NCBI GenBank assembly: GCA_963718915.1
Contig: CAVRAI010000015.1
Location: 600,001 to 632,000 of the forward strand
DNA: 32,000 nt
Direction: 5' to 3'
Origin: an uncultured Chloroflexia bacterium
GTDB taxonomy: Bacteria; Chloroflexota; Ktedonobacteria; Ktedonobacterales; JADMIN01
Numbering within the stretch: the stretch's first letter is position 1; every line of letters starts with the position of its first letter. A model generated the notes under the pieces. It ran no database searches. It worked only from the letters and a program-made list of their open reading frames with translations, and was not told the DNA's origin. A program made the translations under genes and the position numbers. Shown one piece after another: positions 1 to 32,000 of the stretch.

Positions 1-969
1 CGCGCCACACTTCGCGCACGTGACCATCGAGGCAGGCCCGCGCCCGCCAGTGACACGTGGCGCCGGGACGGGAAGCGGCTTCTGGGAGTCCATCGCCTCC
101 GAGAGCGCCAGCGCCATGTCGGTCGCCTGCTGGAAGCGTTCGGAGGGGTCTTTTTCGAGCGCCTTCATCACGACCGCCTGCACCGCTGGCGAGACGCGCG
201 GATTACGGGTGGAGGGTAGCGGCGCTGGCTCGTAGATATGCGAGTGCGCCAGCGCGGTGTAGTTGTCGGCCTCGAAGGGGGTATGGCTCGTCAGCATCTC
301 GTAGAGCATCACGCCGAGCGCATAGATATCGCTGCGCGCGTCCACCATCGCGCCGCGACACTGCTCCGGCGACATGTATTCCGGCGTGCCGACGCCCGCG
401 CCGGTATGTGTGATGACATTCGAGCTGGCGATCATCTTCGCGATGCCGAAGTCGCTAAGGACGACACGGCGGCTGGCCGTTTCCTTGCCGTTGCCATCCA
501 CCCGTCGCTGGGTATCCATCAACACATTCACCGGCTTGACATCACGATGGACGATGCCCTGCGCATGCGCATATGAGAGCGCGGAGGCCAGGTCGTGGAT
601 GATGGGCGGAATATCGGCGAAGGTGAACGGGCGGCTCTCCATGTAATCTTTCAGATTGCCACCAGCGATATATTCCATCGTAATGAACAGGTGGCCCAGT
701 TCGCGGCCAGCATCATGCACCACGAGGATATTGGGGTGCGTGAGCCGCGCCATCGCCCGCGACTCGATTTTGAAGCGCTCGACGAAGGCAGGATCGGCGG
801 CATAGTAGGGTGGCAGCACCTTCACAGCGACACGACGGTCGAGGTGCGCCTGATAGGCGCGATAGACCCGGGCCATGCCGCCCTGGCCTATCAACTCCTC
901 GATCACACAATGGCCGAGCGTCTTGCCAATCAGTTCGTCAACGCCCTGGTCATCAACCTGTTCTGCCAC
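1..969 (-). CDS. Hanks-type Ser/Thr protein kinase; the 3-prime end runs off the left edge of the window
   Basis: Absent from the ORF track because there is no stop in the window. My reverse-complement translation from GTG at 969 reads VAEQVDDQGVDELIGKTLGHCVIEELIGQGGMARVYRAYQAHLDRRVAVKVL (Gly-loop and VAVK lysine). Further motifs are the HRDVKPVNVLMD catalytic loop (about 515-550), DFGIAKMI (about 425-455) and KALEKDPSERFQ near 150. It is in the same frame as, and 36 nt after, the FHA gene stop at 1006-1008. Confidence 0.85.
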   Translation of the reverse strand, partial: MAEQVDDQGVDELIGKTLGHCVIEELIGQGGMARVYRAYQAHLDRRVAVKVLPPYYAADPAFVERFKIESRAMARLTHPNILVVHDAGRELGHLFITMEYIAGGNLKDYMESRPFTFADIPPIIHDLASALSYAHAQGIVHRDVKPVNVLMDTQRRVDGNGKETASRRVVLSDFGIAKMIASSNVITHTGAGVGTPEYMSPEQCRGAMVDARSDIYALGVMLYEMLTSHTPFEADNYTALAHSHIYEPAPLPSTRNPRVSPAVQAVVMKALEKDPSERFQQATDMALALSEAMDSQKPLPVPAPRVTGGRGPASMVTCAKCGA

Positions 970-1005
970 CCGCGCTGCCCTTCTTGCGGAGAACGCCCGG
1001 CCGCG

Positions 1006-2121
1006 CTAGCGGTAGACGAAGACCAGCAACGTCTGGCCCACCTGGATCTTGTCGCCGTCCTCCAGCATGTGCTCGGAGACGCGCTGGCCATTGACGAGCG
1101 TGCCGTTCGCGCTCTGCTCGTCACGCAGCAGATAGCGGCCATTCTGCTGCCGGTTGATCGTCGTGTGGGTGCGCGAGACGGCCAGGTCTTCGAGGAAGAC
1201 ATCGCTCTCGCGGCTGCGCCCGATGGTGATGCGGTCTTTGCGCACGTCGTAGGAGCGGCCCTGTTCTTTGCCTTCCTGCACGACCAGTTTCGGCTCGCCC
1301 TGCCCCGTCTGTGGCCGCACGACATAGGTGCGCTGGTCCTCGGTGTAGGCGCCATTGCCATAGCCCTGCTGACCGCTGTACGCGCCAGCTGGAGCAGCGG
1401 CGCCCCAATCCTGACTGGGAGCAGTCGGGCTGGCGGGCGGATTGTTCCAGTTGGGGGCGCCCTGCGGCGCGGGCTGATCCCAGGCCTGTTGTGGCGCGGG
1501 CTGCTGGTTCCACCCCTGTTGCGGGTCTGGTGGACGTTGATTCCAGTCGCTGCCCGCGGCGGGAGCGCCCCCGCCCCACCCGGCAGGCGCCGGTGCGGCT
1601 GGCTGACCGCTCCATTGTGGCTGCTGGCCCATACTATCTGGCGGGCCGCCCCACTGGGGAACGGTACCCTGCTGCTCGCCCCATCCCTGGCCTGATGGTG
1701 GTCCCCATCCGCCTGGAGCGCTACCACGTCCAGCGTTCGCCGCGGCTGGCGCGCCCTGATTCCCGTAGGATGCCCAGTCGCTAGAGGCGGCCGGTCCGGC
1801 ATTCGGACGGCTCGCGGGGCCACTGTAGTCCTCGCCCCAGCCGCCGCCTGGACGCGAACGGCCGGGCTGGCTCACAGGCGCGCGCGACTGGCCGTATGGC
1901 CCCTGATTCGCATCGTAGCCAATGCCGCGCGATGTCTTTTTCGCGTCACCATTGCTGCGCAGCACCATCACGAACACCAGAAGGATCGCGATGATGACGA
2001 CCAGTCCGCCAATGGCCACGAGGACGGGGCCTCCCAGTCCACCGGCGGCAACCACTGGTAGTATGGCGGATTCAAGTGTCAGATTCATAATGCCTAATCC
2101 CTTCGCCCAGCCGCTCTCCAA
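1006..2121 (-). CDS. Membrane-anchored FHA-domain protein with a long W/Q/G/P-rich low-complexity linker
   Basis: 371-aa ORF. The N-terminal hydrophobic helix is PVLVAIGGLVVIIAILLVFVMVL. The C-terminal FHA signature is ITIGRSRESDVFLEDLAVSRTHTTINRQQNGRYLLRDEQSANGTLVNGQRV. It starts 5 nt after the upstream kinase stop. Confidence 0.85.
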   Translation of the reverse strand: MESGWAKGLGIMNLTLESAILPVVAAGGLGGPVLVAIGGLVVIIAILLVFVMVLRSNGDAKKTSRGIGYDANQGPYGQSRAPVSQPGRSRPGGGWGEDYSGPASRPNAGPAASSDWASYGNQGAPAAANAGRGSAPGGWGPPSGQGWGEQQGTVPQWGGPPDSMGQQPQWSGQPAAPAPAGWGGGAPAAGSDWNQRPPDPQQGWNQQPAPQQAWDQPAPQGAPNWNNPPASPTAPSQDWGAAAPAGAYSGQQGYGNGAYTEDQRTYVVRPQTGQGEPKLVVQEGKEQGRSYDVRKDRITIGRSRESDVFLEDLAVSRTHTTINRQQNGRYLLRDEQSANGTLVNGQRVSEHMLEDGDKIQVGQTLLVFVYR

Positions 2122-2126
2122 AAACG

Positions 2127-3299
2127 TCAGCGGGTGCGTACCTCGAAGCGGAGTTCTACGTTGCCAAGCCGCATCATATCACCGGAATGCACTTCAACTT
2201 CCTGATACGGGACTAGCGGCTCGTTGTTCAGACGCGTTCGGTTGAACGCCTTAAGATCCTCCAGATAGAACTTCCCCTGACGGAAACTCATGCGCGCATG
2301 CTGACGCGAGACCGTTTGTTGCGGATCAAGCGGCAGCAGGTCAATATCGGGTCGCGTGTTCCGTTGCGGATCGCTCCGCCCAAGCACCATCTCGGGCGCC
2401 GTCAGCATAAACGTCTGGCCGTTTCCGGCAATCATCACGCCGAGCGCTGGCTCGGTGGATGGCGCGGTGGTTCCACGCTCTGGAATCGGCATCGCTTCGA
2501 TGGCGTCGAGAAAGGCGCGCGGCGACTGAAAACGTTCTGCGGGCTTCTTCGCCAGGGCCCGCAGAAAGAATACGTCATACTCCGCTGGCAGTTCTGGTCG
2601 CAAGGCGCGTGCCGATGGTGGCGGATTGTTGAGGTGTTGCATGACGACATCCCAAGCATGCTCCCCATCGAAGGGGACGCGCCCGGTCAGCATCTCGAAA
2701 AAGACGCAGGCCAGCGAATAGAGATCAGCGCGCGTATCGGCCCGGCGGCTGTTTTCCACCTGCTCGGGGGCGACGTAGAACGGCGTGCCGACGAAGAAGC
2801 CGGTGACGGTGATATCGCGCGATTCATTGCTCCGCGCCAGACCGAAGTCGGTCAGCTTCACCACACCGTTCACACTCAACAAGAGGTTCTGTGGTTTGAT
2901 ATCGCGATGGACGATGCCCTGTTCCGCGGCGGTCACCAGCCCGGCGGCGGATTGCTCGACCACGTCGATGGCGCGCCGCACCGGGAAGGGACCGTTCGTC
3001 AGGATGGCATGCTTGAGATTATGCCCATCCACGTAGTCCATGACGATAAAGAGGCTGCCGCGATCTTCACCAGAATCTACCGGACTGACGACATGTGGCC
3101 CCGAGAGCCGCTTGAGCAGTTCGAATTCGCGCTGGAAACGCTCGGCCAGCTCAGAATCCGCCGCTGCCTCACGGCTGAGTACCTTGACCGCATAGAGACG
3201 GTTTGATTCGAGATCTCTCCCGATATAGACCGTCGCCATACTGCCACGGCCGCGCTCATCAATGAGCTTATAGCGATTTTTGAGAACTCGTCCGAGCAT
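2127..3299 (-). CDS. Ser/Thr protein kinase with a C-terminal FHA domain
   Basis: 390-aa ORF. Kinase motifs: GRGSMATVYIGRD, AVKVL, HRDIKPQNLLL, DFGLAR, APE. The C-terminus is FHA-like: MVLGRSDPQRNTRPDIDLLPLDPQQTVSRQHARMSFRQGKFYLEDLKAFNRTRLNNEPL. Confidence 0.9.
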   Translation of the reverse strand: MLGRVLKNRYKLIDERGRGSMATVYIGRDLESNRLYAVKVLSREAAADSELAERFQREFELLKRLSGPHVVSPVDSGEDRGSLFIVMDYVDGHNLKHAILTNGPFPVRRAIDVVEQSAAGLVTAAEQGIVHRDIKPQNLLLSVNGVVKLTDFGLARSNESRDITVTGFFVGTPFYVAPEQVENSRRADTRADLYSLACVFFEMLTGRVPFDGEHAWDVVMQHLNNPPPSARALRPELPAEYDVFFLRALAKKPAERFQSPRAFLDAIEAMPIPERGTTAPSTEPALGVMIAGNGQTFMLTAPEMVLGRSDPQRNTRPDIDLLPLDPQQTVSRQHARMSFRQGKFYLEDLKAFNRTRLNNEPLVPYQEVEVHSGDMMRLGNVELRFEVRTR

Positions 3300-3387
3300 G
3301 CGTGAACCCGCGCCGCCTTCCCCTCAGAAACACCGCCAATACACTACCTGCTGATCGCTTGTGATGGGTGTGTTGTGGTAACTCGCG

Positions 3388-3400
3388 CCCCATTATAGCA
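3388..3400 (-). promoter_or_regulatory. Extended -10 promoter TGCTATAATGGGG for the kinase/FHA operon
   Basis: The reverse complement of 3388-3400 is TGCTATAATGGGG, about 90 nt upstream of the ATG at 3299. The identical 13-mer recurs at 5938-5950 (+) upstream of the peptidase gene. No good -35 element is present. Confidence 0.4.
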
Positions 3401-3518
3401 ATGTCTGGGCATCACTCGCAATGGCAACAGGCAAAAAGGAATATTGTTCACGAAGAGTGGACCGAATGTGTTCACCATCCAGTGTATCCGACGCACCCAG
3501 AATGCAGGTGGTAATGTG

Positions 3519-4037
3519 TCACACACGCGGCGAATCAGCGGTCTTGTGATCGTTTTGTTCGCTCTCCGCGCCGGAAATCAGCGCCGTGAGAATCTCGCGT
3601 ATGTGCCTGTTGTATACATCGTGGCTCTCGTCTGGATAGAAGGTCGCGTGGCATCCCGGAATGGCTTGGGCCAGGGCGCGCGCCGCCGAGATAGGCACAA
3701 TTGGGTCTAGCTCGCCGTGCCACAGATAAACCTCGACGCCATGAATATCATTTGGACGGAATCCCCAGAGATGGTCGCAGACCCAGACATCCGCCGCGAA
3801 GCCGCGCACGCCCTGGCGAAATGGCTCCAGAACCTGTTCGCGAGCAACTGGTGGCAACGGGGCGTATGAACCTATCCGCGAGACCAGCGACCTGAAAGAT
3901 TCTCCAGCACGGGCAGTCGCTCGGATAGAGGCGATATGCGCCCAACGGCTGGGATTGGCACGGGCCGACCAGAGCGACGGATAACAGGTGGCGCGTAACA
4001 GTGGCCGGGGGAAGTAACGTCCGCTAAAGTTCGCCAT
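3519..4037 (-). CDS. Alpha/beta-hydrolase fold protein, apparently N-terminally truncated (possible gene remnant)
   Basis: 172-aa ORF ending LWHGELDPIVPISAARALAQAIPGCHATFYPDESHDVY. This is the typical acid (D) and His part of the catalytic triad. No GxSxG nucleophile elbow is present, and only 86 nt separate its start from the next gene. Confidence 0.55.
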   Translation of the reverse strand: MANFSGRYFPRPLLRATCYPSLWSARANPSRWAHIASIRATARAGESFRSLVSRIGSYAPLPPVAREQVLEPFRQGVRGFAADVWVCDHLWGFRPNDIHGVEVYLWHGELDPIVPISAARALAQAIPGCHATFYPDESHDVYNRHIREILTALISGAESEQNDHKTADSPRV

Positions 4038-4123
4038 GCGATATAGCGGCGTATATGCGCTGAGGGGCGCCAGTCAGCCTCCGTATCGCCGTCAGGCATC
4101 GGCCTGCCTTCTCAACTATTGCA

Positions 4124-4858
4124 CTATTGTACGGGCGCTGCCGCGAAGCCAAATGAAGGGCCGCCGCCAATATTGATCATCCCGCTGATAGGCACCTGGC
4201 TATTTGCCGCTGCCGCCGGAACCGTATAGCTGATGCTGAAATTGCCATTGGCATCCAACTTATAACCCTGTGCTGGTGTGTAGTCAAACGTGCAGCTATC
4301 ACAGCCGAAACTCAGGAGAATGTTGAGCGACTTGTTGGGATTGTTCGGCGAGGATATAGTGAGCGTGCCCACCTGGCCATGCACCTGCGGGCATGGGGTC
4401 AGCGCCCACGTGGTCTGGCCATGGTTGCCGTTGCACGTGGTTGGCCCGCCGGGGCCACCAGGGCCACCGTTGCCCGGTGTAGCGGTGGGCGGCTGGGTGG
4501 GCCCAGGAACGGGCGTCTGGGAGTTGGGGATGATACTATAGGGAGGCACGCCGCTCTGCTGCCAGCCAGGGACGGTTGCGGTGGGGAAAGTAGGCACGTC
4601 TTTGATCAGACCGGTACCGGTGTTGGTGTTCCCGGTGGAGCCGGAGTCGCGTGCGGCGGAGAACCCAGCGAGGGCGCTATTGGCGACGGTGGTGACGACA
4701 CCCATACACGAGCAGAGGGCGACGATCATTACCAGCCCTATCACCCCGCTCGCCATCGCGCGAAACTGGCGATTCGTCTCCCACCGATCCTGAAATCGGC
4801 GGATAGCCTGCTCCAGCATGCTGATACGGGGACCTGCCCACTGCGGACGTCGCATCAT
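4124..4858 (-). CDS. Hypothetical single-pass membrane protein (paralog A): cytoplasmic RFQDRWETNRQFRAM motif, TM helix, P/T-rich linker, Cys-containing beta-rich ectodomain
   Basis: 244-aa ORF with a strong SD (GAAGGAGGAAG) 9 nt upstream of the ATG at 4858. The TM helix is GVIGLVMIVALCSCMGVVTTV. It is a paralog of 4958-5695. Confidence 0.75.
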   Translation of the reverse strand: MMRRPQWAGPRISMLEQAIRRFQDRWETNRQFRAMASGVIGLVMIVALCSCMGVVTTVANSALAGFSAARDSGSTGNTNTGTGLIKDVPTFPTATVPGWQQSGVPPYSIIPNSQTPVPGPTQPPTATPGNGGPGGPGGPTTCNGNHGQTTWALTPCPQVHGQVGTLTISSPNNPNKSLNILLSFGCDSCTFDYTPAQGYKLDANGNFSISYTVPAAAANSQVPISGMINIGGGPSFGFAAAPVQ

Positions 4859-4957
4859 GCCGCTCTTCCTCCTTCAGTCAGTCTTCTTCTAAAATCCTTG
4901 CCTACTATCAACTGTTCTACAACATCAGAAGTTCCCTGTGCGCCACAATAGCCTCTA

Positions 4958-5695
4958 TTACTTGCAGGGCATTGGAAGATGAAAGCTGTCGTTCGTTATC
5001 CCATTGTAGTGTGCCTGAATCCAGACATCCGCGTTTCCCGCCGAAGCGCCACCTGGCACGGTGAAGTGCGCGGTGTAATTGCCGCTGCCATCGGTCATCT
5101 CACCATTCTCATCCAGGTATGTGCCACCACCAGGGAATGTAATGACAACTGCCAGCCCGACGCCCGGCGTGTTTGCGCCAGAAATGCTGGTGTGGACGGT
5201 AAAACTGCAAGCGCTCCCTGCAATGCAAGGGGACGGTGTGCCATAGCCGGTGACGGTCACTACCCATGTGCCGCCACCACCGCCACCACCACCGCCGCAG
5301 TTGCCGGTGCATGGCACGGTTGGTTGTGGGGTCGCCGTCGGCGCGAGTGTGGGCGAGGGGAGCGGTGTCTGAGAATTGGGGATGACACCAGCCGAGGGCG
5401 AGCTGCCCGGCTGCCAGGCGGGGACGGTTGAGGTGGGGAAGGTGGGCACGCCCTTAATCTGCCCAATGCCCGTATCGGCATGCTGACTATCGGCGACACC
5501 CACGTTACGCGAGGCATTCACACTGGCAACGGTGTTGTTGGCTATCGTGGTGACGACTCCCATGCATGAGCAGAGCGCGATGATCATCACCAGTCCCAGC
5601 ACTCCGCTCACCATCGCGCGGAACTGGCGATCGGTCTCCCACCGATCCTGAAATCGATATATCAGGCGGTCCAGCCCACTTCTTCGTCGCTTCAC
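4958..5695 (-). CDS. Hypothetical single-pass membrane protein (paralog B) with a Gly9 tract
   Basis: 245-aa ORF with a GTG start. It carries RFQDRWETDRQFRAMVSGVLGLVMIIALCSCMGVVTTIANN, nearly identical to paralog A. A CGGGGGGGGGTW tract is encoded at 5270-5296, and the C-terminal domain is divergent. Confidence 0.75.
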   Translation of the reverse strand: MKRRRSGLDRLIYRFQDRWETDRQFRAMVSGVLGLVMIIALCSCMGVVTTIANNTVASVNASRNVGVADSQHADTGIGQIKGVPTFPTSTVPAWQPGSSPSAGVIPNSQTPLPSPTLAPTATPQPTVPCTGNCGGGGGGGGGTWVVTVTGYGTPSPCIAGSACSFTVHTSISGANTPGVGLAVVITFPGGGTYLDENGEMTDGSGNYTAHFTVPGGASAGNADVWIQAHYNGITNDSFHLPMPCK

Positions 5696-5937
5696 CGGCG
5701 CTTAACCCCTTGCCACTTTTGATGCTGGCTCATCGCGACCAGCCCGCGCAACACACGTCGTGACGCCGCTTCATCACGACGCTCCGTGGAAATCAGGCCC
5801 GTATCGGCGCCTATTGTATCAAACAGTCGCGGAAATATTGGCATCTCGCAACCCCTGGTAGTACTTCTGCATGCTCAGCAGTAACGAGTCGCGCGGGCAT
5901 TCCAGCGAAATGGCGCAGGCAGCCTCAACCGAACCGC

Positions 5938-5950
5938 TGCTATAATGGGG
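5938..5950 (+). promoter_or_regulatory. Extended -10 promoter TGCTATAATGGGG for the peptidase gene
   Basis: Exact TGnTATAAT with the same 13-mer as 3388-3400 (-). The ATG at 5945 that opens the track ORF lies inside this -10, so it is unlikely to be the start codon. Confidence 0.4.
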
Positions 5951-5998
5951 GACGCGGCAGGCACGCCGGTTCCAAAAGCATGCAGGAGAATGCCACCA

Positions 5999-8068
5999 AT
6001 GCGACGCCTTCGACCCCTGGTTCACCTAGGGTTAGCCTTCCTGACGCTGGCCTTGCTGCTCAGTGGCTGCACGCCGATCTGGAGCGTCAGACCCGCGGCG
6101 CCGACGGCCACGCTCGCCCCGGCCACTGACCCGCTCACCGCCGCCTGCCCGACGTGGACCGTGCCCGAAGCGCCCGCGAGCGTCGCGCCGCCCGCCAATG
6201 CCTCGGCGCTGGCCATCGCCGCCTATAACGCCGAGCGCGTGCTGGAGACGCCCCGGCCTGTCCGCAACTTCTACAGCATCGCCCAGCGCTTCGTCACCCA
6301 TGGCGGCGCCATCCCCTGCCGCGTGCGCACCTCGCCACGCAACGAGAAGGTCGGCGACGAGCGCGCGTTCTGGATCGTCAACCCCGACCAGTCCGGCGGC
6401 TATCACCAGATTCGCGCGCGGCTGACCGTCGTCACGCCGCACCTGTATATGTATGTCGAGGATGGCGCGAATGTAAGTGAGGCGAATATCGCCACTTCGG
6501 CGCGTCTCTTCGAGACGAAAACCTATCCCACCGACCGCAAGTATTTCGGCTCGCAGTGGTTCCCCGGCCCGGATGATGATCCGCATATCACCGTGCTCAA
6601 CGCCCGCTACCTCGGCGAGTATCTCGGCGGCTACTTCTCGTCCGAGGATGAGTTTCCGCGCGCCGTTTCGCCGTATTCCAACGAGCGCCAGATGATCTAC
6701 ATCAACCTCGCCAGCACCATCGGCCAGCCAGGAACCTCAGCGTATAACAGCACGATTGCCCATGAGTTCCAGCACATGATCCACTGGTTCTGGCATCCGG
6801 GCGACGATTCGTGGCAGAATGAGGGGATGTCTGTCGTGGCGCAGCATCTCAACAACTACAGCGTCCAGGGCATGGATGACGCCTTGCTGGCGAATCCTGA
6901 TACCATGCTCGGCGGGTGGACGGGGGACAACCAGACCGACTTCATCCGCTATGGCGCGGGCTATCTCTTCCTCTCGTATCTCGCCCAGCACTACGGCGGC
7001 TACGATATCTTGCGCAAGCTGCTGACCAGCCCGGAGCAGGAGCCGCTGGATGTCGACGCGGCGCTGGCGGCGACAGGGACGAAAGACCGCTTCAACGATG
7101 TCTTTGGCAAATACGTGCTGGCGAATCTGCTCAACGATCCCGCCATCGCCAATGGCATCTACGCCTATCCACAGATTCCGGGCAAGCGCGCTACGGTGCA
7201 GCATCAGACGTCGAGCTATCCCTATGCCGATGGCTCAGGAGACAAGCCAGCTACCGTGGCCCAATATGCCGCGCAGTATTACGACTTCACACCGGGGACG
7301 AGTTCGGGGACGCTAACGCTGCGCTTCAACGGCCAGCCGACGATTGGCATCGTGCCGAATACACCGTATCAGGGCGCGGCGGCGGAGTGGTGGAGCAACA
7401 GCGGCAACGAGATGGACTCGACGCTGACCCGCGCCTTCGATCTGAGCGCGCTGGCGGGCAAGCCGGTGACGCTCAACTTCGCGGCGTGGTATCAGCTGGA
7501 GACGGACTACGACTACGCTTATGTCGCCGTCTCTGACGATGGCGGCAAGAACTGGACGACCTTACCGACGACTACATCCACCAGCACCAACCCCAACGGC
7601 GGCAACTATGGCAACGGCATGACGGGCATCAGCGGCGCAGGCAAGACGCCGCAGTGGGTCAATGAGTCGGCGGATTTGAGCCGATGGGCGGGCAAGAAGA
7701 TTCTGCTGCGCTTCGAGTCGATCACCGACGACGCGGTTCACTTCGCCGGGATGACGGTTGACGCGCTCTCGATTCCACAGTTGAACTTCAGCGATAACGT
7801 CTCGACCGATAACGGCTGGCAGGCCAACGGCTGGATACGCTCGAACAATGTGCTGCCCGAACAGTATCTCGTGCAGGCGGTCGTCTATACCGCCGGGCAG
7901 ACGACGCCAACTATTGTCCAGGTTCCAGTGGATGCGGCGAGCGGCGTGGGGCAAGCGACGTTCGCTGGCTTCGGCGACGCGGTGACGCGCGTGCTGCTGG
8001 CAGTCTCGGCGATGGCGCCGACGACGCAGACGCCCGCGAGCTATCATCTGACGGCGGATGTGGGCTGA
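5999..8068 (+). CDS. Secreted zinc metallopeptidase lipoprotein (MA clan, Peptidase_MA-like HExxH...EG; immune-inhibitor-A/M6-like C-terminal region)
   Basis: Signal peptide plus lipobox MRRLRPLVHLGLAFLTLALLLSGC. The active-site block is IAHEFQHMIHWFWHPGDDSWQNEGMSV. The later block DYDYAYVAVSDDGGKNWTTL is reminiscent of M6 peptidases. AGGAGA at 5984-5989 is 9 nt upstream of the ATG at 5999; the track ORF begins at 5945, and 5990 is an alternative start. Confidence 0.85.
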   Translation: MRRLRPLVHLGLAFLTLALLLSGCTPIWSVRPAAPTATLAPATDPLTAACPTWTVPEAPASVAPPANASALAIAAYNAERVLETPRPVRNFYSIAQRFVTHGGAIPCRVRTSPRNEKVGDERAFWIVNPDQSGGYHQIRARLTVVTPHLYMYVEDGANVSEANIATSARLFETKTYPTDRKYFGSQWFPGPDDDPHITVLNARYLGEYLGGYFSSEDEFPRAVSPYSNERQMIYINLASTIGQPGTSAYNSTIAHEFQHMIHWFWHPGDDSWQNEGMSVVAQHLNNYSVQGMDDALLANPDTMLGGWTGDNQTDFIRYGAGYLFLSYLAQHYGGYDILRKLLTSPEQEPLDVDAALAATGTKDRFNDVFGKYVLANLLNDPAIANGIYAYPQIPGKRATVQHQTSSYPYADGSGDKPATVAQYAAQYYDFTPGTSSGTLTLRFNGQPTIGIVPNTPYQGAAAEWWSNSGNEMDSTLTRAFDLSALAGKPVTLNFAAWYQLETDYDYAYVAVSDDGGKNWTTLPTTTSTSTNPNGGNYGNGMTGISGAGKTPQWVNESADLSRWAGKKILLRFESITDDAVHFAGMTVDALSIPQLNFSDNVSTDNGWQANGWIRSNNVLPEQYLVQAVVYTAGQTTPTIVQVPVDAASGVGQATFAGFGDAVTRVLLAVSAMAPTTQTPASYHLTADVG

Positions 8069-8075
8069 TTGTGCT

Positions 8076-8232
8076 TGGCGGCTGAAGCCGCAGCTAAGGG
8101 CAGCCCGTGGGCTGCCGCAAAGGCCGCCTGCGCGGCCTCCAGACCGAGCGCACATTCTCGCCCTCTGGAGCCTGCGCAAGCAGGCTTCGCGGATGCGCGG
8201 GAGCGCATCCCTTAGGCGCGACTTTAGTCGCC
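8076..8232. repeat. Array of seven consecutive short GC-rich stem-loops (REP-like element)
   Basis: The hairpins are:
- 8078-8091: gcggc-tgaa-gccgc
- 8099-8116: ggcagcc-cgtg-ggctgcc
- 8121-8138: aggccgc-ctgc-gcggcct
- 8137-8170: ctccaga...tctggag
- 8170-8185: gcctgc-gcaa-gcaggc
- 8191-8210: ggatgcgc-ggga-gcgcatcc
- 8218-8231: gcgac-ttta-gtcgc
The 16-mer tggcggctgaagccgc (8076-8091) recurs at 30651-30666. Confidence 0.6.
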
Positions 8233-8264
8233 AGCCGTCTTCACGAGCGAAGGAGAGATAAGCG

Positions 8265-9269
8265 ATGAATAAGATCGAGCGGGTGGATGCGGCGCTGAAG
8301 GGCGCGGCGGTGGATCGCGTGCCGATCAGCTTCTGGGGCCACAGCTATCTGAAGGAGTGGAGCGCGGAGGAGCTGGCCGAGGCGATGCTGGCGAACTATC
8401 GCACCTACGATTGGGATTACATGAAGGTGAACCCGCGCGCCAGCTACCATGTGGAAGATTGGGGCGCGAAACTGGAACGCAGCCACGATCCCAACCACGG
8501 CCCGCGCTTCGTCGATTGGCCGGTGCGCGAGCCGGGCGACTGGCGGCGGCTGCGTCCGCTGGATCCGGATCGTGGCGTGCTGGGCGAGCAGCTTGCCGCG
8601 CTACGCCAGATTCGCGACGGGCTGGCGGGCGAGGCGTATTTCATGCAGACGGTCTTCTCGCCGCTCTCGGTCGCTAAATATCTGGCAGGCAACCAGCCCG
8701 GCCCAGTGCTGACCTCGATCCAGGATAATCCCGATGCGCTGCGGGCCGCGCTCGATGTCATCGCGGAGACGTTCGCCAACTATGTGCAGGCCACGCTTGA
8801 GGCGGGCGCGAGCGGCATCTTCTTCGCGACGACCGGCTGGGCCAGCAGCGACCTCCTCACCGAGGAGCAGTATCGCCGCTTCGGGCGCGAGTACGACCAG
8901 CGCGTGGTTGAGGTGTTCGCCGGGAAGGCGCCGTTCAACGTGCTGCACAACTGCGGCGAACATATCTACTTCGACCTATTGGCCGACTATCCCGTCGAGG
9001 CGATCAGTTGGGCGGCGACGCTGCCGGGCAATCCGTCGCTAGGCGAGGGCAAGGAGCGGACGACGCGCGCGGTGATGGGCGGCGTGAGCGAGAAGACGAC
9101 ACTGCCCAATGGCACACCAGAACAGGTGGACGAGGAGGTACGGGCGGCGATCAGGGAAACAGAGGGCCGCCGGGTGTTGGTCGCGCCGGGCTGCTCGATT
9201 CCGCCGCGCACTTCCGCCGCGAATCTGGAGGCCGCAACGGCCGCCGTCCGCGCCATGGGGGCACGGTAG
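8265..9269 (+). CDS. Uroporphyrinogen-decarboxylase (URO-D) family protein, MtaA/CmuA-like methyltransferase family
   Basis: 334-aa ORF with SD GAAGGAGAG upstream. The N-terminus MNKIERVDAALKGAAVDRVPISFWGH and the overall TIM-barrel-like composition are typical of the URO-D family (recognition by eye). Confidence 0.8.
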   Translation: MNKIERVDAALKGAAVDRVPISFWGHSYLKEWSAEELAEAMLANYRTYDWDYMKVNPRASYHVEDWGAKLERSHDPNHGPRFVDWPVREPGDWRRLRPLDPDRGVLGEQLAALRQIRDGLAGEAYFMQTVFSPLSVAKYLAGNQPGPVLTSIQDNPDALRAALDVIAETFANYVQATLEAGASGIFFATTGWASSDLLTEEQYRRFGREYDQRVVEVFAGKAPFNVLHNCGEHIYFDLLADYPVEAISWAATLPGNPSLGEGKERTTRAVMGGVSEKTTLPNGTPEQVDEEVRAAIRETEGRRVLVAPGCSIPPRTSAANLEAATAAVRAMGAR

Positions 9270-9284
9270 GTGATGGTGGCGAGA

Positions 9285-9330
9285 TGGGCGCGGGCGGTTA
9301 AAACCGCGCCTGAAGGGCCTTGCGGCCACA
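9285..9330. repeat. REP-like hairpin element in the 3-prime flank of the URO-D gene
   Basis: Contains ggcggttaaaaccgcgcctgaa (9293-9314), forming the gcggt-taaa-accgc hairpin. This is identical to the reverse complement of 26782-26803. It is followed by ggcc-ttgc-ggcc. Confidence 0.55.
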
Positions 9331-9638
9331 AAACTAACAGTCTCTATGCTTTATACGCCTATGGTGCCGTGGCAACTGTGCAGGTGACTTCAGGGTCGGT
9401 GAGGATCGACTGGTTCCGCTTACCACGCTGTACTTGGTCATGTAGGTTTGCTGCTGGGTCGAGCCGTCACTGTAGGTTCAGATGCAGTAGCGATACTGTA
9501 CGACCGTGGGCAGTGGCGTGGTGCCGATGCCAAAGCGGCTGTCCGTCGGTACAGGCGTGCTCCAATTGGTAACGGTGGCGCTGGCGCTCAGTGTTCGCGG
9601 AGACCCAACCCAAAGCGACGCTTAAACAATGGGCGCAC

Positions 9639-9667
9639 CAAAACCACTTGTTCCAAGCAGGTGGTTT
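9639..9667 (-). terminator. Stem-loop terminator candidate downstream of the 205-aa gene (could act bidirectionally)
   Basis: aaaaccac (9639-9646) pairs with gtggtttt (9660-9667), with inner ttg/caa pairing. T-runs flank it on both strands. It lies 52 nt beyond the stop at 9719. Confidence 0.45.
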
Positions 9668-9718
9668 TATTGTGTCTTTGACTCCGGCTACCTGACTTTT
9701 GTCGCCTATTCATCTGAA

Positions 9719-10336
9719 TCAATTGTTTGTACCAGGATTCCTCCAGATTGCCAGAAGCTGCTTCAACCGTTCAGCGGCTTCCTCATCTTGGGCTATTTGA
9801 AGCATTGCGAGGTCGAGTTCCATGCCGACGCGACGTCCCTCCGTGGCGCTTTGCTGGTCTTCGCGCATTTGTGAACCAATGAGTCGCTGAATGAGGAGCG
9901 TGAGGGGTTCGCCAATGGCTCGCTTGTAGTTGAAACCGATGAGCTGTAACACAGTTAGCATCTCGACGGAGAGTAATCGTGTCAGGATGTCGAGAGTCTC
10001 TTCAGCTTGTGCTTTTGATGCTTCGGTTGTCGGCATTTTGTCAACCAGATCTCTGAGGACAGGGATGACGCTATCGATGATGTACTTGATGTCCTTGTCC
10101 TGGAGCCGCTGCCCTATGAGTTCCTGTTCAAACGATTGGGCAATAGCGACCAGATCGTTTCTGTCTTTTACTAAGTCAGTGATGACCTGCTTGAGTTCAT
10201 TGACTGTCTGTTCATTTGCCCTTCCTTTGGTGATCGTCTCTACCTTGGTGTAGATACTCGCGGTCATGCTCGGGATCGCAAGCTCTGCGAGATGTGTTGC
10301 CATTGAAGCGAGGGCTGGATCGATGCCCATGCTCAT
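9719..10336 (-). CDS. Hypothetical all-helical cytoplasmic protein (205 aa), no recognisable family
   Basis: Clean ORF in a lower-G+C region with no competing frame, followed by a terminator-like hairpin. The composition is Leu/Glu/Gln/Ile-rich and helical, with no TM helix, signal peptide or catalytic motif that I recognise. Confidence 0.6.
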   Translation of the reverse strand: MSMGIDPALASMATHLAELAIPSMTASIYTKVETITKGRANEQTVNELKQVITDLVKDRNDLVAIAQSFEQELIGQRLQDKDIKYIIDSVIPVLRDLVDKMPTTEASKAQAEETLDILTRLLSVEMLTVLQLIGFNYKRAIGEPLTLLIQRLIGSQMREDQQSATEGRRVGMELDLAMLQIAQDEEAAERLKQLLAIWRNPGTNN

Positions 10337-10610
10337 GCTCTCGTCGCCTTTCTGCTTTGATCGGGGTTGTCGCGGGCCAGTCGCGTCGCGAGGTCGGTTG
10401 TATGGCTATTATCATCTCCTGAGTCGGCATGAGGTACTTCTCAACATCCCAACGTACTAGTCGCATGTGCCAAAAGTACCGGGGATTGCCGCGAAGACTG
10501 TGTGTAGAGACTTGCCGAATAGGCCGAATTTCGCAAATCTAGGTACCTAGAAGCGAGTTTAGGCATCGAACGCGGGTAATTGAGCATCTTTTGCGTTCTG
10601 GCCTGTGTTT

Positions 10611-10850
10611 TTAGCCCTCGACCAGGCGCTTGAGCCAGTAGTAGTACTCGAAATACGCGTTACCTGCATGACGAACCTGAGCGCTGTAAGCTTCCCATCC
10701 TTCCAGACCCAGGTGATTCAGCGCCTCAATATGTCTGATATCTCCTAAATCGTGATCGCCATCAGGCCCCGTAAAGCGCGTTTTGTTGTAACCGGACACC
10801 CCGGGCGAGGTATTATGCAGGTGAAAGAGCATCCCATATTCCCATTTCAT
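10611..10850 (-). CDS. DUF4177-like small protein (79 aa)
   Basis: It begins MKWEYGML and contains EALNHLGLEGWEAYS. Both resemble the DUF4177 pattern (MKWEYK...LNELGxEGWELV). Recognition is by eye only. Confidence 0.55.
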   Translation of the reverse strand: MKWEYGMLFHLHNTSPGVSGYNKTRFTGPDGDHDLGDIRHIEALNHLGLEGWEAYSAQVRHAGNAYFEYYYWLKRLVEG

Positions 10851-11048
10851 ACCATGCAGCCTTTCAATTCGATCCCGATGCTGGCCCCTATCAATGTCAA
10901 CGTTTGTTTCGTTCAGATGTCATGTTGTAGGCAAGAAGTCAGAACGGTACAGTTCTCAACACCCTTCACCAACTTGCCAAGTGAACCGTGATACCATTAA
11001 GAAATGCCAGCCGAGCAACTGGTCAAGGTGCATTTAAGGAGACGCGAT

Positions 11049-11213
11049 ATGATCCTAAGAGCCAAGAACGGCCAAATAACAGTAGCTATATCCAAGTATC
11101 ATTGCATGACTCCGCGACTGGAGTTGCACACATTGCCGGATAATCCGAAGATTCAATTCAACGTGACCGGCCAGAAGTCTCGAACCGTGCAATTCATGAA
11201 AGTTAGTGACTAG
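11049..11213 (+). CDS. Possible small protein (54 aa), unknown function
   Basis: The internal ATG of track ORF 11004-11213 is preceded by a strong SD AAGGAGA (11036-11042) at 6-nt spacing. There is no family recognition, and a hairpin aaggcg-cgttgt-cgcctt follows the stop. Confidence 0.3.
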   Translation: MILRAKNGQITVAISKYHCMTPRLELHTLPDNPKIQFNVTGQKSRTVQFMKVSD

Positions 11214-11628
11214 GCATCAAAAGGCGCGTTGTCGCCTTCAGGAACCGACCTAGAATCGTTTTTCGGACTTGAGTAGCTATATTGTTCAGCTGCGGCTTTT
11301 TCACAAAACTAGCCGTTGTAATTTGGCTCGTGTGCTTGGCGGCCAATGCTGCGGACATGACTCAAAAATGCGTGGCGAAGTTGGCCCATAGGCTGATTCC
11401 CTGGATGATGAGTGCGGGAACGTTATTCCCCTACAGCCGTGGCACGAAGGGAAGTGCAACCATCGTCAGAAACCACACCCAGGTCAGGGCGAAGTGAAAC
11501 CGACCCTGCGTCGCCGGATCATATTCGAGCTTGTGAATATCATGGCGAAGCAGCATGAAGAGTGGTGTTTGTTTGAGCGCCATCGGTTACGTGATATAGC
11601 CGTAAGAACCAGTTCTGATATGATGCTG

Positions 11629-11637
11629 TGCTATAGT
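11629..11637 (+). promoter_or_regulatory. Extended -10 promoter TGCTATAGT for the GNAT gene (would give a leaderless or near-leaderless mRNA)
   Basis: TGCTATAGT ends 7 nt before the ATG at 11645, and there is no SD between them. Confidence 0.35.
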
Positions 11638-11644
11638 GCCGGGT

Positions 11645-12220
11645 ATGGATACACATGAGTCGCATTCGCTCTGGCAGGGGAAGCTGATACGGCTGCGGGC
11701 CATCGAGCCGGGCGACTGGGAGACGTACTTCGCCTGGAACTTCGACGACGAACAAACACGCCCGCTCTACTTCATCCCTCCCCCGCAGTCACGCGAGGCG
11801 GTGCGGCGCTGGGCCGAGCAGGAGTCTACGCGGCCAATCGGCGATGATAACATCCGCTTCACGATTGCCCGCCTTGAAGATGACGCAGTGGTGGGCGACA
11901 TGGGCGTGCATGAGGCTGACCCACGTGTCGGCACATTCAGTTATGGCATCAACATCAAGCGCGAGGAGCAGCGTAAGGGCTACGCGAGCGAGGCTATTCG
12001 GCTGTTGCTCCGCTACTACTTCCAGGAACGCCGCTACCAGAAAGTGACCATCAAGGTCTACAGCTTCAACGAGGCGTCAATGCGTCTCCACGAAAGCCTG
12101 GGTTTCCAACTTGAGGGCCGCCTGCGCCGCACGGTCTATACCGACGGTGGTTTCCACGATGAAGTGATGTATGGAATGACCGTCGAGGAGTTCCGCGAGA
12201 AGCATCTGCCCAAAATGTGA
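11645..12220 (+). CDS. GNAT family N-acetyltransferase (RimJ/RimL-like)
   Basis: LRAIEPGDWETYFAWNFDDE at the N-terminus, and the acetyl-CoA-binding block QRKGYASEAIRLLLRYYFQERRYQKVTIKVYSFNEASMRLHESLGFQLEGRLR. The track ORF starts with GTG at 11636; the ATG at 11645 fits the promoter better. Confidence 0.85.
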   Translation: MDTHESHSLWQGKLIRLRAIEPGDWETYFAWNFDDEQTRPLYFIPPPQSREAVRRWAEQESTRPIGDDNIRFTIARLEDDAVVGDMGVHEADPRVGTFSYGINIKREEQRKGYASEAIRLLLRYYFQERRYQKVTIKVYSFNEASMRLHESLGFQLEGRLRRTVYTDGGFHDEVMYGMTVEEFREKHLPKM

Positions 12221-12418
12221 TGCTACAGCAGTGGAGATATCAGCGGAATACTGCGCCAGTTCGCGATTCGCTTCGATAATCAATTCGACCGCCTCTTTGA
12301 GGTTCTCGCGAGCCTCGTCGAGGGTAGCGCCCTGCGTATTCGCGCCTGGCAGTTCTTCGACGTAGCCCACCCACCAGTCGCCATCCTGCTCAAAGATGGC
12401 TGTGAATGTTGCGGTCAT
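12077..12418 (-). CDS. HicB-family (UPF0150) antitoxin-like protein, probably 3-prime truncated and read through into antisense GNAT sequence
   Basis: The N-terminal 60 aa, MTATFTAIFEQDGDWWVGYVEELPGANTQGATLDEARENLKEAVELIIEANRELA, are a typical HicB fold. A strong SD GAAGGAGAGAGGG lies upstream. The last roughly 48 codons overlap the convergent GNAT gene (12077-12220) and look non-homologous. Confidence 0.55.
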   Translation of the reverse strand: MTATFTAIFEQDGDWWVGYVEELPGANTQGATLDEARENLKEAVELIIEANRELAQYSADISTAVASHFGQMLLAELLDGHSIHHFIVETTVGIDRAAQAALKLETQAFVETH

Positions 12419-12487
12419 AGCGTCCGCCCTCTCTCCTTCTCATGAGAGTTGAGAGAATAGGAATAGACTTCGATGAAACCAAGGGCG

Positions 12488-12697
12488 CTAGTGAGCGACT
12501 GGCTCTGCCTGTGGCTCTGGGATTGGCTGCCCACGTTCACGTGCGGTCTCAATCCACAGAGCGATGACTTCCTGCGCCATCGCAACCGCAGCTTCCGGCG
12601 TTTCGCCATCGGCCATCGCCCCGGGAAGGTCTGGTATATCGACAATCCATGCCTGATCTGGCTCGCTCCAATACAGGTACATCCGGTATTTATACAA
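12488..12697 (-). CDS. hicB: HicB-family antitoxin
   Basis: 69 aa: YLYWSEPDQAWIVDIPDLPGAMADGETPEAAVAMAQEVIALWIETARERGQPIPEP. The TTG start has SD AGGTGAGG 4 nt upstream, immediately after the hicA stop. Confidence 0.8.
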   Translation of the reverse strand: MYKYRMYLYWSEPDQAWIVDIPDLPGAMADGETPEAAVAMAQEVIALWIETARERGQPIPEPQAEPVAH

Positions 12698-12711
12698 GGC
12701 GCCTCACCTTT

Positions 12712-12960
12712 CTAGCGGCCATACGTTTGCAGCAATTCACGAATCTGCTTGACTTGATAGGGTTTCGCTTTCCCGCTCTTGCCGGGCTGAATGTTGATAT
12801 TCTCCGGGCGGCCAGTGTGAACAAAGATATGATGCGAGCCGTGTTGTCGCCACGCTTGATACCCTACATGCGGCAACATAGCGCATAGCTCTTGAAAGTC
12901 TATGTTCGCGTCTGCCCGTCCACTCATAACCCGCCGTAAGGTCTTTTCCCACTGCGCCAC
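12712..12960 (-). CDS. hicA: HicA-family mRNA interferase toxin
   Basis: 82 aa with WRQHGSHHIFVH and KPYQVKQIRELL, typical of HicA/YcfA. It has a GTG start with a GAGGAG SD, and the toxin-first gene order is typical of hicAB. Confidence 0.8.
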   Translation of the reverse strand: MAQWEKTLRRVMSGRADANIDFQELCAMLPHVGYQAWRQHGSHHIFVHTGRPENINIQPGKSGKAKPYQVKQIRELLQTYGR

Positions 12961-13001
12961 CTACGTCTCACTCCTCGCCTTCAGTATATCGCGAATCGCG
13001 C

Positions 13002-13895
13002 TCACTTGGCGTCGCTGGCGCGAAACGCTCGCCAGTCTCGGCGCACGGTATTTTCTAATTCCGCCGGGTACTCGAAGCCATAGCGCTCGGCCAGACGCCG
13101 CCCCAGCAGTGAGACAGTCTCCTGGTAGCGCTCAATCGCGTCGCAAATCTCCTCGCGGGTTTGCGTCGGCGCGCCACATAGGGTCAGTGGCTCGGCCCCG
13201 TTGACCGACTCAACGGCATGCACCAGTTCGGTGAGGCCATGGATACCGGAGAAGTGGTATGAGCTGGCATCGCAGCCGGTCGCATCGATGTACCACATGC
13301 GCATCAGCATATGCCAGTTCGCGTAGCTCGCGGCCGGGAACATGAGATCAAGCCCGCGATGCAACACCTTGCGATGCTTGTGGCTGTTGACCCAGAAGGC
13401 CACGACCAGTTCGCGCACGGCATCGCTGGTCACAGGCGTATGCACGGCCTCTGGCGCTTGATTGCTGACGTTAAGCCGCTCGGCGAGTGTGTCATCGCGA
13501 CATCCAAGAATCAGCACAGGCTCGTTGCCGGGCGCGGTCTCGCTACTCTGCACCAGCAGATCGAGAATATCGCCGCTCTGCAGAATCATGTGATGGATGA
13601 ACGCGCCATCTCCAAGCTTCACCAATTGCCTGGCCAGCGCTGGCCCATCGAGTATGGTGTGGAGGTCTGAGGTTTCCCAATCGGGTAGGTCGTCGGGCGA
13701 GACGGCAACGCGAAGATCGATGTCACTGTAGGGATCGCCCGTGCCAGCGGCGAGGCTGCCGCCAAGCCAGATCGCCACAACCTGTTTGTTCTCCCAGAGC
13801 CTGGGCGCGAGCATGCGAATCGCCTGCGACTGGGCAAGTGGCGGGAGATCATCCAGGCGCAGTTCAGCATGTGATTGTTCAGGCACGCCACTCAT
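13002..13895 (-). CDS. Pol-beta-superfamily nucleotidyltransferase with a helical C-terminal domain (ANT/KNTase-like architecture)
   Basis: NTase signature VVAIWLGGSLAAGTGDPYSDIDLRVAV. The track ORF extends to 13982 and overlaps the upstream gene by 56 nt; the internal ATG at 13895 (MSGVPEQ) removes the overlap. Confidence 0.7.
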   Translation of the reverse strand: MSGVPEQSHAELRLDDLPPLAQSQAIRMLAPRLWENKQVVAIWLGGSLAAGTGDPYSDIDLRVAVSPDDLPDWETSDLHTILDGPALARQLVKLGDGAFIHHMILQSGDILDLLVQSSETAPGNEPVLILGCRDDTLAERLNVSNQAPEAVHTPVTSDAVRELVVAFWVNSHKHRKVLHRGLDLMFPAASYANWHMLMRMWYIDATGCDASSYHFSGIHGLTELVHAVESVNGAEPLTLCGAPTQTREEICDAIERYQETVSLLGRRLAERYGFEYPAELENTVRRDWRAFRASDAK

Positions 13896-13926
13896 CGACG
13901 CAATTGTCCCTTCCTGGCTCCGAACT

Positions 13927-15378
13927 TCAATGGAAGAGTCGTGGGATGCGCTTCTTCCAGGCGGTCGGTAGGATGACGTCAATCGCGTCGTCCACCGTCA
14001 CGATGCCCAGCAGCGCGCCCTGGTCGTCCACCACTGGCAGCGCCAGCAGATCGTCGTCGGCGATGGTGTGCGCCACGACACGCTCGTTGTCCAGCGGATG
14101 CGCCATATGCTGCATCGGGTGCGCGATGTCGGCGATGCGCGCGTCGGGGTCCGCCAGCAGCAGGTCGCGTAGGGACACCATGCCCTCCAGCATACCCTCC
14201 GCCTCCAGCGAGATGCCGGGGTGAGGCGCGGCCACCGTTGGCGCTCCAGAAGTTCGGGGACGACCCTTTGCGCGCGCCTTCGCTCCGTTGTTCGTCCGAA
14301 CTGGCGCGGGCATATCGCCGCTGACAATGTAGATTTCCAACAGCCCTTCCGGCAGTGGATCATCCTGATCGTTGGCCGCCGCCTTCGCCCGCGCCCGCAG
14401 TGCCTCGATGACCTCCTCAACGGTGGCCCAATCGGGCACCGAGATGTAGTCAGTCGTCATGATGCCGCCCGCGCTGTCTTCCGGCCAGCCCAGCAGTTCC
14501 TGCACCTCACTCGCCTCCTCACGGTCCATGCGCTTGAGCAGTTCCTGCGCCTCCTCGGCGGTGATGCTTTGTAGGGCATCGGTCGCCTCGTCTGGCTCCA
14601 TCTCCTCCAGCAGATCGGCGGCGCGTTCGGGATCCATCGCCCGCAGAATCTGCCCCTGCTGCTCGTCTTCTAGCTCCTCCAGCGTGTCGGCGGCCTGCGC
14701 CTCGTCCAGATCATCCAGCAGTTTCGCGCCCTGTTGCGGTGTTAGTTGCTCCAGCAGCCGCGCCAGTTCCGCCGGGCGCATCACCTCGATCTTGGCGCGT
14801 GGCACCCGCAATCGCAACGTACCCTCACCCTCGTCCTCGTTGGCGACAGGCGCCACCTGTGACCAGTCGATCAGCGGCGCTTTGCGGGCGAAATCGCGCC
14901 CGAAGGCAGCCGTCACCGCCTGGCCGACACGCGCCCAGCCCATCCGGCGCAGCAGTGCGCTCGGGCCGATATCCACCGCGACCAGCCGCCATGTCTCGTC
15001 ACGACGGGACAGATCGAGGTCGTTGATACGCACAACACGTCGCCCCTCCAGGTCTACCACCTGGCGGTCGAAGAGGCCCTCTCGCAGCACCATCTCACCC
15101 TCGCGCCGCTGGAACCGACGCAGGTTCATTTGCTGAGTTGCCAGCTCCGCGCCCTCCGGAGTGAGGCTTCTCACCTCATCCAGGGGGATGAAGATGTCGC
15201 GCGAGCCGCGTGGCCCCTTGACCCGCGCCACCAATCCAACAACTGGTGGATAGATATCCATAGGGTTTGCTGGCGTCTCGGTCTGGGGCAGACGTACCAC
15301 CAGATCATGCAGCGCCGCCACCGCCTCGCCGTTCGGGTCACGAATGGGTTTGCCGAGGAATTCTGTGAGTGCGGGCAT
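13927..15378 (-). CDS. Soluble PRC-barrel / MgtE N-terminal domain / CBS-pair protein (MgtE cytosolic module without the membrane pore)
   Basis: 483 aa. Acidic MgtE-N repeats: LDDLDEAQAADTLEELEDEQQGQILRAMDPERAADLLEEMEPDEATDAL. CBS-type segments follow: GGIMTTDYISVPDWATVEEVIEAL and LPVVDDQGALLGIVTVDDAIDVI. There is no hydrophobic TM segment. SD AAAGGAG lies upstream, 68 nt after the Nramp-like stop. Confidence 0.85.
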   Translation of the reverse strand: MPALTEFLGKPIRDPNGEAVAALHDLVVRLPQTETPANPMDIYPPVVGLVARVKGPRGSRDIFIPLDEVRSLTPEGAELATQQMNLRRFQRREGEMVLREGLFDRQVVDLEGRRVVRINDLDLSRRDETWRLVAVDIGPSALLRRMGWARVGQAVTAAFGRDFARKAPLIDWSQVAPVANEDEGEGTLRLRVPRAKIEVMRPAELARLLEQLTPQQGAKLLDDLDEAQAADTLEELEDEQQGQILRAMDPERAADLLEEMEPDEATDALQSITAEEAQELLKRMDREEASEVQELLGWPEDSAGGIMTTDYISVPDWATVEEVIEALRARAKAAANDQDDPLPEGLLEIYIVSGDMPAPVRTNNGAKARAKGRPRTSGAPTVAAPHPGISLEAEGMLEGMVSLRDLLLADPDARIADIAHPMQHMAHPLDNERVVAHTIADDDLLALPVVDDQGALLGIVTVDDAIDVILPTAWKKRIPRLFH

Positions 15379-15446
15379 TGGAACGCTCCTTTATCGGCAT
15401 ATCGGCACGAAATTCAGCGCGGGTCATCGTAGCGAAAAGTGTCTCG

Positions 15447-16823
15447 TCATTGCAGGAACGGAATGCCGACGGCAGGGAGCACGATGCTGAGAATCATGAT
15501 GAATGAGAGCACCGTCAACACGCTGGTAATGCCCCAGGCAATAGTGTTCTGAAGGACGCTGTTGACGTATTTGCCCATGATGCGCCGGTCGTTGACCAGT
15601 CGCAGAATAAAGACCAGCAGAATCGGCAGCAGCATGCCATTGATGATCTGCGCCACGACGATGAGCGGGATCAGCGGCAGGCCAGGGATGAGCGCGACGA
15701 CCGCGCCCAGGATAATCATGCCGGTAAAGAGGCCCTGAAAGATGGGCGCATCTTTGAACGAGTACGAGACACCGCGCTCGAAGCCAAACGATTCACAGAC
15801 CGAGTACGCCGTGGCCAGCGGTACAACCGCCGCCGCCAGCAGCGACGCGCCGAGCAGCCCAACCATAAAGAGGACTGGGGCAAAGCGGCCCAGGAATGGC
15901 ACGAGCGCCATCGCGGCCTGAGTGGCGTCGTTGATCTGCACCCCCGCGCCATGGCTGGCGGCGAAGACCGTCGCGCCGGTCGCGATGACGATGGACGCGA
16001 CGACGATACCCGCGAAGATCGATCCACCATAGGTTTCGAGCCGCTCAGCGGGATAGTCCTCCATCTGGATGCCCTTCTCGGCAACGCTGGACTGGATAAA
16101 GAGCTGCATATACGGTGTGATCGTCGTGCCGACCGCGCCGACGAGCAACTGAAAATAGGTGGCGTTGAGATAGACCGTGGGAACGAAAGTGTGGTGCAGC
16201 ACATCGCCCCAGTCGGGATGCGCCATGATAGCGGCGATAGGATAGGCAAAGAAGGCGAACGCCATGAACAGAAAGATTTTTTCAACACGCTCATACGAGC
16301 CGCGCGTGACAATCAGCCAGATACCTATGGCGGCCAACGGCACCGTAATGTATTTGGAGATACCAATGAGTTCGCATGCGGCGGCAATTCCAGCAAATTC
16401 GGAGATGGTGATAAGGACATTGGCGAAGAAGAGTGTTGACATCGCGAAGGCAGAGCCGCGCACGCCGAAACGCTCGCGAATCAGGTCGGAGAGGCCCTCG
16501 CCGGTAGCCGCGCCCATCCGCGCGCACATTTCCTGGACGACCGCCAGCGCAATCGTGACAAGTACCAGCGCCCAGAGCAGCCCAAAGCCGTAGCGCGCGC
16601 CTACGCTCGACCAGGTGGCGACGGCGCCCGCGTCATTACCCGCGTTGGCGGCGATCAGGCCGGGACCAAGAAAAGCGAGAAAGAAGAGTGGTTTGGGGAA
16701 GCGGCCAGAACGCCAGCGGCGCAGATAGGCCAGGGGACGGCGAAAGGTGACTTCAGCGGCGCGGCGCGCGAGAAGCGTACGCTGCGTCAGCACATCGGTT
16801 GGGGTTGGAATTGGCTGCTCCAC
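15447..16823 (-). CDS. Nramp-family transporter with a non-canonical metal-binding site (Nramp-related, possibly Mg2+-type)
   Basis: Aligns without gaps to the canonical MntH at 17910-19289, but TM1 reads AGNDAGAVAT (not DPGN) and TM6 reads GTTITPYMQ (not GATVMPH). The track ORF starts with GTG at 16859; GTG at 16823 has GGGAGG 6 nt upstream. Confidence 0.85.
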   Translation of the reverse strand: MEQPIPTPTDVLTQRTLLARRAAEVTFRRPLAYLRRWRSGRFPKPLFFLAFLGPGLIAANAGNDAGAVATWSSVGARYGFGLLWALVLVTIALAVVQEMCARMGAATGEGLSDLIRERFGVRGSAFAMSTLFFANVLITISEFAGIAAACELIGISKYITVPLAAIGIWLIVTRGSYERVEKIFLFMAFAFFAYPIAAIMAHPDWGDVLHHTFVPTVYLNATYFQLLVGAVGTTITPYMQLFIQSSVAEKGIQMEDYPAERLETYGGSIFAGIVVASIVIATGATVFAASHGAGVQINDATQAAMALVPFLGRFAPVLFMVGLLGASLLAAAVVPLATAYSVCESFGFERGVSYSFKDAPIFQGLFTGMIILGAVVALIPGLPLIPLIVVAQIINGMLLPILLVFILRLVNDRRIMGKYVNSVLQNTIAWGITSVLTVLSFIMILSIVLPAVGIPFLQ

Positions 16824-16859
16824 GAAGGGCCTCCCGCATAATGGTGTTATGGCCGACAC

Positions 16860-17165
16860 TTTCCAGGTCGGCCTGCGGAAGGGTGCGGAGCGCCCAAAAT
16901 CAGGCTGGCAAAGCTGGAACGCGACGGCAGGTTAGCGACACGAGTTGGCTACGACTACTTGAGCCAGCGTCCATCGAACATTGTCCTCCTCTCCGTACGT
17001 TGCACACGTTTCATATGCACGGTGTATGCCAGTGTATGCCAGGCGCATGCTCGTACGGGAGAAACACCCACGCCTCTGCGCCCCAGACTGGTGATGAAAT
17101 GACCAGGGGGAATCGATACAGAGTGCGGGTCGTGGCGACGCCTGTGAAACCCGATGGCGTCGCGG
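16860..17165 (-). promoter_or_regulatory. Structured roughly 300-nt leader between tRNA-Pro and the Nramp-like gene
   Basis: Elements on the minus strand:
- an 8-bp hairpin at 17135-17163
- the hairpin CCCCCTGGT...ACCAG..GGGG (about 17078-17108)
- the tandem decamer GGCATACAC(T/C) x2 (17021-17040)
- an 8-bp hairpin (17001-17020)
- a stem 17052-17062/16989-16999 overlapping a strong SD (GGAGAGGAGG) that precedes an 8-codon uORF (16955-16981)
No known riboswitch core was recognised. Confidence 0.35.
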
Positions 17166-17239
17166 TCGGGGTGGCCGGATTCGAACCGGCGACCTCATGG
17201 TCCCAAACCATGCGCGCTGACCAACTGCGCTACACCCCG
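17166..17239 (-). tRNA. tRNA-Pro (anticodon UGG)
   Basis: The reverse complement folds as a cloverleaf: CGGGGTG TA GCGC AGTTGGTCA GCGC G CATGG TTTGGGA CCATG AGGTC GCCGG TTCGAAT CCGGC CACCCCG A. It is 74 nt, has G37 and does not encode CCA. Confidence 0.92.
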
Positions 17240-17257
17240 CAAAAGCCGTACTAAAAT

Positions 17258-17287
17258 AGTATAGGCATGCTCGCCTGAAGGCGTCAA
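17258..17287 (-). promoter_or_regulatory. Sigma-70-type promoter for tRNA-Pro
   Basis: The minus strand reads TTGACG (17287-17282), an 18-nt spacer, then TATACT (17263-17258). The -10 ends 18 nt before the mature tRNA 5-prime end. Confidence 0.45.
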
Positions 17288-17369
17288 GCATCTGAACGTC
17301 CTATAGGCCGCATAGCTACGGCGCTCAGCCCGTGCCTACCAGACGTCGCCCAGCCTCATGACAGGAGGA

Positions 17370-17840
17370 TCACTTGAATGTCATGAGAACCGCGCCGTTG
17401 TCGCCTTCGAGGGTCAGGGTGGCGCTGTCGATGTGATAACTGTCCACACGGGAGAGCGCCTGCGTGTACGCGACTTCTCGCTCCATCACACCGGCTTCGT
17501 CGCAGAACTTCAGCGTGCCGCGAAAGTCCTCGAAGTGGATCTGATTGCCTGTAATTGAGTAGGAGCCACCATAGGCATTGCATCCGCTACTTCCGCTGAA
17601 CGAGCGATCCTGTGACTTCAAGCTCAACGTGATCGGGTTGGCGTCGGAAAGTGGCAGATCATGGCCATCGACGATCAGTTGGGTGAGCGTCCAGGTGTGG
17701 CTGGTCAGCGATGCGGGGGCAGATTGCGCCTGCTGGACGACGAGGACAATCACAGCCACAACCAGTGCGACAGCGACTGTTGCCGCGACGACGGTAATCT
17801 GACGCCTCACGATGGCCCCTCCTCTTGTGGTGAGCATCAA
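17370..17840 (-). CDS. META-domain (HslJ-like) protein with an N-terminal membrane anchor
   Basis: 156 aa. The anchor is ITVVAATVAVALVVAVIVLVV. The META pattern is SFSGSSGCNAYGGSYSITGNQIHF...TLKFCDE...REVAYTQAL. Confidence 0.8.
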   Translation of the reverse strand: MMLTTRGGAIVRRQITVVAATVAVALVVAVIVLVVQQAQSAPASLTSHTWTLTQLIVDGHDLPLSDANPITLSLKSQDRSFSGSSGCNAYGGSYSITGNQIHFEDFRGTLKFCDEAGVMEREVAYTQALSRVDSYHIDSATLTLEGDNGAVLMTFK

Positions 17841-17909
17841 AAGAGGTTATACGCGATAGCGTCACGCCGACGCCTTCGTATGGGCTACCGAACGCAATTT
17901 ATGGGCCAC

Positions 17910-19289
17910 CTACCGCAACAGGCCGATGCCGAGTGTCTGCCCAATCAGCAGGATATTCAGCCCCAGAATGATCGTCGCGACGACCCAGCCAGCGATCATT
18001 GTTATCCGCCGGTTGACCAGCCCACCCATGATGCCGCGCCGACTGGTGAAGATCAACAGCGGCACGATGGCGAACGGTAGGACGAAGCTCAACACCACCT
18101 GGCTAATCACCAGCGTCTGGTCGGGATTCACGTTGAGCGCGATGAAGACCAGCGCGGGCAGCATCGTCAGCCCACGGCGCAGCCAGGTGGGAATCTTCCA
18201 GCCGAGAAAGCCCTCCATGATAATCTGGCCTGCCAGCGTGCCCACCGCCGACGACGAGAGGCCGGAGGCCACCAGCGCCACCCCAAAGATGATGGACGAG
18301 GCATTGCCGAGCAACGGTCGCAGTGTATGGAACGCGGTCTCCAGAGAGCCGATCTCGTTATGGCCGCTGCCAAAGAAGACCGATGCCGCCATGATGAGCA
18401 TCGCACCATTGACCAGCCCGGCCAGCCCAAGCGCGATGATGATATCAAGCCGCTCGAAGCGCAGGATACGTTTCGCGTCCTGCTCGTCACGCGGCTTAAT
18501 GCGATTCTGTGTGAGCGCCGAGTGCAGGTAGACGACGTGCGGCATCACCGTCGCGCCGAGGATGCCCACAGCCAGCAGGATACTGCCTGCCCCGGCAAAT
18601 TGAGGCACAAACGCATGGTAGACGATCTGCCCGCCATTCGGTCGCGCCAGGAATGTCTCGATCAGATAGCTGATGGCGATAACCCCCAGCAGCGAGGCGA
18701 TGATGGCCTCCAGCGGGCGGAAACCCAGCCGCTGCAACGCCAGGATGGCGAAGGTGGTGACACCTGTCAGAACGCCCGCCGCCAGCAGCGGAATATGGAA
18801 GAGCAGATTGAAGCCGATGGCCGCGCCCAGGAATTCCGCCAGGTCGGTCGCCATCGCGCCGATCTCGGCAATCACCCAGAGGCCCATGCTCACAGGACGG
18901 GGCAGGTACTCGCGGCACAGTTCGGGAAGGTTCTTGCCGGTGGCGATACCCAGTTTGGCCGAGAGCATCTGCAGCAGGATGGCCATCAGGTTGCTGGCAA
19001 GGATCACCCAGAGCAACAGGTAGCCAAACTGCGCGCCCGCCTGAATATTGGTGGCAAAGTTGCCGGGATCGATATAGGCGATGGCGGCGATGAACGCCTG
19101 CCCCAGAAAAGGGAGAACACTGCGCAGACTGAAACGCTGCGGCGCGTCAAGCGACTTTTCAGCGGCCGCAACGGTGCGCGCGCTGCTAGAGGCGACTCTG
19201 CGATGCACATTGAGTGTTGAGCGGAGCCGATCCATCCACGAACGCCGTACAAAATCCATAGAACTATCCTCGCCCCCACCTGATATCAT
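17910..19289 (-). CDS. mntH: Nramp-family divalent metal (Mn2+/Fe2+) transporter MntH, canonical
   Basis: 459 aa with canonical AYIDPGNFATN (TM1) and GATVMPHVVYLHS (TM6). Its start overlaps the mntR stop (ATGA at 19286-19289). Confidence 0.9.
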   Translation of the reverse strand: MISGGGEDSSMDFVRRSWMDRLRSTLNVHRRVASSSARTVAAAEKSLDAPQRFSLRSVLPFLGQAFIAAIAYIDPGNFATNIQAGAQFGYLLLWVILASNLMAILLQMLSAKLGIATGKNLPELCREYLPRPVSMGLWVIAEIGAMATDLAEFLGAAIGFNLLFHIPLLAAGVLTGVTTFAILALQRLGFRPLEAIIASLLGVIAISYLIETFLARPNGGQIVYHAFVPQFAGAGSILLAVGILGATVMPHVVYLHSALTQNRIKPRDEQDAKRILRFERLDIIIALGLAGLVNGAMLIMAASVFFGSGHNEIGSLETAFHTLRPLLGNASSIIFGVALVASGLSSSAVGTLAGQIIMEGFLGWKIPTWLRRGLTMLPALVFIALNVNPDQTLVISQVVLSFVLPFAIVPLLIFTSRRGIMGGLVNRRITMIAGWVVATIILGLNILLIGQTLGIGLLR

Positions 19290-20011
19290 CTGGATGCCAC
19301 GACCACCTGCACGGCATCAACCAGTTCGCCGCCAACCGTCTGTTCAGCCGACGAGTCGGCGTCCTCGATGCGCAGCCGCAGCAGACCGCCAAATGGCGCG
19401 CGCTCCAGCAGTGTGACTCGCGCGCCTGGCAGCAGGCGCAGGGAAGCGAGGTAGCGCAACATATCAGAATTGTCATCGTTCACGCGCCGCACAATCGCCT
19501 GATCTCCCGGCTGGAGTGCCGAGAGCCGCTGCGTGTGCTGTGGGATGACTTCGCCGGTTTTACTTGGAATGGGATCGCCGTGTGGGTCTTCGGTGGGATG
19601 GCCCAGCAGGGCATCCACGCGATCCTCAAAGTGCTCGGAAATCACATGTTCGAGGCGTTCTGCCTCAGCGTCCACTTCATCCCAGCTATAGCCGAGATGG
19701 CGCACCAGATAGAGTTCGAGCAGCCGATGATGGCGCACCAGCTCCGCCGCCGCCGCCGCCCCTTTGGGTGTTAGCTCCACTCCGCGATAGGGCGTATGGT
19801 CGACATACCCCTGCTCGGCAAGCGACTTGAAGAGTTGTGTCACCGTCGCGTCGCTCAACTGCCCATCCGGCTCCTGCGCCTGAAGCCGCTCGCGCATGGC
19901 GGAGGTGGTCACCCGCTCGCCGCGTTCGCGCAGCTTGTAGATGTACTTGAGACAATCCACAGCGCGTTTCGGCAGTTTGCGTATATCTTCCGCAGTCGAC
20001 TCTTCGGTCAT
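19286..20011 (-). CDS. mntR: DtxR/MntR-family metal-dependent transcriptional repressor with a C-terminal FeoA/SH3-like domain
   Basis: 241 aa with HHRLLELYLVRHLGYSWDEVDAEAERLEHVISEHFEDRVDALLGHPTEDPHGDPIP. The block AERLEHV carries Glu where DtxR has Cys102 (ACRWEHV), a Mn-type feature. SD GGGAGGGAGGAG lies upstream. Confidence 0.9.
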   Translation of the reverse strand: MTEESTAEDIRKLPKRAVDCLKYIYKLRERGERVTTSAMRERLQAQEPDGQLSDATVTQLFKSLAEQGYVDHTPYRGVELTPKGAAAAAELVRHHRLLELYLVRHLGYSWDEVDAEAERLEHVISEHFEDRVDALLGHPTEDPHGDPIPSKTGEVIPQHTQRLSALQPGDQAIVRRVNDDNSDMLRYLASLRLLPGARVTLLERAPFGGLLRLRIEDADSSAEQTVGGELVDAVQVVVASR

Positions 20012-20035
20012 AGGTGACTCCTCCCTCCCCCATTA

Positions 20036-20084
20036 ATTTTTAGAGGTCTAAAAATAGAATAGCGCATGGTTAAATTTCTGTCAA
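20036..20084 (-). promoter_or_regulatory. mntR-mntH promoter (TTGACA-17-TATTCT) with an abutting perfect 9-2-9 palindromic operator ATTTTTAGA-NN-TCTAAAAAT
   Basis: On the minus strand the -35 TTGACA is at 20084-20079, followed by a 17-nt spacer and the -10 TATTCT at 20061-20056. The palindrome at 20055-20036 covers the expected transcription start, 25-45 nt upstream of the ATG at 20011. Confidence 0.6.
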
Positions 20085-20197
20085 CAGGAAGGTAAAAATC
20101 GGGAATCGCGGCGGGAAACGCAAAGAGCGCTCCCTCCGAAAGTAGAAGGAGCGCTCGCCAGGGATGGTGGAGTATGAACACACGACGTGAGGCGATC

Positions 20198-20863
20198 TCA
20201 ACTGCCACAGGGCGGGGTTGGGTTGACAACAGTACCGGGCTTGAAGGATGCCAGCATCTCCTGCCAGATACCCATATAGCGTTCAGTAATATTGCTGGAA
20301 TCGCCATGCGTCGCGGGGAGAAGTTTAATGCCGACCACGATACCATTCGAGACAAATGAGACACTGATACTCGGGAGTCCTACTGTGCCTTGAGGTGTAG
20401 AACCGAGGACAAGGTTGTTGGATTGATATCCTTTGATTCCCGGTCCGACAGTAACAATCATGGCGCCAGGAATCGCCTGCGGACACTGATTGGCTGCGTA
20501 GCCGCTAGTAGCGCCACCGAATTCAACGTCGAGTCCATTTGACGGATTGGAGTCAGCATCAGACCATGTTACAGAGTCGCCCACGAACCCCGGTGGTTGA
20601 GGATTTGGGTTGAGGTACTGAGCATCAGCGGGAATCGCAAAGGTAAACCCGAACATGCTATCGGTGACTCGTTGATAGGCTTTGCCGTCCACGAAAAAAG
20701 GCGTCGCGGTTGGCGATGCTGTCGCGGTCGGTTGGGATGTTGGGGTTGGTGTCGGAGCAGCCGCAACAGACGTGCTGGGTGTACTTTGGCCACAGCCCAC
20801 CAGCAGGCTCACGAGTAGCGCCAACCCTGTCAGCAGCCCGACTAGATGGCGGTTTCGATGCAT
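20198..20863 (-). CDS. Hypothetical lipoprotein (paralog 1)
   Basis: 221 aa. Lipobox LLVSLLVGCGQ, then a T/P/A-rich linker, a conserved core VTDSMFGFTFAIPAD and the C-terminus ERYMGIWQEMLASFKPGTVVNPTPPCGS. Confidence 0.75.
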   Translation of the reverse strand: MHRNRHLVGLLTGLALLVSLLVGCGQSTPSTSVAAAPTPTPTSQPTATASPTATPFFVDGKAYQRVTDSMFGFTFAIPADAQYLNPNPQPPGFVGDSVTWSDADSNPSNGLDVEFGGATSGYAANQCPQAIPGAMIVTVGPGIKGYQSNNLVLGSTPQGTVGLPSISVSFVSNGIVVGIKLLPATHGDSSNITERYMGIWQEMLASFKPGTVVNPTPPCGS

Positions 20864-20893
20864 GGTGTTCAGGCCTCTCGCTGTGGGGCGATC

Positions 20894-21547
20894 TCAACTG
20901 TCGCAGATGGGAGTTGGATTGGTGAAGGTACCGGGTTGGAACGACGCCAGCATCTCCTGCCAGATGCCACCATACCGCTCCGTCAAGTTCCCCTGTGTCT
21001 GTGGTGTGAGCGTAATGAAGATAACATTGCCATTGGAGACAAACGATACACTGATTTCTGGTATTGCTGCTGCACCTTGTGGTGCTGATCCAATGACGAG
21101 GTCATCCTGCTCGTACCCAGTGATTCCTTTCCCAACAGAAACCTGTTTGGCGCCAGAAATTGACTGAGGGCATTGGTTAGCGGTATAACCAGTGGTCGCT
21201 CCACCAAAGTCGACGTTGAGCACCGTTGATGTTCCGGTATCGCGGTCGGACCACGTATTTGTATCACCCCCGACCTGTGGCTGAGGACTTATACTGAGCT
21301 GCCGAGTATCAGCAGGAATCGCGAAACTGAAACCGAACATACTATCGGTGACCAGCTTGTACGAGACGCCACCGACCGTGAACGGCGTCGCGGTTGGCTG
21401 TGTCGTCGCGGTAGCCTGAGTGAGCGGTGTTGTGGTGGCCGATGGTAACGAGCTGACATCTCCCACGCCACAGCCCGCGAGTAATATTAGCAACATCACT
21501 CCTATTGCCATCCCTGACACGCGGGAATAGCGGTTTTTGCGCATCAT
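20894..21547 (-). CDS. Hypothetical lipoprotein (paralog 2)
   Basis: Lipobox MLLILLAGCGVG, core VTDSMFGFSFAIPAD and C-terminus ERYGGIWQEMLASFQPGTFTNPTPICDS. The track ORF begins at 21604; the ATG at 21547/21544 follows SD AAGGAG (21556-21551). Confidence 0.75.
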   Translation of the reverse strand: MMRKNRYSRVSGMAIGVMLLILLAGCGVGDVSSLPSATTTPLTQATATTQPTATPFTVGGVSYKLVTDSMFGFSFAIPADTRQLSISPQPQVGGDTNTWSDRDTGTSTVLNVDFGGATTGYTANQCPQSISGAKQVSVGKGITGYEQDDLVIGSAPQGAAAIPEISVSFVSNGNVIFITLTPQTQGNLTERYGGIWQEMLASFQPGTFTNPTPICDS

Positions 21548-21973
21548 AGTCTCCTTCACATGTATGATCGAGCAAGGTATTAGGTTCTGGTCGCAGTTTT
21601 TCAAAACGCTAAAGCAATATGGCAGTAAGTACGATGCTCAGCAATAATACCTGACACATTTTGCGTTGGCAAGAGGGTTTATACGCAGATTCACCGTATG
21701 TATTTCAGGTCACTTGATTCGGGATGTTCCGGTCTCTACGCATGGGAAGAACGCTCCGTCGTGCTTCATCTCCCGCACGCATGCGCCACGAAGCGCCTCC
21801 CCTCGACGCTCGTATTGCGGGCGTGCTATCATGTGCCTGCATTTATAGCCTGATTCGCTGAGAGGGATTGCCTTCGTCTTTCAGACCAGTCCGCGCTATT
21901 TTTGCGTGGTAGGACACGTCTGCCGCCAGTAGGAAGGTCGTTCGCCATCGTGCCCATCTCGCCAGAATCCGCG

Positions 21974-22627
21974 ATGCCATCGGGGCCGCGCCGCCTGCTG
22001 CTCGCAACCACGAATCCCCATAAAATCGAAGAATTTCGCGCGATTCTTGCGGGGCTTCCCTACGGGTTGGTCAGCCCGAACGATATTGGACTGCCGCTGG
22101 AGGTTGAGGAAACTGGGGCGACCTTTGCCGAGAATGCGATGCTGAAGGCGACCGCCTGGGCCGATGCGGCTGACATGCTGACACTTGCGGAGGACTCAGG
22201 GCTGGAGATCGACGCGCTCGACGGCGAGCCGGGCATCTATTCTGCCCGCTGGGCTGGAGAAGATGTTTCCTACGAGGAACGGTTTCGCATCCTGCTGGGG
22301 CGGCTGGCTGATGTGCCTGCCGAGCGGCGCACCGCCCGCTACCGTGCCGCGATTGCGATAGCCCGGTCGGCGCCAGTGGGCGTGCTGGGATTGTTCGAGG
22401 GAACATTGGAGGGGCAGATTGCCTTTGCCCCAGCGGGCAGCGGTGGCTTTGGCTACGATCCCATCTTTTTCGTGCCAGAACAGCAGCGCACCGTAGGCCA
22501 GATGAGCGCAGAGGGCAAGCATCTGATCAGCCATCGGGCGCGGGCTGCCGCGGCGGCGCGCGAATTGCTGCAACAACTGGCGGAGACGTCCGCCAATGAA
22601 GCGCCGCAGCCAGACGAGGGAAACTGA
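21974..22627 (+). CDS. rdgB: Non-canonical purine NTP (dITP/XTP) pyrophosphatase RdgB/HAM1 family
   Basis: LLLATTNPHKIEEFRAIL, EETGATFAENAMLKA, DSGLEIDALDGEPGIYSARW, GGFGYDPIF and SHRARA are all typical of the family. The track ORF starts at 21902; the ATG at 21974 gives the usual N-terminus. Confidence 0.9.
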   Translation: MPSGPRRLLLATTNPHKIEEFRAILAGLPYGLVSPNDIGLPLEVEETGATFAENAMLKATAWADAADMLTLAEDSGLEIDALDGEPGIYSARWAGEDVSYEERFRILLGRLADVPAERRTARYRAAIAIARSAPVGVLGLFEGTLEGQIAFAPAGSGGFGYDPIFFVPEQQRTVGQMSAEGKHLISHRARAAAAARELLQQLAETSANEAPQPDEGN

Positions 22628-22688
22628 CGGGCACACGCGAACGTCACCGGCCAGCGCCGACGGGGCGCCTAGGAATGGAACGGAGAGA

Positions 22689-25661
22689 ATGGTGCGCTCT
22701 CAGCCAGTGCGAGTCGCCATTGACCTGGAAACGACCGGGTTGTACCACGAGCAGGATGTCATCATCGAGATCGGCGCGGTCAAATTCGCCGGAAGCGAGG
22801 TGATCGATACCTTCGCCTCGCTCGTCTCGATCAATATGTCATTGCCCTATCGTATTCAGCGGCTGACCGGCATTCGCCCGGATGAGCTGCGTTCCGCGCC
22901 CCCGCTCTCTTCGCTACATGGGCAACTGCGGACATTTCTGGGCGATGCGCCATTGGTGGGGCATAACGTTGGCTTCGACGTCGCGTTCCTCCAGAAGGTG
23001 GGGTTGGCCCGCCGCAATCCATTGATCGATACGTGGGAGCTGGCGTCGCTGCTGCTGCCGAACCAGCCGAACTACAGCCTGGGCGCCCTGGGTGAGGCGC
23101 TCGGCATCCCCGCTGATGTGCGCCACCGCGCGCTGGCCGACGCGCAACAGACCCGCGAGCTGTTTTTGCTCCTGCTGCAACGCATCGAGACCATCGAGGC
23201 GTCGCTAGCCCGCACCCTGCGCGACCTGCCCGCCGCTCCCGAGTGGACGCCGCGCTATTTCCTGCGTGGGGGAAATCAACGCCGGGAGCAGCCCGCGAAT
23301 GCCTTTGGTCGCGCGCTGACCGCATCGCTGGGAGACCAGTTCGCGCGCCAGTTAGGCGTTGATCCCGATGTCCTGGCGCTGGCGGTTGCCCAGGAAGCGC
23401 CACCCGCCGAATCCACAGCCGGTGAATCCACAGCAGGCGCCGAAGCGCCAGCGCCACCGGAAGCGCTCGCGCCCGCCGTAGACTCGCTAGCGCGGGAGAT
23501 GGTCGCCACGCTCGACGAAGGTGGCGCACTGCTGGTAGAGGCGGCGCCGAACGATCTCGATGCGGCGCTCGAGCCGATTGCGCGCTGGCTGGTCGCCCAC
23601 AAGGATGAGCGCATAATGGTGGCTGTCGCCACGCAGGAGCGGCTGGCGCAGGTGGCGCGTACAACGCTACCGGCGCTATTCCGGCGCATTGGGGTATCAC
23701 TGCCAATAGCCGAGGTGATGGGCCGTGACGACTATCTTTGCCTGCATCGTTGGTTCGGTCAAGCGCGGATCCCTGACGGCGAGAGCTTCTCGCGCGAGAT
23801 GACACGCGGGCTGGCCCGGCTGGCCGTCTGGCTCCAAACAACGCGAACGGGCGCGCGGGTGGATGTGGCACTTTCCGGCCCTGAGAACAGCGCGTGGGAC
23901 CGGGTGCGTGGCGGCGCTGAACACGTCGAGGCGATGGCTACGTGCAACTATCGCCGCGATGGCTACTGCTTCTTCGATCGAGCCCGCCAGACCGCACAGG
24001 ATGCGCGCGTGCTCGTCATCACGCATGATGCGCTGGTGGCGTACCTGGCCGGTGGCGATGACGACAGCCTGCCGGAGTGCAGGCGCGTTCTCGTGCTGGA
24101 TGCCCATGTCTTCGAGGAAAACGTACGCAAGGCGCGCGAGGTGATCCTGGACCAGCGCCGGATGAGCAGCGTACTTGACGATCTGGCGCGGGAGACGAAT
24201 GGCAAGCTCGGTGGCGGACTCTTGCGTCAGGCGGCGGGCCGTATCGAACATGCCAGCCTGCGCAACTGGTATGACCAGGTAGCCCAGGCCCGGCAAGCGA
24301 GCGAGCGCCTCTTTGTGGCGTTGCGACGGCTGCTGCAAGAGGTTCATGCGCATGGCAGCGGCGAACAGGGCCATGCCGAGCCGCAAGAGCAGCGGGTGCT
24401 CCGGCTGGATGCGCGCGCACGCCAGAACGATGCATGGGATGATGTGGCGGCGGCGTGGCGCACGACCGATGCCCGGCTGGCGGCGGTGGCGAAGGTCGCC
24501 AGTGAGACGGCTAGAGCGCTCTCCGGCGGGAAGAATAAGCAGGAGCCTGATAGCCTCGCCTCGGAGCTTGCCGCCGTGGCCTGGCGGCTGAACCAGATGC
24601 GCGATGACGGCGCCCGCCTGTTACTGGATGAGGGCGCCATCGAGCCGATGGTGGTCTGGTTGCGGCTGCCGTATCCACAAAACAATGACCGCGGCGATGC
24701 CGGTGGGCGTGGCAACCGCTGGAATGGACGCAAAGGGCCGCGCAAGTCGTCGGAAAACGGCGGCCAGTCTCAGGTCCAGAGCCAACAGGAAGCGCCCGCC
24801 GAGGTTCAGACTGAGGGCGTGTCGCCTGCTCCAGCGGAAGAAGTTGAGCCGACGCCGGAGCTACATGGCGAGCCGACTGATATCGGTCCGCTGCTGCAGC
24901 CGCTGAGCGCGCCGGGCCGGTCGCTGGCGCTCGCGGGATCGGCGCTGACTGTGGCGGGCGACTTCGAGACGATTCGTATAAGCCTTGGGCTGCCCGACGG
25001 CGTGCGTTTTCGCAGCCTCTCCAGTGATCGGAGCGCGCAGACGTTGCTCTGCCTGCCAGTGGATGTGCCGGAGCCAAACTCGCCACACTACCAGCAGCGG
25101 CTGAACGCGGCGCTGATTGGGCTGGCGTCGGCGCTTGAGGGGCGGCTAGTAGCGATCTTCTCTTCGCATGCCGCGCTGCGGAGCGCCTGGATGGGGATTC
25201 GCCGCGAACTGGAACAGAAGGACATTATGGTGCTGGCGCAGGGACAGGACGGTTCGGCGCGTCAGCTCTGGCGTACCTTCGAGACGGAGTCGCGGGTGGT
25301 GCTATTGGGCGCTGGCGCCTTCTGGGATGGCGCCGCTCGTACGGTGAATCCGCCTGCCTGCGTCGTGGTGACACGGATGCCGTTCCCGGCGCTGAGCGAT
25401 CCACCGGTGGCGGCGCGCGCCGAACGCTGGCCCGATCCGCAGAGCGGCTTTGTCGTGCCACAGGGGGCGCTCCGTCTGCGCCAGGCGCTCAATGGCCTCG
25501 CCTGGAGCCATCAGCGGCGTAACGCGGTTGTCCTCTTCGACCGCAGGATACAGACGCGCGGCTATGGCCCGGCGATTCTGGGAACGCTGCCACGCTGTGA
25601 GCAGTACGAGGAGTCGCTGGCGCAGATCACCGAACGCATCGCCGAGTGGGTGGGAGAATAG
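22689..25661 (+). CDS. dinG: DinG-like protein: intact N-terminal DnaQ/DEDDh 3-prime-5-prime exonuclease fused to an XPD/DinG helicase-like scaffold with degenerate ATPase motifs
   Basis: Exonuclease motifs: ExoI VAIDLETTGL, ExoII GHNVGFDVAFL, ExoIII HRALADAQQT. The helicase-like region reads LLVEAAPNDLDAALEP where the Walker A box is expected, VLVLDAHVFEEN where DEAH is expected and QALNGLAW where QxxGRxxR is expected. FWDGAA...VVVTRMPFPALSDP is conserved. The track ORF starts at 22596 and overlaps rdgB. Confidence 0.85.
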   Translation: MVRSQPVRVAIDLETTGLYHEQDVIIEIGAVKFAGSEVIDTFASLVSINMSLPYRIQRLTGIRPDELRSAPPLSSLHGQLRTFLGDAPLVGHNVGFDVAFLQKVGLARRNPLIDTWELASLLLPNQPNYSLGALGEALGIPADVRHRALADAQQTRELFLLLLQRIETIEASLARTLRDLPAAPEWTPRYFLRGGNQRREQPANAFGRALTASLGDQFARQLGVDPDVLALAVAQEAPPAESTAGESTAGAEAPAPPEALAPAVDSLAREMVATLDEGGALLVEAAPNDLDAALEPIARWLVAHKDERIMVAVATQERLAQVARTTLPALFRRIGVSLPIAEVMGRDDYLCLHRWFGQARIPDGESFSREMTRGLARLAVWLQTTRTGARVDVALSGPENSAWDRVRGGAEHVEAMATCNYRRDGYCFFDRARQTAQDARVLVITHDALVAYLAGGDDDSLPECRRVLVLDAHVFEENVRKAREVILDQRRMSSVLDDLARETNGKLGGGLLRQAAGRIEHASLRNWYDQVAQARQASERLFVALRRLLQEVHAHGSGEQGHAEPQEQRVLRLDARARQNDAWDDVAAAWRTTDARLAAVAKVASETARALSGGKNKQEPDSLASELAAVAWRLNQMRDDGARLLLDEGAIEPMVVWLRLPYPQNNDRGDAGGRGNRWNGRKGPRKSSENGGQSQVQSQQEAPAEVQTEGVSPAPAEEVEPTPELHGEPTDIGPLLQPLSAPGRSLALAGSALTVAGDFETIRISLGLPDGVRFRSLSSDRSAQTLLCLPVDVPEPNSPHYQQRLNAALIGLASALEGRLVAIFSSHAALRSAWMGIRRELEQKDIMVLAQGQDGSARQLWRTFETESRVVLLGAGAFWDGAARTVNPPACVVVTRMPFPALSDPPVAARAERWPDPQSGFVVPQGALRLRQALNGLAWSHQRRNAVVLFDRRIQTRGYGPAILGTLPRCEQYEESLAQITERIAEWVGE

Positions 25662-25739
25662 CGCGCGAGAACGTGACCGCACGATGGTCTACGCGGCGGC
25701 CTGGGAGGCGCTTGTCCTGGCGCCGATATAAGGGTAACA

Positions 25740-26105
25740 TCACCCCAACAGTGCTGAGAAGCCGCGCCAGCTTGCGATGCGCCCGTCGGCGGTGAATTCG
25801 AGGATGCTGATGCCCTCGTAGATGCGCTGGGCGCCGTCTTCGGTGCGGGTGTAGGCGAAGCGCCACTCGGCCGCCACGCGCGTGTTATCGGCGTCGGTGA
25901 AGGCGCGGCTGATGGTGAAGCTGACGTCGCTGTGGCGGTCGGCGAAGTCCGTGAGGAAGGCGTGCAGGGCGTCGCGTCCGCGTCGCGTCGGCGCTGGCGG
26001 CTCCTCATACGTCGCGTCGGGCGCGAAAAGATCGGCGGCTACTGTTGCCTTGCCCCGCTCGATGGCCGCGCCAAATGCCCGCAGAGTCTCCAGGGGATTA
26101 CTCAT
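25740..26105 (-). CDS. SnoaL-like / NTF2-fold protein
   Basis: 121 aa. The pattern LFAPDATYEEPP...GRDALHAFL...AAEWRFAYT...EGISILEFTADGRIASWRGF is typical of SnoaL-like polyketide-cyclase-fold proteins. It shares an ATGA overlap with the upstream gene. Confidence 0.8.
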   Translation of the reverse strand: MSNPLETLRAFGAAIERGKATVAADLFAPDATYEEPPAPTRRGRDALHAFLTDFADRHSDVSFTISRAFTDADNTRVAAEWRFAYTRTEDGAQRIYEGISILEFTADGRIASWRGFSALLG

Positions 26106-26629
26106 ATTCCCACCCCCAGCCCGTCGGCAGCGTGCGCGAACGCCACGTACATGCCGGTGAAGGCGACCGCGACCCGCCCGTCACCGTCGAGAATATCCAC
26201 CTTCAGCGCCAGCCGCGCCTTGCCCCTGCGCCGCAGCCCCGCGAGGAACCGCTCGGTCTCCTCGGCTGCTGGCACATGGCAGGTGGCGGTGAAGTCATTG
26301 CCGACGGGCAGCAGATAGCGGGTCGCGCTCTCCTGGATGACAATCGTGCCGTGCAGGTCGCGCTCTGCCAGCACGAGCCATGCCGTCCCCCAGCCCGCCA
26401 GCGTCATCACGGCGTTGAGGCTGCCCGCGAAGGCCGTCGCCTTGTGGTTGATGTTGGGCGCCAGTGGCGCTCGTAGCGCGAGGCAGACGCCATCGTACTG
26501 GTGCACCGTCAGACCCATCTGTCGGCTCAGCGGAATCTCGTGATGGAGCACCCGTTGAAGCTCGCGCGCCAGGTCGCGCTGCTCGCGCTGGTCAGACATA
26601 GATGGCTCCCTGTGGGGGATAAGAGACAT
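26102..26629 (-). CDS. YiiD C-terminal-type (hotdog fold) putative thioesterase
   Basis: IPLSRQMGLTVHQYDGVCLALRAPLAPNINHKATAFAGSLNAVMTLAGWG...VIQESATRYLLPV matches the YiiD_C pattern by eye. An alternative start lies at 26599. Confidence 0.7.
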   Translation of the reverse strand: MSLIPHREPSMSDQREQRDLARELQRVLHHEIPLSRQMGLTVHQYDGVCLALRAPLAPNINHKATAFAGSLNAVMTLAGWGTAWLVLAERDLHGTIVIQESATRYLLPVGNDFTATCHVPAAEETERFLAGLRRRGKARLALKVDILDGDGRVAVAFTGMYVAFAHAADGLGVGI

Positions 26630-26667
26630 ATCAACTGAATGGCACTGTTTTGTCTGGTTGTCCCATG

Positions 26668-26803
26668 CCGCAGGCTGAAGCCCTGCGGCTAATCCTACTC
26701 GTTCGGTTCTCGCACACCGGGTAATGATTAGGCTGTTGAAACCCGCGACGGCGGGTTTTGTGGCGGAGCGGAGCGAGGCCGTTCAGGCGCGGTTTTAACC
26801 GCC
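26668..26803. repeat. REP-like hairpin cluster in the 3-prime flank of the oxidoreductase gene
   Basis: Hairpins:
- 26668-26688: ccgcagg-ctgaagc-cctgcgg, containing ggctgaagcc
- 26739-26758: aaacccgc-gacg-gcgggttt
- 26789-26802: gcggt-ttta-accgc
The segment 26782-26803 is the exact reverse complement of 9293-9314. Confidence 0.55.
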
Positions 26804-26809
26804 AGCCTG

Positions 26810-28048
26810 CTACCGCACATCAAACAGCGCCTCACGCTCGGCCTGGGTGGGATAGTTGCCGCCGTCGCGAATCAGCTCCACCAGCTTCTTGCGCCCCTTC
26901 GGACTGCCGATGAAGACCGAGCCGACCAGCCGATTATCCTTGAAGAAATACTTGCGATAGTCGGTGTTGCCCTTGTCGCCCGGCGCCATTTTCATGAAGG
27001 ACTCCAGCGTGGGATTGGTCGACTCGGCGATGCCCATCACCGCGATATTGGTATTGAAGAGCGGGCTGGTATAGGTCGCCACGTCTATGTATGGCTCGTG
27101 GCCGCCCGCCATATTGATCGCCACGATACGCCCGTGCGCCAGCGCGTTATCCCACGTGCCCATCACCGTGTGCCGCCCGATCATCGGATCGTAGAACTCG
27201 GCGACGTCGCCCGCGGTAAAGACGCCAGGCACGTTCGTCTCCAGGTACTCGTTCGCCATGATGCCCGTCTGTCGCTCGATGGACGTATTCGCCAGGAAGC
27301 TGTGGTTGAGTGTCAGCCCCAGGCCCACGCCAATCACGTCGGCGGGATACTCCCTGCCTGTCGCGCCGACAATCGCCTTCGGCGCGCCGTTGTCCGCGAC
27401 CACATGGTCGATCTGGTCGCCGTGCACAATCGTGATGCCGTGGCGCGTGGCGATGTCATCCACCAGCTGGCCGCCATCCGCGTCGAGGATGCTACGTAGC
27501 CAGTAGGGGCCGCGCATCAGCCAGGTGACATGGACGCCGCGCACGTTCAGTCCCTCGGTCATTTCATAGGCGATGAAACTGCCGCCAGACGTGACCGCCT
27601 CTTTGCTTTCCAACGCGCGGGCGATGATCTCGCGGGTGTCGTCCAGCGTGACGAAGTTGTAGATGTGCTGTGTGCCTACCACGCCGGGGACATCCAGCTT
27701 GTTGGCCCAGCCGCCCGTCGCCACTAGCAGCGCGTCGTAGGGCAGCGGCCCGCCGTGATCGAGATAGACCACGCGCGTTTCGGTATCCACCGAGGTTACC
27801 AGCGTCTCCGTCAGCAGCTGGATGTTCTGTTGCTCGTGCCATTCCAGGTTGCGGATGAAGACCTTCTGTTCTGGCAGCAGCCCCTGGAGGTAGCGCGGCA
27901 GGGAGACGCGATTGTAGAGCGGGTGCGGCTCGTTGGTAATGAGCCAGATGGAGCAGGAGACATCATTCTTGCGCAACATCTGCGCGCAGGTCGTGCCCGC
28001 GATACCATTGCCGATGATGACGTATTTCTTGCCGACTTCAGCAGCCAA
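26810..28048 (-). CDS. FAD-dependent pyridine nucleotide-disulfide oxidoreductase family protein
   Basis: 412 aa. The N-terminal Rossmann motif is KYVIIGNGIAGTTCAQ and the FAD motif is GVFTAGDVAE. The second dinucleotide motif is atypical (VTSGGSFIAYEM). Confidence 0.85.
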   Translation of the reverse strand: MAAEVGKKYVIIGNGIAGTTCAQMLRKNDVSCSIWLITNEPHPLYNRVSLPRYLQGLLPEQKVFIRNLEWHEQQNIQLLTETLVTSVDTETRVVYLDHGGPLPYDALLVATGGWANKLDVPGVVGTQHIYNFVTLDDTREIIARALESKEAVTSGGSFIAYEMTEGLNVRGVHVTWLMRGPYWLRSILDADGGQLVDDIATRHGITIVHGDQIDHVVADNGAPKAIVGATGREYPADVIGVGLGLTLNHSFLANTSIERQTGIMANEYLETNVPGVFTAGDVAEFYDPMIGRHTVMGTWDNALAHGRIVAINMAGGHEPYIDVATYTSPLFNTNIAVMGIAESTNPTLESFMKMAPGDKGNTDYRKYFFKDNRLVGSVFIGSPKGRKKLVELIRDGGNYPTQAEREALFDVR

Positions 28049-28133
28049 CTTCTATTCCCCTTCATTCCCGGCGCGTTCGACATCTCTCACGGATGCGCGG
28101 CGTATTCTCTCACCGAAGACAACCTGAACTATC

Positions 28134-29246
28134 TTAACATGCTGGGAGGGTCAGTTGCACCGCGCCGCCGTCGGTGGTCAGGACGACCGGCGTCCGCCCG
28201 CTGACGTACACCGTGTCCTCGCTGGTGCTGGCTAGCGAGCCAAACAGCGCCACCTGCGGCGCGCCACCCGCCGTCAGCGCGAACATCGGCTCCATCGCGC
28301 CAGGACTGCCAATGGCCCACTGCGCCGGAGCTGTCCCCACATTGTGCATCTGAAAGCTCACGCCGCCAGCGCCACAGACTGGTGGGCTGACTGTTATCGT
28401 GCCGAGAATAATCGGCCCGGAAGGCGCGGCGGTGGGTGTCGCCGTCTGAACGGACGTCGCCGTCTGAACGGCGGTGGTTGGCGTCGGCAGCAGCCGCGTC
28501 GCAAAGCTGAGCCACGAGGGCGCATTGCCGCTTGCCACCGGAATCATTATGCCGACTCCAGCCGCGATCCCCACCACCAGCAGCAGGAACACCGCGGCGA
28601 TTCGTCCCAGCGTCCGTAGCAACCGACGCCCCCAGCCTGGCGACTCTGGTGAGACGTCGTCATCGCGCTCCTCCAGTTCATCGTTGGCGAGGGCGGGCGC
28701 GGAAACAATCGGGGTAGCGGATGGCGCGGTCGCGGTCGCAACGGCAGCCGCCGATGTGGCAGGGGCGGAGGGCGCGACAGATGCGGCGGCGGCTGGAACT
28801 TTTGCCGGAGCAGTGCTCATTCCCAGCGCGGCGCGAACTGTCCGGCGCACCTCTTCGGCGATGGTGATGGCTTCCTGCGCGCGGGCGTAGTCAATCAGGC
28901 GCTTGGGGTCGTCGTGCGTGCGCGAGTTGCGGTCACGGTTGAGTTGATTGATGCGCGGGCCAAGCAGATTGGGCAGGCGCAGGCCAGCCTCCGCGGCGGC
29001 GCGCAGCAGGTCGGGCATGCTGTTGCTTGCGGCCGCCTCCTGCCAGGATTGTGGCGCCGTCCCCGCTGGCTTCTGGGCGATCTGCGTATAGAGATAGCCC
29101 TGCACCATATTCTTGATAGCCGAGACAGCATCTGCCAGCGCCGAGACGTAGATGAGATCGTTGCTCAACAGCCTGCGCGAGCTATAGAGAAACGCGGTTG
29201 CCTTGTCGAATCTATCGTTTGCCTGGTCCTGAAATGTGTTCGCCAT
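28134..29246 (-). CDS. Membrane-tethered HEPN-like protein: N-terminal cytoplasmic HEPN-type four-helix domain (RNSRTH), Ala/Pro-rich linker, one TM helix, extracytoplasmic beta-rich domain
   Basis: INQLNRDRNSRTHDDPKRLIDYARAQEAITIAEEV fits the Rx4-6H HEPN motif and its helix context. RRLLRTLGR followed by IAAVFLLLVVGIAAGVGIMIPV forms the TM helix, N-in by the positive-inside rule. The C-terminal 110 aa are bounded by Cys residues. The ATG at 29246 has GGAGGG 4 nt upstream and lies downstream of the TGCTATAGT promoter; the track ORF start at 29297 lies upstream of that -10. Confidence 0.65.
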   Translation of the reverse strand: MANTFQDQANDRFDKATAFLYSSRRLLSNDLIYVSALADAVSAIKNMVQGYLYTQIAQKPAGTAPQSWQEAAASNSMPDLLRAAAEAGLRLPNLLGPRINQLNRDRNSRTHDDPKRLIDYARAQEAITIAEEVRRTVRAALGMSTAPAKVPAAAASVAPSAPATSAAAVATATAPSATPIVSAPALANDELEERDDDVSPESPGWGRRLLRTLGRIAAVFLLLVVGIAAGVGIMIPVASGNAPSWLSFATRLLPTPTTAVQTATSVQTATPTAAPSGPIILGTITVSPPVCGAGGVSFQMHNVGTAPAQWAIGSPGAMEPMFALTAGGAPQVALFGSLASTSEDTVYVSGRTPVVLTTDGGAVQLTLPAC

Positions 29247-29283
29247 ACTACCCTCCGAGTCCGAATCTTCCAAACGCCGGACT

Positions 29284-29292
29284 ACTATAGCA
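29284..29292 (-). promoter_or_regulatory. Extended -10 promoter (TGCTATAGT) for the HEPN-TM gene
   Basis: The reverse complement of 29284-29292 is TGCTATAGT, about 38 nt upstream of the ATG at 29246. Confidence 0.4.
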
Positions 29293-29351
29293 GCCATTCG
29301 AGGTCATGCCAACAGGACCATCGGGTGAGAGCAGGTGGCGGCGACACGGCA

Positions 29352-29360
29352 TGCTATGCT
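29352..29360 (+). promoter_or_regulatory. Extended -10-like promoter (TGCTATGCT) for the DUF711 gene
   Basis: TGCTATGCT lies 40 nt upstream of the ATG at 29400 and is divergent from the HEPN-TM promoter 60 nt away. Confidence 0.3.
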
Positions 29361-29399
29361 TGGAACAGGGAAATGACCATGGGAACGAGGAGACGTGCT

Positions 29400-30590
29400 A
29401 TGACCGCAATTACCGTCCGCACCATCACGCTAGGTATCGGCGCGGCCCACCCCCTGACCGGGGTAACGCTGAGCCGCGCGGGCGCATTTCTGCGCAAGGC
29501 GCAGGCGGCGATGGAGCAGGCGGGCTATCTCGTCCAGACGACACGCATCGCCACTCGCCCACTTCTGGCTGATCTAGCCGATTGGGACGACGCGGCCATC
29601 GTGGAGTATGCTGCTCGTCTGCAAATGCTCTGTGACGCCGAGGGTATCGCGTTCTGTTCGCTTGGCCCCGCGCCAGCCGATAGGCCTGAGTTTCCGCTTG
29701 ACCGTCTTGCTCTGCTGCCGGAGATTCTCGTCTCTCACCCCGCGCTGAACGCGACCGTGCAGCTGGCGAGTGTGGCTCACGGTGTGCGCTATGAGGCGGC
29801 GCAGCCGACGGCGGAGGTGATGCATCGGCTTGCGGCCTATGATAGCGGCATGCCGAACTTTCGCTTCGCGGCGCTGGCGCTGTGCGATCCGGGCGGGCCG
29901 TTTTTCCCGCAGGCGTACCAACGCGGCGACACCTGGACGGTGAGCGTGGGCTTGCAGGGCGCGGGACTGGTACGCGCGGCGCTCGAAAGACTGGTCGAGC
30001 GAGTGGGACCGGGCGCAGCACTACTGCCTGGCGTGCGCGCTGCGGTAACAGATGCGCTCGCTACTGCCGCGACGCCAGTCGTTGAGTTGGTACGCGAACT
30101 GGCTGCGCGTGCGCGGTACGGTTTTTCTGGCATCGACCTCTCGCCCGCGCCGATGGGCGAGGATAGCATCGCTGGAGCCTTCGAGGTGGCGGGCCTGGGC
30201 CGGTTTGGCGAAACGGGGACGCTGGCGCTGGCTGCTGCCATCACACGGGGAATCAAGGGTGTGAGGCTGCCACTTTGCGGCTACTGCGGGCTGATGCTGC
30301 CGCCGCTCGAAGACCGCGTGCTGGGCGAGCGCTGCGCGGAGGGGCTGCTGAGCGTCTCGTCGCTGCTCAGCCTCTCCTCGGTCTGTGGCGCCGGGCTGGA
30401 TACCGTGCCGCTCCCAGGTGATACCCCGGTCGAGCGGGTTGCGGCGCTGCTGATGGATGTGGCGGGGCTGGCGGCGCGCCTGCGCAAACCGCTCTCAGCG
30501 CGGCTCTTCCTGGTGCCAGGCGCGCAACCCGGCGAGATGACACGCTTCGACTCGCCTTACCTGACCAATACCCGCGTGCTGCCACTCTGA
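29400..30590 (+). CDS. DUF711 / UPF0210 family protein
   Basis: The N-terminus MTAITVRTITLGI is the family hallmark (IRTITLG). SD GAGGAG lies 7 nt upstream of the ATG at 29400. The 5-prime part of track ORF 28914-30590 is antisense to the HEPN-TM gene and is rejected. Confidence 0.8.
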   Translation: MTAITVRTITLGIGAAHPLTGVTLSRAGAFLRKAQAAMEQAGYLVQTTRIATRPLLADLADWDDAAIVEYAARLQMLCDAEGIAFCSLGPAPADRPEFPLDRLALLPEILVSHPALNATVQLASVAHGVRYEAAQPTAEVMHRLAAYDSGMPNFRFAALALCDPGGPFFPQAYQRGDTWTVSVGLQGAGLVRAALERLVERVGPGAALLPGVRAAVTDALATAATPVVELVRELAARARYGFSGIDLSPAPMGEDSIAGAFEVAGLGRFGETGTLALAAAITRGIKGVRLPLCGYCGLMLPPLEDRVLGERCAEGLLSVSSLLSLSSVCGAGLDTVPLPGDTPVERVAALLMDVAGLAARLRKPLSARLFLVPGAQPGEMTRFDSPYLTNTRVLPL

Positions 30591-30612
30591 TACAATGGTG
30601 GAGCGAACTCCT

Positions 30613-30700
30613 CACCGGCCGATCTGCCGGTGGCGAGGCCATACATGCGCTGGCGGCTGAAGCCGCGCCTATGGGCTGCGCCGGAAAGCTCGCCTACGCG
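30613..30700. repeat. REP-like hairpin cluster in the 3-prime flank of the DUF711 gene
   Basis: Hairpins:
- 30613-30632: caccggc-cgatct-gccggtg
- 30653-30666: gcggc-tgaa-gccgc, the 16-mer shared with 8076-8091
- agctcgc-ctac-gcgggct, about 30677-30694. Confidence 0.5.
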
Positions 30701-30747
30701 GGCTCCCACAGGATATGGCGGGCAAGCAGCGAACAGTCTCTACGGAT

Positions 30748-30770
30748 GACTAGCGAACAATTCGCTAGTC
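30748..30770. promoter_or_regulatory. Perfect 10-bp inverted repeat GACTAGCGAA-CAA-TTCGCTAGTC upstream of the small membrane ORF (operator or hairpin candidate)
   Basis: Read directly from the sequence. It ends 21 nt before the ATG at 30792. Confidence 0.3.
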
Positions 30771-30791
30771 ACAATGTACAATGGAGGCGAG

Positions 30792-31025
30792 ATGAGGGCG
30801 CGACGGATTGAGTTTGGCGCGGGGATCGCGGCCTGCGTGTTGAGCGTGCTCGCCTTCGCCTTTCTGGTCTTCGCGCCTATCGTGCCGGTCTGCTCTGTAG
30901 CGAACGGCGCAAAGCTTGCCCCGCGCATGCTGCCCGCTATAGTCACTGGCGCAAGGCTCCGTCTGGCGTTCGGCGCTGGCTCTTCGTGCTGGCGATGCTG
31001 GCGCTCTCGCTGGCGGGCGGCATAG
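30792..31025 (+). CDS. Small membrane protein ORF, possibly the 5-prime part of a frameshifted gene
   Basis: GGAGG lies 4 nt upstream of the ATG at 30792. One clear TM helix (GIAACVLSVLAFAFLVFAPIV) is followed by an Arg/Trp-rich tail typical of out-of-frame translation. Confidence 0.4.
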   Translation: MRARRIEFGAGIAACVLSVLAFAFLVFAPIVPVCSVANGAKLAPRMLPAIVTGARLRLAFGAGSSCWRCWRSRWRAA

Positions 31026-31240
31026 GCGCCATAATCGAGGCGCGGACGGGTCGGCGATTTGCGGCGATACCGCTCTGGGCGGCGACGGTGCTGGTCTTTG
31101 GTGGCTGCGCGCTGGCGGCGGGTGGCGCGGGCATCATCTATCTCCCCTCGGTGCTGGCGCTCGGCCTCGCCGCCTATGCCTCGATCCTCTCCCGCCTCCA
31201 GACGCGCAATCGAACCGATTTCCTCTCCCCGACACCGTGA
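30986..31240 (+). CDS. Small three-TM membrane protein ORF, possibly the 3-prime part of the same frameshifted gene
   Basis: TM helices LAMLALSLAGGIGAII, IPLWAATVLVFGGCALAA and IIYLPSVLALGLAAYASIL. This frame stays open and TM-like upstream of its GTG (…RRWLFV). Confidence 0.45.
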   Translation: MLAMLALSLAGGIGAIIEARTGRRFAAIPLWAATVLVFGGCALAAGGAGIIYLPSVLALGLAAYASILSRLQTRNRTDFLSPTP

Positions 31241-31266
31241 GGGTAGTGGTGAGGAGAGGTCGCTCG

Positions 31267-32000
31267 CTACGCCGCCGGGAATAGCTGCTCGTCGTGCGTT
31301 TCCCTCTCAGATTCGGACATACGCGCGGATTCAGACATACGCGCGCAGCGAATCCGCGGGTTGAGGCTCGCCGCCAGCGCCACCATCACCAGCCCGGCGC
31401 CCAGCGCAACCACTGTCGCGCCCGCGCCCGCATGCTCGATGAAGAATCCAGCGACTGCCAGGCCAACGGGGAGGCTGCCATACACCAGCAGGCGGATAAT
31501 GCTGCTGACCCGGCCCTGGAGCGCATCGGGGATGAGAGACATCCGGTAACTGAACTGCGCCACGTTGATGACGGCATAGACCGCTCCGAGCGCCGCCATC
31601 ACCAGGCCAAGCGCAAACGGTGTTGGAGCGACCGCATAGAGCAGCCAGATCAGCGCCACCAGCCAGTTGCCGCCGATGAACGCCTGGGCAAACGAGAGCC
31701 GCCGCACAACCCGCTCCGCCAGCAGTGAGCCGAGTACGGTTCCGCAGCCACCCAGTCCCAGCATTAGTCCGATTTCCGGGGTGGACGCATGCATTCGCTC
31801 GGCCAGCACGATAACCAGCAGCGCCTCGCTCGCCACAAGGCAGTTACCCGCGGCGATCAGAGTCGTCAGCGCGCGTAGCGCCCGGTGACGCCAGAGCCAG
31901 ACGACTCCCGCGACGATATCGTCACGCATTGTCCGCCAGTTCAGCGGATGCGCCTGCTCATCAGCCGCATGCTGTTTCGGCAGCTGGATACGCCACAGCG
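31267..32000 (-). CDS. MFS transporter (C-terminal half in window; 5-prime end beyond the right edge)
   Basis: Six hydrophobic helices, and the frame remains open from 31929 to the window end (…LWRIQLPKQHAADEQAHPLNWRT-MRDD…). The C-terminal ARMSES is duplicated. Confidence 0.8.
   Translation of the reverse strand, partial: LWRIQLPKQHAADEQAHPLNWRTMRDDIVAGVVWLWRHRALRALTTLIAAGNCLVASEALLVIVLAERMHASTPEIGLMLGLGGCGTVLGSLLAERVVRRLSFAQAFIGGNWLVALIWLLYAVAPTPFALGLVMAALGAVYAVINVAQFSYRMSLIPDALQGRVSSIIRLLVYGSLPVGLAVAGFFIEHAGAGATVVALGAGLVMVALAASLNPRIRCARMSESARMSESERETHDEQLFPAA

Follow-up and report, generated by a model that had tools for sequence, protein, structure and literature searches.

Most NrmT genes, which encode Nramp-related magnesium transporters (NRMTs), are flanked by a homologue of the MgtE cytoplasmic domain, which was proposed to act either in feedback control from the cytoplasm or as a chaperone (Shin et al., 2014, PLoS Genet, PMC4072509). 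According to that article, CabNRMT works without a partner. The NrmT of A. capsulatum, whose gene lies beside an MgtE-like one and has no riboswitch, restored a strain defective in Mn2+ uptake and gave weak Mg2+ rescue, which was not improved when the pair was co-expressed. EleNRMT from Eggerthella lenta (7qia/7qic) also works without a partner and carries Mg2+ and Mn2+ but not Ca2+, with no H+ coupling (Ramanadane et al., 2022, eLife, PMC8806188). The same study reported the NRMT signature DxxG-TxxA/T, in which the alpha-6 motif TxxA/T replaces A/CxxM, and contains no discussion of the partner protein; our full-text search of the later literature found nothing on the partner beyond Shin et al. 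(2014). Since both the combination and the idea of a feedback sensor are already in print, the gene pair described below is a further member of a known pair, and the sequence-only reading of this DNA, which held the combination to be uncharacterised, was out of date in this respect.

The pair is located on the minus strand of a 32,000-nt stretch of DNA from an uncultured Ktedonobacterales bacterium (the window). As in the C. acetobutylicum Ca_c0685 operon and in A. capsulatum Acp2976/Acp2977 (Shin et al., 2014), the same two families are adjacent on one strand and the same feedback-sensor or chaperone proposal applies, but the gene order is reversed, with the transporter first in the window. 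Many operons with the pair carry an M-box, sister Ktedonobacterales loci among them, unlike the window, whose partner protein is furthermore distinguished by a lineage-specific, disordered insertion of 40 aa. The sections of Shin et al. (2014) used for this comparison make no mention of a PRC module, a basic tail or an origin from PRC-MgtE.

The transporter gene, nrmT, most likely occupies positions 15447..16823 (-) and encodes 458 aa from a GTG at 16823. Its longest open reading frame starts at the GTG at 16859 and yields 470 aa, while the orthologues are 458-464 aa long with an ATG at the position aligned with GTG 16823, and a putative GGGAGG Shine-Dalgarno sequence (16830..16835 (-)), read from the DNA and aligned with the orthologue starts, lies 6 nt before this codon. 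The product matches Pfam Nramp PF01566 at E 1.1e-84 over profile positions 1-356 of 357 and contains 114 windows of 19 residues with a Kyte-Doolittle value of at least 1.6. EleNRMT (7qia) is by far its best solved relative (381 bits, E 6.8e-113, 407 residues at 54-460), compared with 92 bits (E 5e-25) for the canonical Nramp DraNramp and 43 bits for NRAT, and the score on the NCBIfam MntH model (138 bits) is below the cut-off of 430. By these sequence and profile matches 15447-16823 (-) is a member of the NRMT clade, the placement that the sequence-only reading had put forward.

TM1 and TM6 of the open reading frame 15447-16859 (-) read AGNDAGAVAT and GTTITPYMQLFIQS, and alignment with EleNRMT places the site at D76, A79, T245 and T248 in the 470-aa numbering. 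The alpha-6 sequence GTTITPY contains TxxT and fits the NRMT signature, while alpha-1 (DAGA) has lost the Asn but carries Ala where the DxxG consensus has Gly; among the NRMTs surveyed, 10 have DAGA, and the M-box-regulated L002 and L023 are two of them. According to the alignments with EleNRMT and MntH, Y250 and I255 replace both proton-pathway histidines of alpha-6b, whereas E154 (alpha-3) and Q404 (alpha-10) are kept. The transporter thus shares with EleNRMT the alpha-1 Asp, the alpha-6 Thr (T224 in EleNRMT, T245 here), the alpha-10 Gln and the alpha-3 Glu, and both proteins are devoid of the Asn, the Met and the proton-pathway histidines; they differ in the site itself (DxxA-TxxT here, DxxG-TxxA in EleNRMT) and in the residues in place of the histidines (Tyr/Ile here, Trp/Asn in EleNRMT). 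Because of the close homology to EleNRMT, we infer that the substrate of the window transporter is hydrated Mg2+, and also Mn2+, which would be taken up without proton coupling through an enlarged site free of Met and Asn.

A second Nramp gene at 17910-19289 (-), 1050 nt from the first, carries the canonical AYIDPGNFAT and GATVMPHVVYLHS. The open reading frames, the motifs of both proteins and their spacing of about 1 kb were as the sequence-only reading had given them, but its gap-free alignment of the two did not hold: they are 27% identical, the alignment of 399 columns contains 39 gap positions, and just TM1 and TM6 align without gaps. The neighbour is MntH, scoring 567 bits on NCBIfam NF001923 (cut-off 430), and its start lies within a 4-nt overlap with a DtxR/MntR-family gene, which bears out the earlier description of a canonical MntR-linked MntH next door. 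Mn2+ uptake is thus provided for by an mntR-mntH pair only 1 kb from nrmT.

The partner gene follows nrmT on the same strand after an intergenic gap of 68 nt and encodes a soluble 483-aa protein with PRC, MgtE_N and CBS domains (13927..15378 (-); Pfam, 2yvy match and AlphaFold2); its AAAGGAG Shine-Dalgarno sequence (15386..15392 (-)) precedes the ATG (15378) by 7 nt, and gap and ribosome-binding site were both correctly noted before. An acidic helical MgtE_N domain (aa 200-301, 14476..14781 (-), Pfam E 3e-26) with 30% Asp plus Glu is followed by a CBS pair (aa 302-470, 13969..14475 (-)), identified by Pfam and by alignment with 2yvy. The MgtE cytosolic domain 2yvy is matched at E 8e-34 in two stretches, and the AlphaFold2 model (mean pLDDT 84) retrieves MgtE cytosolic domains as the top Foldseek matches (5x9g, E 6e-17). 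CBS1 is interrupted by a low-complexity insertion of about 40 aa (aa 352-391, 14206..14325 (-)) that is specific to Ktedonobacterales and predicted to be disordered: pLDDT falls below 50 at residues 357-385, and over 50% of 67 aligned partners have no residues in the corresponding columns. A transmembrane segment was not found, as no 19-residue window of the partner attains 1.6 on the Kyte-Doolittle scale (maximum 1.59), nor did Pfam detect the MgtE membrane domain PF01769. The MgtE_N domain, the CBS pair and the want of a hydrophobic segment were therefore rightly recognised in the sequence-only reading, while its PRC-like N-terminus is not significant in the window protein itself, where the PRC match of Pfam is sub-threshold and lies inside the CBS domain, and becomes clear at the level of the family and of the predicted fold: PRC exceeds the Pfam gathering score in 26 of 30 partner relatives, at residues ~7-70, and the module at aa 1-190 (14809..15378 (-)) is modelled by AlphaFold2 (pLDDT 85.5, pTM 0.81) as a tandem PRC beta-barrel whose best Foldseek match is the tandem PRC barrel CdpB1/B2 (8qzo, E 5e-6). 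Judged by sequence and predicted structure, the partner has all of the cytosolic half of an MgtE-type protein and lacks the channel.

T. thermophilus MgtE (2yvy, 2yvx, 5x9g), whose cytosolic domain is the best match of the partner in both fold and sequence, has in common with it the N domain and the CBS pair, together with acidic residues as ligands at sites Mg4-Mg7; the partner lacks the transmembrane domain and has an extra N-terminal tandem PRC barrel. Taking the Mg2+-site residues of TtMgtE from PMC5882242, E59, D91 and D95 of the N domain correspond to D231, D263 and D267, and D226, D247 and D250 of the CBS pair to D443, D464 and D467. When these N/CBS positions were mapped onto 67 partners, five of the six were acidic in the large majority; the exception is the D226 position, which is Asp in the window partner and Asn in 41 of the 67. 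The plug helix is altered in a different way. Its acidic pair E258/D259 (sites Mg2/Mg3) is replaced by K475/K476 in a basic C-terminal tail, PTAWKKRIPRLFH (aa 471-483, 13930..13968 (-)), which stands in place of the acidic helix of MgtE, and K or R is found at these positions in most of the 67 aligned partners, within a conserved tail motif LPxxW(K/R)(K/R)RxPRxF. Full-length PRC-MgtE channels of about 600 aa (for example P0425, P0445 and P0499) show the same domain order of PRC, MgtE_N and CBS, and the partner is collinear with them up to the end of CBS2 and the plug helix; whereas the channels go on to an acidic plug and PF01769, the partner ends after its 13-residue basic tail. We thus regard it as a truncated form of a PRC-MgtE channel, that is, its detached cytosolic sensor.

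The pairing of NRMT and partner is real and widespread across phyla. A partner without transmembrane segments adjoins the NRMT gene on the same strand at 69 of 80 NRMT loci (86%), from many phyla and one archaeon, and conversely an NRMT adjoins the partner at 68 of 74 informative partner loci (92%), so that the co-occurrence which the sequence-only reading had proposed to survey was found in both directions. All but two of the distances are at most 280 nt and 4-nt overlaps are frequent; the transporter comes first in the window and in all 12 Ktedonobacterales-type loci. Ten of the 80 NRMT loci have no partner within 6 kb, two of them being short contigs, and an NRMT is missing from six partner loci that extend for 3 kb or more to both sides, where unrelated genes such as those for a transglycosylase, a kinase, OpgC and GreA are found instead. 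Pairwise distances within one family correlate with those within the other (r = 0.69 over 112 pairs, at most 0.09 with shuffled labels). No candidate interface emerged from a comparison of 119 partner-associated with 8 partner-less NRMTs, in which no residue combined conservation of at least 80% in either group with at most 25% in its counterpart. Apparent natural fusions of the two proteins at L075, L115 and L145 turned out to be out-of-frame extensions of open reading frames in GC-rich DNA.

The Mg2+ link of the pair is strengthened by M-boxes on sister operons. Rfam confirms an M-box ahead of the operon in three Ktedonobacterales genomes (L002, L004 and L023), whose NRMTs are 67-72% identical to the window transporter and carry the same TTITPY site, and ahead of NRMT operons in Clostridia too; with nhmmer, M-boxes were detected at 19 of 160 loci. 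The window has no M-box (RF00380) at the Rfam gathering score, none at E<=10 within 15300-17400, and none in its leader by an ad-hoc nhmmer profile. Leaders of the Ktedonobacterales sub-lineage to which the window belongs have instead an invariant 22-nt block at the opening of a short candidate uORF. In the window, the candidate uORF of 24 codons, MDAGSSSRSQLVSLTCRRVPALPA (16900..16974 (-)), opens with MDAGSSS and is preceded by GGAGG; orthologous leaders show no variation in the initial 22 nt, ATGGACGCTGGCTCAAGTAGTC. The fold of the whole leader (minimum free energy -71.6 kcal/mol, z = -1.6) is not separable from that of shuffled sequence. A duplex between an anti-Shine-Dalgarno stretch and the Shine-Dalgarno sequence reached significance in the leaders of five orthologues (z -3.2 to -6.0); in L022 it was marginal (z -1.7), and in the window, L081 and L001 it was not significant (z -0.6 to +0.6). 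A tRNA-Pro(UGG) gene (17164..17239 (-)) is situated immediately upstream of the leader and is mentioned as context, having no shown part in the system.

On balance, we think it probable that the nrmT operon combines an NRMT carrier with a detached PRC-MgtE sensor acting as a Mg2+-dependent brake. At high cytosolic Mg2+, ions would connect the acidic N domain of the partner with its CBS pair, as in MgtE, and bring the protein into a compact state, in which its conserved basic C-terminal helix, at the position of the MgtE plug, would hold the carrier inactive; once Mg2+ drops, the sensor would relax and uptake would resume. Several observations speak against this reading: the A. capsulatum partner brought no gain in Mg2+ rescue, CabNRMT and EleNRMT are active alone, some loci have one gene and not the other, no NRMT residue sets partner-associated transporters apart, most partners carry Asn at the D226 position, and the window is devoid of an M-box. 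Physical contact between the two proteins and the direction of the regulation are what we infer here, and gating of the NRMT in trans is plausible but unproven. A functional analogy is offered by K+ systems such as KtrAB and TrkAH, whose membrane subunit is under the control of a soluble, ligand-sensing one encoded by the neighbouring gene, although their folds and ligands are unrelated to those of the NRMT pair, whose complex is putative. A broader proposal, which we hold tentatively and consider possible, is that the gating module of PRC-MgtE was reused as a diffusible Mg2+-sensing subunit of NRMT that docks by its basic helix, and that in the sub-lineage of the window the M-box was in addition replaced by the 22-nt/uORF element together with a helix sequestering the Shine-Dalgarno sequence. 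Reuse of the module was hypothesised by Shin et al. in 2014, while no description of such a leader device replacing the M-box was found in the literature.

Other explanations for the pair were weighed against the brake. It seems rather unlikely to us that the partner has no part in gating and serves in the cytosol as a Mg2+ buffer or chaperone, or else assists the assembly or stability of the transporter. Chaperone activity is the alternative that Shin et al. (2014) name, NRMT-clade transporters are active alone, and PRC barrels are generic protein-protein interaction modules, with the CdpB1/B2 heterodimer as the closest fold in this case; yet the partner retains the whole MgtE sensing apparatus, including the N domain, the CBS pair and the inter-domain ligands, the sole known role of which is Mg2+-dependent gating, and a buffer would have no need of a conserved basic tail in the place of the plug helix. 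The operon could also serve mainly the uptake of Mn2+ or of mixed transition metals, with the MgtE-like protein sensing or chaperoning Mn2+ rather than Mg2+. We judge this unlikely, given the canonical mntR-mntH operon 1 kb away, the missing soft Met ligand of the transporter, the MgtE-type Mg2+ ligands conserved in the partner and the M-boxes on orthologous operons with the TTITPY site in three sister genomes, even though the A. capsulatum NrmT restored a Mn2+-uptake mutant and gave only weak Mg2+ rescue (Shin et al., 2014), EleNRMT carries Mn2+ besides Mg2+ (PMC8806188), and the window is without an M-box.

We find it quite improbable that the partner regulates another target, be it gene expression or a different transporter, and that synteny reflects co-regulation under Mg2+ stress alone. 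The six NRMT-less partner loci with their unrelated neighbours would agree with such a role, as would the transcription regulators among CBS-pair proteins (weak NCBIfam matches), but the two genes adjoin on one strand at 92% of partner loci and 86% of NRMT loci, in many phyla and frequently with overlapping start and stop codons, which argues against it, and Pfam searches of the window protein and its relatives found no DNA-binding domain. Hardly any credence is due to the view of the 483-aa frame as a decayed or frameshifted MgtE that lost its membrane domain by mutation or assembly error. Partner-type proteins are often annotated publicly as 'magnesium transporter', which could be taken in its favour; the label is wrong, as the partner has no five-helix PF01769 domain with the pore Asp. 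In addition, tblastn of the transmembrane domains of three PRC-MgtE proteins gave a best E of 0.12 in any frame of the window, which rules out the hidden membrane domain that the sequence-only reading had allowed for. More than 60 orthologues from different phyla share the end position and the conserved tail, 5,404 homologues were found at E<=1e-5 among the candidates scored, and the 120 listed (422-534 aa) have MgtE_N, CBS and PRC as their only precomputed Pfam domains.

The question has been in print since 2014 and is sharpened, not opened, by the window. What is added here is the reading of the partner as a truncated PRC-MgtE that retains the inter-domain Mg2+ sites, and of the basic tail in place of the acidic plug as a concrete candidate for the interface; for modelling of the complex, over 100 orthologous pairs are on hand. 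Public annotation routinely mislabels partner-type proteins as 'magnesium transporter'. NRMTs conduct a proton-uncoupled flux of an abundant divalent cation, for which a brake against overload seems necessary, although no such brake is known among proteins. Should the partner be this brake, its sensor domain would have passed from one transporter architecture to another, unrelated one.

The two same-strand genes considered here encode a transporter (nrmT; longest ORF 15447-16859(-), 470 aa) and a soluble 483-aa protein (13927-15378(-)), hereafter the partner, while a further Nramp gene lies at 17910-19289(-). Both transporters belong to the Nramp family according to Pfam, and the motifs that the sequence-only reading had quoted for them were all found in the ORF translations, namely AGNDAGAVAT and GTTITPYMQLFIQS in the divergent copy and AYIDPGNFAT and GATVMPHVVYLHS in the canonical one. 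The gap-free alignment that it had described between the two was not reproduced: they share 27% identity with 39 gap positions and align without gaps only around TM1 and TM6. Translation of nrmT most likely starts at the GTG at 16823 (15447-16823(-), 458 aa), which is preceded by GGGAGG, and the orthologues, with lengths of 458-464 aa, carry an ATG at the aligned position. The closest solved relative is EleNRMT, a Mg2+/Mn2+ transporter from Eggerthella lenta (E 6.8e-113 over 407 residues), compared with 5e-25 for the canonical DraNramp and 3e-10 for the plant aluminium transporter NRAT, and the protein scores far under the NCBI MntH cut-off, which its neighbour at 17910-19289 exceeds. NRMTs are defined by a DxxG-TxxA/T site in place of DxxN-A/CxxM, and EleNRMT is a transporter of Mg2+ and Mn2+, not of Ca2+, that works without proton coupling, T224 being critical for Mg2+ (Ramanadane et al., 2022, PMC8806188). 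Mapping through the EleNRMT alignment (470-aa numbering) places D76 at the metal-site Asp of the DxxG signature, T245 at T224 and T248 as the threonine option of TxxA/T; Y250 and I255 occupy both proton-pathway histidine positions, and E154 and Q404 are both kept. A79 stands at the Gly position of DxxG, and this Ala for Gly is the sole literal departure from the published signature; the resulting DAGA variant is a minority, found in 10 surveyed homologues, and is also present in M-box-regulated orthologues. The similarity to EleNRMT, the site residues and the failure to reach the MntH cut-off therefore identify the transporter as an NRMT, which bears out the earlier proposal of an NRMT-type Nramp devoid of the Asn/Met ligands. 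Going by the names that its closest homologues bear, the organism belongs to the Ktedonobacterales (Chloroflexota).

A link to Mg2+ comes from three sister Ktedonobacterales loci (L002, L004 and L023), whose NRMTs are 67-72% identical to that of the window and share both its TTITPY site and its gene order. Rfam-confirmed M-box riboswitches precede the pair's first gene in all three (L002:2488-2678, L004:2928-3097 and L023:5381-5550; 118-128 bits), and M-boxes also head Clostridial and other NRMT-partner operons, with an nhmmer profile detecting them in 19 of 160 loci. Neither Rfam, including a permissive search, nor the nhmmer profile found an M-box in the window; since the element is present in the three sister loci but not in window-type loci, M-box regulation is patchy in Ktedonobacterales. 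The canonical mntH lies 1 kb from nrmT and appears to be translationally coupled, in one operon, to a DtxR/MntR-family gene; the latter (19286-20011) encodes a FeoA-like C-terminal domain and shares an ATGA overlap with the mntH start at 19286-19289. Because M-boxes stand on the sister operons and a canonical mntH is located 1 kb away, we infer for this protein that the physiological substrate is Mg2+ rather than Mn2+.

The nrmT leader spans 340 nt (16824-17163(-)) from a tRNA-Pro(UGG) gene to nrmT. Alignment of nine Ktedonobacterales leaders revealed a 22-nt block, ATGGACGCTGGYTCAAGTAGTC (16974-16953(-)), in which 21 of 22 positions are invariant, compared with 35 of 209 in the rest of the alignment. 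The block opens a uORF (16900-16974(-), with GGAGG ahead) that comprises 24-30 codons across the nine leaders and begins MDAGSSS(R/Q); its rare serine codons TCA-AGT-AGT are never substituted, and it ends at an invariant GCCTGA or a few nucleotides beyond. None of the nine block-bearing loci contains an M-box, and the block is missing from all three M-box loci. In five leaders (L003, L006, L007, L008 and L082), a helix situated at about -66 to -73 nt relative to the nrmT start sequesters both the start codon and the Shine-Dalgarno sequence, with an energy of -25 to -34 kcal/mol and z -3.2 to -6.0 relative to shuffled sequence; its sequences differ between subgroups, with compensatory differences. 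The corresponding helix is marginal in L022 (-16.5 kcal/mol, z -1.7). In the window (16835-16900) and its two closest relatives, L081 and L001, the pairing does not exceed chance level, and the whole-leader fold is unremarkable. Judged from these alignments, the block and uORF look like a device that replaced the M-box, possibly a leader-peptide or RNA switch upstream of nrmT. The tRNA-Pro(UGG) gene (17164-17239(-)) directly upstream of the leader is itself preceded by a sigma-70-like promoter at 17287-17258, and is likewise placed in L001, L003, L006, L007 and L082, but not in L008, L022 and L081.

As had been stated, the partner ATG follows the transporter stop after 68 nt and stands behind an AAAGGAG; this lies 7 nt before the ATG. 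Pfam detects MgtE_N and CBS domains, residues 191-332 and 391-472 match the cytosolic domain of Thermus thermophilus MgtE (E 8e-34), and MgtE cytosolic domains are the top structural matches of the AlphaFold2 model (mean pLDDT 84). The gap between the two matching stretches corresponds to an insertion of ~40 residues inside CBS1 (aa 352-391; window 14206-14325(-)), which is rich in Ala, Pro, Arg and Gly, predicted to be disordered and confined to Ktedonobacterales proteins. The N-terminal 190 residues have a confidently predicted fold (pLDDT 85.5, pTM 0.81) nearest to the tandem PRC-barrel proteins CdpB1/CdpB2. The PRC-barrel-like N-terminus suggested earlier is not significant by Pfam in the window protein alone, but is upheld by this fold and by relatives: of 30 diverse members of the family, 26 match the Pfam PRC model, at residues about 7-70. 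When 1.84 billion representative proteins were searched with the N-module, 1,271 relatives emerged at E<=1e-3, and among the 150 matches listed the similarity begins within the first ~70 residues. Relatives of ~600 aa combine PRC, MgtE_N and CBS with the MgtE membrane domain PF01769; three of these (matches P0425, P0445 and P0499) are full-length MgtE channels carrying the partner's tandem PRC-barrel module. The partner is collinear with such PRC-MgtE channels through the end of CBS2, beyond which the channels have both an acidic plug and their membrane domain, and the window protein finishes with PTAWKKRIPRLFH. The earlier wording, the entire cytosolic regulatory half of MgtE without the channel, is thus accurate, and the soluble partner probably descends from the PRC-MgtE subfamily; our literature search found no paper joining a PRC-barrel with MgtE. 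A truncation artefact is ruled out, because more than 60 orthologues stop at the identical place with a conserved LPxxW(K/R)(K/R)RxPRxF tail and the window contains no coding sequence for an MgtE membrane domain. Soluble partners are publicly named 'magnesium transporter', 'CBS domain-containing protein' or 'sporulation protein YlmC with PRC-barrel domain', the first of which is wrong since they have no membrane domain.

Several other genes of the window were observed in passing. A HicA toxin ORF (12712-12960(-)) adjoins an ORF judged by eye to be HicB-like (12488-12697), which is followed by a second antitoxin-like ORF (12077-12418(-)), and the GC content of 12077-12960(-) is 0.50-0.55, below the surroundings. 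An FHA-domain protein gene lies beside a gene for a Ser/Thr protein kinase whose C-terminus bears an FHA domain (1006-3299(-)), and 22596-25661 encodes a 1021-aa DinG-like fusion of an RNase T-like exonuclease and a helicase C-terminal domain. Two tandem paralogous ORFs of 221 and 236 aa (20198-20863 and 20894-21604(-)) have lipoprotein-like N-termini, Thr/Pro-rich linkers and no Pfam match.

We surveyed the pairing from both sides. On the transporter side, 80 genomic NRMT loci were collected from Chloroflexota, Clostridia, Solirubrobacterales, Acidobacteriota, Nitrospirota, Proteobacteria, a Methanocellaceae archaeon and others; in this set, which is skewed to the window's site subtype by the scan patterns VVQEMCAR and GTTITPYM, a same-strand MgtE_N+CBS gene lacking TM segments occurs in 69/80 loci, all but two within 280 nt and frequently with 4-nt overlaps. 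One of the 80 loci carries a true MgtE gene, whose product has five hydrophobic segments, and ten carry neither partner nor MgtE, two of these being short contigs. The single MgtE (L076:1649-4412) lies directly downstream of the NRMT in place of the soluble partner, and at another locus (L068:1633-5596) the NRMT is flanked on both sides by partner genes. On the partner side, 74 of 80 metagenomic loci had enough flanking DNA, and 68 of them carry an adjacent same-strand NRMT. The other six (L089, L091, L092, L122, L124 and L141) have none despite at least 3 kb on each side; they encode family members of 411-457 aa without TM segments, and the neighbours in the three examined (L089, L124 and L141) are unrelated, including an SLT transglycosylase, a Ser/Thr kinase, OpgC and GreA. 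Such proteins are either orphan sensors or act on a target encoded away from the locus. Distance matrices of transporter and partner correlate with r = 0.69 over 112 pairs (at most 0.09 with shuffled labels), a pattern compatible with the two being inherited together, although part of the correlation comes from common phylogeny alone. Gene order is lineage-specific, the transporter coming first in the window and in 12/12 Ktedonobacterales-type loci, and the partner in almost all others. No NRMT residues specific to partner-associated transporters were found.

The regulatory Mg2+ sites of TtMgtE involve E258 (Mg2), D259 (Mg3), D91/D247 (Mg4), D226/D250 (Mg5), D95 (Mg6) and E59 (Mg7), and I260 next to E258 and D259 is labelled as plug, these two being plug-helix residues (Maruyama et al., 2018, PMC5882242). 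We transferred these positions to the partner through an alignment of the cytosolic domains and counted conservation over 67 partners. E59 corresponds to D231 (Asp or Glu in 64/67), D91 to D263 (Asp in 63/67), D95 to D267 (Asp in 65/67), D247 to D464 (Asp in 60/67) and D250 to D467 (Asp or Glu in 54/67), while D226 corresponds to D443, a position that is mostly Asn among the 67. By this alignment, the partner family keeps the inter-domain sensing sites of MgtE. At the plug-helix positions, the charge is inverted, with K475 at E258 (Lys or Arg in 50/67) and K476 at D259 (Lys or Arg in 47/67). The Mg2 and Mg3 sites of MgtE tie the plug helix to MgtE's own membrane domain. Kept sensing sites together with an inverted plug charge would fit, but do not prove, a sensor whose target has become another membrane protein.

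NrmT was discovered via M-box riboswitches, and the idea of the sequence-only reading, which was not aware of any characterisation of this combination, had already been published as a hypothesis and is thus a rediscovery (Shin et al., 2014, PMC4072509). Our literature search turned up no subsequent work on the partner, which is not mentioned in the EleNRMT structural paper (PMC8806188). The family assignments of transporter and partner are close to certain, and the two very likely work together in Mg2+ homeostasis. The best available model, to which we would give about an even chance, is Mg2+-dependent gating of the carrier by the partner, acting in trans. One main rival is that the partner acts as a buffer, chaperone or assembly factor. 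Co-expression of the pair from A. capsulatum did not further improve Mg2+ rescue (Shin et al., 2014); we would regard this negative as weak evidence against gating, because rescue was scored at low Mg2+, a condition under which a sensor that inhibits transport would not be engaged. The other main rival is that the function of the pair is centred on Mn2+: the same study reports that A. capsulatum NrmT rescued a Mn2+-uptake mutant, and against this reading stand the M-boxes and the adjacent mntH.

The sequence observation from which this analysis started is confirmed overall, and its interpretation is biologically reasonable and already published as a hypothesis. Beyond the passages of Shin et al. 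(2014), we add the tandem PRC module, the PRC-MgtE origin, the conserved ligand set, the basic tail and the reversed gene order, which are refinements and not a new kind of system. The question of the partner's role is real, but it is not opened by this window, which is a lineage-variant case of the known pair of NrmT and an MgtE-like fragment.

Follow-up and report, generated by a model that had tools for sequence, protein, structure and literature searches.

The locus lies in a 32,000-nucleotide stretch of DNA (the window) from an uncultured Chloroflexia bacterium of the order Ktedonobacterales. One gene on its minus strand, here called the HEPN-TM gene, encodes what is probably a single-pass membrane protein, in which an RNA-cutting HEPN domain would lie inside the cell and a disulfide-stapled Ig-like domain outside it, as judged from alignments and structural models. 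The features of the gene and its flanks are as follows, from the promoter side onward.

29284..29312, minus strand: promoter-like site of the HEPN-TM gene, TTGGCA, a 17-nt spacer and the extended -10 TGcTATAGT (10/12 matches in the scan plus the TG)
29251..29256, minus strand: ribosome-binding site GGAGGG, 5 nt before the ATG at 29246
28134..29246, minus strand: coding sequence of the HEPN-TM gene, 370 aa plus stop codon, with the same start and end in 68 homologues
28824..29246, minus strand: HEPN domain, residues 1-141, predicted to be cytoplasmic (AF2 model, all-alpha, pLDDT 90.7)
29130..29132, minus strand: codon of D39, an invariant acidic residue in helix 2 (residues 33-58), from alignments and the AF2 model
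28914..28931, minus strand: Rx4H motif R106-N107-x3-H111 (R-N-S-R-T-H), from alignments and its position in the AF2 model
28629..28823, minus strand: low-complexity Ala/Pro/Ser/Thr tether, residues 142-206, with a terminal acidic patch, assigned by composition and placed in the cytoplasm
28545..28628, minus strand: basic patch RRLLRTLGR (residues 207-215) and single transmembrane (TM) helix (216-234) with G226xxxG230xG232, from hydrophobicity and alignment
28422..28544, minus strand: outer juxtamembrane PVASGxAPxWL and Thr/Pro stalk, residues 235-275, from alignment
28437-28472, gene on minus strand: imperfect 18-nt duplication in the stalk, two copies with 16/18 bases identical
28137..28421, minus strand: predicted Ig-like beta-sandwich ectodomain, residues 276-370 (AF2 model, all-beta, pLDDT 91.7)
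28129..28139, minus strand: TGTTAAGATAG, an extended -10-like element (TGnTAnnAT) over the last codon and the stop, found by comparison of orthologous loci

The start at 29246 (MANTF...), as proposed in an earlier note made from the sequence alone, agrees with the homologues, all of which begin with M/V-ANTF or MP(N/D), and with the ribosome-binding site upstream. The product has 370 residues; the 371 given in that note counts the stop codon. A longer ORF of 387 aa from ATG 29297 was rejected because of the homologue N-termini and because the conserved promoter -10 (29284-29289) falls downstream of 29297. TTGGCR and CTGCTATAGT are conserved in 5/6 orthologous loci while the surrounding sequence diverges, and GGAGG is invariant in the 6-locus alignment. 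The divergent neighbour is indeed a DUF711 gene. The two TGnTAT(A/G)(G/C)T elements in the control region shared with it were found, each kept in 5/6 loci, but the region measures 153 bp (taking ATG 29400 as the DUF711 start) and not 110 bp.

At the other end of the gene, TGTTAAGATAG is present in 16/17 orthologous loci that have an oxidoreductase gene downstream and absent from the 2 loci that have none. It occurs once in the window against an expected 0.02, and a divergent locus carries TATAAT 13 nt past the HEPN-TM stop codon. The element thus probably serves the downstream oxidoreductase gene as its promoter and is a feature of this neighbour, not of the HEPN protein. That the apparent oxidoreductase -10 overlaps the HEPN-TM stop codon is sufficient alone to account for the tight linkage of the two genes. 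An operon or functional link as the cause of their adjacency was rejected, since the oxidoreductase appears to have its own -10.

In the window and the related loci with called genes, the HEPN-TM gene is flanked by DUF711 and a Pyr_redox_2 flavoprotein, and the wider syntenic context (DUF711, ferredoxin-reductase-like flavoprotein, DinG-like helicase, Ham1 and GlnA) is kept down to members of about 30% identity. No MNT or antitoxin gene lies next to it in the window, as stated before, nor in any of these related loci. The window does contain an NTP_transf_2 (MNT-like) gene at 13002-13982; it was rejected as a partner antitoxin because it lies 14 kb from the HEPN-TM gene and tblastn finds none in 20 related loci. 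Apart from an IS605/TnpB insertion in locus L001, no recognised defence or mobile-element gene was present among the checked neighbours at any locus. The 20 window ORFs scanned included no cas genes; no sigma factor gene adjoins the HEPN-TM gene, and neither a protease nor a sigma factor gene is conserved nearby in the window and related loci. GC content of the gene is typical of the window. The association with defence islands that had been suggested as a check was not found at these loci, the neighbourhood being housekeeping and syntenic. Likewise, the idea of defence triggered by phage contact is countered by this vertically inherited neighbourhood, the normal GC content and the fact that PADLOC gave no match for the protein.

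The family is very small, with 49 clusters among 1.84 billion representatives, and the architecture is identical in all complete members. All named members come from Ktedonobacterales or Ktedonobacteria MAGs, a cluster look-up of the divergent members added no taxonomy, and the one complete genome gave a single locus. The orthologues are strictly syntenic and not patchily or horizontally distributed. As judged from these members, the HEPN-TM gene is restricted to one vertically inherited Ktedonobacterales lineage. Single-sequence searches of the full-length protein against Pfam, PADLOC, NCBIfam and PDB sequences returned no match. The observation is more than chance, since about 100 homologues keep the same motif, architecture and Cys pair and the HEPN part has a dN/dS of 0.04-0.08, the strongest constraint in the gene. 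Whole-gene dN/dS is 0.13-0.25, and values >1 were found nowhere in the gene except for a 23-codon linker in one comparison.

The N-terminal helical domain described earlier was borne out at residues 1-141. In the AF2 model the helices span residues 4-28, 33-58, 95-107 and 120-140, with an insert (66-73 and 77-86) between helices 2 and 3, giving a four-helix bundle of canonical helix order. When this model was searched with Foldseek, the top match was 2hsb, a HEPN domain (TM-score 0.68/0.75), followed by HepT toxins (about 0.5-0.6) and the sacsin HEPN domain, and non-HEPN matches stayed at TM-scores <0.3. The E-values were weak (best 0.05), as is usual for helical bundles, and Foldseek against viral structures was uninformative. 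Pfam PF05168 (HEPN) matched 11/21 members over its full length (best E-value 1.9e-6) and was the only Pfam family matched both repeatedly and over full length. The full-length member P0065 scored 24.1 bits against the 22-bit cut-off, aligned at 3-113 of 117, and the domain of the window protein scored 14.4 bits, under that cut-off. When profiles of the N-terminal domain were run against PDB sequences, only chance coiled-coil-like matches appeared and none to HEPN. The bundle in the AF2 model, the lead of HEPN structures in Foldseek and the PF05168 matches across members speak for a HEPN fold.

The R-N-x-x-x-H motif and the peptide quoted with it are present in the translation. R106 and H111 are invariant and N107 is missing from a single sequence (in alignments of 31 and of 18 sequences, including members of 24-30% identity), so the R/H pair is conserved among the homologues; for R106, H111 and D39, invariance refers to about 40 sequences inspected, down to 24% identity. 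[quoted passage not shown] In the HEPN superfamily, helix 2 contributes another conserved acidic residue near the motif, typically as Ex3[KR] (PMC3710099); here the spacing from D39 to K/R45 is x5, not x3. H111 is followed by D-D-P in most members, with no Tyr. Sequence comparison and modelling thus support a HEPN assignment for the N-terminal domain, whose Rx4H site is intact and invariant.

The Ala/Pro/Ser linker with its acidic patch was located at residues 142-206, where 41/65 residues are A, P, S or T and the patch reads DELEERDDD. Across the family this tether is unalignable and ranges from 29 to 224 aa (median 79, an 8-fold variation), and its dN/dS is 0.15-0.33. Such a variable, disordered tether disfavours rigid conformational coupling and favours proximity or clustering; by the same 8-fold variation, catalysis may not depend on the ectodomain at all. 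The basic stretch RRLLRTLGR does precede one TM helix: the single hydrophobic segment lies at 216-234, and 92/97 members have a single such segment. L223, G226, G230 and P236 are invariant in the alignment of this region, as is P243 past the helix, although GxxxG motifs such as G226xxxG230 are common in TM helices generally. In 97 members, the K+R count of the TM flanks averages 5.2 on the N-side and 0.28 on the C-side. Because of this bias, a topology with the N-terminus in, the C-terminus out and one TM helix is predicted. The placement of the HEPN domain inside and of the Cys-bracketed beta domain outside, as the earlier note had it, is predicted from the same bias, the one TM segment and a Cys pair confined to the C-terminal domain.

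The stalk contains the 18-nt tandem duplication reported before, yet the copies are not perfect (16/18) and the duplication is not conserved in close homologues. The 18-nt spacing was reported by a repeat search and the identity was counted by eye, while TRF over the stalk region returned only an unrelated 6-nt repeat and not this duplication. Beyond the stalk, the C-terminal domain is all-beta and carries the expected Cys residues, but it has about 95 aa rather than the 110 estimated earlier. C291 and C370, the latter being the final residue, are invariant, and exactly two Cys past the TM helix together with a C-terminal Cys occur in 94/97 members. Foldseek gave generic Ig-like matches only for the ectodomain (PCuAC, ASH/PapD-like and MSP; best E-value 1.7e-3, TM-score about 0.5). 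Neither Foldseek nor a sequence profile search indicated a recognisable ligand site or relatives; the profile found fragments of its own family only, so no other architecture appears to share this domain. PCuAC was the top fold match, but a copper chaperone role was rejected owing to the TM-score (about 0.5-0.58), 14% identity and no invariant His or Met. The ectodomain is less constrained than the HEPN domain, with a dN/dS of 0.12-0.30 and a mean column identity of 48% versus 66%.

These data suggest the following model, which we put forward tentatively and at a little under an even chance. The HEPN-TM protein would be a membrane-tethered, metal-independent endoribonuclease that depends on dimerisation, with pairing set by its TM helix and ectodomain. 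In the cytoplasm, a canonical HEPN domain with an intact R-N-x3-H site would be linked by the long disordered tether to a TM helix rich in Gly, and a short Thr/Pro stalk would carry a small Ig-like domain, stapled by one disulfide, on the outside. A canonical HEPN nuclease forms its site at a dimer interface, where two motifs lie opposite each other (Csx28 paper). As each chain here has one HEPN domain and a canonical two-motif dimer site is expected, RNase activity should need pairing or clustering of chains in the membrane. If the TM GxxxG face and the ectodomain set this pairing, envelope conditions could influence it. Given the flexible tether, any signal would travel through the proximity of chains, as when Ire1 clusters, rather than through a rigid conformational change. 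Meanwhile, a conserved, near-consensus promoter and a ribosome-binding site of its own imply that the activity would have to be restrained or specific.

A more specific version, which we consider doubtful, takes the protein as a bacterial counterpart of Ire1 without a role in defence. Its disulfide-stapled ectodomain would monitor the envelope, such as oxidative folding or the integrity of the wall of these filamentous monoderm bacteria. By clustering the protein it would make the tethered HEPN domains meet face to face and cut RNAs near the membrane, much as in RIDD. If true, signals would pass straight from the cell surface to the stability of RNA, with neither a kinase nor a transcription factor in between.

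A rival reading involves no signal. A constitutive housekeeping RNase, processing or degrading specific RNA substrates and merely anchored or positioned in the wall by its ectodomain, would fit the single locus in the one complete genome, the vertical inheritance, the housekeeping synteny kept down to about 30% identity, the near-consensus conserved promoter with a strong ribosome-binding site, the very long tether of variable length and the lack of an adjacent antitoxin. However, a family confined to one Ktedonobacterales lineage is not expected to serve a general housekeeping function, and purifying selection on the ectodomain, PVASGxAPxWL and the TM glycines exceeds the need of a plain anchor; overall we judge this explanation unlikely but deserving of weight. 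It is quite improbable that the HEPN domain cuts no RNA and instead binds nucleotides, RNA or proteins, or that the protein oligomerises into a membrane pore without such cutting. Csx28 does combine a TM helix with a HEPN-fold domain as a pore and not a nuclease (Csx28 paper), PF05168-type domains include non-nuclease, substrate-binding forms, and the closest structure, AF0298 (2hsb), falls in a group that usually lacks the motif His (PMC3710099). Nevertheless, family-wide conservation of the R, N, H and helix-2 Asp is the pattern of catalytically active HEPN families (PMC3710099). In addition, the Csx28 motif is divergent and its HEPN domain adjoins the TM helix, whereas 29-224 aa of disordered tether, unsuited to a defined pore, lie between the two here.

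Similarly, there is little likelihood that the protein is an anti-phage or abortive-infection toxin, whose ectodomain would sense phage contact or envelope damage and unleash an indiscriminate HEPN RNase. HEPN RNases are common as Abi, toxin-antitoxin and CRISPR-ancillary effectors (PMC3710099), the ectodomain evolves faster than the HEPN domain, and an intact motif without a visible antitoxin suggests built-in control. Yet the PADLOC result, the typical GC content and the checked neighbourhoods, free of defence and mobile genes save for the insertion in L001, point the other way, as do the strict synteny in place of a patchy or horizontal distribution and a dN/dS that exceeds 1 only in the 23-codon linker of one comparison. 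Regulated intramembrane proteolysis seems the most improbable reading: site-1 and site-2 cleavage, triggered from outside as for anti-sigma factors, would free the HEPN domain into the cytoplasm, there to dimerise and act. A cytoplasmic effector, a single TM helix and an extracytoplasmic domain are the architecture of such substrates, the helix-destabilising residues G226, G230, P236 and P243 are invariant in or just after the TM helix, and the disordered tether could serve degradation or processing. On the other hand, the neighbourhood contains no conserved protease or sigma factor gene, and the Gly and Pro residues are equally explained by helix packing.

In eukaryotes, Ire1 is the familiar example of a cell-surface domain that is coupled directly to an enzyme cutting RNA. 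In bacteria such coupling is a sequence prediction of 2013, and no experimental study was found in literature searches. The present family offers a clean test case, with a conserved canonical HEPN site, a predicted single-pass topology, a folded outside domain and no antitoxin that might confound the results. Should pairing in the membrane switch the RNase on, a new bacterial signalling route would result; should the protein be only a tethered housekeeping RNase, it would be a new membrane RNase for an under-studied phylum. Since only uncultured Ktedonobacterales carry the family, studies of it need a heterologous host.

Among known systems, RNase Y of Firmicutes is a single-pass, membrane-tethered cytoplasmic endoribonuclease with an HD/KH fold and no ectodomain. 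It is the model for the tethered housekeeping RNase considered above, but its catalytic fold is unrelated to HEPN. The MNT-HEPN systems (MntA-HepT, DUF86) share the HEPN fold and the Rx4H site, and HepT is AMPylated on the Tyr of its Rx4HxY motif. The window protein differs in being membrane-anchored, in its non-mobile context without an adjacent MNT gene and in reading H-D-D-P at that place. The best structural match is the PF05168/HEPN-T group (A. fulgidus AF0298, 2hsb, and the sacsin C-terminal HEPN domain), which shares the up-down four-helix bundle and the insert separating helices 2 and 3. Its known members are soluble, stand alone or are fused or adjacent to MNT, and the AF0298-like ones usually lack the motif His; the present family, by contrast, retains R as well as H, lacks an MNT partner and carries a TM helix and an ectodomain on the same chain, and the sequence similarity is marginal. 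With Csx28, an accessory of type VI-B CRISPR, it shares a TM helix and a HEPN-fold cytoplasmic domain. Csx28 itself carries its TM helix at the N-terminus, has a divergent motif without catalytic function, forms an octameric pore and is linked to Cas13b (Csx28 paper), whereas the window protein has a canonical motif, a long tether, an ectodomain, a TM helix C-terminal to the HEPN domain and no cas genes nearby. In comparison with anti-sigma factors, its N-terminal domain is HEPN and not an anti-sigma domain, and no ECF sigma gene adjoins. Butters gp57r, a protein without a TM helix, was set aside as not relevant.

Ire1 has a sensor on the far side of its membrane, a single TM helix and a cytosolic RNase of the HEPN type that self-association activates, and the predicted protein would resemble it in this. 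The Ire1-like logic raised in the earlier note thus stands as regards the predicted layout on opposite sides of the membrane, but not as a novelty, because the Ire1 analogy was published in 2013 for other bacterial TM-HEPN proteins (PMC3710099). The KEN domain of Ire1 and RNase L is circularly permuted (PMC3710099), whereas the helix order here is canonical; the orientation is reversed, with the HEPN domain N-terminal. Pfam shows no kinase domain in the window protein, while Ire1 has one, and there is no sequence relationship beyond the superfamily. The likeness is therefore an analogy of logic, not membership.

The nearest bacterial precedents are the three membrane-HEPN architectures of Anantharaman et al. 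2013 (PMC3710099), for which cleavage of RNA upon a surface stimulus, by analogy with Ire1, was predicted: DUF4145 with an N-terminal WP-TM helix, an alpha-helical domain-TM-Abi2/Swt1 HEPN protein, and HEPN-2TM-Zn ribbon. Literature searches found no experimental study of these groups; a search on HEPN and Ktedonobacter gave nothing relevant, and a wide search on membranes and HEPN brought up mostly papers on other subjects. The window protein appears to share with them a cytoplasmic HEPN domain, the catalytic motif and inner-membrane segments. None of the three has the order PF05168-like HEPN, long disordered tether, one TM helix and Ig-like ectodomain, and the lineage and HEPN subfamily also differ; in the group that begins with HEPN, two TM helices and a cytoplasmic Zn ribbon leave no outside domain. 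So, judged by sequence and models, the HEPN-TM family would be another, new layout of the bacterial surface-to-RNA protein type predicted in 2013 (PMC3710099).

Single-sequence searches with the protein encoded by the HEPN-TM gene returned no recognised family. Residues 1-141 were modelled by AlphaFold2 from an alignment of 21 family members (mean pLDDT 90.7, pTM 0.87), and the model comprises helices 4-28, 33-58, 95-107 and 120-140, with short insert helices at 66-73 and 77-86. When this model was compared with the PDB by Foldseek, HEPN structures ranked top, led by AF0298 (2hsb; TM-score 0.68/0.75, rmsd 2.8 Å). HepT/SO_3166 toxins and the sacsin HEPN domain scored about 0.5-0.6, and unrelated helical proteins in the same list stayed below 0.3; the E-values were weak (0.05 at best), as is expected for small helical bundles. 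The Pfam HEPN profile (PF05168) matched 11 of the 21 family members over nearly its full length (lowest E-value 1.9e-6). The full-length member P0065 scored 24.1 bits against the curated cut-off of 22 (positions 3-113 of 117), whereas the window protein, at 14.4 bits, lies below it.

No feature of the family is better conserved than the R106-N107-x3-H111 motif, to which the earlier note had pointed. Across 31 full-length sequences and a wider set down to 24-30% identity, R106 and H111 never vary, and N107 gives way to T just once. D39 in helix 2 is invariant in the family, with K or R six residues on. The domain displays all four of the features that Anantharaman et al. (PMC3710099) describe for HEPN domains. 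Fold, profile and motif geometry thus back the HEPN call, with the catalytic role itself predicted; as judged from sequence and model, the N-terminal domain belongs to the HEPN superfamily as a divergent member, nearest to PF05168/HEPN-T.

A low-complexity tether follows, in which A, P, S and T make up 41 of 65 residues in the window protein and whose last part is the acidic patch DELEERDDD. Among 102 family members the tether measures 29-224 residues (median 79), and it is unalignable. The basic patch RRLLRTLGR precedes the sole hydrophobic segment, residues 216-234; such a single segment is present in 92 of 97 members, and over all 97 the 15 residues before it carry on average 5.2 K+R versus 0.28 after. 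Within the helix, G226 and G230 are invariant and form a GxxxG pattern. The helix is followed by P236, also invariant, by the conserved segment PVASGxAPxWL and by a Thr/Pro stalk that leads to the ectodomain. The 18-nt stalk duplication claimed earlier does exist as two copies at 28437-28472 with 18-nt spacing, though it is imperfect (16/18 bases, counted by eye); it was not reported by TRF and is not conserved among homologues.

The C-terminal domain was modelled as 95 all-beta residues (pLDDT 91.7). Foldseek matched this model to generic Ig-like sandwiches only (PCuAC, ASH/PapD-like, MSP; TM-score about 0.5), the invariant columns of the family alignment contain no copper-binding His/Met as in PCuAC, and a sequence-profile search gave no matches beyond the family. 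Exactly two Cys follow the TM segment in 94 of 97 members, and the C-terminal residue is Cys in 94/97; the domain would be stapled by an inferred C291-C370 disulfide. Because the protein has no N-terminal signal peptide, the charge is biased across the single TM segment and the Cys pair is confined to the C-terminal domain, the clear prediction is a cytoplasmic HEPN domain and an extracytoplasmic Ig-like domain, the topology that the earlier note had proposed.

The gene and the regulatory elements around it are as follows.

28134..29246, minus strand: HEPN-TM coding sequence, a single ORF of 370 codons plus stop
29284..29312, minus strand: promoter-like site of HEPN-TM, TTGGCA-17 nt-TGcTATAGT, from a promoter scan
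29352-29360, plus strand: promoter-like element of the divergent DUF711 gene, TGcTATGCT, kept in 5/6 orthologous loci
28129-28139, minus strand: extended -10-like element TGY-TA[AG]-[GAT]AT, here TGTTAAGATAG, overlapping the last Cys codon and stop of HEPN-TM

The start was assigned to 29246 because homologues all begin M/V-ANTF or MP(N/D) at this position in the family alignment, GGAGGG is read 5 nt 5' of it, and the promoter is suitably placed. An ATG at 29297 in a mechanical ORF list was ruled out on the same grounds; as the promoter spans 29312..29284, its -10 element would lie downstream of that ATG. The intergenic region to DUF711 is 153 bp with divergent promoter-like elements, and the HEPN-TM promoter and ribosome-binding site are kept in 5/6 orthologous loci amid divergent flanking sequence. 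In one related locus (L001), an IS605-type TnpB gene (OrfB_IS605/Cas12f1-like_TNB; 4481-5836, minus strand) sits between DUF711 and HEPN-TM and interrupts the divergent promoter region conserved elsewhere. Codon-level comparison with three close orthologues indicated purifying selection throughout, strongest in the N-terminal domain.

dN/dS along the HEPN-TM gene
HEPN domain: 0.04-0.08
TM region: 0.08-0.20
Ectodomain: 0.12-0.30
Linkers: 0.15-1.0

By these signs HEPN-TM is a real, constrained and expressed-looking gene.

Downstream, a flavoprotein gene was found in 17 of the 19 loci first checked, and also in L021. Apart from the element at the HEPN-TM stop, the intergenic regions (59-223 nt) do not align. 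This element has an extended -10 shape (TGnTAnnAT), varies at hexamer positions 3-4 with TA...AT fixed, and occurs in 16/17 flavoprotein-bearing loci. Both loci without the flavoprotein gene lack it (TGC TGA, then unrelated sequence), and the divergent locus L021 has instead a perfect TATAAT 13 nt past the stop. The element, lying within the end of HEPN-TM, is probably a promoter belonging to the flavoprotein gene; this would explain the tight adjacency without a functional link and suggests that HEPN-TM is transcribed on its own, although a sequence scan found no terminator between the two genes. Since the C-terminal Cys is retained in loci lacking the element, it is constrained at the protein level. 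All three promoters at the locus share a TGnTA...T extended -10 shape. In L007 (~1115-1140) the stop position reads GAG (TGT GAG AAT AG), so that the ORF is several codons longer and the -10-like element is altered; either a genuine mutation or misassembly of a MAG contig with low coverage may account for this.

When 1.84 billion cluster representatives were searched exhaustively with a family profile, 49 proteins were recovered; all complete members have 330-530 aa and one architecture, and every named match is from a Ktedonobacterales or Ktedonobacteria MAG. Among species-representative genomes 14 loci were located, of which a single one is in one complete 5.07-Mb genome. The neighbourhood is stable and housekeeping, with divergent DUF711, the downstream ferredoxin/rubredoxin-reductase-like flavoprotein (Pyr_redox_2 + Rubredoxin_C) and frequently a YiiD-type thioesterase, a DinG-like exonuclease-helicase, Ham1 and GlnA. 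Synteny persists in a member with a HEPN domain only about 31% identical and is lost in one divergent subgroup. Among the neighbours checked there was no MNT, as the earlier note had remarked of the adjacent genes, and no recognised defence or mobile-element gene save the IS605/TnpB of L001. Stable housekeeping synteny, lineage restriction and this context thus argue for a vertically inherited, lineage-specific cellular role, not a mobile toxin or defence-island gene. The defence flavour of the earlier note is left unsupported by this synteny, by the lack of a PADLOC match for the protein and by the GC of the gene (0.64), which is typical of the window.

The window also holds a 326-aa protein (13002-13982, minus strand) with an NTP_transf_2/Polbeta (MNT-like) domain and a long C-terminal part. 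It was rejected as a conserved partner, being 14 kb away from HEPN-TM and without a tblastn match in any of 20 related loci. Among loci with called genes, only L006 encodes a KNTase_C protein (1500-2228, minus strand), three genes from HEPN-TM; KNTase_C is a substrate-binding domain of nucleotidyltransferases that is related to HEPN. At 21902-25661 (plus strand), the genes for Ham1 (dITP/XTP pyrophosphatase family) and for a 1021-aa protein joining an RNase_T exonuclease to a DinG-type helicase C-terminal domain share 32 nt, a pair syntenic with HEPN-TM in L001, L017, L018 and L021. A metal-homeostasis cluster (13927-20011) comprises an MgtE_N+CBS protein, two Nramp transporters (15447-16859, 17910-19289) with tRNA-Pro(TGG) between them (17164-17239), and a DtxR-type repressor with a FeoA domain (19286-20011). 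An FHA-domain protein (1006-2121, minus strand) adjoins a Ser/Thr protein kinase with a C-terminal FHA domain (2127-3299, minus strand). GC is lower at 10001-12000 (0.52), where long ORFs are few, and at 20001-22000 (0.54) than in the other bins (0.58-0.67); ORFs 20198-20863 and 20894-21604 (both minus strand) in the latter segment have no Pfam/NCBIfam match.

From the observed anatomy and conservation we infer an activity: HEPN-TM is predicted to be a membrane-tethered HEPN RNase that would need pairing of its chains. In canonical HEPN nucleases, two Rx4-6H motifs that face one another in a dimer together make up the site (Csx28 paper), and as each chain carries one HEPN domain, pairing should be required. 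Self-association through the GxxxG face, the ectodomain or both may set the local HEPN concentration, much as in Ire1 clustering. With its length, variability and disorder, the tether argues against rigid signal transmission through the membrane and fits such proximity control. We tentatively favour, as a possibility, an RNase switched by pairing and perhaps responding to envelope state; the HEPN fold and topology of the earlier interpretation hold, while its RNase activity and external control are to be read as predictions.

With a near-consensus promoter and a strong ribosome-binding site, expression is expected to be steady, which requires a nuclease that is restrained or specific. A constitutive, membrane-localised processing RNase with the ectodomain as a mere anchor is a rather unlikely alternative. 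A defence or abortive-infection toxin is improbable, as the vertically inherited, lineage-specific pattern argues otherwise. A non-catalytic or pore-forming HEPN in the style of Csx28 appears equally improbable, and slightly less likely still is that regulated intramembrane proteolysis frees the HEPN domain.

Compared with known systems, HEPN-TM was ruled out as an MNT-HEPN toxin, differing by the absence of MNT and of a Tyr after the motif His, and as a relative of Ire1, having no kinase and a canonical helix order where that of Ire1 is permuted; a Csx28-like protein was also rejected. A literature search found no paper on the family. Anantharaman et al. (PMC3710099) described three membrane HEPN architectures and drew the Ire1 analogy explicitly: DUF4145 with an N-terminal WP-TM helix, an alpha-helical domain-TM-Abi2/Swt1 HEPN, and HEPN-2TM-Zn ribbon. 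The Ire1-like idea of the earlier note, and the surface-to-RNA concept with it, is therefore not new. None of these architectures, however, has the order found here (N-terminal PF05168-like HEPN, disordered tether, one TM, Ig-like ectodomain), and from their HEPN-first group HEPN-TM differs by a clear folded domain predicted outside the cell.
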